Assembly: GCA_003551705.1 (NCBI GenBank)
Contig: PUNJ01000117.1
Location: 8,041 to 72,040, forward strand
Direction of reading: 5' to 3'
DNA from: Chloroflexota bacterium
Lineage (GTDB): Bacteria > Chloroflexota > Dehalococcoidia > UBA2247 > RBG-13-53-26
Length of the DNA stretch: 64,000 bases
The position numbers and the translations under genes were made by a program. Shown in pieces: positions 1 to 64,000 of the stretch. Each line of letters begins with the position of its first letter. Position 1 is the stretch's first letter. The notes beneath the pieces are model-generated. The model had not been told where the DNA came from, did no database searches, and saw only the letters and a program-made list of their open reading frames with translations.

Positions 1-1212
1 GAACCCGAGTCCGCCAACATACGTGGGACGGGAAACCATTGGCCACGAGGTTGATTCTTCGGCCATCGTTTGAACGTCCGGGTAGTGCTCATAAACCTGC
101 TCATTGAACTTGCGCAGAAAATCTATGGCCTCCAGGTTCTCGTTTCCTCCGTACTTGTTGGGGATCCATTCACCGTTCTCACGGGAGTAGTCAAGATAAA
201 GCATTGAAGCCACAGCATCAACCCGGAGCCCGTCAATGTGGTACTTGTCCAGCCAGAACAGTGCACTGCTGAGGAGGAAGCTGCGTACCTCATTCCTGCC
301 ATAGTTGAAAATGAAACTCTTCCAGTCCGGATGGAACCCCTTTCTGTAGTCGGCATGTTCATACAGGTGAGTGCCATCGAAGAACCCTAGCCCATGCTCG
401 TCGGTGGGGAAGTGAGAGGGTACCCAGTCCAGGATCACGCCAATGCCGCACTGGTGAAGATAGTCCACCAGGTACATGAAGTCCTGAGGCTTGCCAAAGC
501 GGCTAGTAGGGGCGAAGTAGCCGGTCACCTGATATCCCCAAGAACCTGAGAAAGGATGCTCCATTACCGGCAGAAACTCAACGTGGGTGAACCCCATGGA
601 GATAACATGGTCCGCAAGTCTCGGGGCCAGTTCCCTGTAGGTGAGCCAGCGATGGCCATCTTCGGGCACTCGCAGCCAGGAGCCCAGATGGATCTCATAG
701 ATGGCAATGGGCGATTGCAGTGCGTGGCGACTGGCTCTGTCGGTCATCCAAGCGCTATCTTTCCAATCGTAGGTCAAGCTGGATACAACGGAAGCAGTAT
801 TGGGGGGCGGCTGACACCGAAAAGCCATCGGATCAGCCTTGTCTACGCTATAACCCTTGAAGTTGGACACTATGTGGTACTTGTAAAGAGTACCTGCTTC
901 CAAACCAGGCAGGAATCCCTCCCAGATACCTGATTGTCCCCGCGGCATCAACGGATGGCTGCTCTTGTGCCACTTATTGAAGTCCCCCATGACGCTGACC
1001 TGATTGGCATTTGGTGCCCATACGGCGAATTGAGTACCTACCACACCGTCTCTTTCCAGGATATGGGCTCCCAGCTTCTCGTACAGCCGCAAATGCGTAC
1101 CTTCGTTGAACAGATGCAAGTCATCCTCACTCAGCAAACTCACCTCGTAGTGCACCATTTCAGGTACGATCCTGTTAGTCTGCGGCAACATCCGGCCTCT
1201 TTGTTCTGTCAT
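1..1212 (-). CDS. glgB: 1,4-alpha-glucan branching enzyme GlgB (N-terminal about 400 aa; C-terminus runs off the window start)
   Basis: Own translation of minus strand from ATG at 1210..1212: [24 protein letters not shown]...[18 protein letters not shown]...[41 protein letters not shown]; classic GH13 GlgB motifs. Not in ORF track because it runs off the window edge; plus-strand ORFs 556..933 and 934..1257 are antisense artefacts. Confidence 0.9.
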
Positions 1213-3337
1213 CTTCTTGATCTCTCCTGCGCTTACGATTGCGGTCCACGGACCTGAGTATATCCCTTACGCCGGGCTTATCTCGGAACTCTTCCAGAGA
1301 GTACCGCGCCCTGCGTTTCCAGTTTGGATAGATTGATCCCCCTCCAGGGATATTCTGTGGCTCCTCTTCCAACCACAGGTCTTCCAGATTGACCACCACC
1401 ATCCGGGCTCCACTGGCCCCCAGAAAGGCCAAAGTACCGTTCAGTACCTCCGACACGCCGAATGAAGTCCCATGCAGAAAGCGCTTCTTCTGCAACACCT
1501 CAATCAAGTCAGACTTCATCTTCCGTCTCTGCAACTGTTCCTCCTGTTTGCCGGACTCGTTGAGCAGACCCAGGCTCAATCGTTGCTCGATATCCACGCC
1601 CTGCCAGAATCCGGCAAACGTCGGCATATCATGAGTATTGAGACTTGCCGCTGCATTCGAAGGTACGCTCAATCCAGGTCGACGGCTATTCTCCATGGCG
1701 AGTTCGTACTGTAGCACGTGCATGCGGTTTATCCCACGCTCCTTCAGTGCCCTGTTTATGTAGGCAGGGACCGTGCCCAGATTCTCACCTACCACACAAC
1801 ATTCGTGCCTGTGAGATTCCAGGTTAGTTATGGCATAGAACTCATCATCAGCATAACGGACATAGACCCCATCCCGGGCGCCCATGCCCTTTGGTATCCA
1901 ATATAACCTGTGAACGAACATCACGTGGTCAAGACGCAGTATCCCCTTGCGGCGCAGATGATGCCGCAAGCAGGCAATGTAGTAACTGTAACCCTGCCTT
2001 CTGAGTTGCTCCGGGTGAAGGGGAGGAAAACCCCAATTCTGCCCGCCCGAAAACACGGCATCGGGTGGCGCTCCTCCCGATGCATCGAGGGCGAAGGCGT
2101 TCTGATAGCGCCATGTATCATAACCTTCGGGGTCCACTCCCAGAGGAAAGTCCAGATATAGACCCATACTCTGACGGGCAGCATCCTCGAGCAAGCCTTC
2201 CATCTGCTCATGTATCAACCACTGTACGTACATGTAATACCGTTGCCGGTCTGGATCATAATCGCCCTCGTTCAATACTCCTTCCCGCAACCGCCCGGGC
2301 CACTGCTGCCAGGGTCGCTGCTGCTTTTCCAAAGTAGCACGAAATCGGGCATAATCCGCGACCATGGCATGACTCTTTGCAAATGCTTCCAATTCCTGGC
2401 GCCTGCCGGGAAGGTCCTCGTGACAGCACCTGCAGAGTTCCTCCATGACCAGCTTTCTCAAAGAACGCTCACGCTGGTACTTGATCAAGGGTGATTCGCG
2501 AAGCAAGCGTATCTCCTCCCTGAAGGCTTCAGAATCTAGCATAGTTCGGGCCGTAGAACAACCGGCCAGCTCGGGGATACTCTCAATATTGCAGTAGAAC
2601 TCATTCCAGAGTAGCCGGGTGGCGGGCTCGTACGGGCTTTCCTGTTCCGGAAAGGTCGCCAGCAAGGGGAGCGTGCCCACCATTTGGCCGCCCATCTCGC
2701 GCACCCATTCGATAAGCTTTCGCAAATCGGAAACGTCCCCGCTCTGCCAGCTCTGGTTACTGTGTAACGCATATAAAGGAACAAAAACACCCCAATTACG
2801 ATACACGCTTTCCCCATACGAGGGGTTATAGGCGCGGCGAGGAGCGGATACCAGGAGGGACTCGGTTCTGCTACCTCCGGCTTCCACTGTGAGTCGGTGA
2901 TATCCGAGTGGGATATCACGATCAACGTTGATTTCCTTCGCCAGAAAGAACCTTCCGTCAATGGCCTCTGACATGACCACCGGCGACGTGGAAGCATCCA
3001 ATATCCACTGTTGATGCTCACCATCTTCAAAATCGATTTCCACCACTAGCCTTGCTTCAAAGAGTGCCGAAGGCACGCGCACTTCTACAGGCGGCAAATT
3101 TCCCTCCCAGCACACTATGACCGGTTGAAGAGGTCGTTCCCAGTCAGAGATACACTTTTGACGCAAGGCCCCAATCACGTCTCCCAGAGTATGAACGGAA
3201 GCGCCAATCGAGCGCAACGCGGCAAACAATGATTCGTCCGAGGCTGGTTGCCGGCGCCGTTCCACATCAACATAGGAGGTCTGGATTCCATAGGCCCCAG
3301 CCAGGTCTCGCAGCAGGGCGAGGGTCTTTCTACTCAT
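1175..3337 (-). CDS. malQ: 4-alpha-glucanotransferase (amylomaltase, GH77) with about 200-aa N-terminal extension
   Basis: ORF 1175..3448; true start most likely ATG at 3335..3337 ([22 protein letters not shown]), 2 nt after treS-pep2 stop. The catalytic region runs from [19 protein letters not shown] through [24 protein letters not shown] to GENLGTVP, as in the amylomaltase family. Confidence 0.85.
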
Positions 3338-6300
3338 CCTCGCCCTCCATAAGGTCAATAATTCCTTCCAGCGGGACCATTGTCCAATCAGGCCGGTTGT
3401 TGAGCTCATACGTGATCTCGTAAAGGGCCTTTTCCAGAAGGTAGGCATTTAGCAGTGTAACAAATTCCTCTTCGTCCCGCGGCAGAAGTCCCGAATTCTC
3501 CGCCACGTCCAGATACGCCCGCAGAAAGGCGGCAGACACCCATTCGTACCACGCCTTACTCCATTGCTTCAGTACCGGTACGTCTTCTGTGCGAATCACT
3601 GTAGGTGCCTGCCCCATAACGGCTGCGCAGGCTACATAATGAAAGGACCTGATCATGCCCGCAACATCCTTAAGGGGTGTCCGCTTCAATCTCCGCTCGC
3701 TGACAGGCCGCGTGGGTTCTCCTTCAAAATCTATGATGACGAATTCCCGCCCGGTATAGAGCACCTGTCCCAGATGGTAGTCTCCGTGGATGCGCGTGCG
3801 CATGGCATTAATCCTTTTCCTGCGAACTGCAGCGAGGCGGGACATTATGGAGCTCTCCAATCTCAATACCTTTTCCGCATCTTCCCGACCTTCCGGGGTG
3901 AGACTATTCAAGTTCTCCTTAATAAGATTCAGCCCGTGTACAGCGATACTTCTCATCGAGTGATACATCGATCTTTGGTAGATGACCGAAAATGGCTCAG
4001 GGGCGAAGTTCGGATCTTCCCAATCCAGCGACAGCGCAAGGTGCATTTCTGCCGTTTGCTGTCCAAGCAGTCTGGCGGCCTCCAGGTAAGGCCCTATGCC
4101 TTCCTCTACTGATTCCGGCAAATCACCCGTGTTATCCATCGTCAACCAATCGTGCTTCGGAGCAGAGGGCACTTCTCCCATGATAAGTATTCTCTCAAAC
4201 GACCGGGCCAGTGCATCCAGCGTGTAATTCCACGCTACCTCGGCATTCTTGATATAACCATGCAGGATGCCAACGGTCATCGTGCGTTCCGGATCCCTTC
4301 CGGCATGATACTCCAAAGCTCCGGCGAGCGGGGGTACATGGGGGAAAGCTACCTTCTCCGTTAAGAAGCGCCCAATTTCCAACTCTGGGTTGATCTGCAG
4401 GCTGACTCGCCGGTACAGCTTCATCATGAATCGATCGCCGAATAACACAGATGTGTTGGTCTGCTCAACCGTTAGTTTGGCAGGTTCCGGAACTTCATCC
4501 GCTGGCCCTCTCAGCCGCCGGAAGATGCCACTGGGACTGGCGTGTATCTCTCCGAATTCCCCTTTGAACCTCCGGCGACGGCCTATGGACTCCAATAACG
4601 ACGAAGTAAAGCCTTTGTTGACCATGGCGTCGTAAATCACGGCTTCGGAATCGCCATTGAGATCCTTGAACTTGACCCGTCCTACCACGGCACTGGGGAA
4701 ATCCGATTGGATTCGGGCTGCGTCCATATCGGTAGCCATATGAAGAGGGAGGATGTAGCGCTCCGGTTCACCTTGAGTGTACTCCACCCTGAGCAGCAGC
4801 AGGTATACTACTGCATGAGTGTAAGGCATGGGCACAATATCCTCGATCGTGGCCGACTGCATCCGGCGCGCTTTCCCTCCGTACCACCGTCGCTTCTGAA
4901 TGAAATACGAAAGTACCTGCTCAAGCGGCATGCGACCGTGAGGTCTGAAAAGGTCCTCCCATTTCCCTGTTGTTGTTAATGTGGGCAGTGGATGACTTTG
5001 GAGCGCATCATACGGCGATGTCCCCTCCGTTGCCGGTTCAAGTGAGAACCAGTAGAAAGCATAGGCACTCAGGGTCATGAAATAGGGATTGTCCGTAATC
5101 GGGGGAAACTCCGATCGACCAAATAACTCCGTAGGCACCCGCCCCCTGTAATTGCCAAGATTCAAGGTTGTGTGTTGTGCCACTCGTGAGAGATTGGCCA
5201 CTATGAGCACAGTCTCCTCTTGGTACCTGCGGACAAAGGCCAGCACCTTCGGATTTTCCGGGTAAAGGAATTCCAGGCTCCCTCGCCCAAAGGCCTTGAA
5301 CCGCTTTCTCATTGCGATCAGGCGCTTCATCCACCACAGCAGCGAGTCCGGGTTTCTTTGCTGCGACTCCGCATTGACAGCTTCATAGTGGTACTCCGGG
5401 TCGATTATCACGGGCAGGTACAGCCGTTGTGGATTGGCAAGGGAAAACCCTGCATTTCGATCGGAACTCCACTGCATCGGTGTGCGCACCCCGTTTCGAT
5501 CACCCAGGTAGAAATTGTCTCCCATCCCGATCTCGTCACCGTAGTAGATGATCGGCGTCCCGGGGAGAGAGAAGAGCAGGCTGTTCATAAGTTCGATCTT
5601 CTTGCGATCGTTGTTCAGCAATGGCGCCAAGCGGCGCCGTATACCAAGATTGATCCTGGCAAGAGGGTCGTGAGCATACACACGGTACATGTAGTCCCTC
5701 TCCTCATCCGTGACCATTTCCAGCGTTAACTCATCATGGTTGCGCAAAAACAGGGCCCATTGGCAGTTATCCGGGATGACTGGTGTTTGCTGGATTATAT
5801 CCATGATAGGAAACCGGTCTTCCATACGAATGGCCATGAATAGCCGGGGCATTATGGGAAACTGGAAAGCCATATGACATTCATCGCCATCCCCAAAGTA
5901 GTCGGCGGCATCCTCGGGCCACTGGTTTGCTTCGGCCAGCAACATCCGGCCCTTGAAACGTTCATCCACATGCTTACGGAGACTCTTTAGAAAAGCATGC
6001 GTCTCCGGCAGGTTCTCGCAGTTGGTACCCTCCCGCTGGTAAAGATAAGGCACGGCATCAAGACGCAATCCCGAAACTCCTTGATTGAACCAGAAATCGA
6101 CCGTTCGTAGCATGGCCCGCCGCACAGACGCTCTGTCATAGTTGAGGTCCGGCTGGTGCGAATAGAAACGATGCCAGTAATAGGCTTTGGCGACAGGGTC
6201 CCACGACCAGTTCGAAGCTTCAAAATCGCCGAATATAACCCGTGCATCACCATATCGTTCCGCAGTATCACTCCACACGTAATATTCCCGCCAGACTGTT

Positions 6301-6695
6301 CCGGACTCCGCACGCTTCGCTTTCTGGAACCATGGATGAGCGTCCGAAGTGTGGTTCAATACAAGTTCGGTGATCACTTTCAACCCTCGACGACGGGCTG
6401 CCTGCAGGAAATTCTTGAAGTCCCGCAAGGTGCCATAGGACGGATGCACATCTGTGTAATCGGCGATGTCGTACCCGTCGTCCTTCAGTGGAGATGGATT
6501 GAAAGGCAGCAGCCAGATGGCGGTCACACCCAAGTCCTGTAAATAGTCGAGCTTCTCGGCCAGACCAGCAAAATCGCCGATACCATCACCGTCGCTATCC
6601 TTATATGCCCTGACGTGCAACTCGTATATTATCGCGTCCTTGTACCAAAGCGGGTCGTCATCGGTCCATGTCAATTGTCTTCTCTGCTTTTCCAC
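3330..6695 (-). CDS. treS-pep2: trehalose synthase / maltokinase fusion (TreS-Pep2, 1121 aa)
   Basis: N-terminal half GH13 trehalose synthase (DPLWYKDAIIYELHVRAYKDSDGDGIGDF, LLPFNPSPLKDDGYDIADY). C-terminal about 450 aa are a maltokinase / aminoglycoside-phosphotransferase-like domain. Size and order match known TreS-Mak fusions. Confidence 0.85.
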   Translation of the reverse strand: MEKQRRQLTWTDDDPLWYKDAIIYELHVRAYKDSDGDGIGDFAGLAEKLDYLQDLGVTAIWLLPFNPSPLKDDGYDIADYTDVHPSYGTLRDFKNFLQAARRRGLKVITELVLNHTSDAHPWFQKAKRAESGTVWREYYVWSDTAERYGDARVIFGDFEASNWSWDPVAKAYYWHRFYSHQPDLNYDRASVRRAMLRTVDFWFNQGVSGLRLDAVPYLYQREGTNCENLPETHAFLKSLRKHVDERFKGRMLLAEANQWPEDAADYFGDGDECHMAFQFPIMPRLFMAIRMEDRFPIMDIIQQTPVIPDNCQWALFLRNHDELTLEMVTDEERDYMYRVYAHDPLARINLGIRRRLAPLLNNDRKKIELMNSLLFSLPGTPIIYYGDEIGMGDNFYLGDRNGVRTPMQWSSDRNAGFSLANPQRLYLPVIIDPEYHYEAVNAESQQRNPDSLLWWMKRLIAMRKRFKAFGRGSLEFLYPENPKVLAFVRRYQEETVLIVANLSRVAQHTTLNLGNYRGRVPTELFGRSEFPPITDNPYFMTLSAYAFYWFSLEPATEGTSPYDALQSHPLPTLTTTGKWEDLFRPHGRMPLEQVLSYFIQKRRWYGGKARRMQSATIEDIVPMPYTHAVVYLLLLRVEYTQGEPERYILPLHMATDMDAARIQSDFPSAVVGRVKFKDLNGDSEAVIYDAMVNKGFTSSLLESIGRRRRFKGEFGEIHASPSGIFRRLRGPADEVPEPAKLTVEQTNTSVLFGDRFMMKLYRRVSLQINPELEIGRFLTEKVAFPHVPPLAGALEYHAGRDPERTMTVGILHGYIKNAEVAWNYTLDALARSFERILIMGEVPSAPKHDWLTMDNTGDLPESVEEGIGPYLEAARLLGQQTAEMHLALSLDWEDPNFAPEPFSVIYQRSMYHSMRSIAVHGLNLIKENLNSLTPEGREDAEKVLRLESSIMSRLAAVRRKRINAMRTRIHGDYHLGQVLYTGREFVIIDFEGEPTRPVSERRLKRTPLKDVAGMIRSFHYVACAAVMGQAPTVIRTEDVPVLKQWSKAWYEWVSAAFLRAYLDVAENSGLLPRDEEEFVTLLNAYLLEKALYEITYELNNRPDWTMVPLEGIIDLMEGEDE

Positions 6696-6737
6696 GGAAT
6701 AACACTCTCCAGGTCTCCAGTTTTGCAGAAGCGCCTG

Positions 6738-8753
6738 CTACCCTCGCGGGTTGGCTGGTAGTCGAAAAATATGAGCTGGAGCCACATGAGGATTAAGCTC
6801 CACGTAATTGCGCGGCCCATGCCAGATATAGCAGGACCCATCCATCAGGTCACACAGTTCATAAGGCTCCAGAGGATCGATCCCCAGGAATTCGAGAGGC
6901 AGGTTAACCCAGCCCGATTGTACGTAAACGTAGTCGAGGTTCGCAATGACGAGAATAACATTAGACCTGTCCCTGCTTTGTTTACTGTAGCATAACAGCA
7001 GTTCGTTATCGATGGGGTGGAAGCGGACATTACCATCCATCTGCAACGCCTTGTTGTCCTTCCGCACCTGGTTTACCTGGGTGATAAAGTCCTTCAGGCT
7101 ATGAGCGCTTTCCAGGTCCCAATTCTTTATCTCGTACTTCTCCGAGTTCAAGTACTCTTCGCTGCCTGGCTCCTTCGCAACATTTTCGCACAATTCGAAA
7201 GCCGGCCCATAGATACCATAGCTAGGCGACAGGGTTGCCGCCAGGACCAACCGTATCATGAAAGCCGGTCGTCCGCCAACCTGCATATACCCCGTCAATA
7301 TGTCCGGAGTATTCGGCCACAGATTGGGACGAAAGTATTCATGCACTGCCGTCTCGTTCAACTCGCGAAAATACTCAGTCAATTCCCATTTGGTATTGCG
7401 CCAGGCAAAATACGTGTACGACTGGGTGAAGCCAAGCTTGGCCAGCCGGTACATTATCTTCGGTCGTGTAAAAGCCTCTGACAAGAAAATGACTTCAGGA
7501 AACCGGCCTTTGATATCCCCTATCAACCATTCCCAGAACCCGAATGGTTTGGTATGAGGATTATCAACCCTGAACATGCGCACACCCTGTTCTATCCAGA
7601 AGAGCACCACACTTCGCAGCTCTTCCCACAACTCCGGCCACCTGTCGGTACCAAAGTCCACAGGATATATATCCTGATACTTCTTTGGCGGGTTTTCAGC
7701 GAATTGTATGGTGCCGTCGGGCCTCCAGCGAAACCATTCCGGATGCTCCTTGACCCACGGATGATCAGGAGAACACTGGATGGACAAGTCCATGGCTATC
7801 TCCATGCCATGCCCATGAGCTGTTGCCAGGAGACTGCGAAAGTCGTCCAGATCTCCCAACCGGGGTTCGATGGATTTGTGTCCGCCCGCCTCGCCGCCAA
7901 TCGCCCAGGGGCTTCCCGGATCATCCGATCTTGCAACGGGAGCGTTGTTCCTGCCCTTGCGATTAGTCGACCCGATTGGATGTATGGGAGGCAGATAGAG
8001 CACGTCAAAACCCATCGAAGCCACATACTCCAAATGGTTTTCGCAGTCCTTCAAGGTGCCGTGCCAGCCCGGTTCCTGTGAGCAGGATCTCGGAAAAAGT
8101 TCGTACCAAGTGCCATAACGTGCCTTGTCCCGGTCGACCGTAACGCGCAGGTCCTTTGGATAGCTTGCGGCACTCCTTCTATCCTGCCATTTCGATGCCA
8201 GCAGGCCCAGCCTGTCCGCCATGGCCAGGTCTACCCTCGTGCTCTGGCTCAGACTCTCATCTCGCAGTATTGTCGCCCAGCCGTCCAGAAATGCGGCCTC
8301 CTCTCCGCCGGCCCTTCTGCATGACTGCATCAAGAGTTCCGCACCCATAAGAAGCTCCACAGCTACGTCCAAGCCGGCTGCAACCTTCTTCTCAAGGTCA
8401 CGACGCCAGGTTATGAACTCGTTTACCCATGCCATGAAGGTATACAAGTACGTACCAAGGCAAAGGACCGGGAAGCCGCCGCGCCAGCGATCATTTACCA
8501 GCATTTGCATGGGCACCTCAGTCCATTCATCTTCTGCGCTATGCCTGTACAGCAGAACGGCTGAAAGCTCGTCATGGCCATCAGCAAATATATCCGCCTC
8601 CAGCTGCACAGTGTCACCCACGATGCGCTTGATGGGAAATCGGCCATCATCAATCTCCGGAACTACGCCTTCGATGACCACGCGCCTTTTGCCAACATCA
8701 GCATCGGCAGAAATTTCTTGAGAGAATCCTCTTGGTCCAAGGCTAAGATTCAT
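6738..8753 (-). CDS. glgE: alpha-1,4-glucan:maltose-1-phosphate maltosyltransferase GlgE
   Basis: 671 aa; N-terminus RVVIEGVVPEIDDGRFPIKRIVGDTV typical of GlgE; GH13-like core. Confidence 0.85.
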   Translation of the reverse strand: MNLSLGPRGFSQEISADADVGKRRVVIEGVVPEIDDGRFPIKRIVGDTVQLEADIFADGHDELSAVLLYRHSAEDEWTEVPMQMLVNDRWRGGFPVLCLGTYLYTFMAWVNEFITWRRDLEKKVAAGLDVAVELLMGAELLMQSCRRAGGEEAAFLDGWATILRDESLSQSTRVDLAMADRLGLLASKWQDRRSAASYPKDLRVTVDRDKARYGTWYELFPRSCSQEPGWHGTLKDCENHLEYVASMGFDVLYLPPIHPIGSTNRKGRNNAPVARSDDPGSPWAIGGEAGGHKSIEPRLGDLDDFRSLLATAHGHGMEIAMDLSIQCSPDHPWVKEHPEWFRWRPDGTIQFAENPPKKYQDIYPVDFGTDRWPELWEELRSVVLFWIEQGVRMFRVDNPHTKPFGFWEWLIGDIKGRFPEVIFLSEAFTRPKIMYRLAKLGFTQSYTYFAWRNTKWELTEYFRELNETAVHEYFRPNLWPNTPDILTGYMQVGGRPAFMIRLVLAATLSPSYGIYGPAFELCENVAKEPGSEEYLNSEKYEIKNWDLESAHSLKDFITQVNQVRKDNKALQMDGNVRFHPIDNELLLCYSKQSRDRSNVILVIANLDYVYVQSGWVNLPLEFLGIDPLEPYELCDLMDGSCYIWHGPRNYVELNPHVAPAHIFRLPANPRG

Positions 8754-8792
8754 ACGTGTAAATATTATAGCGGAGGCTATAGCGATAGGGGG

Positions 8793-10934
8793 TTATAAGT
8801 GCTTCTCCATTATGGGCACGTACGTTTGCTCCGCATATTCCTTCATCATACGCCTGGCACAGAAGAATGGGGCCACGGACTTGATAGACTCTTTCATTAT
8901 AGCAGTCCACTTGCGAGGCAGGCCGACGCGGTCCCGGTCATAGTACATGGGTACGACCTCATTTTCGAGCAGGCTGTACAAGGCAGCAGCATCAATTTCG
9001 TCTTCTTCAGGAGGACCGGAAGTCAACTCCACCGGGCCAATGACCCAGCCGTTATTGCCGTTGTAGCCTTCACGCCACCACCCGTCCAGAACGCTGAGAT
9101 GCAAGACTCCGTTAATAGCAGCTTTCATGCCGCTCGTCCCGGAGGCCTCATGTAATCGACGAGGAGTATTGAGCCACACATCCACCCCTTGGACCAGATA
9201 ATGTGCCATATGCATATCATAGTCTTCCACGAACGCTATCCTGCCTTGGAAGTCTCGGTCTCGCGCCAGACCGTGGGCCTGTTGCAGAAGCAGCTTGGAA
9301 GCGTAGTCAGCCGGATGCGATTTGCCAGCAAATATAATTTGCACCGGCCGGGTCCTGTCAGTTATCAAGGACTTGAGTCGATCTATGTCTCGAAATATGA
9401 GCGTAGGCCGCTTATACTCAGCAAATCGTCGTACGAAGCCGATAGTGAGAACCTCTGGATGTATCAAAGCCCCCATACTCAGCACATGATCGGGTGAGAG
9501 CGCGGCCTCCGCCCAGCGATCGTGAATACGCTCGTCCATGTTAGTGACCAACTTCCTCTTAAGATGCTGGTGCACCGACCAGAGTTCATTGTCAGGCACC
9601 ATCTCCATTAGAGACCATAAGGATGCGTCGTCTTGCCGTTCCACAAGATTAGAAATGTCACCACCACACAAATGTTTGGCAAGAAGTGTGGCAATTTCCG
9701 GTGCCATCCAAGTTGGACCATGGACGCCGTTGGTCATATGGATGAGAGGGACTTCATGCTCCAGGCGATCAGGCCACAGAACATTCCACATCCTCCGCGA
9801 GACCTCACCGTGCAGCTTGCTCACTGCATTACGATAACCGGCCGTACGCAGAGCCAGCACAGTCATGTTGAACCCGTCGCTCAAAGGGCTACCATACTTG
9901 CCCAGCGCCAGGAACCTTTCTCTATCAATGCCCAAAGCATCCCGGTAGCGGGCGAAGTATTTATCTACTAGTTCGTCAGGAAAGACATCATGTCCCGCCG
10001 GCACGGGCGTATGAGTCGTGAACACAGTAGTCGAACGTACGCTCTCCAGTGCCTCCTCAAAAGGTACGCCCTTGATCTCTACTTCCTCCCTGATTCTCTC
10101 AAGCATCATGAAGGACGTATGCCCTTCATTGGCATGCCAAACCGCCGGACTTATACCCAGGTTTCGCAATACCCGCACGCCACCAATGCCCAACAGCATC
10201 TCCTGCTGTATGCGGTGTTCCTGGTCAGCGATGTATAACCTTGCTGATAGATCTCGGTCAAGGGGATGGTTCTTCTCCACATTGGTATCCAGCAAATACA
10301 ACTCCACCCTACCCAGGCGCACACGCCAGACGCCTAAGTACAGCGCCTTCCGGTCCAGTTCCACGCGTGTCACGCCTTCGCCCTCCAGTAACACGGGTTC
10401 CACCGGTGCGTCTTTGAACTCCAATTTCGAGTAAACCTCCTGCTGCCAGCCGTCACCCGCTATGTGCTGGTGGAAGTAACCCTGCGGGTACATGAACCCT
10501 ATGCCCACCATACCTATGCCGAGGTCGCAAGCCTCCTTACACAAATCGCCTGCGAGAATCCCCAGTCCACCCGCATATATAGGGAGGGAATTATGTATCG
10601 CATACTCAGCCGAAAAATAGGCAACTTGACGCGTGGCAAGATGCGAATGACGTGCAGCCATCCACGAATTGGTGCCGCTCATGGCCTGATCGAATTGCTC
10701 GATCACCTGGTCATACAGCTGCAGGAAAGACTCGTCGGTGCTGACAGCCTCCAGCCTGTCCGGGGCCATGGAATTGAGCTGTTTTACGGGATTGTGTCCG
10801 TTAAGACGCCAAGTGGGATAGTCCAACGAACGGAACAACTGGCGTGCATTTGGATGCCAGGACCACCACAAATTACTCGCTATCTCCCTGAGCCGGCCTA
10901 TGCGCTCAGGTAGTCTAGGTTGGCCCACACCCAT
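8793..10934 (-). CDS. glgP: alpha-glucan phosphorylase (GT35, about 710-aa short type)
   Basis: 713 aa; WWSWHPNARQLFRSLDYPTW, FSAEYAIHNSLPIYAGGLGILAGD, PLP-Lys region; archaeal/Thermotoga-type maltodextrin phosphorylase family. Confidence 0.85.
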   Translation of the reverse strand: MGVGQPRLPERIGRLREIASNLWWSWHPNARQLFRSLDYPTWRLNGHNPVKQLNSMAPDRLEAVSTDESFLQLYDQVIEQFDQAMSGTNSWMAARHSHLATRQVAYFSAEYAIHNSLPIYAGGLGILAGDLCKEACDLGIGMVGIGFMYPQGYFHQHIAGDGWQQEVYSKLEFKDAPVEPVLLEGEGVTRVELDRKALYLGVWRVRLGRVELYLLDTNVEKNHPLDRDLSARLYIADQEHRIQQEMLLGIGGVRVLRNLGISPAVWHANEGHTSFMMLERIREEVEIKGVPFEEALESVRSTTVFTTHTPVPAGHDVFPDELVDKYFARYRDALGIDRERFLALGKYGSPLSDGFNMTVLALRTAGYRNAVSKLHGEVSRRMWNVLWPDRLEHEVPLIHMTNGVHGPTWMAPEIATLLAKHLCGGDISNLVERQDDASLWSLMEMVPDNELWSVHQHLKRKLVTNMDERIHDRWAEAALSPDHVLSMGALIHPEVLTIGFVRRFAEYKRPTLIFRDIDRLKSLITDRTRPVQIIFAGKSHPADYASKLLLQQAHGLARDRDFQGRIAFVEDYDMHMAHYLVQGVDVWLNTPRRLHEASGTSGMKAAINGVLHLSVLDGWWREGYNGNNGWVIGPVELTSGPPEEDEIDAAALYSLLENEVVPMYYDRDRVGLPRKWTAIMKESIKSVAPFFCARRMMKEYAEQTYVPIMEKHL

Positions 10935-10964
10935 CTAATCTACCCCTGCCCCCTGCAACCCATT

Positions 10965-11816
10965 TCAGAAAGCTATGGTGTTGGCAAAAACAGTTATATC
11001 TATCAAGCCTGTAGCTATGATGAAGCTGCCATCATGTTTCAATTTAATGTCCGTGAAGCGATTGTTCTCCAGGTAGGCCTTTACCTCGTCTCCAGCCATT
11101 CCCGCCGAAGGGTTATCTTGAAACATGTATACGGCAGTGATTTCAAGTTTCCCCCCGTTGGCTGTGCGATATGACTTGCCATAGGCAACCAGGTCCCGAT
11201 ACTCTTCTTCCGGGTCCAGGCCGGCCTTCGTGATCTGAACCAGGACGCCGTGAGGCACCCTGTCGGTCACCGCTCGTATGTTCTGGTCTTCGAAATATGA
11301 CAGCGATTCTTCTTCATTCACGACCGAGATGCACGCTTGCAACAATGTGTTCCCGGCCATGAATATGATGCCTTCCTGAACGGTGATCCGCCGCATCTTC
11401 TGATCAGGCGGAGTCCAGATGCTTGTTCTATTGACGAGTTCTTTCTCGTACTTGCGAGCGCTCAGTCGACGCTCTACATCACCAACAGACACGTCGCCTT
11501 TAAGCACCCTTATGGAGGTGTCAGTTAAATTTGCATAGTAGGCAGTAGCGATATGGAACACGCTGGACCGTGCAATACCCAGGCCGGTAATCTGATTGGC
11601 TTCCGGACTGTCCATAAACTCCCCGTAGATGTCCCACAACTCTCTATCTTCCGCCATTCTGTCAATCGCCCAATAGCTGAAAGAGCGAGCCTCTATGGGC
11701 ACCTTCTGCATCAGGTCTACATATGGCTTACCCCCGCCGAAACAGCCAGGAAGGCCTGTCATAGTCAGTAGCAACGCCATAAATGTGACTAGAATACATC
11801 TGCCGCTAAATTTCAT
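10965..11816 (-). CDS. hypothetical secreted/lipoprotein
   Basis: Start at ATG 11814..11816 (MKFSGRCILVTFMALLLTMTGLPGC), preceded by GGAGGT 5 nt upstream; signal peptide with Cys at +25 (lipobox-like LPGC). No recognisable domain. Confidence 0.5.
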   Translation of the reverse strand: MKFSGRCILVTFMALLLTMTGLPGCFGGGKPYVDLMQKVPIEARSFSYWAIDRMAEDRELWDIYGEFMDSPEANQITGLGIARSSVFHIATAYYANLTDTSIRVLKGDVSVGDVERRLSARKYEKELVNRTSIWTPPDQKMRRITVQEGIIFMAGNTLLQACISVVNEEESLSYFEDQNIRAVTDRVPHGVLVQITKAGLDPEEEYRDLVAYGKSYRTANGGKLEITAVYMFQDNPSAGMAGDEVKAYLENNRFTDIKLKHDGSFIIATGLIDITVFANTIAF

Positions 11817-11935
11817 CCATACCTCCAACAATTCTTTTGGACGTGCGAAAACGGTCGAACAAGTAAGCTTTGGGGTAGTACAAGCAGTACCAACCCGCCC
11901 TGGAGCGAGTTAATCGGACCACAAAAGCCCATTTA

Positions 11936-13705
11936 CTACTTCACGGTAACGGATTTGGCCAAATTTCGAGGTCTATCGGGGTCGTTGCCCCGTGCTACTG
12001 CGGAATAATATGCGAGGAGTTGTAAGGGTACAACTGTTACCAGAGGATAGAAAATCTCTTCTGTGGCATGGATCTCGATCCATTCGTCGAACATGGCATG
12101 GTTTTCCTCGGATACTCCTATGACGAAGGCGCCCCTGGCCTTCGTCTCGGCTGCATTAGCCAGCGTTTCTTCGAAAGTATAGTCCTTGGGGCAGATAACT
12201 ACTACGGGAGTGCCTTTCTCAATCAGGGCCAGTGTGCCATGTTTGAGTTCACCGGCGGGCATACCCTCGGCGTGAATGTAGGAAATCTCCTTTAGCTTGA
12301 GAGCTCCCTCCGCAGCAATAGCAAAGTTTATGCCTCTCGCTATGTAGTAGCAGGAATTGTTATGCTTGGTCAAACCAGCAATTCTCTCCACTCGTAAGCC
12401 GTTTGTCTCAATCACTCCTTCGATCGTGTCACAGACATCGCGTACCTTCTGTATTCCTTCGTCCATCCTGTTGGCCATGGTGAAGGCCAGCAGATATAGT
12501 ATGGCCAGCTGGCTCATGAATGATTTCGTAGCAGCAACGCCGATTTCCGGTCCGCAATTCAGGTAGATTGATCTGTCACTCATCCTGGCGATTGAGGATC
12601 CAATCATGTTTATCATGGAGAAAATAGTAGCCCCATTCTCCCTGGCCTTCTTGACTCCCTGAATAACATCGGCGGTCTCACCGCTCTGCGAGATGGCTAT
12701 GACCAGGGTGTTCTTATCCACGGAGTCCGAGAAGTAGTGGAATTCCGAGCCCATTATCACATCACAGAACTTGCCCGCCAATCTGGAGAAAAGATATCTG
12801 CCCACGAGCGCAGCATATCTGGAAGTCCCGCATGCTGTAAACACCACCTGCTTGGCCCGCAGGATGTTCATGGCCATGTCCAGTATCAAGTCCTTGTCCT
12901 GTTCCAGAGCACAACGGATGGCATCGGGTGTCTCGGTGATTTCCTTCATCATGTAATAGTCGTATCCCTGCTTGGTTGGTTCGTCCCATCTCCAGTCAAT
13001 TGTCTTGAAAGCCCGGTCCACCGCTGCACCATCTTCATTCGTAAAAACTATGTCTTCATCCAGGACTACAATATCGCCATCTTCAACATAGGCCACATCA
13101 TGTGTATGTTCCATAAAAGCCAGGGCATCACTGGCGATGAACTTTCTGTTCCCATCCCGACCCACAACCAGCGGGCCATCCTTTCGGGTGGCTACCAGCC
13201 TGCCCGGTTCCCGAACAGATATGGCTGCTATTGAGTAGGTACCTCTTATCCGCCTGACCACCTTGCGCATGGCCGCCTCCAAAGAGAGACCCTCCTCCAC
13301 GTATTCCTCAAGGAGGTGTGCCACAATTTCTGTATCGGTCTGCGATTTAAAACAGTGCTCGCTCCGGAGTTCAGCCCGCAGTTCTTCATAGTTGTCGATG
13401 ATGCCATTATGGACCACCGCAATCTCTTGCTTGCAATCGCAATGTGGGTGAGCATTTTCCATGGTTACACCACCATGGGTTGCCCACCGGACATGACCAA
13501 TGCCGGTATTGCCCACCAGCCCTATCAGGTTATGATTGGTGCAAACCTCGTCGAGTTTCCCAACGTCCTTACCGCAGTTTAGCTGTCCGTTGCAAATCGT
13601 CGCTATACCTGCTGAATCGTAGCCCCGGTATTCGAGACATTTCAGACCCCTCAGCAAGACAGGGGCGGCAGGCTCGTCACTGGTAAAACCAACAATGCCG
13701 CACAT
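11936..13705 (-). CDS. glmS: glutamine--fructose-6-phosphate aminotransferase (isomerising)
   Basis: 589 aa; N-terminal MCGIVG (Ntn Cys), two SIS domains, C-terminal KSVTVK (archaeal-type ending). Confidence 0.9.
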   Translation of the reverse strand: MCGIVGFTSDEPAAPVLLRGLKCLEYRGYDSAGIATICNGQLNCGKDVGKLDEVCTNHNLIGLVGNTGIGHVRWATHGGVTMENAHPHCDCKQEIAVVHNGIIDNYEELRAELRSEHCFKSQTDTEIVAHLLEEYVEEGLSLEAAMRKVVRRIRGTYSIAAISVREPGRLVATRKDGPLVVGRDGNRKFIASDALAFMEHTHDVAYVEDGDIVVLDEDIVFTNEDGAAVDRAFKTIDWRWDEPTKQGYDYYMMKEITETPDAIRCALEQDKDLILDMAMNILRAKQVVFTACGTSRYAALVGRYLFSRLAGKFCDVIMGSEFHYFSDSVDKNTLVIAISQSGETADVIQGVKKARENGATIFSMINMIGSSIARMSDRSIYLNCGPEIGVAATKSFMSQLAILYLLAFTMANRMDEGIQKVRDVCDTIEGVIETNGLRVERIAGLTKHNNSCYYIARGINFAIAAEGALKLKEISYIHAEGMPAGELKHGTLALIEKGTPVVVICPKDYTFEETLANAAETKARGAFVIGVSEENHAMFDEWIEIHATEEIFYPLVTVVPLQLLAYYSAVARGNDPDRPRNLAKSVTVK

Positions 13706-15024
13706 TAGAAGTCTCCCAGCCTTTTCAGCAACTCTTCCTTCTTGTCGTCCTGCATGCTTGTTCTGCTCATGGTCCTGTACCGGAATTCAGGCAGGACAAT
13801 CTTATTGCTTTCAAGGTCGTTCGTCAAGCAAGTGTGAGGCCCTACATGAGAATTGGCGCCTATCCTTATACCAGGCAGGATGCTGACATTCACCCCGGTC
13901 TTCGAATTCTCACCAAACATGGCTCCAAGCTTGTCAAGACCCGTGTCCACTGCAGAGCCGTCCATTCTTACCATGATGTTCTTCTCGTCGAAACGAAAGT
14001 TAGCCAGCACGGTACCTGCACCGAACGAGCAGCCGTCAGCAATCACGGAATCACCCACATATGTTGAATGGAACCAGCACCTGTCACCCACATAGGAACC
14101 CTTTATCTCGGTGCAGTAGCCGACCACACAGTCCGCTCCCACGTGACTATAGCCGCGCACCAGTACGTTATTACCTATGATCGTGTTTGCACCGATGTAC
14201 ACCGGGCCCCTGACTACCGCGTTCTCCAAGATACGGACGTTGTCTTCGATAATGACTTTCCCCTCTACGGTGGCATTGCTGGCTATCCGGGCCTTGGGCG
14301 AGATGTAGCCTTCGGCAGCATCAAGGAAGTGATTAATCACGGGAAATATGTGCCAGGGATACTTTATCGCTGACCAATAACCGTTATAGGGGACCACCTT
14401 GATCGTTTTGCCGTCTCGTATCAGGCTGTCAAGGGTGCACTCGTACACATCATCCCTGTCGCTGCTAGTGTTCCGCAGTCCTTCCAGTATGCTCCTGGCA
14501 CTTGTATGGAAGTGGACAAGGATATTCACCATGTCGCTGGGCTCATTGCCCTCGCCAGGTTTTTCAACAATGCTCTGTAAGTCATTGTTCCCATCCGGGA
14601 CCAGATAGCCACCTGGAAAGTACCGGTCCACTTTATACCCCAGCAAATAGGATAGAGCCGGTTGAGCACTCCTGGCTTGCAGAAGACCGGTATACGCAGA
14701 ATAGTCGAAGACATCATTGGGATTTACCACGAGGACTTCGCCATCAAGCAGATGTTGCGCCTGGGCCAGAGCGTCGGCAATTCCTAACGCCTGTTCCTGT
14801 ACCGCAAACTCGGCAGAAATGCCAGGTACCTGGTGGAGTATCGACTTGATTCGGTCAATGTTATGGGGATTGCCCACTATGACCATTTGATTGAGGCCTG
14901 CTTGCATGGCCCTGTTCACCTGGTGTTCAAGAAGAGTCTTCCCAGTAAACTTCAGTAGTAGCTTATCTTCGGTTAGGGGAAACATTCGCTTCCCCACACC
15001 ACCACATAGGAATAGCAGCTTCAT
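13705..15024 (-). CDS. sugar-1-phosphate nucleotidyltransferase with C-terminal left-handed beta-helix acetyltransferase domain; probable GlmU-type bifunctional UDP-GlcNAc pyrophosphorylase / GlcN-1-P acetyltransferase
   Basis: 439 aa; LCGGVGKRM nucleotide-binding loop at the N-terminus, hexapeptide repeats in the C-terminal half; sits between glmM and glmS. Confidence 0.6.
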   Translation of the reverse strand: MKLLFLCGGVGKRMFPLTEDKLLLKFTGKTLLEHQVNRAMQAGLNQMVIVGNPHNIDRIKSILHQVPGISAEFAVQEQALGIADALAQAQHLLDGEVLVVNPNDVFDYSAYTGLLQARSAQPALSYLLGYKVDRYFPGGYLVPDGNNDLQSIVEKPGEGNEPSDMVNILVHFHTSARSILEGLRNTSSDRDDVYECTLDSLIRDGKTIKVVPYNGYWSAIKYPWHIFPVINHFLDAAEGYISPKARIASNATVEGKVIIEDNVRILENAVVRGPVYIGANTIIGNNVLVRGYSHVGADCVVGYCTEIKGSYVGDRCWFHSTYVGDSVIADGCSFGAGTVLANFRFDEKNIMVRMDGSAVDTGLDKLGAMFGENSKTGVNVSILPGIRIGANSHVGPHTCLTNDLESNKIVLPEFRYRTMSRTSMQDDKKEELLKRLGDF

Positions 15025-15112
15025 AGCTACTCCCTCCAGATCATTTGTCCTGCATTCTCATGACTGCCCATGGGTGGGGCTATCTATTTCAAAACTTGCA
15101 GAGTTGCCCTCA

Positions 15113-16474
15113 TTATAGCAAGTCGATGTCTTTACCAACAATAGCCCTTACCATGTCAGAGCCCCGTTCCAGCAAATCGTAAGCTTTTTTTGACGAAGTC
15201 GACTCCGCCATAACCCTTATCACGGGCTCTGTCCCGCTGGCCCTGATGAGCATCCATGAGTCACCGAACTCAAGCCTGACTCCGTCCAGAGTATTTACCT
15301 CAGCCGCCCCAAACTCGGCAGCTCGTTGCTGTACCTTGGCCATTACAGCCTTCTTGGTGTTGCCGGTACATGGAATCTTCACCTGCTCAAAGAACAACTC
15401 TGGTATTAGCTTGAAGAATTCTCTGACCTGAGAGGGACTGCCAATATGGTTTATCAGCACCAAGGCTGCATATATGCTTTCAGGATAATAACCTACCTCG
15501 GGTATTATATACACCCCCACCTGCTCCGTACCGACAGGCGCCTCTATTTCCTTAGCAAGTTGGGCTACGTGGACATCCCCCACCTTGCCCCTGACAACGA
15601 TTACTCCCATATCCTGAACAGCTAGGTCCAGCAGCTTGCCTGACTCAACCGTCGAGGCTATTCTTGTCTTGCCGCTGGCGCCTACAACCAATCGTGAGAT
15701 GAAGGCGGTGGGTTCATTGAATCCCCAAAAGCCTTCCTTGTCACAGAAGACAACTCGGTCGGCATCTCCGTCAAAACATACAGCAAGCTCGGCATCCGTT
15801 TCTCTGAGATAGTCGACGGTCCCCTGTAAACTGTCCCTATTCGGTTCAGGGTTTCTGCCCGGAAACCGGCCGTCCGGGATATCGTTCAGGCCGATAACCT
15901 GAAGCCCCAATCGGGTAAAGATTTCAGTCACAAAACCGGAAGCGGCCCCATTTCCTGCGTCAACGAGGACCTTGCAAGCGCTACTTGCATGGCCTGCAAA
16001 GAGGCTCCTGCGCAGGAAATCGAGATAAGCCTCCCGCATTCCCTCTGCTTGTTGCAAGCTACCCGCAGAACGCTTCCGGTATGCCTTTTCATGATAGATG
16101 CGTTCAATCTCGTGTTCCTGCACCTGTCCATACCCCATCGTATCTGAGTTGAAAAGCTTGATGCCGTTATATTCCGGAGGATTGTGGGACGCCGTAACCA
16201 TAATGCCGGCATCGAAACGCCATTCCCTGGTCAGGCAAGCAAGGGCCGGTGTAGGCAATATGCCAAGGTCGACGACATCTATTCCCGATTCAAGCAGGCC
16301 CGTGAATATGGCCTCCTTGACTGCTTCGCGGGAGGTCCTGGTATCCGTGGCCAGGCATACTCTGGCCTGCTCCGGCAGGGTAGCTGCCAAAGACAGGGCG
16401 ACTTCTTCGCATAGTTCGAGGCTGAGATCCTGGCCTACTATACCTCTCACCCCGCTTGTGCCAAATAAGGGCAT
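15113..16474 (-). CDS. glmM: phosphoglucosamine mutase, archaeal-type PGM/PMM family
   Basis: 453 aa; MPLFGTSGVRG, active-site GIMVTASHNPPEYNGIK, DGDADR Mg loop; first gene of the glmM / glmU-like / glmS operon. Confidence 0.65.
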   Translation of the reverse strand: MPLFGTSGVRGIVGQDLSLELCEEVALSLAATLPEQARVCLATDTRTSREAVKEAIFTGLLESGIDVVDLGILPTPALACLTREWRFDAGIMVTASHNPPEYNGIKLFNSDTMGYGQVQEHEIERIYHEKAYRKRSAGSLQQAEGMREAYLDFLRRSLFAGHASSACKVLVDAGNGAASGFVTEIFTRLGLQVIGLNDIPDGRFPGRNPEPNRDSLQGTVDYLRETDAELAVCFDGDADRVVFCDKEGFWGFNEPTAFISRLVVGASGKTRIASTVESGKLLDLAVQDMGVIVVRGKVGDVHVAQLAKEIEAPVGTEQVGVYIIPEVGYYPESIYAALVLINHIGSPSQVREFFKLIPELFFEQVKIPCTGNTKKAVMAKVQQRAAEFGAAEVNTLDGVRLEFGDSWMLIRASGTEPVIRVMAESTSSKKAYDLLERGSDMVRAIVGKDIDLL

Positions 16475-16542
16475 TATATCTCCCTTCCTTCACCCAAAAA
16501 TCGAAAAGGGTAACGAAGTCAGGACCAAGGCCAGCTAAACCT

Positions 16543-17094
16543 TCAGACAGACCTGTATCTAGCTTTCCCATTCTGGTACAGGTCGCCTCCATGAACGTCA
16601 TTGATCACTATCGCAGGAAAGTCTTCAACTTCCAACCTCAATACTGCTTCTGCACCCAGTTCCTCGAAGGCGATGATTTCGGACTTCTTGACTGTCTTCG
16701 ATATCAGGGCTCCAGCACCGCCGATGGCGGCAAAGTAGACGGCTCCATATTTCTTTATAGCTTCCTTGACGACTGCTGAACGCATGCCCTTGCCAATCAT
16801 ACCCTTCAACCCAGCTGCCATCAACCTTGGAGCGTAGCTGTCCATGCGCCCGCTGGTGGTAGGCCCCGCTGATCCGATTACCTGACCAGGTCGAGCAGGA
16901 GACGGGCCCATATAATACACCGTCTGGCCCTCAAGCTCGAATGGCAGCTGTGTTCCCTGCTCCATGGCCTCGACGATCCTCTTGTGCGCAGTATCACGAG
17001 CCACGTACATGACCCCATTCAACAGCACGTTATCGCCGGCGCTGAGGCTGGCAACGGTTTCGTCAGTTAACGGCAAGGATATATATCTTGGCAT
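16543..17094 (-). CDS. class I fumarate hydratase / Fe-S hydro-lyase, beta subunit
   Basis: 183 aa; matches the C-terminal (beta) domain of class I fumarase / tartrate dehydratase; no alpha subunit in the window. Confidence 0.7.
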   Translation of the reverse strand: MPRYISLPLTDETVASLSAGDNVLLNGVMYVARDTAHKRIVEAMEQGTQLPFELEGQTVYYMGPSPARPGQVIGSAGPTTSGRMDSYAPRLMAAGLKGMIGKGMRSAVVKEAIKKYGAVYFAAIGGAGALISKTVKKSEIIAFEELGAEAVLRLEVEDFPAIVINDVHGGDLYQNGKARYRSV

Positions 17095-17101
17095 TGTTGT
17101 C

Positions 17102-18268
17102 CTACACTTTCAGACCTTTTAGGATGTCCCTGGCAACTATGGACCTTTGCAGTTGCAGCGCAAGCTCAGTAGCGCTTGTTGAGACGGCATGGCCGCACAG
17201 TCTCTCCATGGGCAGTCCCGAAACAAAGGGCGGTCCATTAAATATGTGGGTCGTGCAGTCGGCTACCCTTCTTATCATATCGCTGGCAAACACCTTCACC
17301 ATAGCAGCCTCCCGCTTGATCGGCCTCTCTTCATCCGCCTTCCACGCTGCCTCATGGACCATAAGCCTGCAGGCATGGATGCCGATCGCAATATCGGCCA
17401 AGGCAGCCTCGACGTTCGTGCGTTTCGAAAGCACCTGGCCAAAGGCTTGCCAGCTTTGCGCCTGGGCTGAACACTCCTCCATCAATCGCTGAGCTACACC
17501 TACACTCCTGGCCGCCCTCACAACACGGCGGGACGGTAACCAGTGTTTGCCAAGATCGAAGGCCTTGCCCTCCTCTCCCAGCAGGCTTTCTACGGGCACA
17601 CGGCAGTCATCAAATTCGATTTTGACCGGAGCCATGATCGTACTCTGCCAGCCATTCCTTCGCCTATCATCCTTGACCTCCATAGCCCGCGTACCCTTGT
17701 CTACAAGGAAACACGATACGCCCTTTTCACCTGTGCGCGCAAGGACAACAACAAAGTAGTCACCTTCCGGATCAACTCGGGAAAAGGACAGCTTGCTACC
17801 TCTGATCAGGTATTCCTGCCCATCCCTGGCGGCCGTAACCTGCATGCTCTCTAGGCCGGCGCTGTTTTCGGATTCTAGAAAGGCGAGATAGGCCTGCTTC
17901 CGCCGGTCCAGCAACGGCGCAACATACCTCTCTTTCTGGTCCGGACTGGCTTCAAAAAGCACCGGACTCATATCGCCAAGCCGGAAGGGAATCACGGTCT
18001 GGCTCAACTCTTCCTCGACAAGGCAATTTCCCAGGACGCCAAGACCGGCACCCCCCATCTCTTCGGGCACATTTATGCCCCACAATCCTATCTCCATGGC
18101 CATGTTCGCCAGTTTGTCGTCCAATTCGAGCGACAGCGCGCATGTTGCATCGCTCAAGTCCGCAGCCCGTCCCAGCAGATCCCTCTCCAGGGGTTTCAAC
18201 TGGTCATTTACAAAGTCCTTTACCAGACTTTGCACCATCTTCAAGTCCTCAGAAATGTTGAAGTCCAC
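17102..18268 (-). CDS. acyl-CoA dehydrogenase family protein
   Basis: 388 aa; three-domain ACAD pattern. Confidence 0.7.
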   Translation of the reverse strand: MDFNISEDLKMVQSLVKDFVNDQLKPLERDLLGRAADLSDATCALSLELDDKLANMAMEIGLWGINVPEEMGGAGLGVLGNCLVEEELSQTVIPFRLGDMSPVLFEASPDQKERYVAPLLDRRKQAYLAFLESENSAGLESMQVTAARDGQEYLIRGSKLSFSRVDPEGDYFVVVLARTGEKGVSCFLVDKGTRAMEVKDDRRRNGWQSTIMAPVKIEFDDCRVPVESLLGEEGKAFDLGKHWLPSRRVVRAARSVGVAQRLMEECSAQAQSWQAFGQVLSKRTNVEAALADIAIGIHACRLMVHEAAWKADEERPIKREAAMVKVFASDMIRRVADCTTHIFNGPPFVSGLPMERLCGHAVSTSATELALQLQRSIVARDILKGLKV

Positions 18269-18281
18269 AGAAACGCCCCTG

Positions 18282-18731
18282 CTAGCCTGAAATGGCTTCT
18301 TCTACGAACAGGTCCAGGTCCATGTCGTCCTCATCGCCGATCCTTTGTGCCAGCCTGGACATGATCTCGACCAGCCGGTGATTAACAATATAATGCTTTA
18401 TGGTCGTGTCTACTTGCGGACATGACAGGACACACGCACAGCACTGGTCGCAGTCTTCTCCAACTGTGCTTTCCAGTGCCATCGAAGTACGTTGTTCCGT
18501 TTTGTCGCGCCTGTAGGGTTCCCGGAAAAGGAAAGGACAGGCATCGACGCAGTTACCGCATCCAAGACATTCCTTGTGCCCGGTTATGTCCTCACAGATG
18601 TTAAGAGCGTGGGCGGGGCCGAAGCCGCTGGATAGAAGTCTGCACCTGCCTACCGGAGGCGATTTGGTGTTCAGTATCTGATTTAGGATCGACTCAATCT
18701 CAGTTACGTTAACCTGTATGCGCTGTGGCAT
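18282..18731 (-). CDS. 4Fe-4S dicluster ferredoxin-domain protein
   Basis: 149 aa; CLGCGNCVDACP and CDQCCACVLSCP motifs. Confidence 0.6.
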   Translation of the reverse strand: MPQRIQVNVTEIESILNQILNTKSPPVGRCRLLSSGFGPAHALNICEDITGHKECLGCGNCVDACPFLFREPYRRDKTEQRTSMALESTVGEDCDQCCACVLSCPQVDTTIKHYIVNHRLVEIMSRLAQRIGDEDDMDLDLFVEEAISG

Positions 18732-18754
18732 CTAAGCACCCTCATCTGGAAAAT

Positions 18755-20416
18755 TCAGGCAGTCCTTATTCTGGCCGGCGGGAGGAGATCACGGCTGTTG
18801 TCCGGCATATAGTCCGGCCCCTTGCGGGCGTAGTCCGGGAGCAGCAAGGGAGACGCGGGCCGTGAATGATTCAGGTCGGCCTCCTCCAGAGCTTCCTGCC
18901 ACTTCCTTACATGCTCAAGACTCATTTTGCCCGGTGTTACCTCCCGGCTCCATCGAGCAGCCGCCTTGCCCGTCCTGCGACCGAATACAAAGATATCCAG
19001 GGTCGAATTTCCGATAAGCCGGTTCCTTCCATGCACGCCGCCCATGCATTCTCCCGCCGCAAACAGGCCGGGTACGGTAGTAGCACCGTCTGCATCGATC
19101 TTTATTCCACCATTCTGATAGTGCAACGTGGGATAGACCAGCATCGGTTCCTTGGAGATGTTGATGCCATAGTTGGCGAACTGCCGCACCATGGCAGGAA
19201 GCTCCCTGGCTACCGTGCCCTCACCTCGTATCACGTCGATCATTGGCGAATCGAGCCAGACACCCACCTCTCCAGTAGCAGTGCGGATGCCCTTATCCCG
19301 GTCCTTGCATTCACGGATGATGGCCGCCGCCACCACATCCCTGGGCTCCAGGGGCATGATGAACTGCGACCCATCGCTGTTGACCAGTTGAGCGCCCAGC
19401 GTACGGACCTTCTCGGTGACCAACTGGCCCAGTATCTGCACTGGATAGGCGGCCCCAGTAGGATGGTACTGCATGGTATCGATATAAAGCATCTCGGCCC
19501 CAGCCCGGTAAGCCAGCACCAGCCCATCAGCCGTCGCCCCATAATGATTGGTGGTGGGAAATCCCTGGATGTGTAAACGGCCCATACCGCCAGTGGCCAG
19601 AATTACGGCTTTTGCTTTAACGACGGCGATATCGTTCGTCTCCAGGTTCAGCAGGAGGGCACCCGCCACCTGACCGCGATCATCCAGTATCAGTTCTATG
19701 GCCGGAGAAAACTCGATATGGGCAATTTGCCGGTTGCGGAGTTCGTCTCTCAGGACCCGCATTTCTTCGAGCCCCGTGTAGTCCCTGGCTGAGTGGAGTC
19801 TCAACCTGGAGGCTCCGCCGCCGGAGAGTTCGTGCATACTGCCATCGGGGTTCTTGTCCCAGTTGACGCCCAGCTTCTCCAGCCACTTGATGACGGAGGG
19901 GGCATCTTTGACCAGGGCCTCAACCAGTTCGGGTATGTTAGCGTAGTGCCCGCCGCCCATGGTGTCGATATAATGGGTGACCGGCGAGTCCTCGGGACGG
20001 TCGGCCGCCTGAGTGCCTGCCTGAGCCCCGACGGTATTCGCGTCCCCAAGCCGTAACTTAGTCGCCAGGAGCACCTTAGCCCCGTTTTCCTCGGCCAGCA
20101 AGGCTGCGGAAACCCCTGCCCCGCCTCCGCCTATGATCAGCACGTCGACATCGTAGTCCACTTTGCCCAAATCTATACGCGCCGGGTTTATGCGGCTGTT
20201 ACCTTCGAGCACGTCAGCCATCTCATGCGGGGTAGGTATTCCCTTGTTGGCGCCCACTGCCAGGTCGCGCATGCCTTCAGCTATGAAATCGGGATGGCAG
20301 GCTTCCAGCAACGGCTTCTTCTCATCGTCACTTAGTCGCCGCAGGGTCTCGTTCAGTCGCTGGGACCTGGACGCTTCAAGCCTCTTTATGCTTTCTTCCA
20401 TGTACGCAGGATACAT
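18755..20416 (-). CDS. succinate dehydrogenase / fumarate reductase family flavoprotein subunit (FrdA/SdhA/TfrA-like) with about 85-aa N-terminal extension
   Basis: 553 aa; DVDVLIIGGGGAGVSAALLAEENGAKVLL dinucleotide fold, HYQNGGI motif, SDH/FRD capping and C-terminal domains. Confidence 0.75.
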   Translation of the reverse strand: MYPAYMEESIKRLEASRSQRLNETLRRLSDDEKKPLLEACHPDFIAEGMRDLAVGANKGIPTPHEMADVLEGNSRINPARIDLGKVDYDVDVLIIGGGGAGVSAALLAEENGAKVLLATKLRLGDANTVGAQAGTQAADRPEDSPVTHYIDTMGGGHYANIPELVEALVKDAPSVIKWLEKLGVNWDKNPDGSMHELSGGGASRLRLHSARDYTGLEEMRVLRDELRNRQIAHIEFSPAIELILDDRGQVAGALLLNLETNDIAVVKAKAVILATGGMGRLHIQGFPTTNHYGATADGLVLAYRAGAEMLYIDTMQYHPTGAAYPVQILGQLVTEKVRTLGAQLVNSDGSQFIMPLEPRDVVAAAIIRECKDRDKGIRTATGEVGVWLDSPMIDVIRGEGTVARELPAMVRQFANYGINISKEPMLVYPTLHYQNGGIKIDADGATTVPGLFAAGECMGGVHGRNRLIGNSTLDIFVFGRRTGKAAARWSREVTPGKMSLEHVRKWQEALEEADLNHSRPASPLLLPDYARKGPDYMPDNSRDLLPPARIRTA

Positions 20417-20435
20417 CAGACCTCCAGTCCTGCTG

Positions 20436-21125
20436 CTAGTAGGCGGGCTCTATATCCCGTTGAGCATATAGCCGTCTCAACTCAGCACCGTCCATGGTGC
20501 GGAGCTTCTCCAGTTCCGCATCGTAGCGGCCTGCTTCTATCTCAGCTATTCTGTCGTCCAAGTGCTGGGAATTAGGTGCCAGGAACCGCCCATACAGGCG
20601 GCGGCAGAGCAAAGCGATGTTATAGTGCGCCAGGCCTTGGGGACACCTCGCAGCACAGAGGCCGCACATGACGCAATCGAAGGACTTGTTGGCCACCTCC
20701 ATGATGTCGCCCCGAAGGGCGTCCGACATGTACCACATGACCTCCATTTCCTGGGGGCATGTCTTGGTACAGTTATTGCAGCCAAAGCACTTGATCAAAT
20801 CCGGGTACAAGGCCAACACCTGCTCACCCTCCGGGTGAAGCTTCTCAAGATCATATATGGCTTTCCTGGCCGGGAAGAAAGGAATCTGGACCAGGTACAT
20901 ATCGGGCTCCACGGTCTTTTGACAGGCAAGGGCATACTTCAACTGTGGATCGTCTTTCAGGTTGTAGATCGTTGCACAAGCACCGCAAAATCCCGCCCGG
21001 CAGCCACAGCCGCGTGTGATCCGGTAGCCACAGTATTCCATCGCTGTCAGGATGGTCAAACCTTCGGGCACTTTGTACTGCTTGCCCATGACATGAATGT
21101 CTATCATCCCATTCTGGTCAGTCAT
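20436..21125 (-). CDS. SDH/FRD iron-sulfur subunit-like protein (2Fe-2S plus two 4Fe-4S)
   Basis: 229 aa; CGCRAGFCGAC (C-x4-C-x2-C) 2Fe-2S motif, CFGCNNCTKTCP and CVMCGLCAARCP. Confidence 0.75.
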   Translation of the reverse strand: MTDQNGMIDIHVMGKQYKVPEGLTILTAMEYCGYRITRGCGCRAGFCGACATIYNLKDDPQLKYALACQKTVEPDMYLVQIPFFPARKAIYDLEKLHPEGEQVLALYPDLIKCFGCNNCTKTCPQEMEVMWYMSDALRGDIMEVANKSFDCVMCGLCAARCPQGLAHYNIALLCRRLYGRFLAPNSQHLDDRIAEIEAGRYDAELEKLRTMDGAELRRLYAQRDIEPAY

Positions 21126-21162
21126 CGATAAACTTCACCCCGCTTCAGGTTCTAGCCAGAGA

Positions 21163-22362
21163 TCACTTCCCGTTATTGTCTACGAGCATCCTTCTTAGCT
21201 CGACCACCATCGACGCACAGTCTATACTCATGGGACACCTCACCTTGCATCTGCCGCAAGTCAGACAAGTGTAGGCCAGTGAAGCACCTTTCTGCACATC
21301 ATCGCTGAGCAACGCCGCCCAAACAGCACCTACACCCGCAAAGTATTTGTCTCCGAAGTGGCCGGCAGTGGTGGCGAAGACAGGGCACTCGTAAAGGCAG
21401 CCACCACACCGCAAGCAGTAAAGCGCCTGCCTTAATATGGGGTTCTTCGCCAATTCCGTGCGCCCGGCATCCATGAAAATTACGTGAAAATCAGCCGGCC
21501 CGTGCGCCCCATAGGTTGTCACCTTTTCGATGTCGCCGGTCTTGCTGGGGCCGGATACCATGCTGACATAGGACGGGATGGTGTAGTTGGCAAATCTCCA
21601 GGTAACCTCAGATACCTTCCAGGCGTCGCCCAGAGTCGGCACCAGCTTCTCCATACCGATCAGCGCGATGTGTACCGGCGGCGCACCGGTGGCCAGCCGT
21701 ATATTGCCCTCGTTCTCGATGATAAAGAGTGTGCCGGTATCGGCCGAGACCACATTGGCGCCGCTCATGCCTATGTCTGCCCTGAAATACTGCTCCCGCA
21801 AGAGCTTCTTGGCGGTCGCCACCATTCTGCTGATATCCTCCGGTGGATGCTGTTCGCCCGTTATTTTGGAGAACAGTTCAGCTACATCTTCCTTGGGAAC
21901 GTGAATAGCCGGTGATAGAATATGCATGGGTCGAGAGCCCAGTTTCTGTATGATGAACTCACCCAGATCGGTCTCATAGACCTCATTGCCGCGCTCTTCC
22001 ATATGCTCCCGGAGTTCTATTTCCTCCGAGGTCATGCTCTTACCCTTGACGATCACCTTGCCCGTACCGACAAGGCGGTCATGAATGGACAGTGCTTCGG
22101 CAGCGGTCTTGGCGATATATGCCTTTCCCTTGTTCTCCTCTACGGCCTCACATGCCTGAGCCGCCAGCTCGTCCATCCGTCCTATGGATTCTTCCTTTAT
22201 CTGACGCACTTCCTCGGCCATCTTGTAGGTGTGCGGGAACTTCTTCAGGGCATTGCTCGTGTTGCCCCTGTAGCTCTTGATAGCCCTTGACAGCGCCAAA
22301 CCAATGCGCTCGTTGTGAGCGGCTTCCATGATCTCTTTCTTATACTCTTTAAAACTAGACAT
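21163..22362 (-). CDS. LutB-like iron-sulfur protein (LUD/DUF162 domain plus 4Fe-4S dicluster)
   Basis: 399 aa; C-terminal CLRCGGCLYECPVF...CLTCGRCKVRCP. Confidence 0.6.
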   Translation of the reverse strand: MSSFKEYKKEIMEAAHNERIGLALSRAIKSYRGNTSNALKKFPHTYKMAEEVRQIKEESIGRMDELAAQACEAVEENKGKAYIAKTAAEALSIHDRLVGTGKVIVKGKSMTSEEIELREHMEERGNEVYETDLGEFIIQKLGSRPMHILSPAIHVPKEDVAELFSKITGEQHPPEDISRMVATAKKLLREQYFRADIGMSGANVVSADTGTLFIIENEGNIRLATGAPPVHIALIGMEKLVPTLGDAWKVSEVTWRFANYTIPSYVSMVSGPSKTGDIEKVTTYGAHGPADFHVIFMDAGRTELAKNPILRQALYCLRCGGCLYECPVFATTAGHFGDKYFAGVGAVWAALLSDDVQKGASLAYTCLTCGRCKVRCPMSIDCASMVVELRRMLVDNNGK

Positions 22363-22371
22363 CTGACAACC

Positions 22372-23394
22372 TCACATAGCACCGGCGACGACTTCGGCCA
22401 GGTCTAACACCTCAATCTTTTCCGATCCCAGTTCTTTAAGTCCAGCCTTCAGTTGAAGGATGCAGCCAGGACAGTGGGTGACGATTGTGTCCGCCCCTGT
22501 ATCCAGGAGTTCCTTCGTGCGATTCACGGCAAGAATGTGGCTGAGTTCAGGGAAAACAGCCTCGAACCCTCCACCTCCGCCGCAGCAAGTTGACCATTCC
22601 TTCTCAGTCCCTTCACTACTTACGAGTTCAACACCCTCGATCGCACTCAACACCTGACGAGGCTCTTCTATTACCCCCATAAACCTGGAAAGCTGGCAGG
22701 GGTCATGGTACACAACCTTGACCTGGCGTGAGAACTGGAGCTTTCTCGACCCGAGGTTCTCGGCGACTATTTGAATGAAGTGTTTCACTTCCAGATCGGA
22801 ACCACCGTCCTGCGATGCCACGAAATTGCTGAGAGTGTAGGTACAAGAAGGCACGAGCCCTATTATCCGCTTCACACCTCTGGATTTCAGCACCTTGCGC
22901 ACATCCTCGGTGTTCTTGACAAAGTCTCTTTCCAAACCGATGTAGTGCAGCAACCCACCGCAGCAGGGCTCATCTTCACCCAGATAGCCGAACTCAATGC
23001 CAAGCTTGTTCAACACCGTAACCGCATCCTTCAATGGCTTCGTATCGGCCTCATTCCCCCTCACCGTTACCTTTCGATATACGCCACCAAGGTCGATGCC
23101 AAGTTTCTTCTGTAATCCGGCCATTCCCATGGGTAACTCCGCACCTATTTTGCTCTTGTCCATGCCCCGCATCAGGGACATCAGCGAAACGAGATCGCTG
23201 GAGTACTGGTATCCGCACCCAGCAAAGAAAATGGTATCAGTCTCCTTGGAGAACTTGATATCTTTGGCCCACTTCGAGCGGGATCTCTTTGCATCGCCTA
23301 GAATATTGTGCTTGGAAATTATATTATCAGCCAGGTATGCCAACCCTGGAGGGATCAGGCCCTTCGATTTACTACTCATGTGAATAACCCCCAA
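22372..23394 (-). CDS. CCG-domain Fe-S oxidoreductase (HdrB/HdrD/GlcF/LutA/SdhE-like)
   Basis: 340 aa; two CCG motifs (EDEPCCGGLLHY and WSTCCGGGGGFEAV). Confidence 0.65.
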   Translation of the reverse strand: MGVIHMSSKSKGLIPPGLAYLADNIISKHNILGDAKRSRSKWAKDIKFSKETDTIFFAGCGYQYSSDLVSLMSLMRGMDKSKIGAELPMGMAGLQKKLGIDLGGVYRKVTVRGNEADTKPLKDAVTVLNKLGIEFGYLGEDEPCCGGLLHYIGLERDFVKNTEDVRKVLKSRGVKRIIGLVPSCTYTLSNFVASQDGGSDLEVKHFIQIVAENLGSRKLQFSRQVKVVYHDPCQLSRFMGVIEEPRQVLSAIEGVELVSSEGTEKEWSTCCGGGGGFEAVFPELSHILAVNRTKELLDTGADTIVTHCPGCILQLKAGLKELGSEKIEVLDLAEVVAGAM

Positions 23395-23410
23395 TATGAA
23401 TTCGGTCTAC

Positions 23411-24295
23411 TCAGGCGCGTACCGGTAGACGGTCCTTCAGTAGCTGCGATATCTCGCTGGGCCTCTCAGCCACCGGTACGCCGGCGGCAAGGTAGGCATC
23501 CACCTTTGACCGGGCAGTGCCGACATTGCCCATGACGATGGCGCCCGCATGTCCCATTCGCTTTTCAGGAGGAGCGGCCCTTCCCGCAATGTACGCCACC
23601 ACCGGCTTCGGATACCGCGTGTCAGCGATATACTGGGCAGCCATCTCCTCTGCTTTGCCCCCCACCTCACCAATCAATACAACGCCTTTCGTCTCAGCAT
23701 CATTCCTGAACATCTCAAGCAGCTTTACAAAGTCCAACCAAACTATCGCATCACCCCCGATGCCAACGCAAATACTTTGACCCAGTCCGGAACTCGTTAT
23801 GTGCCAGGCGATCTCGTAGGTCAACGTACCGCTTCTGGAGGCTATGGCTACGTTCCCAGCCTGGAAGATGTGACCGGGCATGATGCCAACCTTGACTCTG
23901 TCTACAGGGTTTATGACTCCAGGACAATTGGGTCCGACTATCACTGCGCCGGTCCTCTCCGCTTTGGCAATGAACTCAATGGAGTCTTTCTGCGGTACCA
24001 TCTCGGTAATAATCACCACCGTCTTGATACCTGCATCCAAAGCTTCATGCACTGCGTCAGGAGCGAAGCGCGCAGGTACAAAGATAATGGATGTGTTGGC
24101 CCCACGTTCCGCTACAGCCTGTGGTACCGTCCCATATACAGGCACGCCCTCGACTTCTTGACCTCCTTTGCCTGGAGTGACCCCGGCCACTACATTGGTC
24201 CCGTATCGCAACATGGACTGAGCGTGAAACCTGCCTTCATTACCAGTTATACCCTGCACTACCACCCGGGAACCAGCATCGATTATGCTATTCAA
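23411..24295 (-). CDS. sucD: succinyl-CoA synthetase alpha subunit
   Basis: 294 aa; CoA-binding and catalytic-His region (GHAGAIV) typical of SucD. Confidence 0.9.
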   Translation of the reverse strand: MNSIIDAGSRVVVQGITGNEGRFHAQSMLRYGTNVVAGVTPGKGGQEVEGVPVYGTVPQAVAERGANTSIIFVPARFAPDAVHEALDAGIKTVVIITEMVPQKDSIEFIAKAERTGAVIVGPNCPGVINPVDRVKVGIMPGHIFQAGNVAIASRSGTLTYEIAWHITSSGLGQSICVGIGGDAIVWLDFVKLLEMFRNDAETKGVVLIGEVGGKAEEMAAQYIADTRYPKPVVAYIAGRAAPPEKRMGHAGAIVMGNVGTARSKVDAYLAAGVPVAERPSEISQLLKDRLPVRA

Positions 24296-25437
24296 GACTT
24301 CACCTCACCACTTATCTTCAGTAACTGCTCTGTAGCCGTCTCCATGTCGGGGTATACCCCAATCCCGGCCTCGCTCAATAACCTGGCACCTTCCTCTTCA
24401 TTCGTACCCATCATTCGCACTGCAACCGGCTTCTTCTCCCATGAGGCTTCCAGACCTTGAATGATTCCGTCCGCAACGATATCACATCGCGTGATCCCGC
24501 CCAGAATATTCACCAGGACTCCCTTCACCTCAGGCTTTGACATGACAAGGAGCAAGCCGTTCTTGATGACGTCCACCTTAGCCCCGCCTCCAATATCCAG
24601 AAAATTCGCAGCCCGCCCCCCATAGAGATTCACAAGGTCCATGGTAGCCATTACCAGTCCAGCGCCGTTGCCTACAATACCGATGTTTCCATCCAGTTCT
24701 ACATAAGCCAGACCCTGCCGCCTCGCCACGGCTTCTCTGGGAGTATCTTCAGTCCGCACCATGTCCCGTTGTTCGAATTCAGGGTGGCGAAAAATCGCGT
24801 TCTCATCAATGATTATCCTGGCATCGGCAGCTACGAATGCACCGGTAGACGTCTTTGCCAGGGGATTGAGCTCGACCAATTCAGCATCAAAGTCCATGGC
24901 CACCGTATACAGAGTGGCGGCAACCTTGGCAAAGCCTTCAGTATCACCCTCCGACAGCCCGAACTCCTTAACCATGTTTCTTGCCGCAGCAACATCAAAG
25001 CCCGTTGTGGGTTCCACCCAGTGGCGCAATATCTTATCCGGTGTGGCGCTGGCCACCTCTTCGATGTCCACACCGCCGCTCGTAGACAGCAAAACGACGA
25101 ACTTTCGCTCTTGCCGGTCGACGGTGACCGACGCATAGAGCTGGTCTACCAGGTCAAGCTTCTCTTCTATGAGTACAATCTCTACGGGGATATCCTTGAT
25201 CCTGCTGCCAACAAGTTTCGCCGCAGCATCTCCAGCAGCCTGTGGACTATCGGCAAAAACTATACCGCCTGCCTTGCCTCTGCCCGAGACTTGCACTTGG
25301 GCTTTTATGACTACAGGCCCACCAAAGCCGGCGGCTATGGTCTCCGCTTCGGCAGGATCCATGGTCACCCGCCCGGCCGGTATACCCAGCCCGTACCTTC
25401 CCAGTATTTCTTTGGCTTCATATTCAAAAAGCTTCAA
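24292..25437 (-). CDS. sucC: succinyl-CoA synthetase beta subunit (ATP-grasp)
   Basis: 381 aa; MKLFEYEAKEIL start, ATP-grasp and ligase-CoA domains; 4-nt overlap with sucD. Confidence 0.9.
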   Translation of the reverse strand: MKLFEYEAKEILGRYGLGIPAGRVTMDPAEAETIAAGFGGPVVIKAQVQVSGRGKAGGIVFADSPQAAGDAAAKLVGSRIKDIPVEIVLIEEKLDLVDQLYASVTVDRQERKFVVLLSTSGGVDIEEVASATPDKILRHWVEPTTGFDVAAARNMVKEFGLSEGDTEGFAKVAATLYTVAMDFDAELVELNPLAKTSTGAFVAADARIIIDENAIFRHPEFEQRDMVRTEDTPREAVARRQGLAYVELDGNIGIVGNGAGLVMATMDLVNLYGGRAANFLDIGGGAKVDVIKNGLLLVMSKPEVKGVLVNILGGITRCDIVADGIIQGLEASWEKKPVAVRMMGTNEEEGARLLSEAGIGVYPDMETATEQLLKISGEVKS

Positions 25438-25455
25438 AAACTTCCTCCCGCGGAG

Positions 25456-25860
25456 CTATTGTGGTTCGGTCAACTCAATGAGCGCTCTCGTTCCCTTGGG
25501 ATGCAGGAAGGCTATCTTGTTGTTCCCCGCACCCATACGCGACTTCTTGTCTATGAGCGGTACTCCTCCCTTGTCCAGGTTTTCCAGCACGCTATCTATA
25601 TTGTCTACCTGTAACGCCAGGTGATGCAGACCCTCGCCTCTGGAAGCTATGAACTTGCCGATGGGTCCATCTGGGTCAGTAGTTTCCAGTAACTCTATTC
25701 TGATATCGCCGACAGGAATGACAGCGACACGGACTTTCTGGTCTGATACTATTTCAATATCCTCCACTTTCAAGCCAAGCCATTCCACGTAGGGTTTCAT
25801 GGCTTCCTCAATGCTGTTTACGGCAATCCCGATATGGTTAACCTTCTTTACCACGGCCAT
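25456..25860 (-). CDS. methylmalonyl-CoA epimerase (VOC/glyoxalase fold)
   Basis: 134 aa; HIGIAV...HHLALQV metal-binding pattern; in the mutase operon. Confidence 0.75.
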
Positions 25861-26251
25861 TCTCCTTCATCTGCTTCTCGATATAGGCTGTAATGTCTGC
25901 CAGGCGTGTGCCCGGTCCAAACACCCTGGATAGGCCGGCCTCTTGGAGGACTGGGATATCCTTCTCGGGGATGATGCCTCCGCCGACTACAAGGATGTGT
26001 CCAGCGCCCTTGCTGCGCAGTAGTTCCACAACCCTGGGGAAAAGGGTCATGTGAGCCCCCGACAGGCAACTGAGCCCGACAACATCGACGTCTTCCTGTA
26101 CCGCTGCATCGCATATCTGTTCGGGAGTCAGCCGAAGGCCAAGATAGACCACTTCCATACCCGCATCGCGTAGGCCCTGCGCAATGACCTTCGCGCCTCT
26201 GTCATGTCCGTCCAAGCCTGGTTTGGCCACTAGTACTCGAATCTTGTCCAT
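25838..26251 (-). CDS. methylmalonyl-CoA mutase, B12-binding small subunit
   Basis: 137 aa; DGHDRGAKV (DxHxxG cobalamin His-ligand motif), Rossmann-like. Confidence 0.85.
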
Positions 26252-26266
26252 GACTTTGATCCCTTC

Positions 26267-27871
26267 CTATAAAATGTTCGGTTCCCGGTATTCTCCGAAT
26301 ACACTCCTGAGTACATCGCTTATTTCGCCCACAGTTGCATACGCCTTCGCTGCCTCAATGAGGGCCGGCATCAGGTTTTGATCACTTTGAGACGTCTCGC
26401 GCACACCTTCCAGTGCTCTGCCGACCTTCTCCTTGTCTCTGCCCTTTCTCAGCTTCTCAAGGCGCTCCGCTTGTTTCTGCTCGATTTCCCGTCCAATCTC
26501 GAGTATCTTGCGTGGTTCAGCCTCAGCTACCTGGTATTTGTTTACTCCAACAATGACCTGATCACCGGAGTCCACCGCTTTCTGAAAACTGTACGAGGAG
26601 CTGGCGATTTCCCTCTGGATATAGCCCTTTTCAATGGCCTTGAGCGCGCCCCCCAGGCGGTCGACCTCCTCAATGTATTCCAGAATCTTCGTTTCCAGAG
26701 CGTTAGTCAGAGACTCAACAAAGAAAGACCCGCCAAGCGGGTCCACCGTATCCGCTACACCACTCTCCTCAGCAATGATCTGTTGTGTCCTCAAGGCCAC
26801 CTGTACCGCTTCCTCGGTGGGCAAAGCCAGTGCTTCGTCATACGAGTTGGTATGTAGTGACTGGCAGCCACCCAGTACTGCTGCGAGCGACTGTATCGTG
26901 ACCCTGACGATGTTGTTCAGCGGCTGCTGTGCAGTGAGTGTGAAGCCATCTGTCTGTACGTGATAACGGAGGGATTGCGACCTGGTATTGGTGCTCCCGA
27001 AACGTTCCTTCATGATCCTGGCCCAGAGACGGCGCAGAGCCCTGTACTTTGCCACCTCTTCCAGCAGATTGGTATAAGCCGCGAAGAAGAATGAGAACCT
27101 CGATGCAAAGGAATCGACTTCCATGCCCTTGGCAATCATGGCCTCTACATAGGCTATGCCATTAGCCAGCGTGAAAGCGGCTTCCTGGGCGGCAGTGGCA
27201 CCGGCCTCCCTCATATGATAACCACTGATACTTATCGAGTTCCACTTGGGCAATTCGTTGGCACAGAAGGAGCATATATCAGTTACAAGCCTCATGGAAG
27301 GTTCCGGGCCAAAGATGTAGGTATTGCGAGCAATATACTCCTTGAGAATGTCATTTTGAACGGTGCCCTCGAGCTTGTTCCGATCAGCCCCCTGCTTCTC
27401 CGCCGCTACAATGTACATGGCGAGAATGATGGGCGCTGTGGCGTTTATGGTCATGGATGTACTGACATCTGCCAGAGGGATGCCCTCCCACAGCCGCTCC
27501 ATATCCTCAAGTGAGTCTACAATTACGCCGCATCTGCCGACCTCGCCTGCCGCCAGCGGATGGTCCGAGTCATACCCCTCCTGGGTAGGTAGCTGGAAGG
27601 CCACGCTGAACCCAGTCTGCCCCTGCTTGTACAGGTACTTGAATCTCTCGTTTGTTTCCTCAACCGTGCCGAAGCCGGCATACTGCCGCATGGTCCAGAG
27701 CCTGCCTCGATAACCAGTGGGCATGATATGCCGGGTGAAGGGGTACTCGCCTGGCAATCCCAGGTCCTCATCCCGAACAGCGGCATCGGCTGCAGTGTAG
27801 ACCCTCTTAACGGGCAAACCATCTACGGTCGTTTTGAATTCGGTCTTTCTTTCGCTGCTCTTATCCGCCAT
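26267..27871 (-). CDS. methylmalonyl-CoA mutase, large catalytic (TIM-barrel) subunit; split archaeal-type
   Basis: 534 aa; [48 protein letters not shown]; start ATG at 27869..27871 with GGAAGAGG SD. Confidence 0.9.
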
Positions 27872-27885
27872 GATTTACCTCTTCC

Positions 27886-27920
27886 AAAAAAATAAGAACT
27901 ACCGGTGTTTGTTCCGGTAG
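27886..27920 (-). terminator. rho-independent terminator-like hairpin immediately upstream of the mutase RBS
   Basis: Minus-strand RNA: CUACCGG-AACAAACA-CCGGUAG (perfect 7-bp stem) followed by UUCUUAUUUUUUU, then GGAAGAGG (SD) and AUG of the mutase large subunit. Confidence 0.6.
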
Positions 27921-28150
27921 CCCGTTTATCCAATCCTTGGTTTCTTACGACCGCGGGCCAAACCCACGTCCAACTCCCTTTTTCTCTAGTCTATTCGCCG
28001 ACAGCATTAGCCTCTCCCCAAGCTGTGCTGTTCTCCTAGTAAAGGGGCTTAACCTTGTTACCTCTGTTCCAAGATCAAGCCTTGCTCCCCTTTTAGACCG
28101 ATCCGTGGCATTTGGCCAGACGTCAATGCGACACCAGCTTAGCCAAGTCT
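27921..28150 (-). ncRNA. candidate structured leader or small RNA upstream of the methylmalonyl-CoA operon (function unknown)
   Basis: About 230 nt with no credible ORF, lying between a sigma70-like promoter (TTGACT-N17-TGT-TAGACT, near 28140..28170 on the minus strand) and the terminator above. Contains long imperfect hairpins (e.g. AAAGGGG...CCCCUUU; ACAGCA...UGCUGU). No match to riboswitch classes I can recall. Confidence 0.3.
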
Positions 28151-28206
28151 AACACTTACCCAACGTCAAGTCAAATACGACCTTCGTTGCCATACGTCCA
28201 GTTAGT

Positions 28207-28854
28207 CTAGCTATGAAGCCTATCATAGAACTCCAGGAGGTTATGCACCACTTCATCGCCGCGTTGCACGCTTTTCCTGTCCAGGTGGTAAGACCGGATG
28301 CCCAATGAACGAGGAGCATCGTAATCAAACCTGGGATGGTCACCAACGTGCACTACCTCCTCCGGCGCCACGCCAAGAGCATCACACACTCTGCGGTACA
28401 CTTCAGGGGTCTTCTTCACCTCACCAAAGTCGGAGGTGCAAGAGAAGACAGCCTTGAAATAGCGCTCCAGCGAACCGGCGCCGAGTTCTATTTGGATAAA
28501 CTCGGTCGGAGCGTTTGAAGTCACTACGAGATCATAGTTCTTGTGGAGAAGGCCCAAGACATGTTTCGCATCCGGGAAGGGACTGGCAGCATGCTGGAAG
28601 CTCTCCAGCATGGTACGCCAACCACTGCCCAAGCCCAAGGTCCTAAACCAGTACTTGACGTCGTACCACTCTATCCTGTCTTCACCAACCTTATCATATT
28701 CTCGAAAGACGTGGGTCCTGGCATCATCAAGTGGCATGTTGCAGGCATCAGCAAAGAGCCTCGGAATGCCGTAGCCCCAAACCAGTTCTACGAAGTGGTC
28801 CTGAGTCAAAGTGCCATTCATATCGAAGGAAATGACTTTGTAGGAATTCCTCAT
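28207..28854 (-). CDS. HAD-superfamily hydrolase
   Basis: ORF 28207..29100; real start ATG 28852..28854 (MRNSYKVISFDMNGTLT, HAD motif I DxDGT); AT-rich promoter upstream; the first 82 codons of the ORF are a spurious extension. Confidence 0.6.
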   Translation of the reverse strand: MRNSYKVISFDMNGTLTQDHFVELVWGYGIPRLFADACNMPLDDARTHVFREYDKVGEDRIEWYDVKYWFRTLGLGSGWRTMLESFQHAASPFPDAKHVLGLLHKNYDLVVTSNAPTEFIQIELGAGSLERYFKAVFSCTSDFGEVKKTPEVYRRVCDALGVAPEEVVHVGDHPRFDYDAPRSLGIRSYHLDRKSVQRGDEVVHNLLEFYDRLHS

Positions 28855-28981
28855 AATGTCGAGATTGTTGTTTTCTCCCAATCTTGCAAAATATGCTATA
28901 TATTGTATAAAATAACTATTTGTGCCATCAAGACAAAATGGCTTTTTTGGAAGCCACATTCCAATAAAGGAGGGAAGGTGA

Positions 28982-29350
28982 TTGGATGCTTTAGGTAGAC
29001 ATCTACTCTTGGAACTCAAGGAATGCAACCCCGCAGTCCTAGATGACCTGGCTTTTCTGGAGGAGACCATGTTAACAGCAGCCCAGAAAGCAGGTGCCAC
29101 CGTACTGGAACAGTACTTCCATCAGTTCTCACCTCAAGGAGTCAGCGGCGCCGTGATAATAGCCGAATCCCATCTTTCCCTGCATACCTGGCCGGAGTTC
29201 GGCTACGCCGCAGTCGACATCTTTACATGCGGAGACTCGGTCGATACCGAGGCCGCTGCCGACCTTCTCATCGAGAGACTCCAAAGCAAGGACCCTGTAA
29301 TCATGGAAGTAAAGAGAGGGGTACTGATCAGAACACCAAGCAGAGTGTAG
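28982..29350 (+). CDS. speH: S-adenosylmethionine decarboxylase proenzyme (pyruvoyl-dependent, SpeH type)
   Basis: 122 aa; TTG start with GGAGGG SD; ESHLSLHTWPE self-cleavage motif. Confidence 0.8.
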   Translation: MDALGRHLLLELKECNPAVLDDLAFLEETMLTAAQKAGATVLEQYFHQFSPQGVSGAVIIAESHLSLHTWPEFGYAAVDIFTCGDSVDTEAAADLLIERLQSKDPVIMEVKRGVLIRTPSRV

Positions 29351-29352
29351 GC

Positions 29353-30276
29353 ATGGACGAGTCTGACCCAAACTTATGGTTCCGAGATTCAATTAGCCCA
29401 GACTTTGTGCAACTGCACAGGTTCAGGGAAATAGTGTACTCGGGCACAACCGAATACCAATCATTGGAGATCATCGAGACGGACGCCTTGGGGAGGTGTC
29501 TGGTACTCGACGGAAAGTTGCAGTCCGCCGAGACAGATGAGTTCATTTATCACGAAGCCCTGGTTCATCCAGGTCTGATGGCGCACGCCCATCCCCGGAC
29601 CGTTTTTGTGGCTGGCGGCGGAGAGGGAGCCACCGTCAGAGAGATACTGCGCCACGATTGCGTTGAGCGGGTGATCATGGTGGATATCGACGGGGAGGCC
29701 GTTGACATCTGCCGGCGGTGCCTTACATCCATGAACGCTGAAGCCTTCGATGATCATCGCCTCGAACTTCTACATCAGGATGCCAGGGCGTACCTGGCCA
29801 ATACGGATGTGAAATTCGACGCGTTGATCATGGATATCACGGACCCGCTCGAAGGCGGGCCCGCCTACATGCTATATACTCAAGAATTCTACAAACTTGT
29901 GCATGATCGTCTGGCCCCTGAAGGTATTGTAGCTGTGCAGTCGGGAAGCGCCTCACTGGGGGACCTCAATGTCTTCCTCGCCGTTCACGCAACACTGAAG
30001 ACCGTGTTCCCCCTGGTCTTCCCCTATCATGCCTTCGTACCATCTTTCGGCGGCCTGTGGGGTTTCAACTTGGCCGGTCGAGATTTGGCACCCTTCACCA
30101 TCGCAAATAGCGAGATTGATACGCGAATCGCATCTCGATTGTCCGGTAAGATGCAGTTCTACGACAGCATCACCCATCGCAGCCTATTCAGCCTCCCCCT
30201 ATATTTGCGGCGCGCCCTCGAGGAACAGAGACAAATCATTACAGACGGCAACCCCGTTTTTTTCCACCAGCGCTGA
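29353..30276 (+). CDS. speE: spermidine synthase (aminopropyltransferase)
   Basis: ORF 29227..30276; likely start ATG 29353 (MDESDPNLWF), 2 nt after speH stop; VFVAGGGEGATVREILRH and VIMVDIDGEAVD motifs. Confidence 0.85.
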   Translation: MDESDPNLWFRDSISPDFVQLHRFREIVYSGTTEYQSLEIIETDALGRCLVLDGKLQSAETDEFIYHEALVHPGLMAHAHPRTVFVAGGGEGATVREILRHDCVERVIMVDIDGEAVDICRRCLTSMNAEAFDDHRLELLHQDARAYLANTDVKFDALIMDITDPLEGGPAYMLYTQEFYKLVHDRLAPEGIVAVQSGSASLGDLNVFLAVHATLKTVFPLVFPYHAFVPSFGGLWGFNLAGRDLAPFTIANSEIDTRIASRLSGKMQFYDSITHRSLFSLPLYLRRALEEQRQIITDGNPVFFHQR

Positions 30277-30297
30277 CGGTCTGCTCCCATATCCTCC

Positions 30298-30346
30298 TTG
30301 ACTTGCACCCTGCGACATCTATATAATGTTGATAAAGTTAATCAAC
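30298..30346 (+). promoter_or_regulatory. sigma70-like promoter (TTGACT-N18-TATAAT) with overlapping inverted repeat GTTGAT-N7-ATCAAC: candidate autoregulatory Rrf2 operator
   Basis: -35 at 30298..30303, -10 at 30322..30327, inverted repeat at 30328..30346, ATG of the Rrf2 gene at 30352 with almost no leader. Confidence 0.5.
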
Positions 30347-30351
30347 AAACT

Positions 30352-30795
30352 ATGAAACTTTCTACTCGAAGTCGATACGGACTGACCGCTCTCTTGGACA
30401 TAGCCTCGCAGCCCTCAGACAAGCCGGTCCTGCTCAAGGACATAGCCAAGAGACAGCAGATTCCCGCCCAGTACCTGCATCAACTGGTTACGCCTTTAAT
30501 AAAGGCGGGAATCCTGTTCAGCGTGCGTGGGGCTCATGGGGGCGTCAGCCTGGCCAAACCTTCGAACGAGATAGTCCTCGAGACCGTCATCCGAATTCTC
30601 GAAGGATCAATTGCGCCCGTCAAGTGCGTTGACGACCCTAAATCGTGCACCCGTTCCGATTTCTGTGTGACTCGCGAGGTCTGGACCGAGGTGAATCAGG
30701 CGATGACGGGTGTGCTCGAGTCCATAACCTTGCAGGACCTTGTGATACGTCAACGAGAGAAGGAACAACTGAAGACCACCATGTACTACATCTAG
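30352..30795 (+). CDS. Rrf2-family transcriptional regulator (IscR/CymR-like, three-Cys Fe-S ligand set)
   Basis: Start MKLSTRSRYGLTALLDIA (ORF 30298 begins on the -35 hexamer). Winged-helix N-terminus, then C-x6-C-x5-C (CVDDPKSCTRSDFC). Confidence 0.8.
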   Translation: MKLSTRSRYGLTALLDIASQPSDKPVLLKDIAKRQQIPAQYLHQLVTPLIKAGILFSVRGAHGGVSLAKPSNEIVLETVIRILEGSIAPVKCVDDPKSCTRSDFCVTREVWTEVNQAMTGVLESITLQDLVIRQREKEQLKTTMYYI

Positions 30796-30823
30796 CCAAG
30801 GGAAGGACCGTACAAGCAGACCA

Positions 30824-31759
30824 GTGGTGAAAGAAAGACCGCTCATTGCAGAGAATATAACCGACCTGATCGGTCACACCCCGATTGTACGATTGGCCCG
30901 TATCGGTGCGGGACTCGAAGCACAGATCTTGGCCAAGTTGGAATCATTCAATCCGCTGGCCAGTTTGAAGGACAGGATCGGCCTGGAAATGATCGAGGCT
31001 GCGGAGCAGGAAGGACGGATCACGCCTGCTACTGTGATTGTGGAAGCCACCAGCGGAAACACCGGCATCTCACTGGCGTTTGTCTGCGCCGTAAAGGGCT
31101 ACAAGCTGATCATAACCATGCCCGACTCCATGTCGGACGAGAGAAAGAGACTGCTGGCCGTCTTCGGAACGCAACTGGTAATGACGCCGGCCAAAGATGG
31201 TATGCTTGGGGCATTGAAGAAGGCATCGGAAATCGCAACGCAGAACTCCAACCACCTGCTGCTGAGCCAGTTCACGAACCCTGCCAACACGCAGGCGCAC
31301 CGCAATACCACCGCCGAGGAGATATGGCATGACACCGGCGGGCAGCTGGATGTCCTAGTTGCAGGCGTAGGTACTGGTGGCACCTTAACCGGAGTGGGAG
31401 AGGTAATCAAGCAACGAAAACCCTCAATACATTTAGTGGCTGTTGAACCGCAGGCGTCCCCCGTGCTGTCGGGAGGAAAGCCGGGTCCCCACGGCATCCA
31501 GGGACTGGGCGCCGGGTTTATACCTGATATTCTCAATCTGCGCGTGGTCGACGAGATTATGCCCGTAACCAAGGAAGAGGCTGTGGAGACATGCAGCAGA
31601 CTGGCCCGGGAAGAGGGCATCCTGGCCGGCATATCTTCCGGGGCTGCTACCTGGGCAGCCATGGAGATCGCGGCCAGACCAGAGATGCGTGGCAAGATAG
31701 TTCTGGTAATACTCCCCGACTCTGGGGAGCGATATTTGAGCAACGCCTTGCCAGCGTGA
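30824..31759 (+). CDS. cysK: cysteine synthase (O-acetylserine sulfhydrylase)
   Basis: 311 aa; PLP-lysine motif NPLASLKDRIG, GTGGT loop. Confidence 0.9.
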   Translation: MVKERPLIAENITDLIGHTPIVRLARIGAGLEAQILAKLESFNPLASLKDRIGLEMIEAAEQEGRITPATVIVEATSGNTGISLAFVCAVKGYKLIITMPDSMSDERKRLLAVFGTQLVMTPAKDGMLGALKKASEIATQNSNHLLLSQFTNPANTQAHRNTTAEEIWHDTGGQLDVLVAGVGTGGTLTGVGEVIKQRKPSIHLVAVEPQASPVLSGGKPGPHGIQGLGAGFIPDILNLRVVDEIMPVTKEEAVETCSRLAREEGILAGISSGAATWAAMEIAARPEMRGKIVLVILPDSGERYLSNALPA

Positions 31760-31778
31760 ATAATGAAGGAGGTAAAGA

Positions 31779-32567
31779 ATGGACGAGGTCACCATATCCA
31801 GAGCGATTATCGAGAGTTTCTCCAGGGAATTCCTGGATGCTATGGATGTGGATGTGGCCGTTGCCGGCGCCGGCCCATCGGGGATGATGGCCGCGTATGA
31901 TCTGGCCAGTGCCGGTTTCAAGACCGTTGTCTTTGAAAAGAACCTCCGCCTGGGTGGCGGCATGCCGGGAGGCGGCATGATGTTCAACCGCATCGTCCTG
32001 CAGGAAGAGGGCAAACAAATACTGGGCGATCTTAATGTGAGGATGCAGGAGTTCTCCGACGGCTATTACACGGCCGACGCGCTCGAAGCCATGTCAGTGA
32101 TAGCGGTCCGGGCCATCCAGGCAGGAACCAAGGTCTTCAATCTGATCAGCGTTGAGGATGTCATGATCAGAGAAGAGAACCGCATAACAGGACTTGTGCT
32201 TAACTGGACGGCTGTTTCCATGGCCGGACTTCACGTAGATCCCCTGGCGGCCAAGGCAAGGGTGGTCATCGACGCCACCGGGCATGAGTGTGAAGTTGCC
32301 CGGATCGTAGAGCGCAAGATAGGCGCCTATTTGCGGACGCCCACGGGCCGGATAATGGGAGAGAAGTCGATGTGGGCGGAACGGGGAGAAACAGAGATTA
32401 TCGAAAACACAAGGGAGGTCTACCCAGGGCTTGTGGTAGCCGGTATGGCCGCCAATGCCGTCTGCGGTTCACCGCGCATGGGGGCGATTTTCGGCGGCAT
32501 GCTGATATCGGGCAAGCGGGCAGCCCAGGTAGCGATCGAAATGTTGAAAGATGGAGAGCGTGTTTAG
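31779..32567 (+). CDS. thi4: thiazole synthase Thi4 (archaeal/eukaryotic type; no Cys at the suicide-donor position, i.e. sulfide-dependent type)
   Basis: 262 aa; [26 protein letters not shown] fold; [14 protein letters not shown] region lacks the yeast Cys205; good SD GAAGGAGG. Confidence 0.8.
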
Positions 32568-33210
32568 TACAGTCAAAGAGGATATAAGAACCGTTTTCGA
32601 GCGTGACCCTGCTGCTCGGACCCTGATGGAGGTGGTATTCTGCTACCCCGGGCTGCATGCCTTGCTGATGCATAGACAGGCCCATTACCTGTGGCGGCAC
32701 CGCCTTCGGTTCTTAGCTAGACTGCTCTCGCATTTAAACCGGTGCATAACCGGGATAGAGATACATCCGGGAGCCAGAATCGGCCGGAGGCTGTTCATAG
32801 ACCACGGTATGGGCGTGGTAATAGGCGAAACTACGGAGATAGGCGATGACGTACTCATGTATCAGGGAGTAGTCCTCGGCGGGACCAGCCTCGAGAAGAC
32901 AAAGCGTCATCCTACAATAGGCAACAGTGTGGTGATCGGCGCGGCGGCCATTCTGCTGGGCCCCATCGAAGTCGGAGAAGGTGCCAGAGTAGGAGCCAAT
33001 TCAGTCGTCATCAACTCCGTCCCTCCCGGTTCGACAGTGGTCGGCATTCCCGGCCGGGTAGTCGGAGATAAGAGGATATCAACCATAGACCTGGACCATG
33101 GCAAGCTGCCTGACCCGGTCGCTGAAGCCCTGGGGCTTGTTCTTGAGCAACAGCGAAAGCTCGAGGAACGAATAGGGCGTCTCGAAACGCAACTGCAGAA
33201 CAGGACATGA
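32551..33210 (+). CDS. cysE: serine O-acetyltransferase
   Basis: 219 aa; [10 protein letters not shown]-terminal motif, hexapeptide repeats ([28 protein letters not shown]). Confidence 0.85.
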
Positions 33211-33381
33211 TTACCGGAGTGTGGCAGGTGTTAAATAGATGATCGTTACAACTAGCCGGCGGTGCCCGGTTCCTCTTAGAAGGCAACCTGGGAAAGAAGG
33301 CCCATCGCTATGGGCCATGCGCGGCCCGCGCAAGCGGGCGACGGCGGTACCCCGAAATCGGCTCTTCCAGGAGGATATTTG

Positions 33382-34581
33382 ATGTTGAAATCAATTGACG
33401 AAATAAATGAGAAGATCAGCAAAGGCCAGGCCGTCGTTGTAACGGCTGAGGAAATCATAGACATCATCGACGAGAAAGGACTGCCCAGGGCGGCCCGTGA
33501 GGTGGACGTAGTAACCACTGGCACCTTCGGGCCCATGTGCTCGTCCGGCGCCTATCTCAACCTGGGACACCCGGTCCCCCGCATGAAGTTCAGTAGCAGT
33601 ACTTATGTCAACGAAGTCCCAGCCTACTCAGGATTTGCAGCCGTAGACATTTTCATAGGGGCTACAGCCCTTCCCGACAATGATCCCAGAAACAAGACAT
33701 ACCCCGGTGAATTCCCCTATGGGGGCGGTCACGTGATCGAGGAGCTTGTAGCCGGGAAGGACTTGAGGCTGGTGGCCAATACCTACGGGACCGATTGCTA
33801 TCCCAGAAGAAGAATCGACACCCTTATCAACATTGACAGCATCAACGAAGCGACGCTTTTCAACATGCGTAATGCCTACCAGAACTATAATATAGGCGTT
33901 AACCTGTCCGACCGGACCATACACACTTACATGGGTGTACTCAAACCCAGATTGGGAAACGCCACCTACAGCTCAGCAGGACAGTTATCACCCCTGCTGA
34001 ACGATCCTTATTATAAGTCCATAGGCGTAGGCACCAAGATCTTCCTTGGCGGCGGGACTGGATATGTAGCCTGGCATGGTACACAACACAGTCCGTGCGC
34101 TCTAAGAGGCGACAATGGAGTACCCAGGCGGGGATCAGGGACCCTGGCTGTGATTGGAGACCTCAAGCAAATGAGCCCGCACTGGCTCCGGGGTGTTAGC
34201 TTTCTCGGCTACGGGGTAAGTCTGATGGTGGGCATAGGGGTACCCATCCCGGTCACTTCGGAGAAAGTCCTGGCCTGTGCCGGTGTCAGAGATGAAAACA
34301 TATTCGCCCCGGTAGTAGACTATTCCAATGCCTATCCCTATGCCAAAACCGAAATCCTGGCGGAGGCAAGTTATGCCCAGCTCAAGACGGGCATCATTAC
34401 CGTCAACGGCAAGTCCGTTCCTACGGCTTCGCTCTCAAGCTATGCGAAGGCTACCGAGATAGCCGAGATACTCAAGAAATGGATAAAGGACGGGGACTTC
34501 TCTCTGACCAGTCCGGTAGCTCCGTTGCCCGGAGTAGAATCGGGTATTGTGATGAATTCGCTCAAAGAACGGGACCATTAA
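33382..34581 (+). CDS. COG1900/DUF39 sulfide-dependent homocysteine biosynthesis protein (MA1821-like L-aspartate-semialdehyde sulfurtransferase)
   Basis: ORF 33310..34581; start ATG 33382 with GGAGGA SD; about 400 aa with family-typical Cys residues. Confidence 0.75.
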   Translation: MLKSIDEINEKISKGQAVVVTAEEIIDIIDEKGLPRAAREVDVVTTGTFGPMCSSGAYLNLGHPVPRMKFSSSTYVNEVPAYSGFAAVDIFIGATALPDNDPRNKTYPGEFPYGGGHVIEELVAGKDLRLVANTYGTDCYPRRRIDTLINIDSINEATLFNMRNAYQNYNIGVNLSDRTIHTYMGVLKPRLGNATYSSAGQLSPLLNDPYYKSIGVGTKIFLGGGTGYVAWHGTQHSPCALRGDNGVPRRGSGTLAVIGDLKQMSPHWLRGVSFLGYGVSLMVGIGVPIPVTSEKVLACAGVRDENIFAPVVDYSNAYPYAKTEILAEASYAQLKTGIITVNGKSVPTASLSSYAKATEIAEILKKWIKDGDFSLTSPVAPLPGVESGIVMNSLKERDH

Positions 34582-34591
34582 AGGAGGGGAA

Positions 34592-35002
34592 ATGTCTGTA
34601 TCGAGAAGAATTGTCCTGCGTTTTCCCCGTCCTCTTGTCGACCAGCCCATAATTTACAAGCTGGTGAAGGACTACAACCTCATGTTCAATATCCTCAAGG
34701 CCTCAGTTACTCCCAAGGAGGAAGGCCTTCTGGCCTTGGAGCTAAGTGGTACCCAGGCGGACTACAACAGAGGAGTACAGTTTCTGACAGAGGCCGGGGT
34801 AGAAATACAACCTATTGGCAAGGACATATTCAGGGATGAGGACCTGTGCACGCATTGTGGGGCATGCGTTACCATGTGCCCCACTGATGCCTTTCACATC
34901 GAGGGCAGGGCAAGATGGATAAGGTTCGACGCAGAGAAATGCATTGCCTGCGGCATCTGTATCAAGGCATGCCCGGCGCGGGCCATGGAAATGACGATTT
35001 GA
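34592..35002 (+). CDS. NIL-domain / 4Fe-4S ferredoxin protein (MA1822-like partner of COG1900)
   Basis: 136 aa; N-terminal NIL domain then CTHCGACVTMCP and CIACGICIKACP. Confidence 0.7.
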   Translation: MSVSRRIVLRFPRPLVDQPIIYKLVKDYNLMFNILKASVTPKEEGLLALELSGTQADYNRGVQFLTEAGVEIQPIGKDIFRDEDLCTHCGACVTMCPTDAFHIEGRARWIRFDAEKCIACGICIKACPARAMEMTI

Positions 35003-35745
35003 ACAGTGCGATTTCGTACCAACCCCGGCTATACAGGGACTGGACCAGGGACAGGGACCTGGTTTCCTGCTCGGTGGTTGCCGGTCAGACAGACCTCTGC
35101 GTCAGGACCACACGTAACCTACGGTTCAGAGCAGTGAAGCTGCTGTCCAAATACCGGGGCCAGCTGGAGCGATACATCGAGAGGCATCCTGAGTTCGAAG
35201 GCGCCCTTGCCCCCATCTCTGTAGGCGGTGAAGCCCCGGAAATTGCCAAGGCTATGGCCCGAGCAGCAGAGATAGCCGGAGTCGGTCCGATGGCCGCCGT
35301 TGCGGGAGCCATAGCCGGTTTCGTGGGCAGGGGTTTGTCCAGGTACTCTGAGGAGACCATCATAGAGAACGGGGGAGACATCTTTTTGCAATCAAGCCGG
35401 AAGCGACTAGTGGGCGTGTTTGCCGGCGAATCGCCATTGTCGGGCAGCATTGCACTTGAGATACAACCGGAGGAGACTCCTTTGGGCATTTGCACCTCTT
35501 CAGGAACGGTAGGACATTCGTTGAGCTTTGGCAAAGCAGATGCATGCATAGTTTTGTCGCCCATTGTGGAGATCGCCGATGCGGCGGCCACGGCTCTGGG
35601 CAATCGCATCATGTCGGCGGCAGATATCCCGGCTGCAATAGAAGCAGCCAAGCTGATGAATGAAGTCGCCGGTGTGGTTATCATAAAAGGAGACCAGATG
35701 GGAGTTTGGGGCAAAGTTAAGCTTGTCCCTCAACGGGAGCAATGA
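34999..35745 (+). CDS. UPF0280 / COG2122 ApbE-like protein (MA1715-like, third component of the sulfide-dependent homocysteine system)
   Basis: ORF 34915..35745 overlaps the ferredoxin gene; likely TTG start at 34999 (LNSAISYQPRLYRDW...). Start uncertain. Confidence 0.55.
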   Translation: MNSAISYQPRLYRDWTRDRDLVSCSVVAGQTDLCVRTTRNLRFRAVKLLSKYRGQLERYIERHPEFEGALAPISVGGEAPEIAKAMARAAEIAGVGPMAAVAGAIAGFVGRGLSRYSEETIIENGGDIFLQSSRKRLVGVFAGESPLSGSIALEIQPEETPLGICTSSGTVGHSLSFGKADACIVLSPIVEIADAAATALGNRIMSAADIPAAIEAAKLMNEVAGVVIIKGDQMGVWGKVKLVPQREQ

Positions 35746-36920
35746 GAAGAATATACCTGGATCACGCAGCTACTACACCAGTTAGACCCGAGGTGCTGGA
35801 GGCCATGCTTCCGTACTTTGGTGATGAATTTGGCAATCCATCAAGCATACACTTTCTGGGCCAGGAAACGCGTGTCGCAGTTGAGGAAGCCCGGGAACAG
35901 GTGGCCCGCCTGATCGGGGCCGAAGCAAGCGAGATAGTCTTCACCAGCAGCGGCACCGAAGCCGATAACTTCGCACTGAAGGGAATCGCCTTTGCCAATC
36001 GGAATAGAGGAAAGCATATCATAACGTCGTCAATCGAGCATCATGCCGTCCTGAATCCATGCCATTTCCTCGAGGAGCAGGGTTTTGATGTCACCTACCT
36101 CGGCGTAGACCGTGACGGCCTGGTAGATCCTGAAGCCGTTGCGAAAGCTGTCAGGCCAGACACCATCCTGGTGTCGATTATGCATGCCAATAACGAGATC
36201 GGCACGCTGCAGCCCGTGGAGCAAATCAGCACCATAACCAGGGAGCACGGAATCTGCTTCCATACGGATGCCGTACAGACGGTTGGTCGTATACCGGTGG
36301 ATGTCGAGGCGATTGGGGCGGACTTGCTGTCCATGGCAGCACACAAGCTATACGGTCCAAAGGGGGTCGGTGCTCTCTTCATCAGAAGGGGCACTAAGAT
36401 TCACCCCTTCATGCATGGCGGCGGGCAGGAGAAAGGCCGGCGAGCCAGCACGGAGAATGTGCCCGGCATCGTCGGCTTCGGGAAAGCCGCCGCTATGGCC
36501 CGGTCCGAGATGGACACCGAAGTCCCTCGTTTGACTTCCATGCGTGATAGATTGATCAGCGGCCTGTTGGGCAAGATGGACCGCGTATATTTGAACGGGC
36601 ATCCGCAACTCCGGTTGCCCAACAATGTTAATCTGAGCATTGACTTCGTCGAAGGGGAGTCGTTAGCAGTCAGCCTTGATCTCGAGGGCATAGCGGCCTC
36701 GACCGGCTCTGCATGCACGTCGACCGACATGCATGCGTCACATGTCCTGACTGCCATCGGAGTTTCGGGAATCCTCGCCAGAGGATCGCTGCGGTTCTCC
36801 CTCGGGCACGCAAATGATGATGCCGATGTTGATTATGTGCTTGATGCCCTACCCGGAATCGTAAACAGGCTAAGAGCCATATCACCATTGGCCAGGTCCG
36901 ATCGTGCAAGAAATGAATAG
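35742..36920 (+). CDS. cysteine desulfurase (NifS/IscS class)
   Basis: 392 aa; PLP-Lys in SMAAHKLYGPKG, persulfide Cys in STGSACTS. Confidence 0.85.
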   Translation: MRRIYLDHAATTPVRPEVLEAMLPYFGDEFGNPSSIHFLGQETRVAVEEAREQVARLIGAEASEIVFTSSGTEADNFALKGIAFANRNRGKHIITSSIEHHAVLNPCHFLEEQGFDVTYLGVDRDGLVDPEAVAKAVRPDTILVSIMHANNEIGTLQPVEQISTITREHGICFHTDAVQTVGRIPVDVEAIGADLLSMAAHKLYGPKGVGALFIRRGTKIHPFMHGGGQEKGRRASTENVPGIVGFGKAAAMARSEMDTEVPRLTSMRDRLISGLLGKMDRVYLNGHPQLRLPNNVNLSIDFVEGESLAVSLDLEGIAASTGSACTSTDMHASHVLTAIGVSGILARGSLRFSLGHANDDADVDYVLDALPGIVNRLRAISPLARSDRARNE

Positions 36921-36969
36921 CCGAGGCGAAGAACATACGGAGATATGCGTGAAGGAGACTAATTAAGCC

Positions 36970-37410
36970 ATGCCAGAGATTGTGGCGGTCTGCATCAGCA
37001 ATGAAGTAGGCACGAAGAAGAAGCCGGTAGGCCATGCAAACCTTGTCGAGGATCTCGGCCTGGAGGGCGATGCCCATGCGGGCTATCTGCCTAATCGTCA
37101 TGTAAGCTTGCTTGCCTTGGAGAGTATCGAAAAGATGCGAGATCAGGGACTGGATGTAGGCCCTGGAGATTTCGCTGAAAACATCACCACACAAGGTATA
37201 GACCTGCCCTCCCTGCCTCTTGGTACCAGGCTCACGATAGGCCCACAAGCTGTGCTGCAGATCACGCAAATCGGCAAGGAATGCCACACGCGATGTGCCA
37301 TCTATTACCAGGCAGGAGACTGTATCATGCCAAAGGAGGGCGTATTCGCCCGTGTAGTGCGTGGAGGTCCGATCTGTGACGGCGATCCCATAGTGAGGGC
37401 CGAAAGCTAG
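36970..37410 (+). CDS. MOSC-domain protein (MoCo sulfurase C-terminal domain family)
   Basis: 146 aa beta-barrel MOSC pattern with conserved Cys (GKECHTRCAIY). Confidence 0.65.
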   Translation: MPEIVAVCISNEVGTKKKPVGHANLVEDLGLEGDAHAGYLPNRHVSLLALESIEKMRDQGLDVGPGDFAENITTQGIDLPSLPLGTRLTIGPQAVLQITQIGKECHTRCAIYYQAGDCIMPKEGVFARVVRGGPICDGDPIVRAES

Positions 37411-37418
37411 AGAAACCC

Positions 37419-38207
37419 ATGCAAGAGGAAGTCGAAAGAGTAACCGCATTGCGGTACACCGGTACGGATGTGCAGGAGATTGACGAATCGGTCGTGAAGG
37501 AATACCCCTTCACTATCTCGGTCAATAACCAGGAACTCGTGACGTTGCTCTGTTCGCCCACCTATCTCAAGTTTCTGGCTGTCGGGTTTCTGGTTTCGGA
37601 AGGTATCATCAAGAGCAAGGACGATATCAAGAAGGTGGTAGTGGACGAGAGACTGGGAATAGCCTGGGTGCAGACCACTGACCAGGAGGCTGTGCAGCCG
37701 CTGATGTTATCCAAGAGATTGATCACTTCCGGTTGCGGTCGTGGAGCATCCTTCTACAATCCGGATGATGCCCAAGCTTTCACCATTATTGAGTCAAAGC
37801 TGACGGTCAAGCCAGAAGATGTTTTCTCCCTTGTGCAGGAGTTTCAGCATTACTCCGAAATCTACAAGACCACTCACGGCGTTCACAGCGCGGCTTTGTG
37901 CGACAATAAGAAGATATTGCTTTTTCGGGATGACATTGGCAGGCATAACGCCATTGACAAAATAGTTGGAGAATGCCTTCTTAACGACCTGTCGACGCAA
38001 GACCGCATGATTGTTGTCAGCGGACGCATATCCTCTGAGATGGCTGTCAAAGTTGCAAAGAGAAATATACCAGTCCTGGTATCCATTTCGGCGCCGACAG
38101 ACCTCGGTATCCGCCTCGCCAATGAGTTTGGCCTTACCCTGATTGGTTTTGTCAGGCCCAAGAGGATGAACGTGTATGCAGGTAGGGAAAGAATAGCAGG
38201 ACTATGA
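37419..38207 (+). CDS. fdhD: FdhD-type sulfurtransferase (formate dehydrogenase accessory protein family)
   Basis: 262 aa; catalytic loop TSGCGRGAS; no formate dehydrogenase gene in this window. Confidence 0.8.
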   Translation: MQEEVERVTALRYTGTDVQEIDESVVKEYPFTISVNNQELVTLLCSPTYLKFLAVGFLVSEGIIKSKDDIKKVVVDERLGIAWVQTTDQEAVQPLMLSKRLITSGCGRGASFYNPDDAQAFTIIESKLTVKPEDVFSLVQEFQHYSEIYKTTHGVHSAALCDNKKILLFRDDIGRHNAIDKIVGECLLNDLSTQDRMIVVSGRISSEMAVKVAKRNIPVLVSISAPTDLGIRLANEFGLTLIGFVRPKRMNVYAGRERIAGL

Positions 38208-39124
38208 GTACAGAGAAGAACCGAATCTCCAGATTGAAAGACAGAATATCCGAACTTAAGAATAGAAGGGACGCCCTGATCCTGGCCCACAATTACCAGT
38301 TGGGCGAAGTCCAGGACATCGCTGATGTTGTGGGCGACTCATTGGAGTTGAGCCGCATCGCAGCTGCATCCGAGGCTAGCGTTGTCGTCTTTTGCGGCGT
38401 TCACTTCATGGCCGAAACCGCCTATATCCTCAGTCCGGACAAGACGGTGTTACTGCCCAACCTGGGAGCAGGGTGTCCCATGGCTGACATGATCACCGCT
38501 GCCGAAGTCAAGCGGATGAGGCAAGACCACCCCAATGCCATGGTGGTAGCTTATGTCAATACAAGCGCGGAGGTAAAAGCGCACTCCGATGTGTGCTGTA
38601 CATCGGCTAATGCGGCAAGGCTCGTCGCCAATCTTGATGCAGAGGAAATCATCTTTGTACCTGACCAGTATCTTGGAAGTTACGTCATGGCCCAAACCGG
38701 CAAGACGATGATCTTATCGTCCGGTTATTGCCCAACTCATGCCAGAATCTCCGGAGTCCATATTGCCAAGCTGCGCAAGGAGTACCCTGAAGCCGTGGTC
38801 ATCGCCCATCCGGAATGCCGTCCCGATGCAATAGAACTTGCCGACGAGGTGTTAAGCACGGGCGGCATGTGCCAATACGTCAAGACCGCCCCGGCAAGAC
38901 AGATCATCGTGGCTACTGAGATCGGTATCATACACAGGCTGCAGAAAGAGAACCCAAACAAGGTATACCTCCCCGTATCGGAGCAGGCTGTTTGCCCCAA
39001 CATGAAGATGATCACCCTCGACGACATAGTCAGGTCGCTGGAAGACATGGCGCCGGAGGTAACGGTGCCGGAAGACATTCGAGCCAGGGCCAAGCTTGCT
39101 GTTGACAGGATGCTGCTTGGTTGA
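38204..39124 (+). CDS. nadA: quinolinate synthase
   Basis: 306 aa; LAHNYQ, FCGVHFMAET, three conserved Cys for the 4Fe-4S cluster. Confidence 0.9.
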   Translation: MSTEKNRISRLKDRISELKNRRDALILAHNYQLGEVQDIADVVGDSLELSRIAAASEASVVVFCGVHFMAETAYILSPDKTVLLPNLGAGCPMADMITAAEVKRMRQDHPNAMVVAYVNTSAEVKAHSDVCCTSANAARLVANLDAEEIIFVPDQYLGSYVMAQTGKTMILSSGYCPTHARISGVHIAKLRKEYPEAVVIAHPECRPDAIELADEVLSTGGMCQYVKTAPARQIIVATEIGIIHRLQKENPNKVYLPVSEQAVCPNMKMITLDDIVRSLEDMAPEVTVPEDIRARAKLAVDRMLLG

Positions 39125-39187
39125 TTCGCGCCACCTCCGGAACAACCAGGCACACATTGGAGCGCCTCTACGGATCGTGTTATACTC

Positions 39188-41368
39188 GTGTTAACCCCGC
39201 CAATGGACATACTTGCCGATCTTAACCCCCCACAGCGACAAGCCGTTGAGGCCGTAGAGGGACCGCTTCTCATCCTGGCGGGCCCCGGCAGCGGCAAAAC
39301 CCGGGTTATCACCCATAGAATAGCGCACCTCACCACCATCTGGGATATCAAGCCACACCGGATTATGGCCGTTACCTTCACCAATAAGGCCGCCAGGGAA
39401 ATGAAAGAGAGACTGAGTGTCTTGATGGGCGAAAGGGCAAAGTCTCTAACCGTAGGCACATTCCACGCCATATGTGCGTCCATACTGCGCAGGGACGGTG
39501 CGGCTGCCGGAATAGACCCCAAGTACGTCATCTATGATGATGCTGACCAGCTCGCATTGATGAAAAGGTGTATGCAGGAGTTGTGCATAGATCCAAAGAC
39601 GCATCCCCCCAAACCACTCCTGAGCGCCATAAGCCGGGCGAAGAGCCAGCTACTCTCGCCCGGGGACTGCTCTCTTCGCATAGAAAGTTACTTCGAGGAA
39701 GTGCTTCACCGGGTCTACACGCACTACCAGGACCTGCTGAGTGCCAACCATGCGCTCGACTTCGATGACCTGCTAATGATGACCCATCACCTTTTTGACA
39801 AGCACCCAGACGTCCTCTCCAAGTATCAGTCACGCTATCTGCATGTGCTCGTTGATGAGTTCCAAGATACAAACATAACGCAATATGCCCTGCTCAGGCA
39901 GTTTGCCGGCAAGCACCGCAATATCTGTGTAGTGGGCGATCCGGACCAGTCCATTTACTCTTGGAGACATGCCGATATCAGAAACATTCTCAATTTCGGT
40001 AAAGACTATTCCGAGGCCAAGACCGTGTATCTGGAGCAGAACTACCGTTCTACCAAGGGCATTCTTGCCGCAGCGCACGGCGTTATAGCCGTGAACCGCG
40101 ACCGAATCGATCACGGCCTCTGGACCGAGAACGAAGAGGGTTCGCCCATTACCATTGTAAAAGCACCCAGTGAGACAAGCGAAGCCCAGTTTGTAGTCGG
40201 CGAAATACAGCGATTGATGGCATCTGGCGAAGCCCGGGCACGCGACTGCGCCATAATGTACCGCACCAATGCCCAATCAAGAGTTGTGGAGGAGTGCTTT
40301 GTCCGTTATGGTATCCCCTACCAGCTGGTAGGCAGCATTCGTTTCTACGAGAGGCGCGAGGTCAAGGACATGATCGCCTACCTGCGTGTCCTCCATAACC
40401 CCTTTGACGGTATCAGCTTGCTCAGGATCATCAATACGCCAGCCAGGAACATCGGCCAGAAAACAGTTGAGCGATTGTCCCAACTGGCGCAATCTCAGGG
40501 AGTTCCTGTCTTTGTGGCCCTCCAGAGACTACTCCAGTCTTCCGAGGTGCCAGCTGGATTAACTAGCAGGGCCGTAAGGGCGCTCGAGGCATTCTGGGAG
40601 CTTATTACTCAACTGATAGCAGAAAGCCAGGAAATGGACCTGGTCGACCTATTGGATGCGGTCATTAACAAAACAGGCTACCAGACCTACCTGGACAACC
40701 TGGAAGATGGGGGCGAACGCTGGGAAAACCTGCTCGAATTGCGAGGTCTGGCCAATGAGTACGCAGCGTTAGGACCCGCTGAAGGGCTGGCTGCTTTCCT
40801 TGAAGGCGTGATGCTCTTCTCGGATACCGACGAACTCGACGAAAAGAGAGATGTTGCCACCCTGATCACGTTACACCAGGCAAAAGGGCTGGAATTTCCA
40901 GTGGTCTTCATACTGGGTGTGGAGGAGGGGGTCCTGCCCCATTCCAGGTCTCTAAATGATCGGTCCCAAATGGAAGAAGAACGCCGCATATGTTATGTCG
41001 GCATGACCAGGGCCAAGAAGCGGCTCTACCTGGTCCGTGCTACAGAAAGAAGGCTGCTGGGAGAGATGAAGTCGAACCCGCCTTCCCGATATCTAAGGGA
41101 CATACCTGGGAACCTTTGCCAAGAGATTGACCTGAATTGGAGCATGGATACCTGCGCGCCCCCGGAAACGAAACAGCGTCAGGCGGAATATGATGCGGGC
41201 GATTACGTCCGCCATGCAAAGTTCGGGGATGGCGTCATCGTAAGTTGTGCTCCTACCAGGGATGACCAGGAGTTACTAATTGCCTTCGAGAAGGTGGGGA
41301 TGAAGAAGCTTTTGGCAAGCGTAGCACCCTTGGAGAGAATGTCATCGCCGGAACTACTTGACGACTAA
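39188..41368 (+). CDS. uvrD: ATP-dependent DNA helicase UvrD/PcrA (SF1)
   Basis: 726 aa; Walker A GPGSGKTRV, motif II VLVDEFQDTN, all SF1 motifs. Confidence 0.9.
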   Translation: MLTPPMDILADLNPPQRQAVEAVEGPLLILAGPGSGKTRVITHRIAHLTTIWDIKPHRIMAVTFTNKAAREMKERLSVLMGERAKSLTVGTFHAICASILRRDGAAAGIDPKYVIYDDADQLALMKRCMQELCIDPKTHPPKPLLSAISRAKSQLLSPGDCSLRIESYFEEVLHRVYTHYQDLLSANHALDFDDLLMMTHHLFDKHPDVLSKYQSRYLHVLVDEFQDTNITQYALLRQFAGKHRNICVVGDPDQSIYSWRHADIRNILNFGKDYSEAKTVYLEQNYRSTKGILAAAHGVIAVNRDRIDHGLWTENEEGSPITIVKAPSETSEAQFVVGEIQRLMASGEARARDCAIMYRTNAQSRVVEECFVRYGIPYQLVGSIRFYERREVKDMIAYLRVLHNPFDGISLLRIINTPARNIGQKTVERLSQLAQSQGVPVFVALQRLLQSSEVPAGLTSRAVRALEAFWELITQLIAESQEMDLVDLLDAVINKTGYQTYLDNLEDGGERWENLLELRGLANEYAALGPAEGLAAFLEGVMLFSDTDELDEKRDVATLITLHQAKGLEFPVVFILGVEEGVLPHSRSLNDRSQMEEERRICYVGMTRAKKRLYLVRATERRLLGEMKSNPPSRYLRDIPGNLCQEIDLNWSMDTCAPPETKQRQAEYDAGDYVRHAKFGDGVIVSCAPTRDDQELLIAFEKVGMKKLLASVAPLERMSSPELLDD

Positions 41369-42100
41369 GGCTGCTTGGGAAACGTCTGCCGGCAATCGTT
41401 TCTTCCGGGAAGCCCACTGGCGTTGCAGCCATTGAAGCGCCTTCTTCGTATCGCTGGCTACCCTTTCTTTGTCGGAGTTTTCTATCCTGTATTTGAAGAG
41501 CCAGTAGCTAAACTCCTTCGATTCCGTGAGTGAGATGATATCCTTCTCCTCGTAGCCGTGTTCCAGCCTGAATTTCTTCATAAGACTGTGCATGTCGCTG
41601 CCGTAAACCCTTATGTAGGCCTCTCGCTGGGCATTTTCGTCCTGATTTGTCATATACGGACGCCGTTCACGAAGGACCTCGTCCTCTATTGCAGCTACTA
41701 ACACTTCTTCGACTACAATGCCGTACAGAAAATTGAGATAGGCCCGGTATTTGGTCTGCCCTATGAGATGGCAGAATTCCTCCCGGGGTATCTCTATGGG
41801 AGGGATGGCAAAAAATAGAAGATTTTCCTTTTCTTCCTCCGGCAGCAGGTCCGCCACTTCCAGGCAGAGTCGTTCTGCAAGCAACAACCAGTCGAAGGCG
41901 TCACCACCTATCAAGTATTCATAGTGATGCCCGTCAATATTCTCCTCACCACTGCCCCAAAGGCCTATGGCTTCGAGCAGGGCGATATACCAGTGCTTGC
42001 CCGCGGCGATGGACTGCTTCAGGTGCTGTATGGCTTCGGCATCGGCCGGACAACGTTCTATCGATTTCTCTGCCATAAGCTTCAATTCTAACATGATCAT
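41354..42100 (-). CDS. hypothetical protein (no recognisable domain)
   Basis: 248-aa ORF convergent with and overlapping the uvrD 3' end by 15 nt; acidic, Tyr/Trp-rich. Confidence 0.4.
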   Translation of the reverse strand: MIMLELKLMAEKSIERCPADAEAIQHLKQSIAAGKHWYIALLEAIGLWGSGEENIDGHHYEYLIGGDAFDWLLLAERLCLEVADLLPEEEKENLLFFAIPPIEIPREEFCHLIGQTKYRAYLNFLYGIVVEEVLVAAIEDEVLRERRPYMTNQDENAQREAYIRVYGSDMHSLMKKFRLEHGYEEKDIISLTESKEFSYWLFKYRIENSDKERVASDTKKALQWLQRQWASRKKRLPADVSQAALVVK

Positions 42101-42231
42101 CCCGCTGAGGCTAGACGGGGATGGAGGTGATGCAGTTGGCGGATTTACCTGCTAAGGCGCGAGGCTGCCACGTAAATGCTTTGTCTTATGAGTACCGAAA
42201 CCAGTCTTGGACAGGAATGCGCCGGACAGCC

Positions 42232-44490
42232 TCAGTGGCGCCGGTCCTTATATCGCCTGGCTGCAGCCCTTGTCAGGCCATAGCCGGTACAAATCACGAT
42301 ACCGGTGATGCCCCAGCCAATCATGAGTTCCGTCCCCGATGGAGCCGAGTCAACCGCGGGACAGTCACAGGCTCCACCGGCAGCCGCACCCCTCCCCACT
42401 ACGATATAGTCCTCTTTCACCATGGTATCCGATCCCCCCGGTCCCGTTACGGTCAGGGTCACCGTCCAGGTGCCTTCGGGCAGGTTTGCAGCCGGATTCT
42501 TGTCAGTCGAACTGGCCGATCCACCTTCGGTCTGGAAGACCCACTTCCAACCGGTGATCTCGCCTGTAGATTGACAGGTAAACTGCACCGTTAGAGGTGA
42601 TCCGCCGGTCCTCGGCTCAGCAGAGAAACTCGCCGTCGGTGCCGGAGGCTTCGACTGAGTAGTGAAGGAGGTCTCTAAAGACCAATCGGACCAGAGGCCG
42701 TGACTGTCCTGGTATCGTACACGCCAGTAATACTCATCCTCATAGTCAAGATTGCCGCGGGGGACGGCGATACTCGTCAACGACCTGTCGCCCTGGTTAT
42801 CGAACACGTTACCGTGATCCCCGTCTACCTCCCTTATCTGCCAGTGAGATGCGGCATGGCTGTTGTCAGGCTCTGCATGCACGAAGGCGGAACCCCGGAG
42901 CGTGGGAGTAGCACTTACGTTAGTGGCCCCGTGTACCGGAGAGACATTGGCAGGCTGGTCCGGTGCTACCTGCTTGGTGGTGAAACTCGTCTGCGTGGAA
43001 TAGGAGGACCAAGACCCGTGATTATCCTGATGGCGGACCCTCCAGTAGTATGTTTGGTTGTAACCAAGCAAGCCTGACGGAACCTCTATACTGGTCAAAG
43101 CGGAAGCATCTGCACCGCTATCGAACACCGGAGCACTGAAGTCGCCCGAAATGGCACTGATCTGCCACTGGGACGCCGCATGTGTGTCCCCCTCATCAGG
43201 GTCGAAGAAGTCCGCCGATTCCAGCGTAGGCTCGGCTTCTTGCCCGCTTGCCCCGGCAACGGGTTTGAGATTGGCCGGCTGGTCAGGAGGATTGCTTAGC
43301 TTTATGAGCCACACATCTCGGTCGCCGGCACCAAAGGACGAGGTTTCACCAACGACGACATACCCTCTGTCGAGGGACTGCCAAATACCCCACGCCCTAT
43401 CAGCTCCTACGCCACCCAGGACCTGTGACCACGTCACATTCCCGGAGGAATCGGTCTTGACCACCCATACATTAGGTCCGCCTGTCTTAAAGGATGATGT
43501 TTCCCCGACAAAGATATAGCCCCCGTCTGCAGTATGGCGGAGTGCGCGGCAGAAATCGTCCTCGGCACCACCATAGGTACGCTCCCATTGCCTGTTTCCT
43601 GCCGAGTCCGTCTTGATCAACCAGGCATCATACAGGCCTGCGCCCTTGGAGTATGTGCTTCCACCTATAATGAACCCTCCATCTGTGGTTGGCTGAATGG
43701 AGGAACCAATATCAACCTGATCGCCCCCGAAAGTCCTTTCCCAAAGCAGCTTGCCGTCTCTGTCCACCTTGATCAGGTATATATCCGAACTCGCTTCGGC
43801 CTTCGAGTAGGTCTGTCCAATGACCACGTGACCGCCACCAATCTCAATAATGTCATAACCTCTGTCGGCCTTGCTGCCCCCGTAGTTCATCTCCCAAACC
43901 AGATTTCCATTTTCATCAGTCTTGATCAGATAGACATCCTCTTCCCCTACCCCATGAGATGTCGTCCAGCCGGCGATAATATACCCACGGTCCGTCGTTT
44001 GTCGCACAGCACGGCCGACGTCCCACCCATCGCCGCCAAACGTCGCTTCCCATTCCAGTTCACCGGCACTATCTGTCTTGACTAACCATACCTTCTCCAA
44101 CCCGTCTCTGGCCGTGGTTCCGCACAATATGTAGCCATCGTCGTGTGTTTGCTGAACTGACCACACTTCTTCACGAAACGAGCTACCGAAGGTCTTCAAC
44201 CAGGTCTCGGTTCCATCAGCTGCAGTCTTGATCAAGAGTGCCTGAGACGTGCCTCCAAAAGAGGCTGTTGTACCTGCAATGATCAACCCGCCATCCCTGG
44301 TCTGCTGAACTGCATTGCCAACATCTGCCTGAGTCCCTCCATAGGTCCTGCCCCACACCATGCCGGCCGTCGCACCCGTACCAGCATGAGCATCGTCGGC
44401 AGGTAGTATAACGGCAGGCATCGCAACGCAGACAGCCATCAAAAAACTGACTATGACCAGAACTGCCCTTGACGCTCCACGTCGTCTCAT
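42232..44490 (-). CDS. secreted/surface-anchored multidomain protein: eight ~48-aa beta-propeller-like repeats, two FN3-like modules, PKD domain, C-terminal TM anchor with basic tail
   Basis: 752 aa; signal peptide. Repeat unit of the form YGG...D.G...QT.DGGYII.G.T.S.G....D.WLIKTD..GN..WE.T repeated 8 times. Two ~100-aa modules ending ...SFTT. PKD-like PLTVQFTCQSTGEITGWKWVF...GTWTVTLTVTGPGGSD. C-terminus LMIGWGITGIVICTGYGLTRAAARRYKDRRH. Confidence 0.7.
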   Translation of the reverse strand: MRRRGASRAVLVIVSFLMAVCVAMPAVILPADDAHAGTGATAGMVWGRTYGGTQADVGNAVQQTRDGGLIIAGTTASFGGTSQALLIKTAADGTETWLKTFGSSFREEVWSVQQTHDDGYILCGTTARDGLEKVWLVKTDSAGELEWEATFGGDGWDVGRAVRQTTDRGYIIAGWTTSHGVGEEDVYLIKTDENGNLVWEMNYGGSKADRGYDIIEIGGGHVVIGQTYSKAEASSDIYLIKVDRDGKLLWERTFGGDQVDIGSSIQPTTDGGFIIGGSTYSKGAGLYDAWLIKTDSAGNRQWERTYGGAEDDFCRALRHTADGGYIFVGETSSFKTGGPNVWVVKTDSSGNVTWSQVLGGVGADRAWGIWQSLDRGYVVVGETSSFGAGDRDVWLIKLSNPPDQPANLKPVAGASGQEAEPTLESADFFDPDEGDTHAASQWQISAISGDFSAPVFDSGADASALTSIEVPSGLLGYNQTYYWRVRHQDNHGSWSSYSTQTSFTTKQVAPDQPANVSPVHGATNVSATPTLRGSAFVHAEPDNSHAASHWQIREVDGDHGNVFDNQGDRSLTSIAVPRGNLDYEDEYYWRVRYQDSHGLWSDWSLETSFTTQSKPPAPTASFSAEPRTGGSPLTVQFTCQSTGEITGWKWVFQTEGGSASSTDKNPAANLPEGTWTVTLTVTGPGGSDTMVKEDYIVVGRGAAAGGACDCPAVDSAPSGTELMIGWGITGIVICTGYGLTRAAARRYKDRRH

Positions 44491-44580
44491 GACATCACCG
44501 GCCGGATAGCGCGTTCAAGCTGTGATAAGCTGGCCTTAAATGGGATCCAATCTGTAGACGGATGTTCTAGCAGCATGACT

Positions 44581-44601
44581 AGCCGGTCGCTGTCACCGGC
44601 T
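44581..44601. promoter_or_regulatory. perfect inverted repeat AGCCGGT-N7-ACCGGCT in the 5' leader of the surface-protein gene
   Basis: Lies between a TTGACA -35-like element (minus strand, about 44650) and the ATG at 44490; no T-run, so operator-like rather than terminator. Confidence 0.3.
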
Positions 44602-44768
44602 CCCCCCTTCAGTCTGCCCTCATAGATATCATACCGCTGCACGTTTTGTCAATGGCCTGGTAGATGGAGAACAGGCTTTGCAGCTTGCGACCAACCGCCG
44701 GCTCATTGCCCAGTTTAGTAATTGACCAGCATGGCTCACGCAGGACCGCCTGTGAAAGCGGCAATGAC

Positions 44769-45155
44769 CTAATGGGAAGACCAGTGATCGTAGACCCTCT
44801 GGAGTTCCTGCATCCAGAAGCAACGCTTTGCCGTCTCGGCTCTTCCGTCCAACCTGCCCAGCATCACAGCCGCTCTGAAGTACCCTTCGCCAGGCATGCC
44901 CGTGTCTTTGCGGACAACGACAGAGCCGAGCATGGGCCGGCCTTCATCCACCTCGCCCTTGCAGCAAGCCTGCAGTAGCAGCCTGAGCCGGCACCGATCT
45001 CTACCCAGTAGCCCCATGCCCGTCCTTCGGGCCAGCTCACTGTAGGAAATGAGCCTCCCTGCTCGGGCTGTTTCAACGAGGATATCGTAAATCTGCTCCA
45101 TTACATGAGTATACTCCATCAATGGAGGCAGCTGCAGTACCATCACCAGGCACAC
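44769..45155 (-). CDS. small MGMT-fold (PF01035-like) DNA-binding protein lacking the PCHR alkyl-acceptor motif (Atl/YbaZ-like?)
   Basis: IYDILVETARAGRLISYSELARRTGMG resembles the HTH of O6-alkylguanine transferases (VWxxLxxIPxGxxxTYGELA), but the PCHRV site is replaced by RPMLGSVVVRKDTG. Start may be an internal Met (about 45101). A competing plus-strand ORF 44664..44978 looks less protein-like. Confidence 0.35.
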   Translation of the reverse strand: MCLVMVLQLPPLMEYTHVMEQIYDILVETARAGRLISYSELARRTGMGLLGRDRCRLRLLLQACCKGEVDEGRPMLGSVVVRKDTGMPGEGYFRAAVMLGRLDGRAETAKRCFWMQELQRVYDHWSSH

Positions 45156-45279
45156 TCCTCGTCAATCTGGCCGGTCCGGCCATGGTGAATCCAGAAGCTG
45201 CAATCGTCAGCGCCAGGGGCATGCCTTTGACTGATACAGGCGACCACCGGTATACTTACCTCGCCTCCAGGAACGTCAG

Positions 45280-46005
45280 GTGATGAAAAAGACCTCAGAA
45301 AGACTCGTAATATGGATGAGAGAACAGGTTTTGACGGCCGGATGCAAGGGTACTGTCGTTGGGCTAAGCGGCGGGGTTGATTCGGCCGTAGCTGCCGCCC
45401 TATGCAGGATTGCCTTCCCCCAGACGAATTTGGCCCTTATGCTCCCCTGCCACAGCATACCCGACGATCTCAGGCATGCGGAGATGGTAGCTGAGACACT
45501 CGACATCCCGACACAGACCATCTACTTGGATGAAGTGTATGACGGACTCAGGAGACTGCTGGCCGGCGACCAACTTGATCCAGAGACAGCTGGACCAGCC
45601 GAAAGCAATCTGAAGCCCAGATTGCGCATGACCGCATTGTACTACTATGCATCACGCACACACCGCTTCGTCGTAGGCTGTTCCAACAGGTGTGAACTGG
45701 AAATAGGGTATTTCACCAAGTATGGTGACGGGGGAGCGGATATACTGCCGCTGGGTAATCTACTCAAGTCCCAGGTAGTGGACCTGGCCGGACAACTTGG
45801 TGTGCCCGAAGAAATCGTCGCTAAACCCCCTTCAGCTGGGCTATGGCCGGGACAGACCGACGAGGCTGAAATGGGGCTCACCTATGCCCAAATAGAGGAC
45901 TATCTGACCGGCAAAGAGGTACCCGGCGATGTGGCCAAGAGGATCCAACAAAGGGTGGCGGCCAACGCTCACAAGCGGCGCATGCCGCCCGTCCCTGACT
46001 TCTAG
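45280..46005 (+). CDS. nadE: NH3-dependent NAD+ synthetase
   Basis: 241 aa; PP-loop SGGVDSAV. Confidence 0.85.
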   Translation: MMKKTSERLVIWMREQVLTAGCKGTVVGLSGGVDSAVAAALCRIAFPQTNLALMLPCHSIPDDLRHAEMVAETLDIPTQTIYLDEVYDGLRRLLAGDQLDPETAGPAESNLKPRLRMTALYYYASRTHRFVVGCSNRCELEIGYFTKYGDGGADILPLGNLLKSQVVDLAGQLGVPEEIVAKPPSAGLWPGQTDEAEMGLTYAQIEDYLTGKEVPGDVAKRIQQRVAANAHKRRMPPVPDF

Positions 46006-46018
46006 AGAGCAGCGCTGC

Positions 46019-46705
46019 CTATTGATGTACCGCTTCTATTTCGCCCTTCAGGTAAGCCTCGTTCACCTGCTTTGCCGGGTGTAACTGTACGCTATAGTCC
46101 TTCAGCGGGGCCAGTTCTTCCATCTTGTCCAAACGTCCCTGCTTGGACAACCGCTCGTATATCAGTGCCCACGCACAATCCCTCTCCGTGCTGGTCTCAC
46201 ACTTGCCCTCTTTCTGACCGCCGCACTGGCCGTTGACCAGACCCTTTGGACACCTGGCAATAGGACAGATGCCGCCATAATCGGCAAGCAGGCAATTACC
46301 GCAGGCACGGCACCGCTCCGACCAGACACCCTCCGCCTCCGCAACCCCTATGAAACGCGTATTCAGTCCGGGGACCACCGGCTGCGTCTCCAGCATATCA
46401 GCCACCAGTTGCACGCCCGCGCCACAGGCCAGAGAGAGGACCGCCTCGACACCCCTGGCCTTCTCCAGAATAGGCTCGATATACTCTCTGTCGCACTGCC
46501 GCTGTATGGTGGCTTCTTCAATCTTCACATTGCCATTCTTCAACTGCGCGGCCATCCTTAGCTGCGAGGCCAGCAGTTCCACTTCCTTCTCGCCGCCAGC
46601 CATGCATACGCTGACACACGTCCCGCATCCAAGGACCAGCAGACTCTTGTAGTCCTTGACCCGCTCCTGGATTTCTTCGAAAGGTTTTCTCTCACCAACA
46701 ATCAT
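46019..46705 (-). CDS. MetV-like Cys-rich protein (MTHFR C-terminal zinc-ribbon domain family) with extra N-terminal CGTC module
   Basis: 228 aa; CRACGNCLLADYGGICPIARCPKGLVNGQCGG...GKCE matches the MetV / PF12225 pattern; 4-nt overlap with the mvhD stop. Confidence 0.55.
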   Translation of the reverse strand: MIVGERKPFEEIQERVKDYKSLLVLGCGTCVSVCMAGGEKEVELLASQLRMAAQLKNGNVKIEEATIQRQCDREYIEPILEKARGVEAVLSLACGAGVQLVADMLETQPVVPGLNTRFIGVAEAEGVWSERCRACGNCLLADYGGICPIARCPKGLVNGQCGGQKEGKCETSTERDCAWALIYERLSKQGRLDKMEELAPLKDYSVQLHPAKQVNEAYLKGEIEAVHQ

Positions 46706-47127
46706 CCTGCTTTTTCCTTTCTCAAGGGATTAGGCCCCAGATCGCGGGCCCTCTGGGTCATCTCGTTGCAGGCGGACGCAAACATCGGCGCATCAGACGC
46801 CCCCAGGTTATACATCTCTACTCTGTCAGGTTCCAGGCCGATCTCCTCGAGGAGTTTCTTGGCTTGCTTGACTCTTTTCTTGGCTCTCAAATTTCCTTCC
46901 AGGAAATGACAATCACCTTCCTCTCAGCCGGCGACGAAGGCGGCATCCGCCCCTTCGGCCAGAGCCTGAAGGAGGTGTATGGTATCAACTTTGCCCGTAC
47001 ACTCGAGCTTCACAATCCGCACATTCGGCGAATACTCCATGCGCATGGAGCCTGCCAGGTCGGCTGCCGAATAGGCACAATAGTGACAGCAGAAAGCCAC
47101 CACCTTTGGTTCGAAAGGCTCACCCAC
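46702..47127 (-). CDS. mvhD: MvhD (methyl-viologen-reducing hydrogenase delta subunit family) with in-frame TGA at 46924..46926: predicted selenoprotein
   Basis: ORFs 46924..47127 (MGEPFEPKVVAFCCHYCAYSAADLAG...EGADAAFVAG) and 46702..46890 are contiguous in one frame through a single TGA. Read-through gives ...AAFVAG-U-EEGDCHFLEGNLRAKKRVKQAKKLLEEIGLEPDRVEMYNLGASDAPMF..., i.e. the MvhD VAGC-x-GDCHY motif with Sec at the first Cys. Confidence 0.75.
46891..46907 (-). promoter_or_regulatory. candidate bacterial SECIS hairpin 16 nt downstream of the mvhD UGA
   Basis: RNA: AUUUCC-UGGAA-GGAAAU, a perfect 6-bp stem with 5-nt loop carrying GG; position fits bacterial SECIS spacing. Confidence 0.4.
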
Positions 47128-47147
47128 GGTACTCTCCTTTCTCTTCG

Positions 47148-50100
47148 CTAGACATACAAAACACAGGTCTTGGCCAGTATCTGTTCATCGTCGTAGTGCT
47201 GCAGGCGTATAGCCTTGCGCGGGCAGGCGCTGGTACAGATGCCACACCCACGACATGCCGCCTGTTCGATATCCGCAAACCCGTCAGCGTTAATGGTCGG
47301 GACATTGAAGGGGCAGGAGCGAACACAGGTCAGACAGGCTACGCATCTATCCTGGTCCACCACCGAGACAATCCCCCCTACCATCAGATACGGTTGCGCC
47401 AGTATCGTCGCCGCCCTGGATACCGCACCCTTGGCCTGTGCAATGGACTCAGCTATGGTCTTCGGAGCGTGTGCCATGCCGCATAGATACATGCCTTCAT
47501 TAATGAAGTCCAGGGGCCTGAGTTTCATATGTGCTTCCATGTAGAAGCCGTCCTGCGTCAAGGGCAGTTTCAATTTGCTGGCAAAGACGTGAGCATCCGG
47601 TTGAGGCCGGACCGCCGCACTCAGGACCACCAGGTCCGAAGGCAAAGAGATGCTCCTGCCCAGGACCGAATCATAAACACTTACCATCACCCGGTCACCC
47701 GATGCATCCACCTCCGGCTTCATGTCGTCTTCGAAGCGTATGAAAGTAACACCCTTATCCCTGGCCTCACGATACTTCAGTTCTTTCATACCATACGTGC
47801 GAATGTCACGGTACAGGATGTACACTTCGGCCTTCGCGTTGTCTTCTTTTATCTTGAGTGCATTGCCGATCGCCTGGCCGCAACAAACGCGGCTGCAATA
47901 CATGTTGTCCTTTTCACGTGAGCCTACACACTGGATCATCACCACCGAATTGAGGTCCTTCAGGTCGATGGCCTTCCTTACCAGCTTGTCTTCCAGGTCC
48001 AGTTGGGTTATGACCTTGTCCGATCGGTCAGCCGAATACTCGGACGGTCTGAATTCCACGCCGCCCGTAGCCAGTATCACAACACCGTGTTCAATATCGT
48101 GCAGTTCGCCTCCGGCAGTGGCGATGCGGGACACGTAGTTGCCCACATACCCGGAGAAGTCCTGTACTGTCGATTCCTTATACACCTGTATGCGGGGTTC
48201 CCGCTCTACCTCTGCAACCAGCGATTTGAGCAACTCATGCGGATCAGAACCATCAAGCGTGTAATGCAGGTTCTTCAAATTGCCGCCCAGCTCTTTCTCC
48301 CTTTCCACCAGAACGGCATCGAAACCCTGCGCCGCCAGCCCGAGGGCAGCCGTCATCCCAGCCGCCCCGCCACCTATCACCAGACCAGAGCGATGAATGC
48401 TTGCCCGAGACTGGTGCAGAGGTTTTAACGTAGCCGCACGCGCCACCGCCATTCGCACCAGGTCCTTTGATTTCTCCGTAGCCCGGTCAGGGAAGTGCGA
48501 ATGGACCCAGGAACACTGGTCCCTGATGTTTGCCATCTCAAAGAGGAACTTGTTGAGACCCGCCTCCTGTATCGTGTCCTGGAAAAGAGGTTCATGGGTA
48601 CGGGGACTGCAAGAAGCCACCACCACCCGGTTAAGGTTCTTCTCCTTGATTGCCTCAACGATCTTGATCTGGGTATCCGTCGAACATGTATAGAGATTCT
48701 CGTCTGCATGTACTACGTAGGGGAGGGTTTTCGCATACTCAGCCACGCCCGGTACATCCACAACCCTGGCGATATTAGAGCCGCAACGACAAACAAAAAC
48801 GCCTATTCGCGGTTCCTGCCCGTCGATACTGAGCTCCGGCGGGTACGCCTTCTCTGTAACCATGCTACCCCGGACCTGGGCAATGCCCTGAGATGCCAGG
48901 TGCGCAGCACCGCTGGCATTCATAACCGATTCCGGAATGTCCATTGGAGCATTGAAGGCGCCGGCCACGTACACTCCGGGGCGTGAAGTCACGTTGGGTT
49001 CAAACTCCTCAGTCCTGCAGAACCCGAACTGGTCCACATCCACAGCCAGCCGCTCCGCCAGTTTCTTGGTGCTGGCTGAAGGGACCAGCCCGATGGAAAG
49101 GACCACCATGTCGAATTCTTCAGAGCGGCGCCCTTCGTCAGTATCATATTCCATAACCAGATTATGGCTCTGCTGCAACTCCTTGACTCCGGAAACCAGG
49201 CCCCTCACATAGCGTATGCCGAACTTGTCCTTGGCCGACTCGAAGTATCGCTCGAAGCCCTTACCATAGGCCCGCATGTCGTTATAGAAGATGGTGGGCT
49301 CTATATCGGCGGCATGTTCCCTGGCGATGATGGCTTCTTTCGTGGCGTACATGCAGCAGACCGAGGAGCAATAGTCGCGGTCGCAGGTCTCATCCCTGGA
49401 ACCGACGCACTGTATCCAGGCTATCTTCACGGCATGCTTTCCGTCCGACGGCCTCAGTACCTGGCCCTGGTAGGGGCCTGAAGCGGACAGAATTCGCTCG
49501 AACTGCATACTGTTAATGACATTGGGCATGCGTCCGTAGCCGTATTCGTCCTTCAAAGCAGCATCGAATTCTTCAAAGCCGGGGGCCAGAATAACCGAGC
49601 CGACGTTCAGGTCGACCGTCTGTTCCAGCATGGTATGGTCTATGGCGTTGGCCTGGCAGGCTGCCACGCACTGGTAGCATTCGCTGCAGAGTCCACAGGC
49701 CAGACAACGTTCCGCCTCAGCCTTGGCCGCCTCATGGCTTAGCTCAAGCTCTACCTCCCGGAAGTCCCGCCTCCTTTCGGCAACCGGCAGGTGAGGAGCA
49801 TTGTGACGAGGCATCTTTTTCACGCCTTCCAGCGGCACCTCGACCGGCGTGAAGGTGCGCTCTCTGTCCAAAGCGATGTCCTCGCCCTTGAGATATCTGT
49901 CTATCGAAATGGCCGCCTCTTTGCCGGCCGCTATTGCCTGGATAACTGACGCCGGGCCGGATACACAGTCACCTCCAGCGAATATACCAGGCTTGTTTGT
50001 GGCCACGGTGACTGGATCGACGTTTACCGTCCCTTGCGGAGTGGTGGTAATACCCGCCTCTCTCCAGGGTGTCAGATCGCTCTGCTGTCCTATGGCAATA

Positions 50101-51581
50101 ATGACCACATCCGCATCCAGCGAACTCGTTATATCCGATGCAAACTCGGGATTGAAACGCCCATCAGCGTCAAACACACGTGTACAGGCTACGCACTCCA
50201 GGCCCGTAACGTTTCCCTTGCCACCCAGAACGCGCTTGGGCCCCAGAGAGCAATGCAGCTCGACGCCTTCCTCAATAGCAGCCTCTATCTCCCACTCGTG
50301 AGAAGGCATCTCCTGCCTCGACTCCAGACATACCACGTGTACTTCTGAGGCACCCAATCTGAGAGATGATCTGGCAACGTCTATGGCGACGTTTCCGCCA
50401 CCAACCACAACCACCTTCTTCCGGCTGAATGAATCGGCCGCCATCTTACCGGAGGCCGCGTCCCTCAAGAAGTCCACTCCAAACAGGACTCCGTCCAGGT
50501 CGATCCCCTCCAGTCCTAGTCGTCGGGACTGGGGAGCTCCAACACCAACAAAGACTGCTTCGTATTGTTCAGACAACTGGTCGACGGTCACATCGGAACC
50601 AACGCGTGTATTGAGTTTTACCTCAACACCCATCTGCAGGATACGGTCAATCTCGTATTTCACAACATCCCGGGGCAGGCGGTACTCAGGAATGCCTACG
50701 GACATCATACCGCCAAGCACTGGATTTGCCTCAAAAATGGTGGGTTCATAGCCGGACAGTGCCAGGAAGTAAGCTGCGCTGAGACCGGCAGGGCCGGACC
50801 CGACGATGGCGACCTTCCTTCCGTTCTTGGGCAATCCGGCTGGCAGGGTATCCTCGCCTCCTGCCTTGACCTCGTCCGCAACGTATCTCTTCAACTGGCA
50901 TATGGAGACCGCCTCGTCCACCTTGGTCCTTGAGCAGTCCGTCTCACAGGGATGCACGCATACCCTGCCGCATATGCCCGGCAGCGGGTTCTGCTCTCTA
51001 ATGAGGTCCAATGCTTCCTTGAACTTGCCTTGATATATCAGCGCCACATATCCCTGCACGCTTATGTGGGCCGGACAGGCTATCTTACAGGGAGATGTCC
51101 CCCGCTTGTCGATGGACATGGCGCTGGGTATGGCCTGCGGATAACGTTTAAAGATGGCCTTCCGAGTGGCCAACTCTTCCTCGAACTCGCTTGAAATGAT
51201 GACCGGACACACCTCAACGCAGTCACCACACGAACTGCACTTGGTCAGGTCAATGAAACGCGGCCTCTTACGGACCTGCGCCATGAAATTGCCTTCCTCA
51301 CCATCGAGCGACAGCACCTCGGCATTAGTGACTATCTCGATATTGGGATGCCTGCCAACCTCGATCAGTTTCGGAGAGATCATGCACATGGAGCAGTCGT
51401 TGGTGGGGAAGGTCTTGTCTAGCTGTGCCATCCTGCCGCCGATGGAGGTTGTCTCCTCGACAAGGTAGACCTTGAAACCGGAGCTGGCCAGGTCCAGGGC
51501 GGACTGCATGCCGCATATTCCGCCGCCCACAACCATGACAGCGCCCACTTTGTTGGAGTTCGGACTCTTTTCTATCTTCAT
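47148..51581 (-). CDS. HdrL-type giant heterodisulfide reductase A-like flavoprotein: HdrA module interrupted by a GltD/NfnB-like NAD(P)H:FAD oxidoreductase module, followed by a second HdrA module and ferredoxin domains (1477 aa)
   Basis: N-terminus VMVVGGGICGMQSALDLASSGFKVYLVEE (HdrA FAD fold). Residues ~170-560: CKIACPAHISVQGY...GICGRVCVHPCETDC then KVAIVGSGPAGLSAAYFLALSGYEPTIFE...VVVVGGGNVAIDVARS (GltD/NfnB-like). Thioredoxin-like CRCGSNIARVVD. Second FAD fold LVIGGGAAGMTAALGLAAQGFDAVLVERE. Terminal CVACLTCVRSCP / CRGCGICTSACP. No in-frame stop. Confidence 0.8.
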   Translation of the reverse strand: MKIEKSPNSNKVGAVMVVGGGICGMQSALDLASSGFKVYLVEETTSIGGRMAQLDKTFPTNDCSMCMISPKLIEVGRHPNIEIVTNAEVLSLDGEEGNFMAQVRKRPRFIDLTKCSSCGDCVEVCPVIISSEFEEELATRKAIFKRYPQAIPSAMSIDKRGTSPCKIACPAHISVQGYVALIYQGKFKEALDLIREQNPLPGICGRVCVHPCETDCSRTKVDEAVSICQLKRYVADEVKAGGEDTLPAGLPKNGRKVAIVGSGPAGLSAAYFLALSGYEPTIFEANPVLGGMMSVGIPEYRLPRDVVKYEIDRILQMGVEVKLNTRVGSDVTVDQLSEQYEAVFVGVGAPQSRRLGLEGIDLDGVLFGVDFLRDAASGKMAADSFSRKKVVVVGGGNVAIDVARSSLRLGASEVHVVCLESRQEMPSHEWEIEAAIEEGVELHCSLGPKRVLGGKGNVTGLECVACTRVFDADGRFNPEFASDITSSLDADVVIIAIGQQSDLTPWREAGITTTPQGTVNVDPVTVATNKPGIFAGGDCVSGPASVIQAIAAGKEAAISIDRYLKGEDIALDRERTFTPVEVPLEGVKKMPRHNAPHLPVAERRRDFREVELELSHEAAKAEAERCLACGLCSECYQCVAACQANAIDHTMLEQTVDLNVGSVILAPGFEEFDAALKDEYGYGRMPNVINSMQFERILSASGPYQGQVLRPSDGKHAVKIAWIQCVGSRDETCDRDYCSSVCCMYATKEAIIAREHAADIEPTIFYNDMRAYGKGFERYFESAKDKFGIRYVRGLVSGVKELQQSHNLVMEYDTDEGRRSEEFDMVVLSIGLVPSASTKKLAERLAVDVDQFGFCRTEEFEPNVTSRPGVYVAGAFNAPMDIPESVMNASGAAHLASQGIAQVRGSMVTEKAYPPELSIDGQEPRIGVFVCRCGSNIARVVDVPGVAEYAKTLPYVVHADENLYTCSTDTQIKIVEAIKEKNLNRVVVASCSPRTHEPLFQDTIQEAGLNKFLFEMANIRDQCSWVHSHFPDRATEKSKDLVRMAVARAATLKPLHQSRASIHRSGLVIGGGAAGMTAALGLAAQGFDAVLVEREKELGGNLKNLHYTLDGSDPHELLKSLVAEVEREPRIQVYKESTVQDFSGYVGNYVSRIATAGGELHDIEHGVVILATGGVEFRPSEYSADRSDKVITQLDLEDKLVRKAIDLKDLNSVVMIQCVGSREKDNMYCSRVCCGQAIGNALKIKEDNAKAEVYILYRDIRTYGMKELKYREARDKGVTFIRFEDDMKPEVDASGDRVMVSVYDSVLGRSISLPSDLVVLSAAVRPQPDAHVFASKLKLPLTQDGFYMEAHMKLRPLDFINEGMYLCGMAHAPKTIAESIAQAKGAVSRAATILAQPYLMVGGIVSVVDQDRCVACLTCVRSCPFNVPTINADGFADIEQAACRGCGICTSACPRKAIRLQHYDDEQILAKTCVLYV

Positions 51582-51596
51582 CGTCTCTACCCTGCC

Positions 51597-52448
51597 TTAA
51601 ATCAGTCCTTTTTGGCTCAACAGCGGCCTCGGGTCCACAATATGGCGGCGAAGCCATTTCTTGGCGGACGGGTGCTTGTAGGCTATTCCCATCAATTCGG
51701 TGAAGTAGAAGATCGGTATCCGGTATTCTTTTCCTGTCGCCTTTGAGATCTCTCCCTGCCTGCCATCCAGATTGGAAAGACACATGGGGCAGCCGGCAAC
51801 GATGCATTCCGCGCCTGCTTCCACAGCCGCATCCAGCAGCTTCACCATCAAGTCCCTGGCTATGTCGGGACGAGTCAATATCAGGCTGCCACCGCAACAA
51901 TCAGCCTTGTAAGACCATGGTCGTACATCGACTCCGAGGCAGGTCAGAAGGCTGTCCATGGACATGGGGTTCTCCGCGCTGGCGGCATCTGTGACCTTGG
52001 GCGGACGGGTAGTCAAACAGCCGTAATAGCATACCGCCTGCAGGTTTTCGAGAGGGACCTTGACCTTCGCCGATAACCGGTCCTCACCCAGGTCTTCCCA
52101 GAAGAAGTTGGCGACATGCTTGACCTTGAACTTTCCACCATAGCCATTGACACCATCAATCTTCTCCCCGGCAACCAGCTTCTTTTCGGCGACCTTAAGC
52201 CTCTGGAAGCACGCCGCACAGGGCACCACCAGGTCCAAGCCGGACTTGTCGGCAACAGCCAGGTTCCTGGCAGCAAGTGACAAGGCCAGTCTGTGATTCA
52301 ATGCATGTGCAGAAGACGCCCCGCAGCAATTCCAGTCCTTGAGCTCGCGCAGGTTGATATCCATAAGATGAGCAACACCTTCCAAGGACTCACTGTACTC
52401 CTTGGCCGTCCCTTCCAGTGAACATCCAGGATAATACGAAACTTCCAT
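51597..52448 (-). CDS. hdrB: heterodisulfide reductase subunit B (two CCG domains)
   Basis: 283 aa; MEVSYYPGCSLEG, NCCGASS and DCCGGSL. Confidence 0.85.
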   Translation of the reverse strand: MEVSYYPGCSLEGTAKEYSESLEGVAHLMDINLRELKDWNCCGASSAHALNHRLALSLAARNLAVADKSGLDLVVPCAACFQRLKVAEKKLVAGEKIDGVNGYGGKFKVKHVANFFWEDLGEDRLSAKVKVPLENLQAVCYYGCLTTRPPKVTDAASAENPMSMDSLLTCLGVDVRPWSYKADCCGGSLILTRPDIARDLMVKLLDAAVEAGAECIVAGCPMCLSNLDGRQGEISKATGKEYRIPIFYFTELMGIAYKHPSAKKWLRRHIVDPRPLLSQKGLI

Positions 52449-52450
52449 GA

Positions 52451-53023
52451 CTATCCTTTCAACTCGCTTGCTTTATAGAGTTGTTTGATATCGCTCTTAG
52501 CTTTCACACCGCTCGGTATGATCTTCACCTTCCCCTTTTTAAACATCGTAAGGCCAAAGTTGACCAGCTTGAACAAGCCGGCCCAGGACTCATTCTTGAA
52601 AGTGTAGGCCAAGATCATTTCACCCTCGTATACCCTGCCACGTTTCTTGATGGAGCCCAGAAAGGCTTTATGAAGGAGGGGGACACTCCGCTGGGCAGCC
52701 TCAATGTTCTCCTCGTACCCGATCTGCCTCAGGGTATCCATGACATGGGCGATCTGAATACCGTTGGGACATCTGGTACTGCAGGTCTCACAGGATGCAC
52801 ATATCCATATCGTACGACTCTTGAGCACTTCATCCTTAAGGCCGAACTGGATTTCGCGCATTAGCTTGTGAGGCGTGATATCCATGTAGGAAGCCAGCGG
52901 GCAACCGTTGGTGCATTTCATGCATTGGAAACACGCAGAGATGCTTTCACCGCTGAGGCTTTCCACTTTCTGGCGAAATGAGGATTGAGGCTCGAGGTTT
53001 GGCAATACTTCAACAGCAGTCAT
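52451..53023 (-). CDS. hdrC: heterodisulfide reductase subunit C (4Fe-4S dicluster)
   Basis: ORF 52451..53068; preferred start ATG 53021..53023 (MTAVEVL) with GAAGGTGGGAG SD; CFQCMKCTNGCP and CASCETCSTRCP. Confidence 0.8.
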   Translation of the reverse strand: MTAVEVLPNLEPQSSFRQKVESLSGESISACFQCMKCTNGCPLASYMDITPHKLMREIQFGLKDEVLKSRTIWICASCETCSTRCPNGIQIAHVMDTLRQIGYEENIEAAQRSVPLLHKAFLGSIKKRGRVYEGEMILAYTFKNESWAGLFKLVNFGLTMFKKGKVKIIPSGVKAKSDIKQLYKASELKG

Positions 53024-53279
53024 ACTCCCACCTTCGCAGATTATTGGGATGAAAAAGTAAAAAAGCAACGCCTTCGATTACATGATTACGAAATGCGATT
53101 GCTTTGGTATGAACGTTCTATCCATTCTGGCCAATCTGACGATTCTTCGTATTACCCCCGATTACCAGCTTGTAAACACAATGCAACTTGGGAAATTTTA
53201 CCATGTTGGCCCTCTGTTTGTCCAAGCAGCGCCTTGTATACCAATATCGGGTATGTTATGATTTTGCCGAGGTTGAACA

Positions 53280-54326
53280 ATGGTTGAAAAGGAAAAAGCG
53301 CTCGATCTGGCGATTCAACAGATAGAGAAACAGTTCGGCAAGGGCTCGGTGATGAAGCTTGGGGAACAGGCTGGCAGCGTGGCCGCGGAAGCCATCCCGA
53401 CTGGATCTCTGGCACTCGATCTGGCCTTGGGGATCGGCGGTATACCCAGAGGCAGAATTATCGAAATCTTCGGCCCCGAATCAGCAGGGAAATCAACTCT
53501 CGCCCTGCACATCATGGCCCAGGCCCAGGCAATGGGGGGCAACGCCATCTACATCGACGTCGAGCACACCTTCGATCCCATGTATGCAGAGCGTTGTGGT
53601 GTACGCCTCATGGGCATGCCGGTTTCGCAACCTGATACAGCCGAGCAAGCCCTGGAAATCATGGAGACCTTCGTCCGCAGCGGAGGAGCGGATGTTATCA
53701 TCCTCGACACTGTAGCGGCCCTGGTACCTCGCGCCGAGATCGAGGGGGACATGGGCGATCCGCAAATGGGATTGCAAGCCAGGCTCATGTCTCAGGCCCT
53801 GCGCAAACTGACGCATGCCATAAGCAGGTCCAATGCCGCCGCAATATTCATCAACCAGCTGCGTGAAAAGGTAGGTGTTTTCTTTGGTAATCCCGAGGTG
53901 ACCCCGGGAGGCAGAGCACTGAAATTCTATAGTTCTGTTAGAATAGATTTGAGGCGGGTCGATTCCATCAAATCAGGCAGCGAGATAATCGGTAACAGAG
54001 TCCGAGCAAAAATCGTCAAGAACAAGGTTGCGCCCCCATTCCGGCTGGCGGAATTCGATATCACCTTTGATCATGGCATAAGCAAGGAAGGCGACCTTCT
54101 TGATCTGGGAGTGACGGCGGGGTTGGTCAAAAAGAACGGTGCTTTCTTCTCATACGGAGAGGAACGGCTGGGACAGGGCCGAGAGAATGCCAAAGCTTTC
54201 CTGCGGGACAACAATGCCATAGCCGCCGAACTCGAGCAGCAGATCAGGAACAAGATGTCGACCAGGGTCGCATACAACAATACGGATGTGGAACCAGATG
54301 ACAAGGCTGCTGCCCCTGCAGAATGA
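53280..54326 (+). CDS. recA: recombinase RecA
   Basis: 348 aa; [12 protein letters not shown] Walker A, bacterial RecA throughout; SD GAGGT. Confidence 0.95.
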
Positions 54327-54807
54327 GAGTGCCCTACCCGATCATGGGCGTTGTCTAGACAGTGCTTTCAGGTTCCTGTCATTTCGTCCCCGCAGCGAGT
54401 CTGAAATAAAGTCTTTCTTGGCTAAGAAGGGATACGAAACCAATACCATAGAGAAGGTCCTGATTAGGCTGAGGGCCGACAATTTGGTTGATGACGAGGC
54501 CTTTGCCCAGTTCTGGAAGTCCAATCGCCAAACTTTCAGCCCGCGGGGCCATTCATCGCTAAGAAGAGAACTCCGTAATAAGGGAATTGAGCCTGACATG
54601 ATAGATAGAATACTTGAAGACCTGGACGAGCATGCAGCAGCATGCAAAGCTGCCGAGAAGAAAGCTAAGCACCTTGCCGGACATGATTACCAGACCTTCC
54701 GTCGCAAGCTGGCAGGGTTCCTCGGCCGGCGAGGCTTTGCTTACGACATATGCAATTCGGTGGTAAATAGCTTCTGGGAGAAGAGAGGTAAGGATGACGA
54801 AGAGTGA
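54286..54807 (+). CDS. recX: RecA regulator RecX
   Basis: 173 aa three-helix-repeat protein directly after recA (start could be 54298). Confidence 0.75.
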
Positions 54808-55075
54808 AGCTACCAAGAGCAAACATAGTTCAGCCTCCAGACGGACTAAGCGATATCGCAGAAGGCACGCACCCCATCAGGCACCTGTGCTATCCGAAGC
54901 CCAGAGAGTGCTTCCAAAGGCCGCCTCTGAGTCAGGCCAAACCGCGATATCGGCACAGACAGGTGGTCGACACGAGCTTGCCAGGAACCTGAATGTCATG
55001 CCAGACATCAAACGGGCCGGAGTAATCTCAGGTGGACTGCTCATTCTCATGATCGTCTTGTCCGTCTTTCTGTAA
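54794..55075 (+). CDS. hypothetical small basic tail-anchored membrane protein
   Basis: 93 aa; Lys/Arg-rich N-terminus, single C-terminal TM helix (GGLLILMIVLSVFL); overlaps recX end by 14 nt. Confidence 0.3.
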   Translation: MTKSEATKSKHSSASRRTKRYRRRHAPHQAPVLSEAQRVLPKAASESGQTAISAQTGGRHELARNLNVMPDIKRAGVISGGLLILMIVLSVFL

Positions 55076-55453
55076 CCATTCCCCGGACTTCCAGGATATA
55101 GCATAGGGGATTTCTAATCCCCCATGCCCTTGTAAGCCGCAGATTCCCTGTTGGACCCGGGCTAAAGGAATGGGGGAACAGAGGATATCGAGTCTCGTGC
55201 TTCTTCTGAAGCGCACGGCCTCCATATTGAACGTGCAACCGGTATGAACCGACCCCATACTCCTCACCTGCCGCCCAGAAACCCTGGGTCGGGCTGATGA
55301 TCGCCGTTTCCATTTGTCTTGACTGCCTGTAATGGTGTAAAATCCCGTAGGGCGAGCGGGTTCTTCAGGCTTGGCAGCTGGATCCCCATGGACACCTGCG
55401 GCCCATTTCAACGCATTAGACCGTAAAGCTTGGTCAGAGGAGGGTAATACTGC

Positions 55454-56320
55454 ATGAGCCTCAAGGAGAAGCTTTCTACAGGCAAGTTCATAATCACCAC
55501 CGAGGTCGGTCCACCCAAAGGCATGGATATCCACGAAATGAAGGAGAATATCGAACTGCTAAAGGACCGCGTTGATGCTCTCAACTGCACGGACCAGCAG
55601 GCATCGGTCATGCGTTTGGGTTCTCTGGCCAGTTGCTATCTGGCCAAGCAATGGGGTATTGAACCGGTCTTTCAAGTGACTTGCCGGGATCGAAACCGCA
55701 TCGCCCTGCAGTCCGATTTGCTCAATGCAGCGGCTTTCGGCATTGAGAACGTATTGGCACTAACAGGCGATCACGTTTCCCTTGGCGATCATCCTGGAGC
55801 CAAGCCTGTCTTCGACCTCGACTCCGTGTCGCTCTTGCAAGCTATGAAGAGCCTTGAGGAAGGCCATGACCTGGCCGGTAAAGAGATTAAGGGTACTCCC
55901 AAGTTCTTCAAGGGAGCCGTCGTCACGCCCGGTGCGGAACCAGTGGAACCCCAAATCATGAAGATGCACAAGAAGATCAAAGCCGGGGCGCAGTTCTTCC
56001 AGACTCAGGCTATGTACGATTCACGCAAATTTGAAGAGTTCATGAAGATCGTCAAACCCACGGGGATGCCCGTATTGGTGGGTATCGTGGTACTCCGTTC
56101 CGCCGCCATGGCCCGCTTCATGAACAAGAACGTAGCGGGAATTCACGTGCCGGACAACCTTATTGAAGAAATGGACAAGGCAGAAAAGAAGGCCGCCAAG
56201 GGCATTGAAATTGCAGCTCGCCTGATCACGGAGATGAAGGATTCGTGCCAAGGCGTACATATCATGGCCATAGGAATGGAGGACAGGGTTCCGGCAATAC
56301 TTGATGCCGCCAAACTCTAG
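55454..56320 (+). CDS. metF: methylenetetrahydrofolate reductase, short acetogen/archaeal type
   Basis: 288 aa; FIITTEVGPPKG, TIM-barrel MTHFR pattern; strong SD GAGGAGGG; promoter TTGTCT-N18-TAAAAT about 105 nt upstream. Confidence 0.75.
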   Translation: MSLKEKLSTGKFIITTEVGPPKGMDIHEMKENIELLKDRVDALNCTDQQASVMRLGSLASCYLAKQWGIEPVFQVTCRDRNRIALQSDLLNAAAFGIENVLALTGDHVSLGDHPGAKPVFDLDSVSLLQAMKSLEEGHDLAGKEIKGTPKFFKGAVVTPGAEPVEPQIMKMHKKIKAGAQFFQTQAMYDSRKFEEFMKIVKPTGMPVLVGIVVLRSAAMARFMNKNVAGIHVPDNLIEEMDKAEKKAAKGIEIAARLITEMKDSCQGVHIMAIGMEDRVPAILDAAKL

Positions 56321-56344
56321 CTCACGATAAACTGCCATAACTGA

Positions 56345-56376
56345 GCCGGTTACGCCAGTAACCGGCTTTCTATATT
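56345..56376 (+). terminator. rho-independent terminator of metF
   Basis: GCCGGTTAC-GCCA-GTAACCGGC (perfect 9-bp stem) followed by TTTCTATATT. Confidence 0.75.
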
Positions 56377-56475
56377 GGCGTCTGCCAGATTCATGCGACC
56401 GTAATCATGCGGTTTCTAGTTGAATATTTGTATCTTGCGTGTTATTATTCGAGCAAATATAGGGAGGAAGAGTGA

Positions 56476-57384
56476 ATGGCAACTGTGCGGACGTGGTTTC
56501 TGGAAACAAGACCGGCATTCCTGTTGCTGGTCCCAGTATGTATCCTCGTTGGAATAGCTACCGCAGTATACGAGTCAACGCCTGTTTCCTTTCACGTTTC
56601 CCACTTCTTGCTTGCTTTCCTGGGAGCGCTCCTGGCCCACATAGCCGTGAACGTATTAAATGACTATTTCGACTACCGTAGCGGCATTGACCTGAAGACG
56701 CAACGGACTCCCTTCAGCGGCGGCAGCGGCATCCTCCCTGCGGGACTTCTGCAACCCAACAAGGTCTTCCTGTTTGGGGTCTTCTGTCTCCTCGGGGTGG
56801 TCATGATAGGTGTCTACTTCATCTATCAGTTGGGATGGGCCATACTTCCCCTTGGGCTGGTAGGGGTATTGGTAGTGTATTTCTATACAACCCACCTCAC
56901 CAAGGACCCTGTACTATGTGCCATAGCGCCAGGCCTTGGATTCGGACCTTTGGTGGTACTGGGAGCACATTTCACCCAGGCTGGAGAGTATACACTGTCC
57001 GTGGCAATGGCATCCATGGTTCCCGGTTTTCTGGTCAGTAACCTGTTGCTCTTGAACCAGTTCCCAGATATCGAGGCCGATAAGGCAGGAGCCCGGCGTC
57101 ACATCCCCATACTCTTTGGGGTCCAAGCCAGCGCCAAAATCTACACTGCGTTCATAGTGGCCACCTATGCCTGGATTATACTCACTGTGTCTCTACAGAT
57201 ACTGCCTTGGACGGCCTTGCTTGGCATGGCCACCCTGCCGTTGGGCATCAAAGCAGTCAAGGGCGTCCTCCAGAACGCTGGCGAGCCCGGCAAGCTCATT
57301 CCATTCATGGGCGTCAACACTATGCTCACCTTGCTGACCCCGCTCCTTCTGGGTATAGGGATTTTGATCGGCCTGGTACTGTAG
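56476..57384 (+). CDS. menA: UbiA-family prenyltransferase, MenA-like (1,4-dihydroxy-2-naphthoate polyprenyltransferase)
   Basis: 302 aa; 8-9 TM helices; NDYFDYRSGID motif. Confidence 0.75.
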   Translation: MATVRTWFLETRPAFLLLVPVCILVGIATAVYESTPVSFHVSHFLLAFLGALLAHIAVNVLNDYFDYRSGIDLKTQRTPFSGGSGILPAGLLQPNKVFLFGVFCLLGVVMIGVYFIYQLGWAILPLGLVGVLVVYFYTTHLTKDPVLCAIAPGLGFGPLVVLGAHFTQAGEYTLSVAMASMVPGFLVSNLLLLNQFPDIEADKAGARRHIPILFGVQASAKIYTAFIVATYAWIILTVSLQILPWTALLGMATLPLGIKAVKGVLQNAGEPGKLIPFMGVNTMLTLLTPLLLGIGILIGLVL

Positions 57385-57386
57385 CA

Positions 57387-57725
57387 TCAGCGTTCGATGG
57401 TGAAGTCTGAGTACCTGCCTGAGTATTCTTCCCAGGAGACGGAGACTCGCTCGACCCGGGCTGCCGAAGGCCCATGGTGAAGGTGCGTAACAAGCTCTTC
57501 CAGATTGTGACGATCGCCCTCTGCTTGCACCTCCACAGCCTCGGTATGGCGAACGTTTCTCACAAACCCTGTTAACCCCAAGCTCCTTGCCCGGCTTCGT
57601 ACGAAAGCCCGGAAATTCACACCCTGCACAATGCCATATACAACTGCACGAAGCGAAGCTTTGTTCGAAGGTTTGTCCTGCACAAATACAACCTTTAAAC
57701 GGACCGGACCCGATCGAGCCGGCAC
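57387..57725 (-). CDS. acyP: acylphosphatase
   Basis: VYGIVQGVNFRAF signature; start uncertain. Confidence 0.65.
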   Translation of the reverse strand: MPARSGPVRLKVVFVQDKPSNKASLRAVVYGIVQGVNFRAFVRSRARSLGLTGFVRNVRHTEAVEVQAEGDRHNLEELVTHLHHGPSAARVERVSVSWEEYSGRYSDFTIER

Positions 57726-58540
57726 AGGCCCTGATCCTGAGCCAACTTCACAGCTTCAAGGTATTCCTGCCGGCTGGTAGGCCGGTTGATGATGGGCATT
57801 TCATACGCCTTATAGGCAGGCCGGTACTGGGCCATGATATTCAAGTAAGTGTCAGGTGATACTTCCTCATAGATAAACTTGGCAATATCACTGGTGCCAG
57901 CCAGTCCACCGGGCAGGACCAGATGCCTTATCAGCAAGCCCCTTCGCGCTACTCCGTCAGCGTCTATCCGCAAGTCGCCAACTTGCCGGTGCATTTCCTT
58001 CACCGCTATCCGATTAATGCGTGGATAGTCAGCTACGCCGGAATACCGTTGCGCAGTATCCGCATCCGCATACTTCATGTCCGGCATGTATATGTCAACG
58101 ATACCGTCAAGCAGTCGTAATGTTTCACCACAATCGTAGCCGCCACTGTTATAAACCAGAGGCAATGAAAGCCCACGGTCCAAAGCGATGCCGACCGCTT
58201 CCAGAACCTGCGGTACAACATGCGTTGGACTGACCAGGTTGATGTTGTGGCAGCCAGCCTTCTGCAATTCCAACATCATTGCCGACAAAGCATCAGCAGA
58301 TACCTCCCTGCCCTCACCCAACTGACTGATGGCATAGTTCTGACAATAAGAGCAGGCCAGATTGCAGTAGGTAAAGAAGATGGTCCCCGATCCCTGGCGC
58401 CCAACCAGAGGCGCCTCTTCGCCAAAGTGGGGTCCATAGCTGGCCACGATTGCATTTCTGCCCGTGCAACACCGTCCCTTCTCCCCACGCAAACGGTTAA
58501 CGTGGCACTCATTGGGACAGACTGTGCAGTCTTCGAGCAT
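57695..58540 (-). CDS. radical SAM protein, PflX/COG1313-like (putative glycyl-radical-enzyme activase homologue)
   Basis: ORF 57695..58630; likely start ATG 58540 (MLEDCTVCPNECHVNRLRGEKGRC); radical SAM CNLACSYCQN. Confidence 0.7.
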   Translation of the reverse strand: MLEDCTVCPNECHVNRLRGEKGRCCTGRNAIVASYGPHFGEEAPLVGRQGSGTIFFTYCNLACSYCQNYAISQLGEGREVSADALSAMMLELQKAGCHNINLVSPTHVVPQVLEAVGIALDRGLSLPLVYNSGGYDCGETLRLLDGIVDIYMPDMKYADADTAQRYSGVADYPRINRIAVKEMHRQVGDLRIDADGVARRGLLIRHLVLPGGLAGTSDIAKFIYEEVSPDTYLNIMAQYRPAYKAYEMPIINRPTSRQEYLEAVKLAQDQGLCRLDRVRSV

Positions 58541-58669
58541 TGCAAATGCCTGGTCCAAACGCGATGATACAAGGCTTCGTTTATGGGGATTCACACCGGC
58601 CTCCCTGTCAGACCCATCGGAGTCTCTCAATATTCCGATTCTAGATTATGATGGAAGCCCGGTCAATTG

Positions 58670-59719
58670 CTAAGACATTATGGCCCGCAGGGTATCTCTC
58701 AGGATGTAGTTGTTCTCAATCTGCGCTATCTCGGTCTGGCCCAGCGTCTTCCGGACAATTATCATTTCCCTGGGACGCACGTAATTGGCCATATACGGAG
58801 AATGGGTGGAGAAGATAATCTGACGGTTGGACCGCCTGAAGATGTCAACAATCAGATAGAGCAGGCGGGGATGTACCGAGTTTTCCGGTTCCTCCAGGCA
58901 CATGACGCCATTACCAGGCAAGGTAGCCGCAGTTATGTAGGCCAGGAACTTCAGGGTGCCATCCGACAGATGACTGCAATCGAAGTCCCTCTCGAAGCCC
59001 TGCTCCCTGACCGATAGAAGAGCCTTGCCATCCGACGTTAATGGAGTAAGGATATTCTCGACCTCAGGAATGCCCTGTCGCAGATAGTCCTCAATGCTAT
59101 CGAAGATCTCTGGAGTAGCATTTCGCAGTGATAGAAGTACCTGGATGAGATTCTTCCCCGTTCTGTCCAGTTCGGAAGCACGTCGGGCCTCACTCCTGCC
59201 TTTGATTTCTTGTGTCGAAGCAAAATGGTACGTCTTCCACGATGCAAGATAGGACTGGAACTCGCTAATCGAATTATAACCTTCCTTCCTGCCGTATATC
59301 GACACAGCAGAGACAGAGCTTGGCACCTCGGCCGGCGTAACTGCACCGGAATCATCCAGAACGCTTGTATTGCCCGCTGAGCGTTCAATCAGGCATACTC
59401 CGTTGACATACAACTCCTCTTCCTTGATATCGCTTCCACTGCATGCCAGGGAATATGTGCACCTCTTCCCATCAAGTGCAGCATCGACCATGAACTTCAT
59501 GCATACGCTTTCACCGCCAAAAACAACACTACTGTAATCGCCCCTCGGCAGTAGCGCTTCCGGGATGGATTTGTGGCCGGACTCCGACAAGAAAAGGAAG
59601 GCGTCCATGATGTTGCTCTTCCCACTGTTGTTGGGTCCCACCAGGACATTGAGCTTGCCTAAGTCCAGACTCAAGTCCTTCAGACTCTTATAGTTTTTAA
59701 CTTCAAATTTTTGAATCAT
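58670..59719 (-). CDS. orphan AAA_21/ABC-type ATPase (SMC-head-like; Abi/OLD-type ATPase module)
   Basis: 349 aa; Walker A VGPNNSGKSN, Walker B/D-loop MCLEEPENSVHP, STHSP. GC by eye slightly below neighbours. No nuclease partner gene adjacent. Confidence 0.7.
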   Translation of the reverse strand: MIQKFEVKNYKSLKDLSLDLGKLNVLVGPNNSGKSNIMDAFLFLSESGHKSIPEALLPRGDYSSVVFGGESVCMKFMVDAALDGKRCTYSLACSGSDIKEEELYVNGVCLIERSAGNTSVLDDSGAVTPAEVPSSVSAVSIYGRKEGYNSISEFQSYLASWKTYHFASTQEIKGRSEARRASELDRTGKNLIQVLLSLRNATPEIFDSIEDYLRQGIPEVENILTPLTSDGKALLSVREQGFERDFDCSHLSDGTLKFLAYITAATLPGNGVMCLEEPENSVHPRLLYLIVDIFRRSNRQIIFSTHSPYMANYVRPREMIIVRKTLGQTEIAQIENNYILRDTLRAIMS

Positions 59720-59806
59720 CTTTCGTACCTCTTGGCCTGTTTAGACCAAAACCAGATATCACTTCCGGCCTGTTTCCCGCTCAACGAGCAGGCAGTGATG
59801 CCGACA

Positions 59807-60922
59807 CTAGCTTTTGCGGTCCATGATAAAGAAGGCCATATTGACCAGCGACCTGTGGACGGCATTTTGAGGGAAGTCCGCCAAGGCCAAGCAGGCTTCA
59901 TTACAGAAACTGCGGGCAATGGCGCGGCATTCACTCATAATATTTGTCTCTGAAGCCATCTCAATCATCAGAGCGCATCCTTGCTCCCTGTCTCCCGCTA
60001 TCATCTCGGCAAGCCACGCATTCTCCGGGCGCTCCAATAACAGGATGCCAGGCAGGCTCATACTGTCCTTGGCCAGGTCGCCCTCAAAGTCAAGCATATC
60101 GTCCACAATCTGAAAGGCAATGCCAACATTGTGCCCGTATCTTCGGACGGATTCTACGGCTTCTTCAGGTGCGCCGCTCAAGATGGCTCCCGTCTGTGCC
60201 GACGATGAGAACAGGGATGCCGTCTTGTTACCAATCCTTCTGAAATAGTCCTCTTTGGTCATGTTGAAACGATGCAGCGATTCTTCGATTGCTCCGCTAC
60301 ACAACCTCATGATAGTCTGGGCAAGTATCTCCATGGCCTGGATATTTCGTACGCTCGGTACTTCATGTCCGGACGCTATCCACTTCTTGCCCAGTTCAGC
60401 CACCAGGCTCGCAGACGCCGCGCATAGATAGTCACCCAGAAGCACCGCATTTGTATCACCCCAGAGACTGTTTGCCGTGAGGCGGCCCCGGCGCAACAGA
60501 GACTTGTCCACGGTATCATCGTGCAGAAGTGTGGCTGTATGAAGCAATTCCACGGATGTAGCCATGGGTATCAGGAGGTCCAAGTTATAATCAAAAAACT
60601 TGCCGCATAACAGGGTAATGGCCGGCCTGATTCGCTTGCCCCCATTCTTGAGTACATGTCTTAACTGCTGCTCTATCTCCCCCGGTCCAGATGCAATAAC
60701 TCTATCCAGGTAAGCCTCCAGCTCTGCCAGTTCATCAACAACGGGTTGGTAAATAGTCTCCAGGTCTAACACAGCGTCCTCTGGAACTGTCGCAATACCA
60801 TCCATCGGGTCGGGCAAACTCATGCATAACTCCCCATCGTCGGAAGTGGCTTTCGCCGGCCATACGGGATCCGCCCCCATCTGTGTTGGCAATCTTCCCT
60901 CAAGTATTGTTCTATTTTCCAC
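59807..60922 (-). CDS. trans-polyprenyl diphosphate synthase (hepta/octaprenyl type, menaquinone side chain)
   Basis: 371-aa ORF (start may be internal, e.g. MSLPDPMDG); LLHDDTVD and FQIVDDMLD aspartate-rich motifs. Confidence 0.85.
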   Translation of the reverse strand: MENRTILEGRLPTQMGADPVWPAKATSDDGELCMSLPDPMDGIATVPEDAVLDLETIYQPVVDELAELEAYLDRVIASGPGEIEQQLRHVLKNGGKRIRPAITLLCGKFFDYNLDLLIPMATSVELLHTATLLHDDTVDKSLLRRGRLTANSLWGDTNAVLLGDYLCAASASLVAELGKKWIASGHEVPSVRNIQAMEILAQTIMRLCSGAIEESLHRFNMTKEDYFRRIGNKTASLFSSSAQTGAILSGAPEEAVESVRRYGHNVGIAFQIVDDMLDFEGDLAKDSMSLPGILLLERPENAWLAEMIAGDREQGCALMIEMASETNIMSECRAIARSFCNEACLALADFPQNAVHRSLVNMAFFIMDRKS

Positions 60923-60955
60923 TTCACACCCCCCAGAAGAGTACTTGCTGGCTTC

Positions 60956-61963
60956 TTACTTGAAACGCAGCAGCCTGAGTAGTCTGTCGATCAGATCTCC
61001 AGCTTTCTTTCCCAATCCACGATACGATCTCTTAGTTCTTGTATCCTCTTCCCTGGCAACCATATCAGTTTTGTGAAAGAACCATACCTTGCCTGCTTTG
61101 TAGAAACGACTGGCCATCAAGACCGGGAGGGCAACCGCAGCAAAAAGCGGTATGAAGGGAACCGCCAAGGCAAGCCCCGCCACGGCTAGAACAAGAATGA
61201 ACGGGAGCATTAAGAGGAGGAAGTTGCGCCGCACGAAATCCGCATAGCTGCTTCCCAAACCTTTCAGCCATATAAAAACACGTCTCAAGCCAAGACGAAA
61301 ACGCAACCATGCAGTAGACAAATATTGCCACCGTCTTCTTGTGAATTCCCGCAATTGGACGGAAAATGAAGGAGCGGCTTCACCTTCTTCCTCTTCAAGG
61401 TACTCCTCCGGTTCCGGTTCCGGTTCCGGTTCCGGTTCGGGAGGGACCGCAACCATTTTTTCCGATTCTCGTCTCCTCTCGATTCTCCTATCGACTTGGT
61501 CGGGAATCTGCTTCCAGAGCATCCCCCATATCCAGGGAAAGACGCCAAACAGCCGCCAGAAAGCACGTGTATATAGCCGCCAGAAGACGCGGCTGTATTT
61601 CACTATCCAGACGATAGCAGCAAGGCTGACGATAAAACCAAACACCAATAGCACTAGTCCGGCCATTGGGTTTGTGAACAGCAGGGTGAATGTAAGCACC
61701 AGGGGGGCCATCATGAGACCCAACGAATCCATTGGATCCATTACCAGGGCTGGAATGAAGGCCAGAAGAAAGAGGAAGAAGACGAGAGCACTTAAAGGCG
61801 CGAAATTCCGCCACTGTGCCGCCCATCTACCTATCGCCCTAGGTACAGGCCAAATACGCTTGGCAGACCATAGGAAAAGCGCGATTGCTACAAGCCCGAA
61901 CAACAGGATAACGGGCAACATGGCCGCAACGGCCACGACCAGCATCATGACTAGCGGGTCCAA
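60956..61963 (-). CDS. hypothetical polytopic membrane protein with internal (EP)n acidic linker
   Basis: 335 aa; several TM helices; PPEPEPEPEPEPEEYLEEEEGE linker; Arg-rich C-terminus. Confidence 0.5.
   Translation of the reverse strand: MDPLVMMLVVAVAAMLPVILLFGLVAIALFLWSAKRIWPVPRAIGRWAAQWRNFAPLSALVFFLFLLAFIPALVMDPMDSLGLMMAPLVLTFTLLFTNPMAGLVLLVFGFIVSLAAIVWIVKYSRVFWRLYTRAFWRLFGVFPWIWGMLWKQIPDQVDRRIERRRESEKMVAVPPEPEPEPEPEPEEYLEEEEGEAAPSFSVQLREFTRRRWQYLSTAWLRFRLGLRRVFIWLKGLGSSYADFVRRNFLLLMLPFILVLAVAGLALAVPFIPLFAAVALPVLMASRFYKAGKVWFFHKTDMVAREEDTRTKRSYRGLGKKAGDLIDRLLRLLRFK
61408..61437. repeat. hexanucleotide microsatellite (CCGGTT)x5, in-frame within the membrane-protein gene
   Basis: ccggttccggttccggttccggttccggtt read directly; encodes the EPEPEPEPEP run on the minus strand. 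Confidence 0.9.
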
Positions 61964-62074
61964 GTCGACTCCACTTCATCGAGTCCGAAAATAACTCCGT
62001 CTCTATTCTTTTCGTTAAGATGGAACATGGTCGTGTTTATCTTCATAAGGAGGCTGGCAGAGACATCCACTCCC

Positions 62075-62761
62075 CTAAGAAATGTAGGGAATTCCGAGCC
62101 TTCTTACCTCCCTTGCAAGCACCGTCAATTGGGTAAGCACAGCACCCATCAGGTCCCTGATGGCCTGGCCACTCTCGGCCAATCGATCACCGATTATGTC
62201 AAAAGTTAAAACGCCCCTCTGTATGATGAAATCGATATTCTCTACAAAGCTTCCGGGTTCCCGATCGGGTACCTCCACGCCGCCTGTTCGTAAAACAAAC
62301 CCATAGGGCTTTCCCAGACGACTGTCCAGCGGGACCAGCAGCCGTCCTTGACAAGCCACGTAATCAGTCTCCGCGAGCCAGAACCCCTCAATCTCCACGA
62401 TAGTATGCTTGGTACCTTCCGTGACCTGTCTAAGGTAAAACACTGACCTGGTCCTGGTTCCCCGCAGTTCCAAGTCAAATCTGTCTACTTTGCCAGGGAC
62501 CTCAAACTTCAGAATACCGCTAAGATTGAGGTCCGCTATCTCGGGAGCACCCGCCCTGGGCTGGGTGACTCCCTGTAAGGTCAGTGTCACGTTGGCTATT
62601 GTACCATAGGCAGGACACCAGCCCCAGCCCGAGAGTATGAGGGATGCCTCGCTCTCAGCAAATGCCACATCGGGTGTAACAAGAACCATGACTGACGGCA
62701 CCAAAAGCAAGAGGATCATCAAGAATAAAATGCCTGAAAGTTTCTTTCCGCTTCGTTCCAT
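62075..62761 (-). CDS. hypothetical secreted protein
   Basis: 228 aa with N-terminal signal peptide (ILFLMILLLLVPSVMVLVTPDVAFA); no recognisable domain. Confidence 0.45.
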   Translation of the reverse strand: MERSGKKLSGILFLMILLLLVPSVMVLVTPDVAFAESEASLILSGWGWCPAYGTIANVTLTLQGVTQPRAGAPEIADLNLSGILKFEVPGKVDRFDLELRGTRTRSVFYLRQVTEGTKHTIVEIEGFWLAETDYVACQGRLLVPLDSRLGKPYGFVLRTGGVEVPDREPGSFVENIDFIIQRGVLTFDIIGDRLAESGQAIRDLMGAVLTQLTVLAREVRRLGIPYIS

Positions 62762-63224
62762 GGCTCATTCCCAATAGCAAAAATAACCCTGACGTCCCTT
62801 TGGACGACAAGGCAATCCTATCAAGAAACTATTCACCACTTTTGCCAGGTGCGGTGAATGGCACCCTTGTTCCTGTTCTGCTGGAACCCTTTTATTCTAC
62901 GCCGGGGGGTTGGCCATGGCCACTCGGCACATGCCTCCGAATGAACCCTGGCCGATTTAGCATGCCCGAATGCAAGAGACGGGGTGAATTCCGATCCGGG
63001 TTAACAGTCAAGTGAAACCTATGCTTGAGTCCGGCCAATGTTATCCTTGCAGAATCCTACCCGTTTGTTAATTACCCTTTGCCTTGAGATACCATACGCA
63101 GCCCTCGCTTGTCAAGAGAGTAACGATTTTTTAATTAGCAGTCGTTCATGCAAAACTTGATTTGCGGTGCTTGTGCATGGGTGAAGATTATTTCTCATGA
63201 CAGCCCTTCCTTGCACACCTCATA

Positions 63225-63266
63225 CCGGAGGAACCTTGTACCTGTTTCTTCCGGTCTCCTTTAATT
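63225..63266 (+). terminator. terminator-like hairpin in the long leader upstream of leuS (possible attenuator)
   Basis: CCGGAGGAA-12 nt loop-UUCUUCCGG (9 bp with one G-U) followed by UCUCCUUUAAUU, 34 nt before the leuS ATG. Confidence 0.3.
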
Positions 63267-63299
63267 CGTTCGCACTTTTTGGTAAACTACACGTGAACA

Positions 63300-64000
63300 T
63301 GGTGCCGAAATATAACCCCTCAGAGACAGAGACAAGATGGCAGGACCGGTGGTCCGCTGACCGTCTCTACCAGGTAACCGAGGAAAGCACCTCTCCCAAA
63401 TGGTACGAGTTGACCATGTTTCCGTATACTTCCGGAGACCTTCACATCGGTCACTGGTATGCCATGGCACCTTCCGACGTTCATGCTCGTTTTCGACGCA
63501 TGCAGGGATATAACGTCCTTTACCCCATGGGTTTCGACGCCTTTGGCCTCCCCGCAGAGAATGCCGCCATAAGGCACAGCATTCATCCCTTCATATGGAC
63601 CATGCAGAATGTCGAAAACATGCGTAGCCAGCTCAAGAGAATGGGCTCGTGTTATGACTGGAGCCGAGAGATTATCACCTGCCTGCCCGAGTACTACAAA
63701 TGGACCCAGTGGCTGTTTCTGAAGCTGTACCACGGCGGCCTGGCCTACCGGGCCAAGGCTCCCGTCAACTGGTGCCCGCTTTGCCAGACGGTCCTAGCCA
63801 ACGAACAGGTGATTGCCGAAGGCATATGTGAACGCTGCGAGACTCCCGTGATAAAGAAAGATATCGAGCAGTGGTTTTTCCGGATAACACGTTATGCTGA
63901 TGAATTGCTCGACTATTCAAAAATCCAATGGCCGGAACGGATCAAGGCCATGCAAACAAACTGGATCGGCCGTAGCGAGGGAGTCGAAGTCGGCTTTGGT
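63300..64000 (+). CDS. leuS: leucyl-tRNA synthetase (N-terminal part, continues beyond the window)
   Basis: [25 protein letters not shown]...[21 protein letters not shown] (HIGH motif), CP1 zinc-knuckle CPLCQT...CERCET. Confidence 0.9.

Follow-up and report, generated by a model that had tools for sequence, protein, structure and literature searches.

The question raised by this locus is what the 335-nt region between a HAD-hydrolase gene (stop codon TAG at 28209..28207, minus strand) and the genes for methylmalonyl-CoA mutase (ATG at 27871..27869, minus strand) does, and to which of its neighbours it belongs. The region lies in the window analysed here, a 64,000-nucleotide stretch of DNA from a Chloroflexota bacterium. 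In anoxic sediments and guts, both the formation and the oxidation of propionate centre on the methylmalonyl-CoA (succinate-propionate) pathway and, to our knowledge, the control of its operons is poorly known. A preliminary description of the sequence had read the region as a riboswitch-like leader, an independent small RNA or the long 3' UTR and terminator of the HAD gene. Our comparisons indicate that the region is a real, conserved 5' leader of the mutase operon and not a part of the HAD gene. From its sequence and that of its relatives, we propose with moderate confidence that it is a cis-acting transcription attenuator with Shine-Dalgarno (SD) masking. Such a putative terminator checkpoint, conserved before a whole pathway cluster, represents a concrete regulatory element for Chloroflexota without genetics, and the leader is a candidate RNA family absent from Rfam.

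The mutase gene opens an operon made of the large and small mutase subunits, an epimerase, succinyl-CoA synthetase and fumarate-reductase/succinate-dehydrogenase-like genes. Judging from gene orientation and spacing, this operon probably extends through 26251..16543. The promoter TTGACT-N17-TGT-TAGACT announced in the preliminary description was found at 28174..28146 on the minus strand, with a 17-nt spacer between TTGACT and TGT-TAGACT, and the position of the -10 predicts a transcription start at about 28140..28138. A consensus scan from the HAD gene to the mutase gave no other promoter-like site, and none in the stretch separating the hairpin from the SD. In a 2.5-kb stretch, neither promoter-like sites (4 found vs 2.3 expected from shuffles) nor terminator-like sites (2 vs 1.9) were enriched, and both were judged real because they are conserved in relatives, not because of the scan.

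Table 1. Positions of the mutase operon, its leader and the elements within the leader.
Feature	Position	Strand	Basis or remark
-35 hexamer TTGACT	28169..28174	(-)	Consensus scan; TTGAC invariant in relatives' alignments
Extended -10 TGT-TAGACT (hexamer 28146..28151)	28146..28154	(-)	Scan; columns TG-TA-A-T invariant in relatives
Mutase-operon 5' leader, ~270 nt	27872..28140	(-)	Homologous leaders in relatives; no Rfam match
Window-specific long hairpin GGCUUGAUCUUGG...CAAGGUUAAGCC	28046..28081	(-)	MFE and centroid folds; not conserved in relatives
Degenerate G-rich/CUGG box copy UUGGGGAGAGGCUAAUGCUGU, SD-like	28001..28021	(-)	Aligned by eye with relatives' GGGGGGUGAG..CUGGCUNCC
Candidate 20-codon ORF, MLSANRLEKKGVGRGFGPRS-stop	27945..28007	(-)	AUG 28007, stop 27947..27945; coding doubtful
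Hairpin GACGUGGG-UUUG-GCCCGCGGUC	27949..27971	(-)	3' arm can pair with terminator 5' arm instead
Putative terminator/attenuator hairpin GGGCUACCGG-AACAAACA-CCGGUAGUUC (AACAAACA, loop)	27896..27923	(-)	Scan; compensatory changes in relatives
U-rich tail UUAUUUUUUU	27886..27895	(-)	Terminator scan; able to pair with SD region
SD GGAAGAGG of mutase large subunit	27878..27885	(-)	Seen in sequence; aligns with relatives' GAGGGG
Methylmalonyl-CoA mutase large subunit, first gene of the putatively controlled operon	26267..27871	(-)	Pfam PF01642, E = 1e-221
Downstream genes, co-oriented and tightly packed: B12-binding subunit, epimerase, sucC, sucD, CCG protein, LUD/4Fe-4S protein, Fe-S protein, FAD flavoprotein, acyl-CoA dehydrogenase, fumarase C-terminal subunit	16543..26251	(-)	Pfam assignments

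The same layout of promoter, leader, hairpin, SD and mutase was recovered in 11 further distinct leaders from metagenomes and MAGs (about 12 with that of the window). They belong to uncultured Chloroflexota, probably a Dehalococcoidia-related group, with a mutase that shares about 78-88% identity with the window's. These leaders measure 209-299 nt, counted between the last base of the -10 and the mutase ATG. They start with a sigma-70-type promoter, TTGACA-N17/18-TGnTAGACT, the hexamers of which are invariant amid diverged surrounding sequence, and end with the hairpin AAGCUACCNG...CNGGUAGCUU, its U-rich tail, the SD (GAGGGG) and the mutase AUG. Within 1.1 Mb of fetched DNA, the hairpin sequence was confined to these mutase leaders, and a search of the remaining window and of other loci gave no second copy of the hairpin or of the short boxes described below. 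When a genome collection was scanned with the mutase protein, none of the matches listed, which came from many phyla at 65% identity or less, had the leader.

This distribution bears on the third reading of the preliminary description, a long 3' UTR and terminator of the HAD gene. As this reading expects, the window shows no terminator from the HAD stop (28207) up to the hairpin. It is contradicted by the relatives, in which 150-300 nt separate the HAD gene from the leader promoter and, in loci L087 and L168, a hairpin of its own follows the HAD gene. HAD homologues without a mutase next to them, including the closest one (L085, 81% identical), also lack the element, and the conserved promoter is situated downstream of the HAD stop. 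Such an origin therefore has an almost negligible probability.

An independent trans-acting sRNA gene about 250 nt long, bounded by the promoter and the terminator and merely located upstream of the mutase, would explain why its own promoter and terminator are conserved as a unit, and terminated leader transcripts could indeed accumulate. However, the terminator stands 14 nt before the SD and is followed by no promoter, which means that polymerase has to pass it to transcribe the operon. Moreover, the outgroups L165 and L171 transcribe the operon directly from the homologous promoter, through a short leader and through a tRNA-Pro gene, respectively, which identifies the leader promoter as the operon's promoter. 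The body of the putative sRNA is also poorly conserved, corresponds to no Rfam family and is always linked to the mutase. We consider a separate sRNA gene, the second reading of the preliminary description, highly improbable.

The terminator hairpin proposed at the end of the region (27923..27896, followed by its tail, at most 14 nt before the SD and AUG) is present in the window and conserved in the relatives. In the window it consists of a 10-bp stem with 6 G-C pairs and an 8-nt loop. Every tail in the family is U-rich; those of most relatives contain 5-8 U within their first 10 nt (5 within the first 6 in L089), U-richness being only moderate in some of them, such as L172 (UCUGAUUCUG). The hairpin thus combines the G+C-rich stem and U tract of an intrinsic terminator, and it is maintained at the RNA level. 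The terminator helix was 96% paired among relatives, with two-sided changes at 4 pairs. A second helix, between the tail and the SD (27895..27887 with 27883..27875 on the minus strand in the window), was 92.9% paired, with a compensatory change at 2 pairs. Considered together, the two helices were 94.9% paired, with two-sided changes at 6 pairs, and their covariation score of 0.407, against 0.270±0.023 in shuffles, was reached by 0 of 500 shuffles. The comparisons cover about 12 distinct members of a single narrow clade, which keeps their statistical power low. Registers shifted by 1-3 columns were at most 61% paired. The terminator appeared in the MFE fold of every full-length leader, and the RNAalifold consensus of 14 leaders contained the terminator and tail:SD helices only. 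A DNA operator was discarded: G.U pairs and a variable spacing of 10-12 nt between the arms argue for an RNA hairpin, and compensatory changes occur beside a conserved core. From these features the hairpin would be expected to stop transcription in vivo; alternatively, it could be a stabilising or processing element.

The region had also been described as highly structured, with several long hairpins. This applies to the window, where the 335-nt region is more stably folded than its dinucleotide shuffles (z = -3.25; a single shuffle in 100 did as well) and where both GGCUUGAUCUUGG...CAAGGUUAAGCC and ACAGCA/UGCUGU occur in the folds. It does not extend to the family, since the leader bodies of 12 relatives, taken without the terminator, gave z values from -3.0 to +1.5, with no consistent excess of stability, and the long hairpins are not conserved. 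Beyond the terminator, the leaders share only the short boxes GGGGGGUGAG...CUGGCUNCC...AUCCUC, and the remainder is unalignable; the window copy of the G-rich/CUGG box (GGGGGGUGAG..CUGGCUNCC in the relatives), UUGGGGAGAGGCUAAUGCUGU, scored below significance against the box profile. Folding of nascent transcripts revealed no conserved antiterminator, the partners of the terminator 5' arm differing between members. In the window, the GACGUGGG-UUUG-GCCCGCGGUC hairpin (-11.9 kcal/mol), the alternative pairing of its 3' arm with the terminator 5' arm (-12.6 kcal/mol) and the terminator (-16.1 kcal/mol) were compared. The hairpin is common to the window and L084 and the alternative pairing is not conserved, so that the latter represents, on these computed energies, a window-specific candidate antiterminator.

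Three further pairings were rejected. A central hairpin joining the G-rich box with AUCCUC and UGGCU with AGCUA was 79% paired, a value equalled by shuffles (334 of 500), and showed no covariation. Pairing of block A with the CUGG box (RNAduplex) had a register inconsistent between members. Finally, a 5' hairpin (P1) and a pairing of the 5' pyrimidine strand with the SD were attractive in MFE folds, but the pyrimidine arm is probably not transcribed because it lies within about 2-8 nt of the -10.

These observations have to be weighed against a leader that senses nothing, in which a constitutively leaky terminator sets a fixed expression level and the boxes are incidental. In a variant of this explanation, the hairpin may insulate the operon against read-through from the HAD gene, which in the window has no terminator of its own and ends 33 nt before the -35, or may act as a 5'-proximal stabiliser of a processed mRNA. 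The lack of covariation-supported structure upstream of the hairpin, of a consistent alternative pairing and of excess folding stability would all agree with such a passive element. On the other hand, a leader of 210-300 nt and its boxes (G-rich, CUGGCUNCC, AUCCUC) have been kept where the remainder can no longer be aligned. The stem is conserved in sequence as well as in structure. The CUGGCUNCC box contains a repeat of the stem's 5' arm and, in 5 of 11 leaders, pairs better with the terminator 3' arm than any other upstream segment does. In addition, the related lineages L165, L171 and L176 manage without the hairpin, which is therefore not simply required for expression. An unregulated leader appears unlikely, although it deserves consideration.

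In the attenuator that we favour, transcription would start at the conserved sigma-70-type promoter (28174..28146) and polymerase would cross about 230 nt of leader before reaching the hairpin and U-rich tail (27923..27886). The hairpin would form by default and stop most transcripts, so that expression of the operon would depend on read-through; in the transcripts that escape, the tail would pair with the SD and dampen translation. Read-through would presumably be modulated by a factor (a protein, a small molecule or a translating ribosome) acting on the upstream conserved boxes, namely the G-rich box, the AUCCUC box and the CUGGCUNCC box with its copy of the hairpin 5' arm. Should the effector be found, it would show which signal commits these organisms to propionate/succinate metabolism.

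This scheme resembles known terminator-based leaders, which include the expression platforms of transcriptional riboswitches and the protein-dependent attenuators of the PyrR, TRAP and LicT/RAT types. The likeness consists of a promoter, a long 5' leader and a terminator whose U-tail abuts the RBS, with no downstream promoter, and of a stem sequence that is conserved in the window's family and partly repeated upstream. Unlike those leaders, it has no definable sensor domain, binding site or antiterminator helix, and no Rfam match. Scanning the whole window at gathering thresholds placed no 6S, tmRNA, RNase P, SRP, tRNA or other family in the leader, and cmscan of 601 nt of the window and 8 related loci at E<=10 gave no leader match, with no B12, T-box or 6S among the results. 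This bears out the preliminary description, which could assign the region to none of the B12, T-box, SAM or other classes.

Regarding its first reading, a riboswitch-like leader, the architecture of an attenuation leader is real and recurs in about 12 distinct relatives, whereas a conserved aptamer, in the form of covarying helices framing unpaired nucleotides, was not found among these sequences, a comparison of low power. A metabolite riboswitch is thus possible but unsupported. In its more specific form, a new class in which GGGGGGUGAG, CUGGCUNCC and AUCCUC bind a pathway metabolite such as adenosylcobalamin, propionyl- or methylmalonyl-CoA or succinate and switch the terminator off, we regard it as quite unlikely; if true, it would be the first RNA switch turning on a B12-dependent mutase or propionate pathway operon.

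Cobalamin (AdoCbl) riboswitches (clan including RF00174) share with the leader a site before genes of B12-related metabolism, the GCCACGG of the window and boxes, GGUGAGAA...GCUG..CC, that loosely resemble the B12 core. They differ in that neither the window nor the 8 relatives gave a cmscan match at E<=10. The alignments of relatives do not preserve GCCACGG, which had been pointed out as a weak B12 box, and the idea of a B12 box was dropped. According to a published study, known B12 riboswitches mostly repress B12 synthesis and transport genes and not B12-dependent mutases, and in Xylanibacter ruminicola cobalamin induces mutAB by a route given there as unknown, with no riboswitch nearby (PMC11575231). 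T-box leaders (RF00230) are likewise long and end in a terminator, and the box GGUGGUA / GGGGGGUGA is similar to a portion of the T-box sequence GGGUGGUACC. In contrast to T-boxes, which are known in the phylum, the leader has no Rfam match at E<=10 and no identified Stem I or specifier features, and its genes are not aminoacyl-tRNA-related.

Ribosome-mediated attenuation is exemplified by the trp, his and E. coli pyrBI leaders, the pyrBI leader ORF running through the attenuator. A mechanism of the trp or pyrBI type, with an ORF beginning at the G-rich SD-like box, would resemble the leader in its stop-free frame from this box toward or into the terminator. The CUGG-anchored sense frame stays open for 16-59 codons, exceeds both other frames in length in 10 of 12 leaders and ends in the terminator 5' arm, its loop, its 3' arm or beyond in 7 leaders (at a UGA overlapping the mutase AUG in L172). 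In the window, where the preliminary description saw no plausible ORF, a 20-codon ORF does follow a good SD match (GGGGAGAGG-N3-AUG), although its coding capacity is doubtful. It covers the hairpin able to pair with the terminator 5' arm, giving a 1:2 / 2:3 / 3:4 pairing topology with the ORF stop just past region 2.

Other properties separate the leader from these attenuators. The synonymous share of differences was 15.5% in the CUGG frame versus 12-13% in the other frames, a weak coding constraint, and the excess of open frame became marginal once the conserved box was excluded (p about 0.1, an estimate). Start codons and SD spacing are inconsistent, with no in-frame start near the box in L089 and L084, the 2:3 pairing is not conserved, and in the window the SD and AUG of the ORF are buried in the ACAGCA/UGCUGU hairpin. 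The peptides are unalignable past about 17 codons and share no run of any regulatory codon, and a profile search among 5.8 billion proteins matched a single called ORF, P0121, from the same lineage as L082. Control by a leader peptide accordingly seems decidedly improbable, and we are just as doubtful of the routes it could take, in which the position of the ribosome would cover or melt the terminator 5' arm or select among the 1:2 / 2:3 / 3:4 pairings. The hypothesis of a small protein was also abandoned (weak coding signal, no protein family), and a 71-aa ORF on the plus strand had no Pfam match.

The tail:SD helix is reminiscent of FourU-type RNA thermometers, which are SD-masking hairpins, in that a U run pairs with the SD (CUUUA/UGAGG; 9 pairs, UUAUUUUUU/AAGAGGUAA, in the window) and covaries. 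It differs from them in having very little strength in most members, where it comprises 5 pairs, chiefly G.U and A-U, and in using the terminator tail as its U run, and temperature control of this helix is pure speculation.

A tRNA origin of the leader was considered and rejected. ARAGORN detected no tRNA in the window or in the long leaders, and the latter, including the window's, showed no similarity to the tRNA-Pro of the sister lineages (p from 0.1 to 1.0), which distinguishes them from tRNA-mRNA co-transcripts. The only trace of such an origin is in the short L165-type leader, where the homologous promoter is followed by a decayed 3' half of tRNA-Pro(UGG) and then by the mutase (z = 15). 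In the sister lineage L171, an entire tRNA-Pro(UGG) gene stands between this promoter and the mutase.

A consensus scan of the gap between the HAD-hydrolase gene and the gene for the large subunit of methylmalonyl-CoA mutase returned one promoter-like and one terminator-like site on the minus strand, with the SD and AUG of the mutase within 14-24 nt after the latter. Both sites lie where the preliminary description had placed a promoter and a terminator next to the mutase ribosome-binding site, and the hairpins it named were recovered in the predicted fold of the 335-nt region, which is more stable than its dinucleotide shuffles (z = -3.25). Promoter- and terminator-like matches as such were no commoner in this stretch than in shuffles, so their reality must rest on comparison with relatives.

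Positions of the features discussed, in the window and in loci fetched from relatives
Feature	Locus	Position	Strand	Details
Rrf2-family regulator gene	window; L081; L084	30298-30795; 1-349; 141-584	plus (window)
HAD-family hydrolase stop	window	28209..28207	minus	TAG
Promoter-like site, -35	window	28174..28169	minus	TTGACT; consensus scan
Promoter-like site, -10	window	28151..28146	minus	TAGACT, TG just before, 17-nt spacer from -35; consensus scan
Inverted repeat	window	about 28145..28125
Candidate ORF, 20 codons	window	28007..27945	minus	MLSANRLEKKGVGRGFGPRS; SD GGGGAGAGG 3 nt upstream of AUG
Hairpin upstream of terminator	window	27971..27949		-11.9 kcal/mol
Terminator-like stem	window	27923..27896	minus	GGGCUACCGG/CCGGUAGUUC, 10 bp, 8-nt loop; consensus scan
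Tail directly 3' of stem	window		minus	UUAUUUUUUU; consensus scan
Mutase SD	window	27885..27878	minus	GGAAGAGG
Mutase large subunit, start	window	27871	minus	534 aa
Genes past sucCD	window	16543-23394	minus
Stop-free leader frame	L172	1310-1505
tRNA-Pro(UGG)	L171	1351-1427
Decayed tRNA-Pro 3' half	L165 (also L166, L167)	about 1406-1451		46 nt
Sequence after HAD homologue	L085	1811-2229		unrelated

Rfam release 15 gave no match at gathering thresholds over the whole window, none at E<=10 over 601 nt around the leader region and none at E<=10 inside the homologous leaders of eight related loci, while ARAGORN found neither tRNA nor tmRNA in the window. These results rule out the cobalamin, T-box, SAM and 6S families and their like in canonical form; the B12-box-like string GCCACGG noted in the preliminary description is not conserved.

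Leaders were gathered from the contigs of close mutase homologues and by searching metagenomes with the HAD protein; the matches listed in a mutase search of the genome collection were distant homologues and of no help here. This led to 11 further distinct leaders, 12 with that of the window: L081 (=L082/L083), L084, L087 (=L168-170), L088, L089 (~L091), L092 (~L094), L095, L172 (=L086), L173 (~L174), L175 and L177. All share the order HAD gene, promoter, leader, hairpin, SD, mutase, and measure 209-299 nt from the -10 end to the mutase ATG. In the relatives' alignments neither the -35 nor the extended -10 varies (TTGAC ... TG-TA-A-T), amid diverged sequence. Almost every member has the hairpin as AAGCUACCNG-loop-CNGGUAGCUU, and in each one it is followed by a U-rich tail (5-8 U within the first 10 nt; in L089, 5 within the first 6).

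From a 14-sequence alignment RNAalifold retained nothing but the terminator stem and a weak but conserved 5-bp helix that joins the U-tail to the SD (CUUUA/UGAGG). With both helices counted together on this alignment, 94.9% of their cells are paired, six pairs show two-sided changes, and compensatory cells number 16 against 5.8±1.8 in shuffles; the covariation score of 0.407 (shuffles, 0.270±0.023) was reached by none of 500 shuffles, and registers slid by 1-3 columns gave at most 61% pairing. The covariation that the preliminary description proposed to look for in relatives is thus present in both helices. The hairpin contains G.U pairs (two stem pairs in the window), the spacing from CUACC to GGUAG varies from 10 to 12 nt, and compensatory changes flank the conserved core. 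These sequence features argue against a DNA operator and indicate that the hairpin would act at the RNA level. Across the window and the 1.1 Mb of loci fetched, its sequence did not occur outside these leaders.

The element is linked exclusively to the mutase operon, which has no other promoter, and its profile matched none of 80 more distant mutase loci and none of about 70 HAD loci lacking a downstream mutase; that it represents an independent sRNA seems very improbable to us. Three outgroups were informative. L165-167 keep the homologous promoter with a 142-nt leader devoid of the hairpin; in L171 a genuine tRNA-Pro(UGG) separates this promoter from the mutase; and L176 has a short intergenic region and no leader. 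The promoter therefore belongs to the operon, and the long hairpin-bearing leader is a clade-specific addition. The earlier suggestion of a long 3' UTR of the HAD gene is contradicted by the relatives, in which 150-300 nt separate that gene from the leader promoter and where the HAD gene of L087/L168 has its own hairpin behind it; we regard it as the most improbable of the readings. In L085, unrelated sequence follows the nearest HAD homologue (81% identical to that of the window) and no leader was found within 419 nt, so linkage of HAD gene and leader is not universal, even among close relatives. In L171 no terminator intervenes between the tRNA and the mutase SD after it, and L165-167 carry at the same place the decayed tRNA remnant (z = 15 against shuffles); these loci resemble stages in the decay of a tRNA-mRNA co-transcript to a leader.

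Downstream of the mutase, co-oriented and closely packed minus-strand genes encode the B12-binding small subunit, methylmalonyl-CoA epimerase (glyoxalase fold), succinyl-CoA synthetase beta then alpha, a CCG-domain protein, a LUD/4Fe-4S protein, an Fe-S protein (2Fe-2S/4Fe-4S), a FAD flavoprotein of the fumarate-reductase/succinate-dehydrogenase type, an acyl-CoA dehydrogenase and a fumarase C-terminal subunit, so that the leader precedes the entire succinate-propionate pathway cluster. Past sucCD, the CCG-domain, LUD, Fe-S and flavoprotein genes form an unusual fumarate-reductase/succinate-dehydrogenase-like set, and class I fumarase is represented by its C-terminal subunit only. The nearest mutases in the protein collection are about 80% identical, with source labels Chloroflexi or Dehalococcoidia, which points to an uncultured member of the Chloroflexota as the source of the window. 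Terminator-based leaders are a well known type of element and this family is absent from Rfam; the literature searchable here held no report of an RNA element ahead of methylmalonyl-CoA mutase operons. One study (PMC11575231) describes induction of mutAB by cobalamin in a rumen bacterium through an unexplained route, with no riboswitch nearby. The leader is a solid candidate for a cis-regulatory RNA that serves a central pathway of anaerobic metabolism in this uncultured clade.

We propose that the conserved promoter would drive transcription through the leader to the conserved hairpin and its U-tail, 14 nt before the SD, where transcription would terminate; operon expression would require read-through, which may be regulated via conserved boxes. 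The terminator is formed in the MFE fold of every full-length leader, making termination the predicted default state. With moderate confidence we consider the leader a cis-acting attenuator, a true metabolite riboswitch being an unlikely form of it.

The middle of the leader is mostly unalignable between subgroups, with short recurring elements: a purine-rich 5' end, a complementary pair GUCUUGA...CAAGAC, an SD-like G-rich box followed by CUGGCUNCC (GGGGGGUGAG-N3-5-GNCUGGCUNCC), a pyrimidine box AUCCUC / UUCUC about 25 nt further on, and a purine-rich run ahead of the hairpin. In the window the G-rich/CUGG box is degenerate and gave no score against the box profile. A hairpin model pairing the G-rich with the pyrimidine box and UGGCU with AGCUA is 79% paired, a value equalled in 334 of 500 partner shuffles, which denotes complementarity without covariation. 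An unregulated leaky terminator, or a stabiliser, is somewhat unlikely. Without their terminators, the leader bodies gave MFE z-scores from -3.0 to +1.5 (window, -2.7); the strong structure described earlier therefore holds for the window (and L088), not for the family.

When nascent transcripts were folded up to just before the terminator 3' arm, no common partner of the 5' arm emerged. The GCUACC core of the 5' arm recurs in the CUGGCUNCC box, and of the upstream segments this box pairs best with the 3' arm in 5 of 11 leaders (near-best in 2 more); for the 5' arm, the G-rich box (GGUGGU type) ranks first in three or four. These folding models suggest, but do not prove, that the box hairpin may compete with the terminator. 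The upstream hairpin of the window has a 3' arm that can pair with the terminator 5' arm as an alternative to the terminator (-12.6 versus -16.1 kcal/mol for the latter), a 1:2 / 2:3 / 3:4 topology like that of the trp attenuator which is not conserved among relatives.

Ribosome-mediated attenuation through a leader peptide is a minor and quite unlikely rival. The sense frame anchored on CUGG is stop-free for 16-59 codons and exceeds the two other frames in length in 10 of the 12 leaders; in seven leaders it ends in the terminator 5' arm, loop or 3' arm or past the terminator, and the window has a 20-codon ORF behind a good SD. Against translation, the synonymous share of differences is 15.5% in this frame versus 12-13% in the others, start codons and SD spacing differ between members or are missing, peptides are unalignable past about 17 residues, and among 5.8 billion predicted proteins the profile matched a single called ORF, from the L082 lineage; by our own estimate the open-frame excess is marginal without the conserved box. 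In the window ORF, 4 of 7 codons at positions 11-17 encode glycine, and its SD and AUG sit within the ACAGCA/UGCUGU hairpin. In L172 the frame stays open across the entire terminator hairpin and stops at a UGA that overlaps the mutase AUG (AUGA), an arrangement typical of translational coupling.

An inverted repeat spans the predicted transcription start of the window and recurs in L087, L172, L081, L092, L088, L084 and L095 within the first 3-24 nt past the -10 (CCTTTC-G-GAAAGG, TCTTCGCGAAGA, GTCAGC..GCTGAC). Its arms covary, and the copies share a core TTC-N1-4-GAA. Should transcription start unusually near the -10, the repeat could form a hairpin at the 5' end of the RNA; otherwise it could be a repressor operator. 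The conserved Rrf2-family gene nearby, divergent from the HAD/mutase side and adjoining spermidine synthase and AdoMet decarboxylase genes, encodes a candidate regulator of the region.

Follow-up and report, generated by a model that had tools for sequence, protein, structure and literature searches.

Among the described systems closest to the locus analyzed here, Escherichia coli IscR is the source of both the cluster ligand list and the type-1 operator consensus, and its Glu43 makes type-1 binding cluster-dependent (PMC3899308). The structure of Thermincola potens IscR (4CIC) is credited to Santos et al. 2014 where it is cited in PMC4618611 and PMC9338935, and this protein has been described as sensing oxidative stress and the level of Fe-S clusters in the cell (PMC9338935). 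CPE1786 of Clostridium perfringens is a repressor intermediate between CymR and IscR, and its operon is induced by cysteine limitation (PMC2940859). On the enzyme side, the sacrificial Cys position is taken by His in 171 of the 199 known non-Cys THI4s, whose published genomic partners are TRASH, cobalt/nickel genes and thiamine genes (PMC8454699). TaTHI4 of T. ammonificans, the closest solved relative of the enzyme studied here, has Met158 at that position, uses Asp160 and His175 as metal ligands and binds the glycine-imine carboxylate through Arg239; its ability to complement was assayed in an E. coli strain deleted for thiG (PMC8454699). Gene clusters of Cys-type Thi4 include CysK, CysE, NifS, MOSC/YiiM, FdhD and HcyBio, and the survey of Cys-type Thi4 that reported them took this grouping to hint at persulfide relay or repair (PMC13325395).

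We analyzed a 64-kb stretch of DNA (64,000 nucleotides, hereafter the window) from a sediment Dehalococcoidia bacterium, an anaerobe. Within it, rrf2, cysK, thi4 and cysE follow one another on one strand at 30298–33210 with tight intergenic spacing. Judging from sequence, we think it rather likely that these genes form an Fe-S-responsive, IscR-like autorepressed sulfur-assimilation operon with a sulfide-type Thi4. The features of the locus are as follows.

30298–30303, plus strand: -35 hexamer TTGACT of the rrf2 operon promoter; TTGACA at the same relative position in orthologues
30322–30327, plus strand: -10 hexamer TATAAT, 18 nt after the -35 hexamer
30327–30347, no strand assigned: candidate Rrf2 operator, TGTTGATAAA-G-TTAATCAACA, with 9 of 10 arm positions complementary
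30352–30795, plus strand: rrf2, IscR-like Rrf2-family regulator of 147 aa (PF02082, 133 bits)
30824–31759, plus strand: cysK, O-acetylserine sulfhydrylase with GTG start (TIGR01139, 438 bits, cut-off 351; PALP domain)
31779–32567, plus strand: thi4, non-Cys (His152) ADP-thiazole synthase (PF01946, 267 bits; TIGR00292, 325 bits, cut-off 148)
32551–33210, plus strand: cysE, serine O-acetyltransferase (TIGR01172, 246 bits, cut-off 211)
33270–33381, plus strand: conserved leader element before the homocysteine genes, a candidate cis-regulatory RNA of uncertain status
33382–34581, plus strand: HcyBio/COG1900, large subunit of L-aspartate-semialdehyde sulfurtransferase (PF01837, 490 bits; synteny)
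34592–35002, plus strand: NIL plus two [4Fe-4S] ferredoxin domains, sulfurtransferase small subunit (PF09383 and two Fer4)
34999–35745, plus strand: COG2122/UPF0280 protein, PRK04334 (NF003323, 298 bits, cut-off 271)
35742–36920, plus strand: nifS cysteine desulfurase (TIGR03402, 567 bits, cut-off 531), overlapping the preceding gene by 4 nt
36970–37410, plus strand: MOSC-domain protein, closely spaced
37419–38207, plus strand: FdhD sulfurtransferase, closely spaced
38204–39124, plus strand: NadA, closely spaced

The start codon of rrf2 is the ATG at 30352. The apparent ORF start, TTG at 30298, is no more than an in-frame reading of the -35 hexamer. The Shine-Dalgarno sequence of thi4 is GAAGGAGG (31764–31771). 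An initial annotation of this DNA had placed thi4 between cysK and cysE with a 17-nt overlap with cysE, and the thi4 stop codon (TAG, 32565–32567) together with the cysE ATG at 32551 confirms that overlap. The annotation had also reported sulfide-dependent homocysteine genes adjoining the unit. The HcyBio and NIL-ferredoxin domain matches agree with it: COG1900/HcyBio followed by NIL-ferredoxin is the pair expected for sulfide-dependent homocysteine synthesis, and the L-aspartate-semialdehyde sulfurtransferase function is described in PMC4045070 and PMC12068725. The COG2122 gene may start either with the TTG at 34999 or with the ATG at 34969. We take COG2122/UPF0280 to be the MA1715 sulfur-trafficking family. 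A role for MA1715 is described in PMC12068725, where its COG is not named.

The four genes had been regarded as the whole unit; this boundary was probably drawn too early, as the operon most likely runs on past cysE and probably continues into the homocysteine genes, nifS, the MOSC gene, fdhD and nadA. The gap between cysE and hcyA is just 24–61 nt in several full-synteny loci. In the window it measures 171 nt and contains the leader element, which is structured and conserved, so that control of the downstream genes may be separate. The element consists of a stretch rich in C and U, a conserved core and a hairpin, GCCCGC-GCAA-GCGGGC, after which comes a Shine-Dalgarno sequence; it returned no Rfam match. 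Neither a riboswitch nor a competing regulator was found in the region.

The identification of the thiazole synthase as Thi4 rather than ThiG was correct, as shown by the PF01946 and TIGR00292 scores and by the PDB matches (7RK0, 273 bits; 4Y4N, 247 bits); the protein is 49% identical to TaTHI4. TIGR00292 also accepts the Cys-type paralogue, so the family match is no proof of sulfide dependence and only residue-level evidence discriminates. At that level the donor Cys is absent, as had been claimed: His152 (AGLHVDP) aligns with the donor Cys of Arabidopsis THI1 (TQSCMDP), with the His of the archaeal Thi4 structures 4Y4N, 4Y4M and 6HK1, and with Met158 of TaTHI4. All 80 of the closest genomic relatives of Thi4 have His at this position. 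Asp154 and His169 (ATGHE) are the counterparts of the TaTHI4 metal ligands Asp160 and His175, and Arg233 (SPRMG) that of Arg239. With His152 at the donor position and the Asp/His metal ligands kept, Thi4 is, by its residues, a non-Cys and probably sulfide-type thiazole synthase.

The genomic neighborhoods of the relatives bear on its function. Gene thiC neighbors thi4 in 24 of the 80 relative loci, and a TPP riboswitch stood upstream of thiC in all three thiC-thi4 loci scanned; orthologues in such operons are found at the same level of identity (66–75%). These close orthologues behind a TPP riboswitch and thiC suggest that Thi4 is a genuine thiazole synthase. No thiamine gene and no TPP riboswitch occurs in the 64-kb window itself. 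Among the same 80 loci, HcyBio directly follows thi4 in 26, cysK and cysE flank or adjoin it in 10–11, and mnmA is its neighbor in 6. The order speH-speE-rrf2-cysK-thi4-cysE-hcy-nil-cog2122-nifS recurs in L003, L048, L051, L059 and L073, and in some relatives a Cys-type Thi4 fills the same cysK-X-cysE slot. The coupling of thiazole and cysteine synthesis, which the initial annotation had called unusual, is real and recurrent, but it has a precedent: clustering of Thi4 with cysK, cysE, nifS and HcyBio was published in 2026, only for Cys-type Thi4 (PMC13325395).

The rrf2 promoter, TTGACT-N18-TATAAT, had been described as near-consensus; it matches 11 of 12 consensus positions and is the top site within the 10 kb scanned (28.5–38.5 kb). 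The perfect inverted repeat reported there, GTTGAT-N7-ATCAAC (19 nt, 30328–30346), is present; this core abuts the -10 hexamer and spans the predicted transcription start, and the repeat extends to 30327–30347. As had also been noted, there is almost no leader: the rrf2 ATG comes 5 nt past the extended repeat, and no Shine-Dalgarno sequence was found before it. The palindrome alone is no rarer than chance in the window, which contains 19 perfect 6-N7-6 inverted repeats (15.6 expected), three 10-N1-10 repeats with at most one mismatch (1.8 expected) and 27 matches with at most three mismatches to the originally reported 19-nt pattern (24 expected). The repeat is significant because of its position and conservation, not by itself. 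In a PWM scan the operator scored 27.2 bits and was the sole site in the window; the second-best score, 11.5 bits, was at shuffle level, the top score over 50 window shuffles being 17.2 bits.

TTGACA, a 17- or 18-nt spacer and the -10 hexamer, followed by GTTGAyTAnnnTArTCAAC, are kept 5' of 14 rrf2 orthologues whose spacers have otherwise diverged. In Dehalococcoidia, about 24 rrf2 orthologues are preceded by the same promoter with GTTGAyTA-N3-TArTCAAC, the operator being placed directly after the -10 hexamer or about 7 nt further downstream; the combination is all but absent from other places. Across about 950 kb of related loci, all PWM sites of at least 18 bits fall 5–36 nt upstream of rrf2 genes. 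These include the site in L027, which lies outside the PWM training set. In an independent metagenome set, sites upstream of rrf2 in L082, L083, L089, L098, L104, L110 and L129 scored 19.6–29.0 bits. In a group of Rrf2 paralogues the recognition helix differs (SERYLE), and so does the palindrome in the corresponding place; this is what one would predict were every regulator to bind the site in front of its own gene. Given a promoter and operator conserved across rrf2 orthologues, comparative evidence supports the proposed autorepressor layout, and autoregulation of rrf2 through the candidate operator is well supported. The initial annotation had counted a lack of further sites upstream of sulfur genes against its reading. 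We found no second site in the window or upstream of other genes across the approximately 950 kb, and found the site kept 5' of rrf2 orthologues; its test appears too strict, as an autoregulated operon with one operator is still supported by these comparisons.

The Rrf2 protein contains the winged-helix domain of its family (TIGR00738, 131.5 bits; cut-off 73). It had been labeled CymR/IscR-like, and it passes neither equivalog cut-off, scoring 131.5 bits against the CymR model NF047409 (cut-off 195) and 112.4 and 95.8 bits against the IscR models TIGR02010 and NF008110 (cut-offs 207.6 and 275). Its three Cys residues and the type-1-like operator nevertheless resolve the assignment towards an IscR-like rather than a CymR-like regulator. 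The nearest solved relative is T. potens IscR (4CIC; 117 bits, 45% identity), and its three ligand positions, changed from Cys to Ser in that structure, are matched in the alignment by the three Cys. These Cys also align with C92, C98 and C104 in what we take to be the E. coli IscR sequence, and they are invariant across 27 homologues; most likely they would hold an Fe-S cluster. Where IscR has its fourth ligand, His107, an Arg stands here (motif CVTR followed by E or D). At the position of Glu43 the window protein alone has His (YLHQL) while every other aligned homologue keeps Glu, so cluster dependence may differ here. The operator sites agree with the E. coli IscR type-1 consensus, ATASYYGACTRWWWYAGTCRRSTAT, at 17–21 of 25 positions (17 for the window site, up to 21 for orthologue sites), compared with 8.8 ± 2.3 for random 25-mers. 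Gene rrf2 is directly upstream of cysK-thi4-cysE behind the sole promoter-like site, and the gene string also includes nifS, about 5 kb downstream; among the genes typed in the cluster, none for an Fe-S scaffold (IscU, NifU or Suf) was seen.

Two other accounts of the signal were weighed. The regulator could act as CymR does, without cluster-based sensing, needing the adjacent CysK as a complex partner to bind its operator and thereby reporting the O-acetylserine or cysteine level in place of Fe-S status. This would suit the position of rrf2 immediately 5' of cysK, a pairing that recurs in both Rrf2 paralogue groups, as well as the CymR model giving the best equivalog score (131.5 versus 112.4 bits for IscR) and the strong PDB matches to B. 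subtilis and S. aureus CymR (2Y75 and 3T8R, 77–90 bits); the CymR-CysK mechanism itself is documented in work cited in PMC9338935. We nevertheless judge it unlikely: the score is far under the 195-bit cut-off, the operator resembles an IscR type-1 site, and CymR is without cluster ligands (PMC9338935), B. subtilis CymR having no Cys at the IscR ligand positions in the 2Y75 alignment, whereas all 27 homologues here keep the three Cys. CymR-type and cluster-based mechanisms are mutually compatible. It is also quite unlikely that oxidants, O2 or NO, rather than Fe-S supply, are what a three-Cys cluster responds to (perhaps a [4Fe-4S] cluster like that of NsrR or a redox-active [2Fe-2S] cluster like that of RsrR), so that O2-sensitive sulfide enzymes are switched by redox state. 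The missing His107 ligand and the conserved acidic residue after the third Cys leave room for such non-IscR ligation (PMC5411485, PMC9338935), and non-Cys Thi4 and the ferredoxin-dependent sulfurtransferase are O2-sensitive (PMC8454699, PMC10127261). On the other hand, the NsrR model scored just 55 bits and the NsrR structure was the weakest PDB match, of all that was tested, the IscR type-1 site comes nearest to the operator, and a content of cysteine synthesis and NifS fits Fe-S and sulfur homeostasis.

The roles of Thi4 and of the palindrome could likewise be read otherwise. Thi4 might serve not, or not only, thiamine, and its placement in cysteine, homocysteine and tRNA-thiolation clusters might reflect sulfur trafficking or another sulfur-containing product; the cysK-X-cysE slot holds a His-type enzyme in some genomes and a Cys-type enzyme in others, roughly half of the His-type orthologues adjoin sulfur rather than thiamine genes, and thiamine genes and TPP riboswitches are missing from the window. 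Against this stand the intact active-site ligands, the orthologues of 66–75% identity in TPP-riboswitch-thiC-thi4 operons and the complementation assay of TaTHI4 in the thiG-deletion strain (PMC8454699), and we consider such a role very unlikely. Hardly credible is the idea that the palindrome arose by chance or belongs to the promoter or the 5' end, for instance as a hairpin in the mRNA or a preference of the initiation region, and that Rrf2 acts elsewhere. Inverted repeats of this size do occur at chance frequency in the window, which has no second site, but the sequence and position are kept at about 24 orthologues while the flanking spacer diverged, sites of at least 18 bits in the roughly 950 kb lie solely upstream of rrf2, and the paralogue group carries its own palindrome at the same place.

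In the Fe-S-responsive operon that we favor, a single strong sigma-70-type promoter (30298–30327) would drive rrf2-cysK-thi4-cysE, most likely with read-through into HcyBio, NIL-ferredoxin and COG2122 and then nifS, MOSC, fdhD and nadA. An IscR-like Rrf2 dimer would bind the lone 19–21-bp palindrome over the transcription start and repress its own operon. Repression would track Fe-S, iron and sulfur status: the operon would be off when clusters are full and on when they are short or damaged. CysE and CysK would convert sulfide to cysteine, and Thi4, with His152 standing in for the sacrificial Cys, would act as a true catalyst, forming ADP-thiazole from NAD, glycine and free sulfide at a metal that it binds. 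Homocysteine formation from sulfide and the mobilization of cysteine sulfur would fall to the downstream genes. Such an arrangement suggests rewiring, in which thi4 left the TPP-riboswitch/thiC context of its relatives and is now co-regulated with other sulfide consumers.

Set against the known systems, the locus resembles that of E. coli and P. aeruginosa IscR (PMC3899308) in that an Rrf2 repressor heads its own operon, a palindromic site of the 25-bp class, its core fitting YYGACTR-WWW-YAGTCRR (17 of 25 positions for the window site, up to 21 in orthologues), sits across the region that RNA polymerase recognizes, the gene string includes a cysteine desulfurase, and three Cys occupy the C92, C98 and C104 positions. 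It differs in having one site instead of two or three, in the replacement of His107 by Arg and Glu43 by His with the IscR equivalog cut-off not reached, and in its targets, which are cysK, thi4 and cysE (with the homocysteine genes and nifS), free of a scaffold, rather than iscSUA-hscBA-fdx. T. potens IscR (4CIC), from a Gram-positive-type anaerobe, shares the ligand positions and the C-terminal MYYI tail, while the adjacent targets here are sulfide-assimilation enzymes. CymR of B. subtilis and S. aureus, likewise of the Rrf2 family and comparably similar in sequence (77–90 bits), governs cysteine metabolism and is functionally tied to CysK, a link whose counterpart here is the position of rrf2 next to cysK; unlike CymR, which lacks Fe-S ligands and has CysK as co-repressor (PMC9338935), the present regulator has three Cys and a score below the CymR cut-off. 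The CPE1786-iscS-iscU-trmU operon of C. perfringens (PMC2940859) is also a desulfurase operon headed by an Rrf2 protein and responsive to sulfur supply, but there cysK and cysE are separate and T-box controlled, Thi4 is not involved and the operator is not defined (PMC2940859).

Thi4 itself shares the family fold and the Asp/His metal ligands with the non-Cys THI4s of M. jannaschii, M. igneus and T. ammonificans (4Y4M, 4Y4N, 7RK0; PMC8454699), and differs from them in lying within a cysK-cysE operon under a candidate Rrf2 operator and lacking a TPP riboswitch. CysK, CysE, HcyBio, NifS, MOSC and FdhD, known from the clusters of suicide (Cys-type) Thi4 (PMC13325395, 2026), are found here within 8 kb, which makes the two sets of neighbors nearly the same; the genes typed include none for DUF6775, ThiS or ThiF. 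Here, in contrast to those clusters, the occupant is His-type, and its Cys-type paralogue takes the same slot in relatives. That the operon is a fairly ordinary new combination of known parts is well supported.

The rrf2, cysK, thi4 and cysE genes run in one direction within window positions 30298-33210 and are followed on the same strand by further genes.

Genes of the rrf2-cysK-thi4-cysE cluster and its downstream region (window coordinates)
30352-30795, rrf2: PF02082, 133 bits
30824-31759, cysK: TIGR01139, 438 bits against a cut-off of 351
31779-32567, thi4: PF01946, 267 bits; TIGR00292, 325 bits
32551-33210, cysE: TIGR01172, 246 bits against a cut-off of 211
33382-34581, same strand, downstream: homocysteine gene HcyBio/COG1900 (hcyA)
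34592-35002, same strand, downstream: NIL plus di-cluster ferredoxin
About 34999-35745, same strand, downstream: COG2122/PRK04334 protein
35742-36920, same strand, downstream: nifS
36970-39124, same strand, downstream of nifS: MOSC protein, fdhD, nadA

The gaps are 28 nt between rrf2 and cysK and 19 nt between cysK and thi4, and the 17-nt overlap of thi4 with cysE described in the initial annotation was borne out (thi4 TAG at 32565-32567, cysE ATG at 32551). The TTG at 30298 offered by the ORF finder as the rrf2 start was rejected, being merely the -35 hexamer read in frame; the true start is the ATG at 30352, giving MKLSTRSRYG, and all orthologues begin with MKLST(K/R)GRYG. The order speH-speE-rrf2-cysK-thi4-cysE-hcy-nil-cog2122-nifS recurs in five related loci (L003, L048, L051, L059 and L073; L numbers denote loci of related genomes or metagenome contigs retrieved by Thi4 or Rrf2 protein scans), with cysE-hcyA gaps down to 24 nt. 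This recurrence and the short gap argue for a transcription unit extending well past cysE. The genes for the MOSC-domain protein, the FdhD sulfurtransferase and NadA come after nifS, overlapping or closely spaced, and NadE (45280-46005) lies 6 kb beyond NadA; NAD is the substrate consumed by Thi4, and NadA is a [4Fe-4S] enzyme. Immediately 5' of the rrf2 promoter, on the same strand, are speH (SAM decarboxylase) and speE (spermidine synthase) at 28982-30276, a synteny kept in L003, L020, L041, L048, L051, L059, L073 and L083. Since no terminator-like site was found between speH/speE and the rrf2 promoter and the synteny is conserved, read-through into rrf2 from this SAM-consuming operon is possible. 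A long minus-strand cluster at 17102-27871 encodes methylmalonyl-CoA mutase large and B12-binding subunits, a glyoxalase-fold (epimerase-like) protein, succinyl-CoA ligase alpha and beta, CCG- and LUD-domain Fe-S proteins, a flavoprotein and an acyl-CoA dehydrogenase; it looks like a propionate/succinate pathway unrelated to the sulfur operon.

The near-consensus promoter proposed ahead of rrf2 is present: TTGACT (30298-30303) and TATAAT (30322-30327), 18 nt apart, agree with the consensus at 11 of 12 positions, the top match in a 10-kb scan. The perfect repeat GTTGAT-N7-ATCAAC was likewise found at 30328-30346. It forms part of a 21-bp palindrome, TGTTGATAAA-G-TTAATCAACA, whose arms pair at 9 of 10 positions. 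This longer palindrome begins with the last base of the -10 hexamer and ends 5 nt 5' of the ATG, so the rrf2 leader is about 17 nt and carries no Shine-Dalgarno sequence; transcription is predicted to start near 30334. By itself the palindrome is statistically unremarkable: the window holds 19 perfect 6-N7-6 inverted repeats against 15.6 expected, and three 10-N1-10 repeats with at most one mismatch against 1.8 expected.

Its conservation makes the palindrome an operator candidate. A scan with the Thi4 protein, taking one genome per species, yielded 80 loci at 66-75% identity, mostly labelled Dehalococcoidia or Chloroflexota MAGs, with three from Thermodesulfovibrionales or Nitrospirae. Among them, 14 rrf2 homologues are preceded by TTGACA-17/18-(-10) and by GTTGAyTAnnnTArTCAAC, placed straight after the -10 or about 7 nt further downstream, in spacers that have otherwise diverged. 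A symmetrised 19-nt weight matrix built from these 14 sites gave a single site in the window at 27.2 bits, with a runner-up at 11.5 bits; shuffled windows gave a mean top score of 11.7 and a maximum of 17.2 bits. Across ~950 kb from the 80 loci, all sites of at least 18 bits fall 5-36 nt in front of an rrf2 gene, including one in L027, a locus outside the training set; these related loci gave no further site. The further GTTGAT-N7-ATCAAC regulon sites to which the initial annotation had looked did not materialise: allowing up to three mismatches, the window contains 27 matches against 24 expected, which is chance frequency, and the matrix detected no second operator there. In a second, independent set from a metagenome scan with the Rrf2 protein, sites of 19.6-29.0 bits stand upstream of rrf2 in L082, L083, L089, L098, L104, L110 and L129; the same scan also recovered L081, a sediment contig with 100% identity.

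A second Rrf2 paralogue group, at about 48-60% identity, is likewise often found beside cysK (L084-L103, L033:2513-2953(-), L110:4200-4640(-)). In the members inspected (L084-L103), the palindrome at the equivalent place differs, reading TACTAnTAT...ATAnTAGTA, and the recognition helix is 'SERYLE' versus 'S(L/V/A)(S/Q/P)YLE' in the window-type group. The set with this other palindrome shows 53-60% identity. Such co-variation of protein and site is expected if each regulator binds its own upstream site. One exception, L033b, has a window-type site and a different helix; L033 and L110 each carry two rrf2-cysK pairs in divergent arrangement. Neither a second Rrf2 gene nor a paralogue-type operator was found in the window.

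The closest solved relative of the 147-aa window Rrf2 is structure 4CIC (117 bits, 45% identity), confirmed as Thermincola potens IscR (PMC4618611). In the alignment, the three Cys of the window protein fall exactly on the three ligands replaced by Ser in the 4CIC variant and on C92, C98 and C104 of E. coli IscR, and they are invariant in all 27 homologues aligned. Of the 25 positions of the E. coli IscR type-1 consensus, 5'-ATASYYGACTRWWWYAGTCRRSTAT-3' (PMC3899308), 17 are matched by the window site and 17-21 by the orthologous sites, among which L082 fits the whole 17-position core; 25-mers drawn at random from the window reach 8.8 ± 2.3. Validated P. aeruginosa IscR sites match the consensus at 68% and 76% (PMC3899308). 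The window protein nevertheless scores below both family cut-offs (IscR, 112 against 208 bits; CymR, 131.5 against 195 bits), and E. coli IscR ligand His107 is replaced by Arg and Glu43 by His (codon 43, 30478-30480). We thus class the protein as probably IscR-like in its mechanism and do not count it among the IscR orthologues. Glu is retained at position 43 by all 26 other homologues in the alignment, the window protein alone having His, and the His43 sequence recurs in the independent contig L081. Glu43 keeps apo-IscR off type-1 sites in E. coli (PMC3899308). Neither half-site of the window operator has the C of GACTA; a tie between this loss and the Glu43-to-His change was considered and rejected, because L129 lacks both C yet keeps Glu.

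The initial annotation had predicted that Thi4 lacks the sacrificial donor Cys, and had chosen the right segment: the donor Cys of Arabidopsis THI1 ('TQSCMDP') aligns with His152 of the window Thi4 ('AGLHVDP'). The same position is His in the archaeal Thi4 structures 4Y4N, 4Y4M and 6HK1 and Met158 in T. ammonificans THI4 (TaTHI4; PMC8454699), to which the window protein is 49% identical. The TaTHI4 metal ligands Asp160 and His175 correspond to Asp154 and His169, and Arg239 to Arg233. His is the commonest replacement among non-Cys THI4s (171/199; PMC8454699), and the enzyme class itself is not new, since bacterial members have been characterised before. The NCBIfam name 'sulfide-dependent' (TIGR00292) is not diagnostic: a Cys-type ('suicide') paralogue of the relatives also passes that model, at 250 bits, so automatic annotation is unable to separate the two types. 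No Cys-type Thi4 was found in the window, and an exact look-up of the window Thi4 protein in the assembly index gave no match. An insertion or intein in the Thi4 of L010, L016 and L065 was discounted, as the long match spans are not real and the tblastn segments are of normal length.

The donor position is His in all 80 close relatives, and their gene neighbourhoods form a small number of classes. The thi4 gene adjoins thiC in 24 loci, lies directly 5' of HcyBio-NIL/ferredoxin-COG2122 in 26, stands between or beside cysK and cysE in 10-11 and is beside mnmA in 6. A TPP riboswitch (68-74 bits) precedes thiC in all three thiC-thi4 loci scanned (L045:6520-6620, L052:6525-6626, L055:6481-6608); the same orthologous Thi4 is thus under TPP control in some Dehalococcoidia and within sulfur operons in others. 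The non-thiC classes show repeated recruitment of thi4 into sulfide-assimilation operons. In four loci, the position X of rrf2-cysK-X-cysE holds a 43%-identical Cys-type paralogue ('AITCVDP'):

L017:1780-2532(-), Cys-type Thi4
L021:1222-1992(-), Cys-type Thi4
L024:1641-2393(-), Cys-type Thi4
L061:1373-2125(-), Cys-type Thi4

All four also carry the His-type gene 5' of HcyBio, a few kb off. With the position empty in L012 and L069 and filled by the His-type gene in the window, the cysK-cysE slot can be empty or hold either type of Thi4.

Rfam searches returned no riboswitch for the cluster, either over the whole window at gathering thresholds or over 27.5-40 kb at E ≤ 1; the sole match, a sub-threshold Histone3 stem-loop at 28935-28980, was taken as chance. 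A conserved element of ~100 nt stands in front of the HcyBio gene, in the window within the cysE-hcyA spacer (33270-33381), with copies as follows:

L003:9505-9622
L082:~1000-1100
L083:4670-4797
L089:7995-8147
L110:8007-8134

Its core is uAUGGnnAAUGcGuGGCCC-(GNRA-like loop)-GGGC, the window hairpin being GCCCGC-GCAA-GCGGGC, and base pairing is predicted between a CU-rich stretch, UUCCUCUU (33270-33277), and AGGAGGA (33368-33374), the hcyA Shine-Dalgarno sequence. The element has no Rfam match; from six sequences with weak covariation, it is possibly a cis-regulatory leader that has gone unrecognised. In relatives, the thi4-HcyBio operons have their own promoter, TAGACA-17-TATACT, and a ~55-nt leader, both conserved, about 100 nt upstream of thi4 (L002, L006, L007, L012, L015, L017 at 7900-8000, L018, L022, L024, L028 and others). 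In L001, L019, L021 and L061, an extra AT-rich insert of ~100 nt (..GGAATTAGGA..TTTAGGATT) separates leader and thi4. No Rrf2 site was found in these operons, and homology of the cysE-hcyA spacer to their thi4-hcyA promoter was dismissed for want of a convincing alignment.

We propose that an IscR-like Rrf2 dimer would bind the single palindrome over the transcription start and repress its own operon, probably in step with Fe-S, iron and sulfur status through cluster occupancy. De-repression would yield several sulfide-consuming enzymes: CysE and CysK for cysteine, a catalytic His-type Thi4 for the thiazole moiety and, by read-through, probably also NifS and the aspartate-semialdehyde sulfurtransferase system that makes homocysteine (PMC4045070, PMC12068725). 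Scarce sulfide would raise the need for enzyme, a logic that fits Thi4 enzymes that are slow and metal- and sulfide-dependent (PMC10127261, PMC8454699). We infer binding by Rrf2, its cofactor, which way the response runs and how far the transcript reaches. Among the rivals, a non-functional palindrome would agree with the repeat counts in the window, and conservation upstream of rrf2 homologues speaks against it. Control could, less probably, be of the CymR type and CysK-dependent, as CymR needs CysK for DNA binding; CymR, however, binds no cluster (PMC9338935), whereas the window Rrf2 has three invariant Cys at the IscR ligand positions. A cluster that senses redox state or NO is a further, less likely rival. 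A non-thiamine role of Thi4 might be read from the sulfur neighbourhoods, yet the thiC/TPP-riboswitch class among the orthologues speaks for a true thiamine enzyme.

The relatives and the identical sediment-metagenome contig point to an anaerobic sediment Dehalococcoidia as the source, which agrees with direct sulfide use. Dehalococcoidia are abundant in sediments and mostly uncultured, and to our knowledge almost none of their transcriptional regulation has been characterised; our literature search turned up no account of either the regulator or its operator in them. GTTGAyTA-N3-TArTCAAC and its regulator are a concrete, testable candidate pair for sulfur assimilation in this group. All components belong to known families and the known chemistry is unchanged; the novelty lies in the operator motif, in assigning a cysK-thi4-cysE operon an IscR-like regulator and in the passage of thi4 from riboswitch to repressor control. 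The same orthologous thiazole synthase appears wired either to a TPP riboswitch and thiC or to an IscR-like sulfur/Fe-S circuit, a clean natural case of a vitamin gene shifted from end-product to substrate-supply control.

A bolder reading, which we think unlikely, is that the cysK-X-cysE slot is reserved for a thiazole synthase, of either type. Both types would then work catalytically at the sulfide/cysteine-synthase node in sulfide-rich anaerobes, the dehydroalanine of the Cys-type perhaps being re-sulfurated, for example, by sulfide or by its neighbours CysK, CysE or NifS. Thiazole supply would be set by an Fe-S-sensing Rrf2 repressor in place of the TPP riboswitch, and a common substrate and common regulation, not a specific persulfide rescue pathway, would explain why suicide Thi4 has been reported to cluster with sulfur genes.

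Earlier associations of non-Cys THI4 were with TRASH and cobalt/nickel genes (PMC8454699). A 2026 survey found suicide Thi4 clustered with CysK, CysE, NifS, MOSC/YiiM, FdhD and HcyBio and saw in this a possible relay of sulfur to that enzyme (PMC13325395). The window has the same sulfur neighbourhood, but around a His-type enzyme. Because a His-type enzyme has that neighbourhood too and either type can fill one and the same slot among relatives, the argument that sulfur clustering specifically signals suicide-enzyme rescue is weakened.

Follow-up and report, generated by a model that had tools for sequence, protein, structure and literature searches.

The closest described systems make homocysteine with three proteins, a DUF39 protein, a NIL-domain ferredoxin (NIL-Fd), and a COG2122 protein. 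In Desulfovibrio, genetic evidence established that homocysteine synthesis needs all three (Price et al. 2018, PMC5764234; PMC4045070), and the DUF39, NIL-Fd, and COG2122 mutants are specifically rescued by methionine or homocysteine (PMC4045070, PMC5764234). DUF39 orthologs often adjoin ferredoxin and COG2122 genes (Kuehl et al. 2014, PMC4045070), and DET0921:DET0919 have already been named as the DUF39 pathway in Dehalococcoides (Price et al. 2018, PMC5764234). In Methanosarcina acetivorans, redundancy keeps an L-ASST deletion from showing a methionine phenotype, and COG2122 is required only when sulfide is low (PMC12068725, PMC5764234). Mutants of its COG2122 gene, MA1715, are rescued by cysteine or homocysteine (PMC5764234), and L-ASST may serve as a backup for CoM synthesis (PMC12068725).

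Here, we describe the corresponding genes of an uncultured Dehalococcoidia bacterium (Chloroflexota), found in a 64-kb stretch of DNA that is called the window below. An earlier note on this DNA presented them as a methanogen-type trio in a bacterial genome. The novelty in bacteria that this implied is not supported, the pathway having already been demonstrated genetically in Desulfovibrio (PMC4045070, PMC5764234). The trio is a real but ordinary copy of an already described route, and novelty is confined to a short conserved leader. The trio adds one more uncultured Dehalococcoidia bacterium to those with a pathway that is genetically established in bacteria, noted for Dehalococcoides, and named in annotation.

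The hcyA, NIL-ferredoxin, and COG2122 genes

All three genes reported in the earlier note were recovered on the + strand, and each product passes its family model. The first gene, hcyA (33382..34581), encodes a protein of 399 residues, the DUF39/COG1900a subunit of L-aspartate-semialdehyde sulfurtransferase, similar to MA1821, Dde_3007, and DET0921. HcyA covers the complete HcyBio profile (Pfam ID PF01837, profile positions 1-349 of 349) with 489.8 bits and an E value of 5e-147, the cut-off being 26.2 bits. The best matches are 72-77% identical, the D. mccartyi ortholog (locus L007) being 72% identical, and close homologs are labeled in their sources as "homocysteine biosynthesis protein" or "L-aspartate semialdehyde sulfurtransferase". 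An in-frame upstream ATG at 33310 was rejected as the start, as homologs have about 400 residues and their alignments begin with the first residue of the protein read from 33382, the position that an independent gene prediction on a contig of the same organism also chose.

The COG1900a proteins have two nearly universal cysteines, which in MA1821 are the essential Cys54 and the persulfide site Cys131 (PMC12068725). HcyA has Cys53 (context TFGPMCSSG), which is invariant in 81/81 relatives, and Cys139 (GTDCYPR), which is kept in 80/81. Cys53 is probably the counterpart of the essential Cys54, judged by its numbering, which is one residue off; Cys139 may, by position only, be equivalent to Cys131. 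The score of HcyA against the methanogenesis marker 16 model MMP16 (TIGR03287) is 119.3 bits, with a cut-off of 363.95, and the Pfam search gave no Fer4 match in HcyA. Because of this score and the missing inserted ferredoxin domain, HcyA is not placed in the COG1900d/MMP16 CoM-synthase branch. A CBS domain is likewise absent from HcyA in the Pfam search, and the protein ends 24 residues past the HcyBio match, which ends at residue 375; a C-terminal CBS pair characterizes the archaeal members, and bacterial members need not have it. Our search for a solved structure of HcyA found none.

After a gap of 10 nt, which carries a Shine-Dalgarno sequence, follows the gene for the NIL-domain 2x[4Fe-4S] ferredoxin subunit (34592..35002, + strand; 136 residues, MA1822-like). 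The NIL domain (Pfam ID PF09383) spans residues 5-73 with 55.2 bits against a cut-off of 24, and two Fer4 domains were found at residues 81-131 (62.7 bits, Pfam search). The two CX2CX2CX3CP motifs contain all 8 cluster cysteines, each of them invariant in 72/72 relatives.

The third gene (34999..35745, + strand) has a TTG start and encodes a COG2122/UPF0280 ApbE-like protein of 248 residues, similar to MA1715 and DvMF_0044. Residues 4-244 match the NCBIfam model NF003323 (PRK04334.1-3) with 299 bits, above the cut-off of 271, and we take PRK04334 to correspond to UPF0280/COG2122. The Pfam search used gave no match for this protein, its precomputed label is AbpE_bact (PF27030), and it matches the COG2122 structure PDB ID 2o34 with an E value of 2.5e-40. 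The overlapping stop and start signals claimed for the trio exist between the NIL-ferredoxin and COG2122 genes (TTGA) and between COG2122 and the following nifS gene (ATGA), but not between hcyA and the NIL-ferredoxin gene with their 10-nt gap.

Direct observations on this locus and its relatives show that the proteins belong to these families, that their cysteines and cluster ligands are conserved, and how the genes are ordered and how well this order is kept. The assignment to the homocysteine route is borne out, in that the three proteins pass the models of the genetically required components (PMC5764234, PMC12068725). The trio very probably makes homocysteine from aspartate semialdehyde and sulfide by the DUF39 / NIL-ferredoxin / COG2122 route, where reaction, substrate, and individual protein roles are carried over from the published genetics and biochemistry of Methanosarcina and Desulfovibrio. 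HcyA (COG1900a) and the NIL-domain two-cluster ferredoxin would catalyze a reductive sulfur addition to aspartate 4-semialdehyde, so that homocysteine would be made directly, with neither homoserine nor one of its activated esters as an intermediate. As a required accessory, the COG2122/ApbE-like protein would probably help to mobilize sulfur or to load persulfide. Together, the three genes would form one translationally coupled unit within a larger sulfur-handling operon. As HcyA does not have the SAM-sensing CBS domain of the archaeal enzyme, feedback control would rest on the methionine-binding NIL domain, and possibly also on the conserved mRNA leader before hcyA.

Sulfur island and distribution of the trio

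The trio was described as embedded in a cysteine/sulfide island, and the family models agree with the description, placing Rrf2, cysK, thi4, and cysE upstream and nifS downstream, all on the + strand. The first island gene (30298..30795) encodes an Rrf2-family transcription regulator (Pfam ID PF02082, 132.9 bits), whose likely true start at about 30394 gives 133 residues, as in the gene call on the same contig. The regulator scores 131 bits with TIGR00738, which is over the cut-off, and stays under the cut-offs of the CymR and IscR equivalogs. It is followed by cysK, encoding O-acetylserine sulfhydrylase (cysteine synthase A; 30824..31759; TIGR01139, 438 bits against a cut-off of 351), thi4, encoding an archaeal-type sulfide-dependent ADP-thiazole synthase (31779..32567; TIGR00292, 325 bits against 148), and cysE, encoding serine O-acetyltransferase (32551..33210; TIGR01172, 246 bits against 211). 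Downstream of the trio lies the gene for a nifS-type cysteine desulfurase (35742..36920; TIGR03402, 567 bits against 531), the ATG of which overlaps the COG2122 stop. The same operon would thereby turn sulfide into cysteine (cysE, cysK) and thiazole (thi4) and supply persulfide sulfur (nifS), and the window also encodes a MOSC protein, fdhD, and nadA near the trio.

A trio surrounded by cysK, cysE, thi4, nifS, the MOSC protein, fdhD, and nadA might be read as a general low-sulfide sulfur-assimilation or persulfide-relay module with several acceptors (cysteine, Fe-S clusters, thiazole, molybdopterin sulfuration) that is not dedicated to homocysteine. The NifU-like genes that lie between hcyA and the ferredoxin gene in some relatives, the rescue of the M. 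acetivorans MA1715 mutants by cysteine as well as homocysteine (PMC5764234), and the possible backup of CoM synthesis by L-ASST (PMC12068725) all agree with such a module. However, the specific rescue of the Desulfovibrio mutants by methionine or homocysteine (PMC4045070, PMC5764234) argues against it, as do the constancy of the trio while its neighbors differ among loci and the presence of the standard sulfide-to-cysteine route (cysK and cysE) in the operon. We regard the general module as very improbable and keep the homocysteine route as the very probable function of the trio.

The same-strand trio of hcyA, NIL-ferredoxin, and COG2122 genes was found in 64/70 related species genomes, including Dehalococcoides mccartyi, and in 50/50 metagenome loci, a count that took in only loci with enough downstream sequence. 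Dehalococcoidia have the three genes contiguous by default. Both counts, together with the DET0921:DET0919 example cited before (PMC5764234), speak against the unusualness that had been implied for a contiguous bacterial trio. The gene directly upstream of hcyA is thi4 in 32/70 related loci, nifS directly follows COG2122 in only 7/114 trio loci, and the synteny from speE to nadA is complete in three loci (L003, L005, and L015).

The trio of two close relatives (L164 and L165) is directly followed by genes for a PALP enzyme and for a PLP enzyme of Cys/Met metabolism (Pfam ID PF01053), and therefore trans-sulfuration exists in the lineage. Within the 64-kb window, no genes of the canonical homocysteine routes (metA/metX/metY routes) were found, and a canonical route encoded elsewhere in the genome may coexist with the trio. 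The practical value of the trio lies in metabolic reconstruction, where genomes with these genes should not be scored as methionine auxotrophs.

The leader upstream of hcyA

The intergenic leader between cysE and hcyA (33211..33381, + strand) is 171 nt long and contains the GNRA-capped hairpin that the earlier note had pointed out as CCCGC-GCAA-GCGGG, here taken as GCCCGC-GCAA-GCGGGC (33324..33339). Together with the preceding TATGG-GCC-ATG-CGCG, the hairpin forms a core (33309..33339, + strand) with columns conserved across 10 leaders. The conserved block reads TATGG-N3-ATG-N4-GCCC-loop-GGGC and was found in about 9 distinct relatives, always 60-90 nt upstream of hcyA and nowhere else; its TATGG, ATG, and GCCC columns are invariant and the GGGC column is nearly invariant in the 10 leaders. 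The region 33270..33379 matches a leader profile built from the relatives with an E value of 7e-16. This motif emerged only once closer relatives were added. A leader that is general across Dehalococcoidia was rejected, as whole-leader nhmmer and blastn searches against 80 species loci gave no match, and cysE and hcyA are only about 23 nt apart in the three loci with identical synteny (L003, L005, and L015).

The suggestion that the leader could be regulatory stands in so far as the hairpin belongs to a block conserved specifically upstream of hcyA, but the searches gave no RNA family and no thermodynamic signal, and we treat it as a candidate regulatory leader. A known riboswitch, including the SAM, SAH, and T-box classes, was rejected, since the search of the whole window with Rfam 15 gave no gathering-level match; the leaders of the window, L166, and L085 gave only chance-level Rfam matches to unrelated families (E values of about 2-6). 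The fold of the 171-nt leader is not thermodynamically exceptional (z = -0.88 versus shuffles), and a multi-helix consensus was rejected, RNAalifold yielding only a 4-bp hairpin without compensatory pairs. In the MAFFT alignments, the strands of the long-range helix did not line up.

Several further candidates were rejected. No intrinsic terminator or sigma-70 promoter site was found on the + strand at the hairpin. The hairpin is not a dispersed repeat, with a single further match in the window, at 2 mismatches, being within chance; the hairpin sequence alone is not beyond chance, with 2 matches at up to 3 mismatches versus 0.88 expected. A helix of UAUGGGCC with the upstream GGCCCAU was seen in the window only, a UGGAU:AUCCA helix in L172 only, and an 11-bp pairing between the core and the SD-AUG region in L022 only, none of them being conserved. 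The stretch ATGGCTCATGG in L056, L067, and L159, which resembles the core, is simply coding sequence from the 3' end of cysE.

A 5' pyrimidine-rich strand, UCCUCUU-A-GAAGG (33271..33283, + strand), is predicted by RNAduplex and MFE folds to pair with the hcyA ribosome-binding region. The 3' strand of this predicted anti-Shine-Dalgarno helix, UCUUC-C-AGGAGGA (33363..33375, + strand), contains the hcyA Shine-Dalgarno sequence. In most block-bearing relatives, a 5' pyrimidine tract could form such a helix with the Shine-Dalgarno sequence of hcyA, and equivalent helices of different sequence exist in L081/L164/L166, L085, L030, and L172. Complementarity at p <= 0.05 was found in 3/8 block-bearing variants versus 2.7% of the motif-less leaders. 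We tentatively propose that about 110 nt of the leader could form a cis-regulatory RNA, not described before, for the DUF39 homocysteine pathway. It would be a small ligand-sensing switch (for SAM, methionine, or homocysteine) or a leader-peptide device that gates hcyA translation by sequestering the ribosome-binding site, in bacteria replacing the archaeal SAM-sensing CBS domain. Its parts may be the 5' anti-Shine-Dalgarno tract, a pseudo-SD/AUG segment, the invariant UAUGG-N3-AUG core, the GCCC/GGGC hairpin, and the hcyA Shine-Dalgarno sequence.

The conservation of the block is mostly one of primary sequence, which would also suit a DNA-level signal in place of an RNA element, either a promoter or an operator bound by a regulator such as the Rrf2 protein encoded in the island. 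The 4-bp RNAalifold hairpin with zero covariation and a fold energy of the window leader that is not better than that of shuffles point in the same direction. We consider such a signal doubtful, however, as the GCCC/GGGC arms are kept while the loop varies in sequence and length, the fifth hairpin pair switches among G-C, G.U, and U-A, and the 5' flank is complementary to the Shine-Dalgarno sequence in most variants, at the significance given above. Moreover, the block occurs in L026 and L030 with no Rrf2 gene nearby, and a sigma-70-like promoter match is absent at the block.

The block might also code for a piece of a short leader peptide, whose translation or stalling would control hcyA via coupling or attenuation. 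The peptide motif, [LIV]-W-x-M-x-[GSC]-P, comes back in the corresponding frame of the other variants, and the peptide is rich in Met in some of them. In 6/9 variants, a purine-rich Shine-Dalgarno sequence and an AUG lie in frame 1-6 codons before the Trp codon, giving peptides such as MMMVWTM (L082), MMLMLWLM (L030), MIWTM (L085 and L086), and MRRLWIM (L172). The stop of the upstream ORF overlaps the hcyA start in the window (TGATG) and in L172 (ATGA), where the ORF of the window is a possible, speculative one of 47 codons (33239..33382, + strand, +1 frame), and the L166 group has three different stop codons after the Pro codon. Nevertheless, the frame is broken in L164, neither the window nor the L166 group has a nearby start, and the third codon position is invariant in the residue before Trp. 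Those differences in loop length that are not multiples of 3 shift the frame while the GGGC arm stays, and therefore the constraint on the hairpin is not one of coding. A second frame (M-D-N-A-W-P) fits some of the synonymous changes better, but contains TAG in L082 and L022. All in all, a leader peptide seems unlikely. If the conserved leader is real, a dedicated RNA or leader-peptide sensor would give a handle on the regulation of the bacterial DUF39 pathway and on the metabolite that reports the methionine status in these anaerobes.

Comparison with known systems

The SAM-III/SMK box, SAM-II, and SAM-V are translational riboswitches of methionine and SAM genes that sequester the Shine-Dalgarno sequence. 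The leader resembles them in that a short conserved core lies within a predicted helix, the 3' strand of which is formed by the ribosome-binding site of a gene in the methionine pathway. Unlike in these riboswitches, the predicted helix is absent in 2/9 variants, and the covariation is too thin to prove a structure.

Methanogenesis marker 16 / ComF, the COG1900d CoM synthase, belongs to the same COG1900 superfamily and has an analogous aldehyde-to-thiol chemistry (PMC12068725). Its conserved cysteines are located at other positions than in HcyA (PMC12068725), and a ferredoxin domain is inserted in its COG1900 domain, whereas HcyA has none. The M. acetivorans L-ASST (MA1821-MA1822) with MA1715 is closer, sharing the COG1900a core, likewise with two conserved cysteines (PMC12068725), the second of which may correspond by position to Cys139, and the adjacently encoded NIL and 2x[4Fe-4S] partner (PMC12068725). 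In contrast to HcyA, MA1821 has a C-terminal, SAM-sensing CBS domain, and MA1715 is unlinked in M. acetivorans, whereas the COG2122 gene here adjoins the ferredoxin gene.

Desulfovibrio (Dde_3007; DvMF_1464, DvMF_0262, and DvMF_0044) has the same three protein families, and its bacterial DUF39 protein (Dde_3007) is without a CBS domain, like HcyA (PMC4045070). According to the locus tags, the three genes are dispersed in D. vulgaris, whereas they are contiguous and partly overlapping here. In D. mccartyi, the spacers are longer (about 180 nt and about 460 nt, as measured from one blast match to the next), cysK lies upstream in place of cysE, nifS is not directly downstream, and the conserved leader block was not detected. 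DET0921-DET0920-DET0919 of D. mccartyi come from the same bacterial class and share the three families, the gene order, and the strand with the trio described here.

Trio genes and family membership

The earlier note had read three consecutive plus-strand genes as a homocysteine synthesis trio, and the ORF map and family scans bear out this succession. In the HMM searches, all three proteins match family models: the hcyA product (33382..34581, 399 aa) matches the full length of PF01837, "Homocysteine biosynthesis enzyme, sulfur-incorporation", with 489.8 bits, the ferredoxin (34592..35002, 136 aa) carries a NIL domain at its N-terminus (55 bits) as well as two [4Fe-4S] motifs, and the COG2122 protein (34999..35745, 248 aa) matches the NCBIfam equivalog NF003323 (PRK04334 family) with 299 bits against a cut-off of 271. 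The COG2122 protein also matches the structural-genomics entry 2o34 (E = 2.5e-40), and the structure search found no solved structure of HcyA.

An in-frame upstream ATG at 33310, the left edge in the earlier note, is unused and was rejected as the hcyA start. The start at 33382 is also used by an independent gene call on a contig of the same organism and is in line with the length of HcyA homologs, about 400 aa. The overlapping stop and start signals claimed for the trio hold at the ferredoxin/COG2122 junction, where the ferredoxin TGA overlaps a TTG start (TTGA), but not after the hcyA stop TAA (34579..34581), which is followed by a 10-nt spacer with AGGAGGGG and then the ferredoxin ATG. The COG2122 TGA overlaps the nifS ATG (ATGA).

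HcyA scores 119 bits against the CoM-synthase branch MMP16, far under the cut-off of 364, and the family scan found neither a CBS nor an inserted ferredoxin domain in it. The bacterial DUF39 protein is described as having no CBS domain (Kuehl et al. 2014, PMC4045070), the archaeal CBS domain being assigned to SAM sensing and the NIL domain to methionine binding (PMC12068725). COG1900a proteins have two nearly universal cysteines, the essential Cys54 and Cys131 (PMC12068725); in our alignment, HcyA Cys53 is invariant (81/81 relatives) and Cys139 is kept in 80/81, and the eight cluster cysteines of the ferredoxin are invariant in 72/72.

The DUF39 protein Dde_3007 is needed for homocysteine synthesis in Desulfovibrio alaskensis, DET0921 is named as its Dehalococcoides ortholog, and DUF39 orthologs frequently lie beside ferredoxin and COG2122 genes (Kuehl et al. 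2014, PMC4045070). All three proteins were found to be needed in Desulfovibrio by Price et al. 2018 (PMC5764234), who also name DET0921:DET0919 as the DUF39 pathway. Close homologs are annotated at source as "homocysteine biosynthesis protein" or "L-aspartate semialdehyde sulfurtransferase". The family models, conserved residues and partner genes support the proposed function at the level of sequence, and the putative orthology of HcyA to the experimentally studied proteins rests on these together with 72% identity to the Dehalococcoides mccartyi locus. HcyA and the NIL-ferredoxin would transfer sulfur reductively to aspartate 4-semialdehyde, giving homocysteine, with the COG2122 protein as a required accessory, probably for sulfur or persulfide delivery. 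None of metA, metX, metY, metB or metC is found among the other 57 ORFs of the 64-kb window.

Gene order in related loci and the sulfur neighbourhood

The best protein matches are 72-77% identical, and those with a named source belong to MAGs of Chloroflexota, Dehalococcoidia or Dehalococcoidales. A 24-kb Logan contig (run SRR490150) encodes an identical protein in unchanged gene order. For comparison we took 80 hcyA loci from contigs representing one genome per species and 80 metagenomic ones, placing the window genes by tblastn and counting trios only where at least 1.8 kb of sequence follows hcyA. The three genes follow each other on the same strand in 64 of 70 species genomes, including D. 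mccartyi, and in 50/50 metagenome loci, whereas nifS comes straight after COG2122 in only 7; the trio is thus the norm for the lineage, and the sulfur genes around it vary from locus to locus. The whole order speE-rrf2-cysK-thi4-cysE-trio-nifS-fdhD-nadA occurs in three loci (L003, L005, L015), and thi4 is the commonest immediate upstream neighbour of hcyA (32/70). The six species loci without the complete trio downstream comprise four with neither partner near hcyA (L026, L030, L071, L074) and two with the ferredoxin only (L049, L050).

Some close relatives have two small genes for NifU-like proteins (about 70 aa, PF01106) separating hcyA from the ferredoxin gene (L082, 7261..7742; L169, 2734..3210; L170, 2735..3210), a hint that the enzyme works with an Fe-S or sulfur-carrier partner. 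In L164 and L165 (4950..6203), the gene directly after the trio encodes a second PALP enzyme (336 aa), as it does at the same position in L166-L168; in L164 and L165, a Cys/Met-metabolism PLP enzyme (PF01053) comes next, the two likely being a trans-sulfuration pair linking homocysteine and cysteine.

Family scans confirm the flanking genes named in the earlier note: Rrf2, cysK, sulfide-dependent thi4 and cysE precede the trio, and the gene for a NifS-type cysteine desulfurase follows it. Thi4 (31779..32567) is of the archaeal, sulfide-dependent type. As nifS, cysK, cysE and thi4 share the transcription direction of the trio, the whole would be a sulfide-centred operon. The downstream stretch of nifS, a MOSC protein gene, fdhD and nadA (35742..39124) is conserved in order in L003, L005, L015 and L049 and reads like a persulfide-relay neighbourhood; FdhD acts as the sulfurtransferase in the maturation of formate dehydrogenase, and NadA is an Fe-S enzyme. 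Directly upstream of the Rrf2-cys-hcy island lie speD (AdoMet decarboxylase, about 122 aa) and speE (spermidine synthase; 28982..30276), so that SAM-consuming polyamine synthesis adjoins the homocysteine genes, an order kept in L003, L005 and L015. For speE, the start near 29353 is the true one, rather than 29227.

Elsewhere in the window, an acetogen-style methylene-THF reductase module (46019..56320) includes genes for a MetV-like protein (PF12225; 46019..46705, minus strand), a 1477-aa HdrA/GltD-like flavo-iron-sulfur fusion (47148..51581, minus strand), an HdrB-like CCG protein (51597..52448), an HdrC-like ferredoxin (52451..53068) and MTHFR/MetF (55454..56320, plus strand), with recA lying between this last gene and the rest. 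The set points to an electron-bifurcating MetFV-Hdr-type complex, with methyl-THF serving the Wood-Ljungdahl pathway or methionine synthesis. Two minus-strand housekeeping clusters (3330..10934 and 16543..27871) are also present, one for the GlgE alpha-glucan pathway (TreS-Mak fusion, GlgE, alpha-glucan phosphorylase), the other a propionate/succinate block with both methylmalonyl-CoA mutase subunits (large and small), epimerase, succinyl-CoA synthetase, HdrD/LutB-like Fe-S proteins, a fumarate-reductase-like flavoprotein, acyl-CoA dehydrogenase and the fumarase beta subunit.

A conserved leader upstream of hcyA

Taken on its own, the 171-nt spacer between cysE and hcyA (33211..33381) gives no signal: it has no Rfam match, a fold z-score of -0.88, no terminator or promoter match on the plus strand and no similarity to the 80 species loci; the fully syntenic L003, L005 and L015 have only about 23 nt there. 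Two closer relatives, L081 and L082, have a block in common with the window, and searching with a profile of the three sequences turned up more copies in L085, L086, L022/L026/L141 and L030. All lie on the plus strand 60-90 nt upstream of the hcyA start, and the searched loci, about 1.3 Mb in all, gave no other hit. L164-L168 and L172 were added from later look-ups. The ENA contig L171, whose leader holds an N run (about 1320..1415) flanked by a duplicated core, probably a scaffolding artefact, was left out as an independent variant. Across the roughly nine distinct variants TATGG, ATG and GCCC are invariant and GGGC nearly so. The block occurs in only about 10 of 157 usable loci and was not detected in D. 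mccartyi; it goes with hcyA, since L026 and L030 keep it without ferredoxin and COG2122 downstream.

In the window, the GCCC/GGGC hairpin takes the form of the GNRA hairpin described in the earlier note. The arms are kept while the loops vary (GCAA, GAGA, GAAA, GGAA, GUAG, UGA, GUAAG, GGCGA, UGCAA), the fifth pair being G-C, G.U or U-A. Because the loop lengths differ by non-multiples of three, the hairpin appears constrained as nucleic acid and not as coding sequence. The core may instead be part of a short leader peptide, as one frame encodes [LIV]-W-x-M-x-[GSC]-P, six variants have a Shine-Dalgarno and AUG just upstream, the peptides are Met-rich in several variants, and, in the window (33239..33382) and L172, the ORF ends in a stop codon overlapping the hcyA start; however, L164 has a break in this frame, and the pattern over codon positions is unlike that of coding sequence. 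The block may also be a DNA operator.

Most variants have a pyrimidine tract about 100 nt upstream that is complementary to the hcyA Shine-Dalgarno, with adjoining bases, unrelated between variants, lengthening the helix: UCCUCUU:AGGAGGA extended by GAAGG:UCUUC in the window, UCCUCCU:AGGAGGA by CAGG:CCUG in the L166 group, UCCCCCU:AGGGGGA by CAGG:CCUG in L085, ACCUCU:AGAGGU by CAAUUGC:GCAAUUUG in L030, and 14 bp in total in L172. Against 500 shuffles of the 5' flank, the duplex p-values are 0.012 (L082), 0.012-0.016 (L166 group), 0.046 (L085), 0.076 (L172), 0.13 (window), 0.19 (L030), 0.73 (L022) and 0.83 (L086), and among 146 hcyA leaders that lack the motif, only 2.7% have p <= 0.05. On the MAFFT alignment, RNAalifold finds the 4-bp hairpin alone and no compensatory pairs, and the alignments do not keep the long-range helix in register, so the structural evidence is suggestive and not statistical proof. 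Of the regulatory role suggested for the leader, what stands is the hairpin within a conserved block before hcyA; neither Rfam nor the fold z-score adds to it.

The trio system itself is known, already reported for this bacterial class and in its usual arrangement. The residual novelty is the clade-restricted conserved leader, of which a full-text literature search found no description, the only related report (10.1101/803072) being on a SAM-I riboswitch/sRNA for which the DUF39 mRNA of D. vulgaris is a predicted target.
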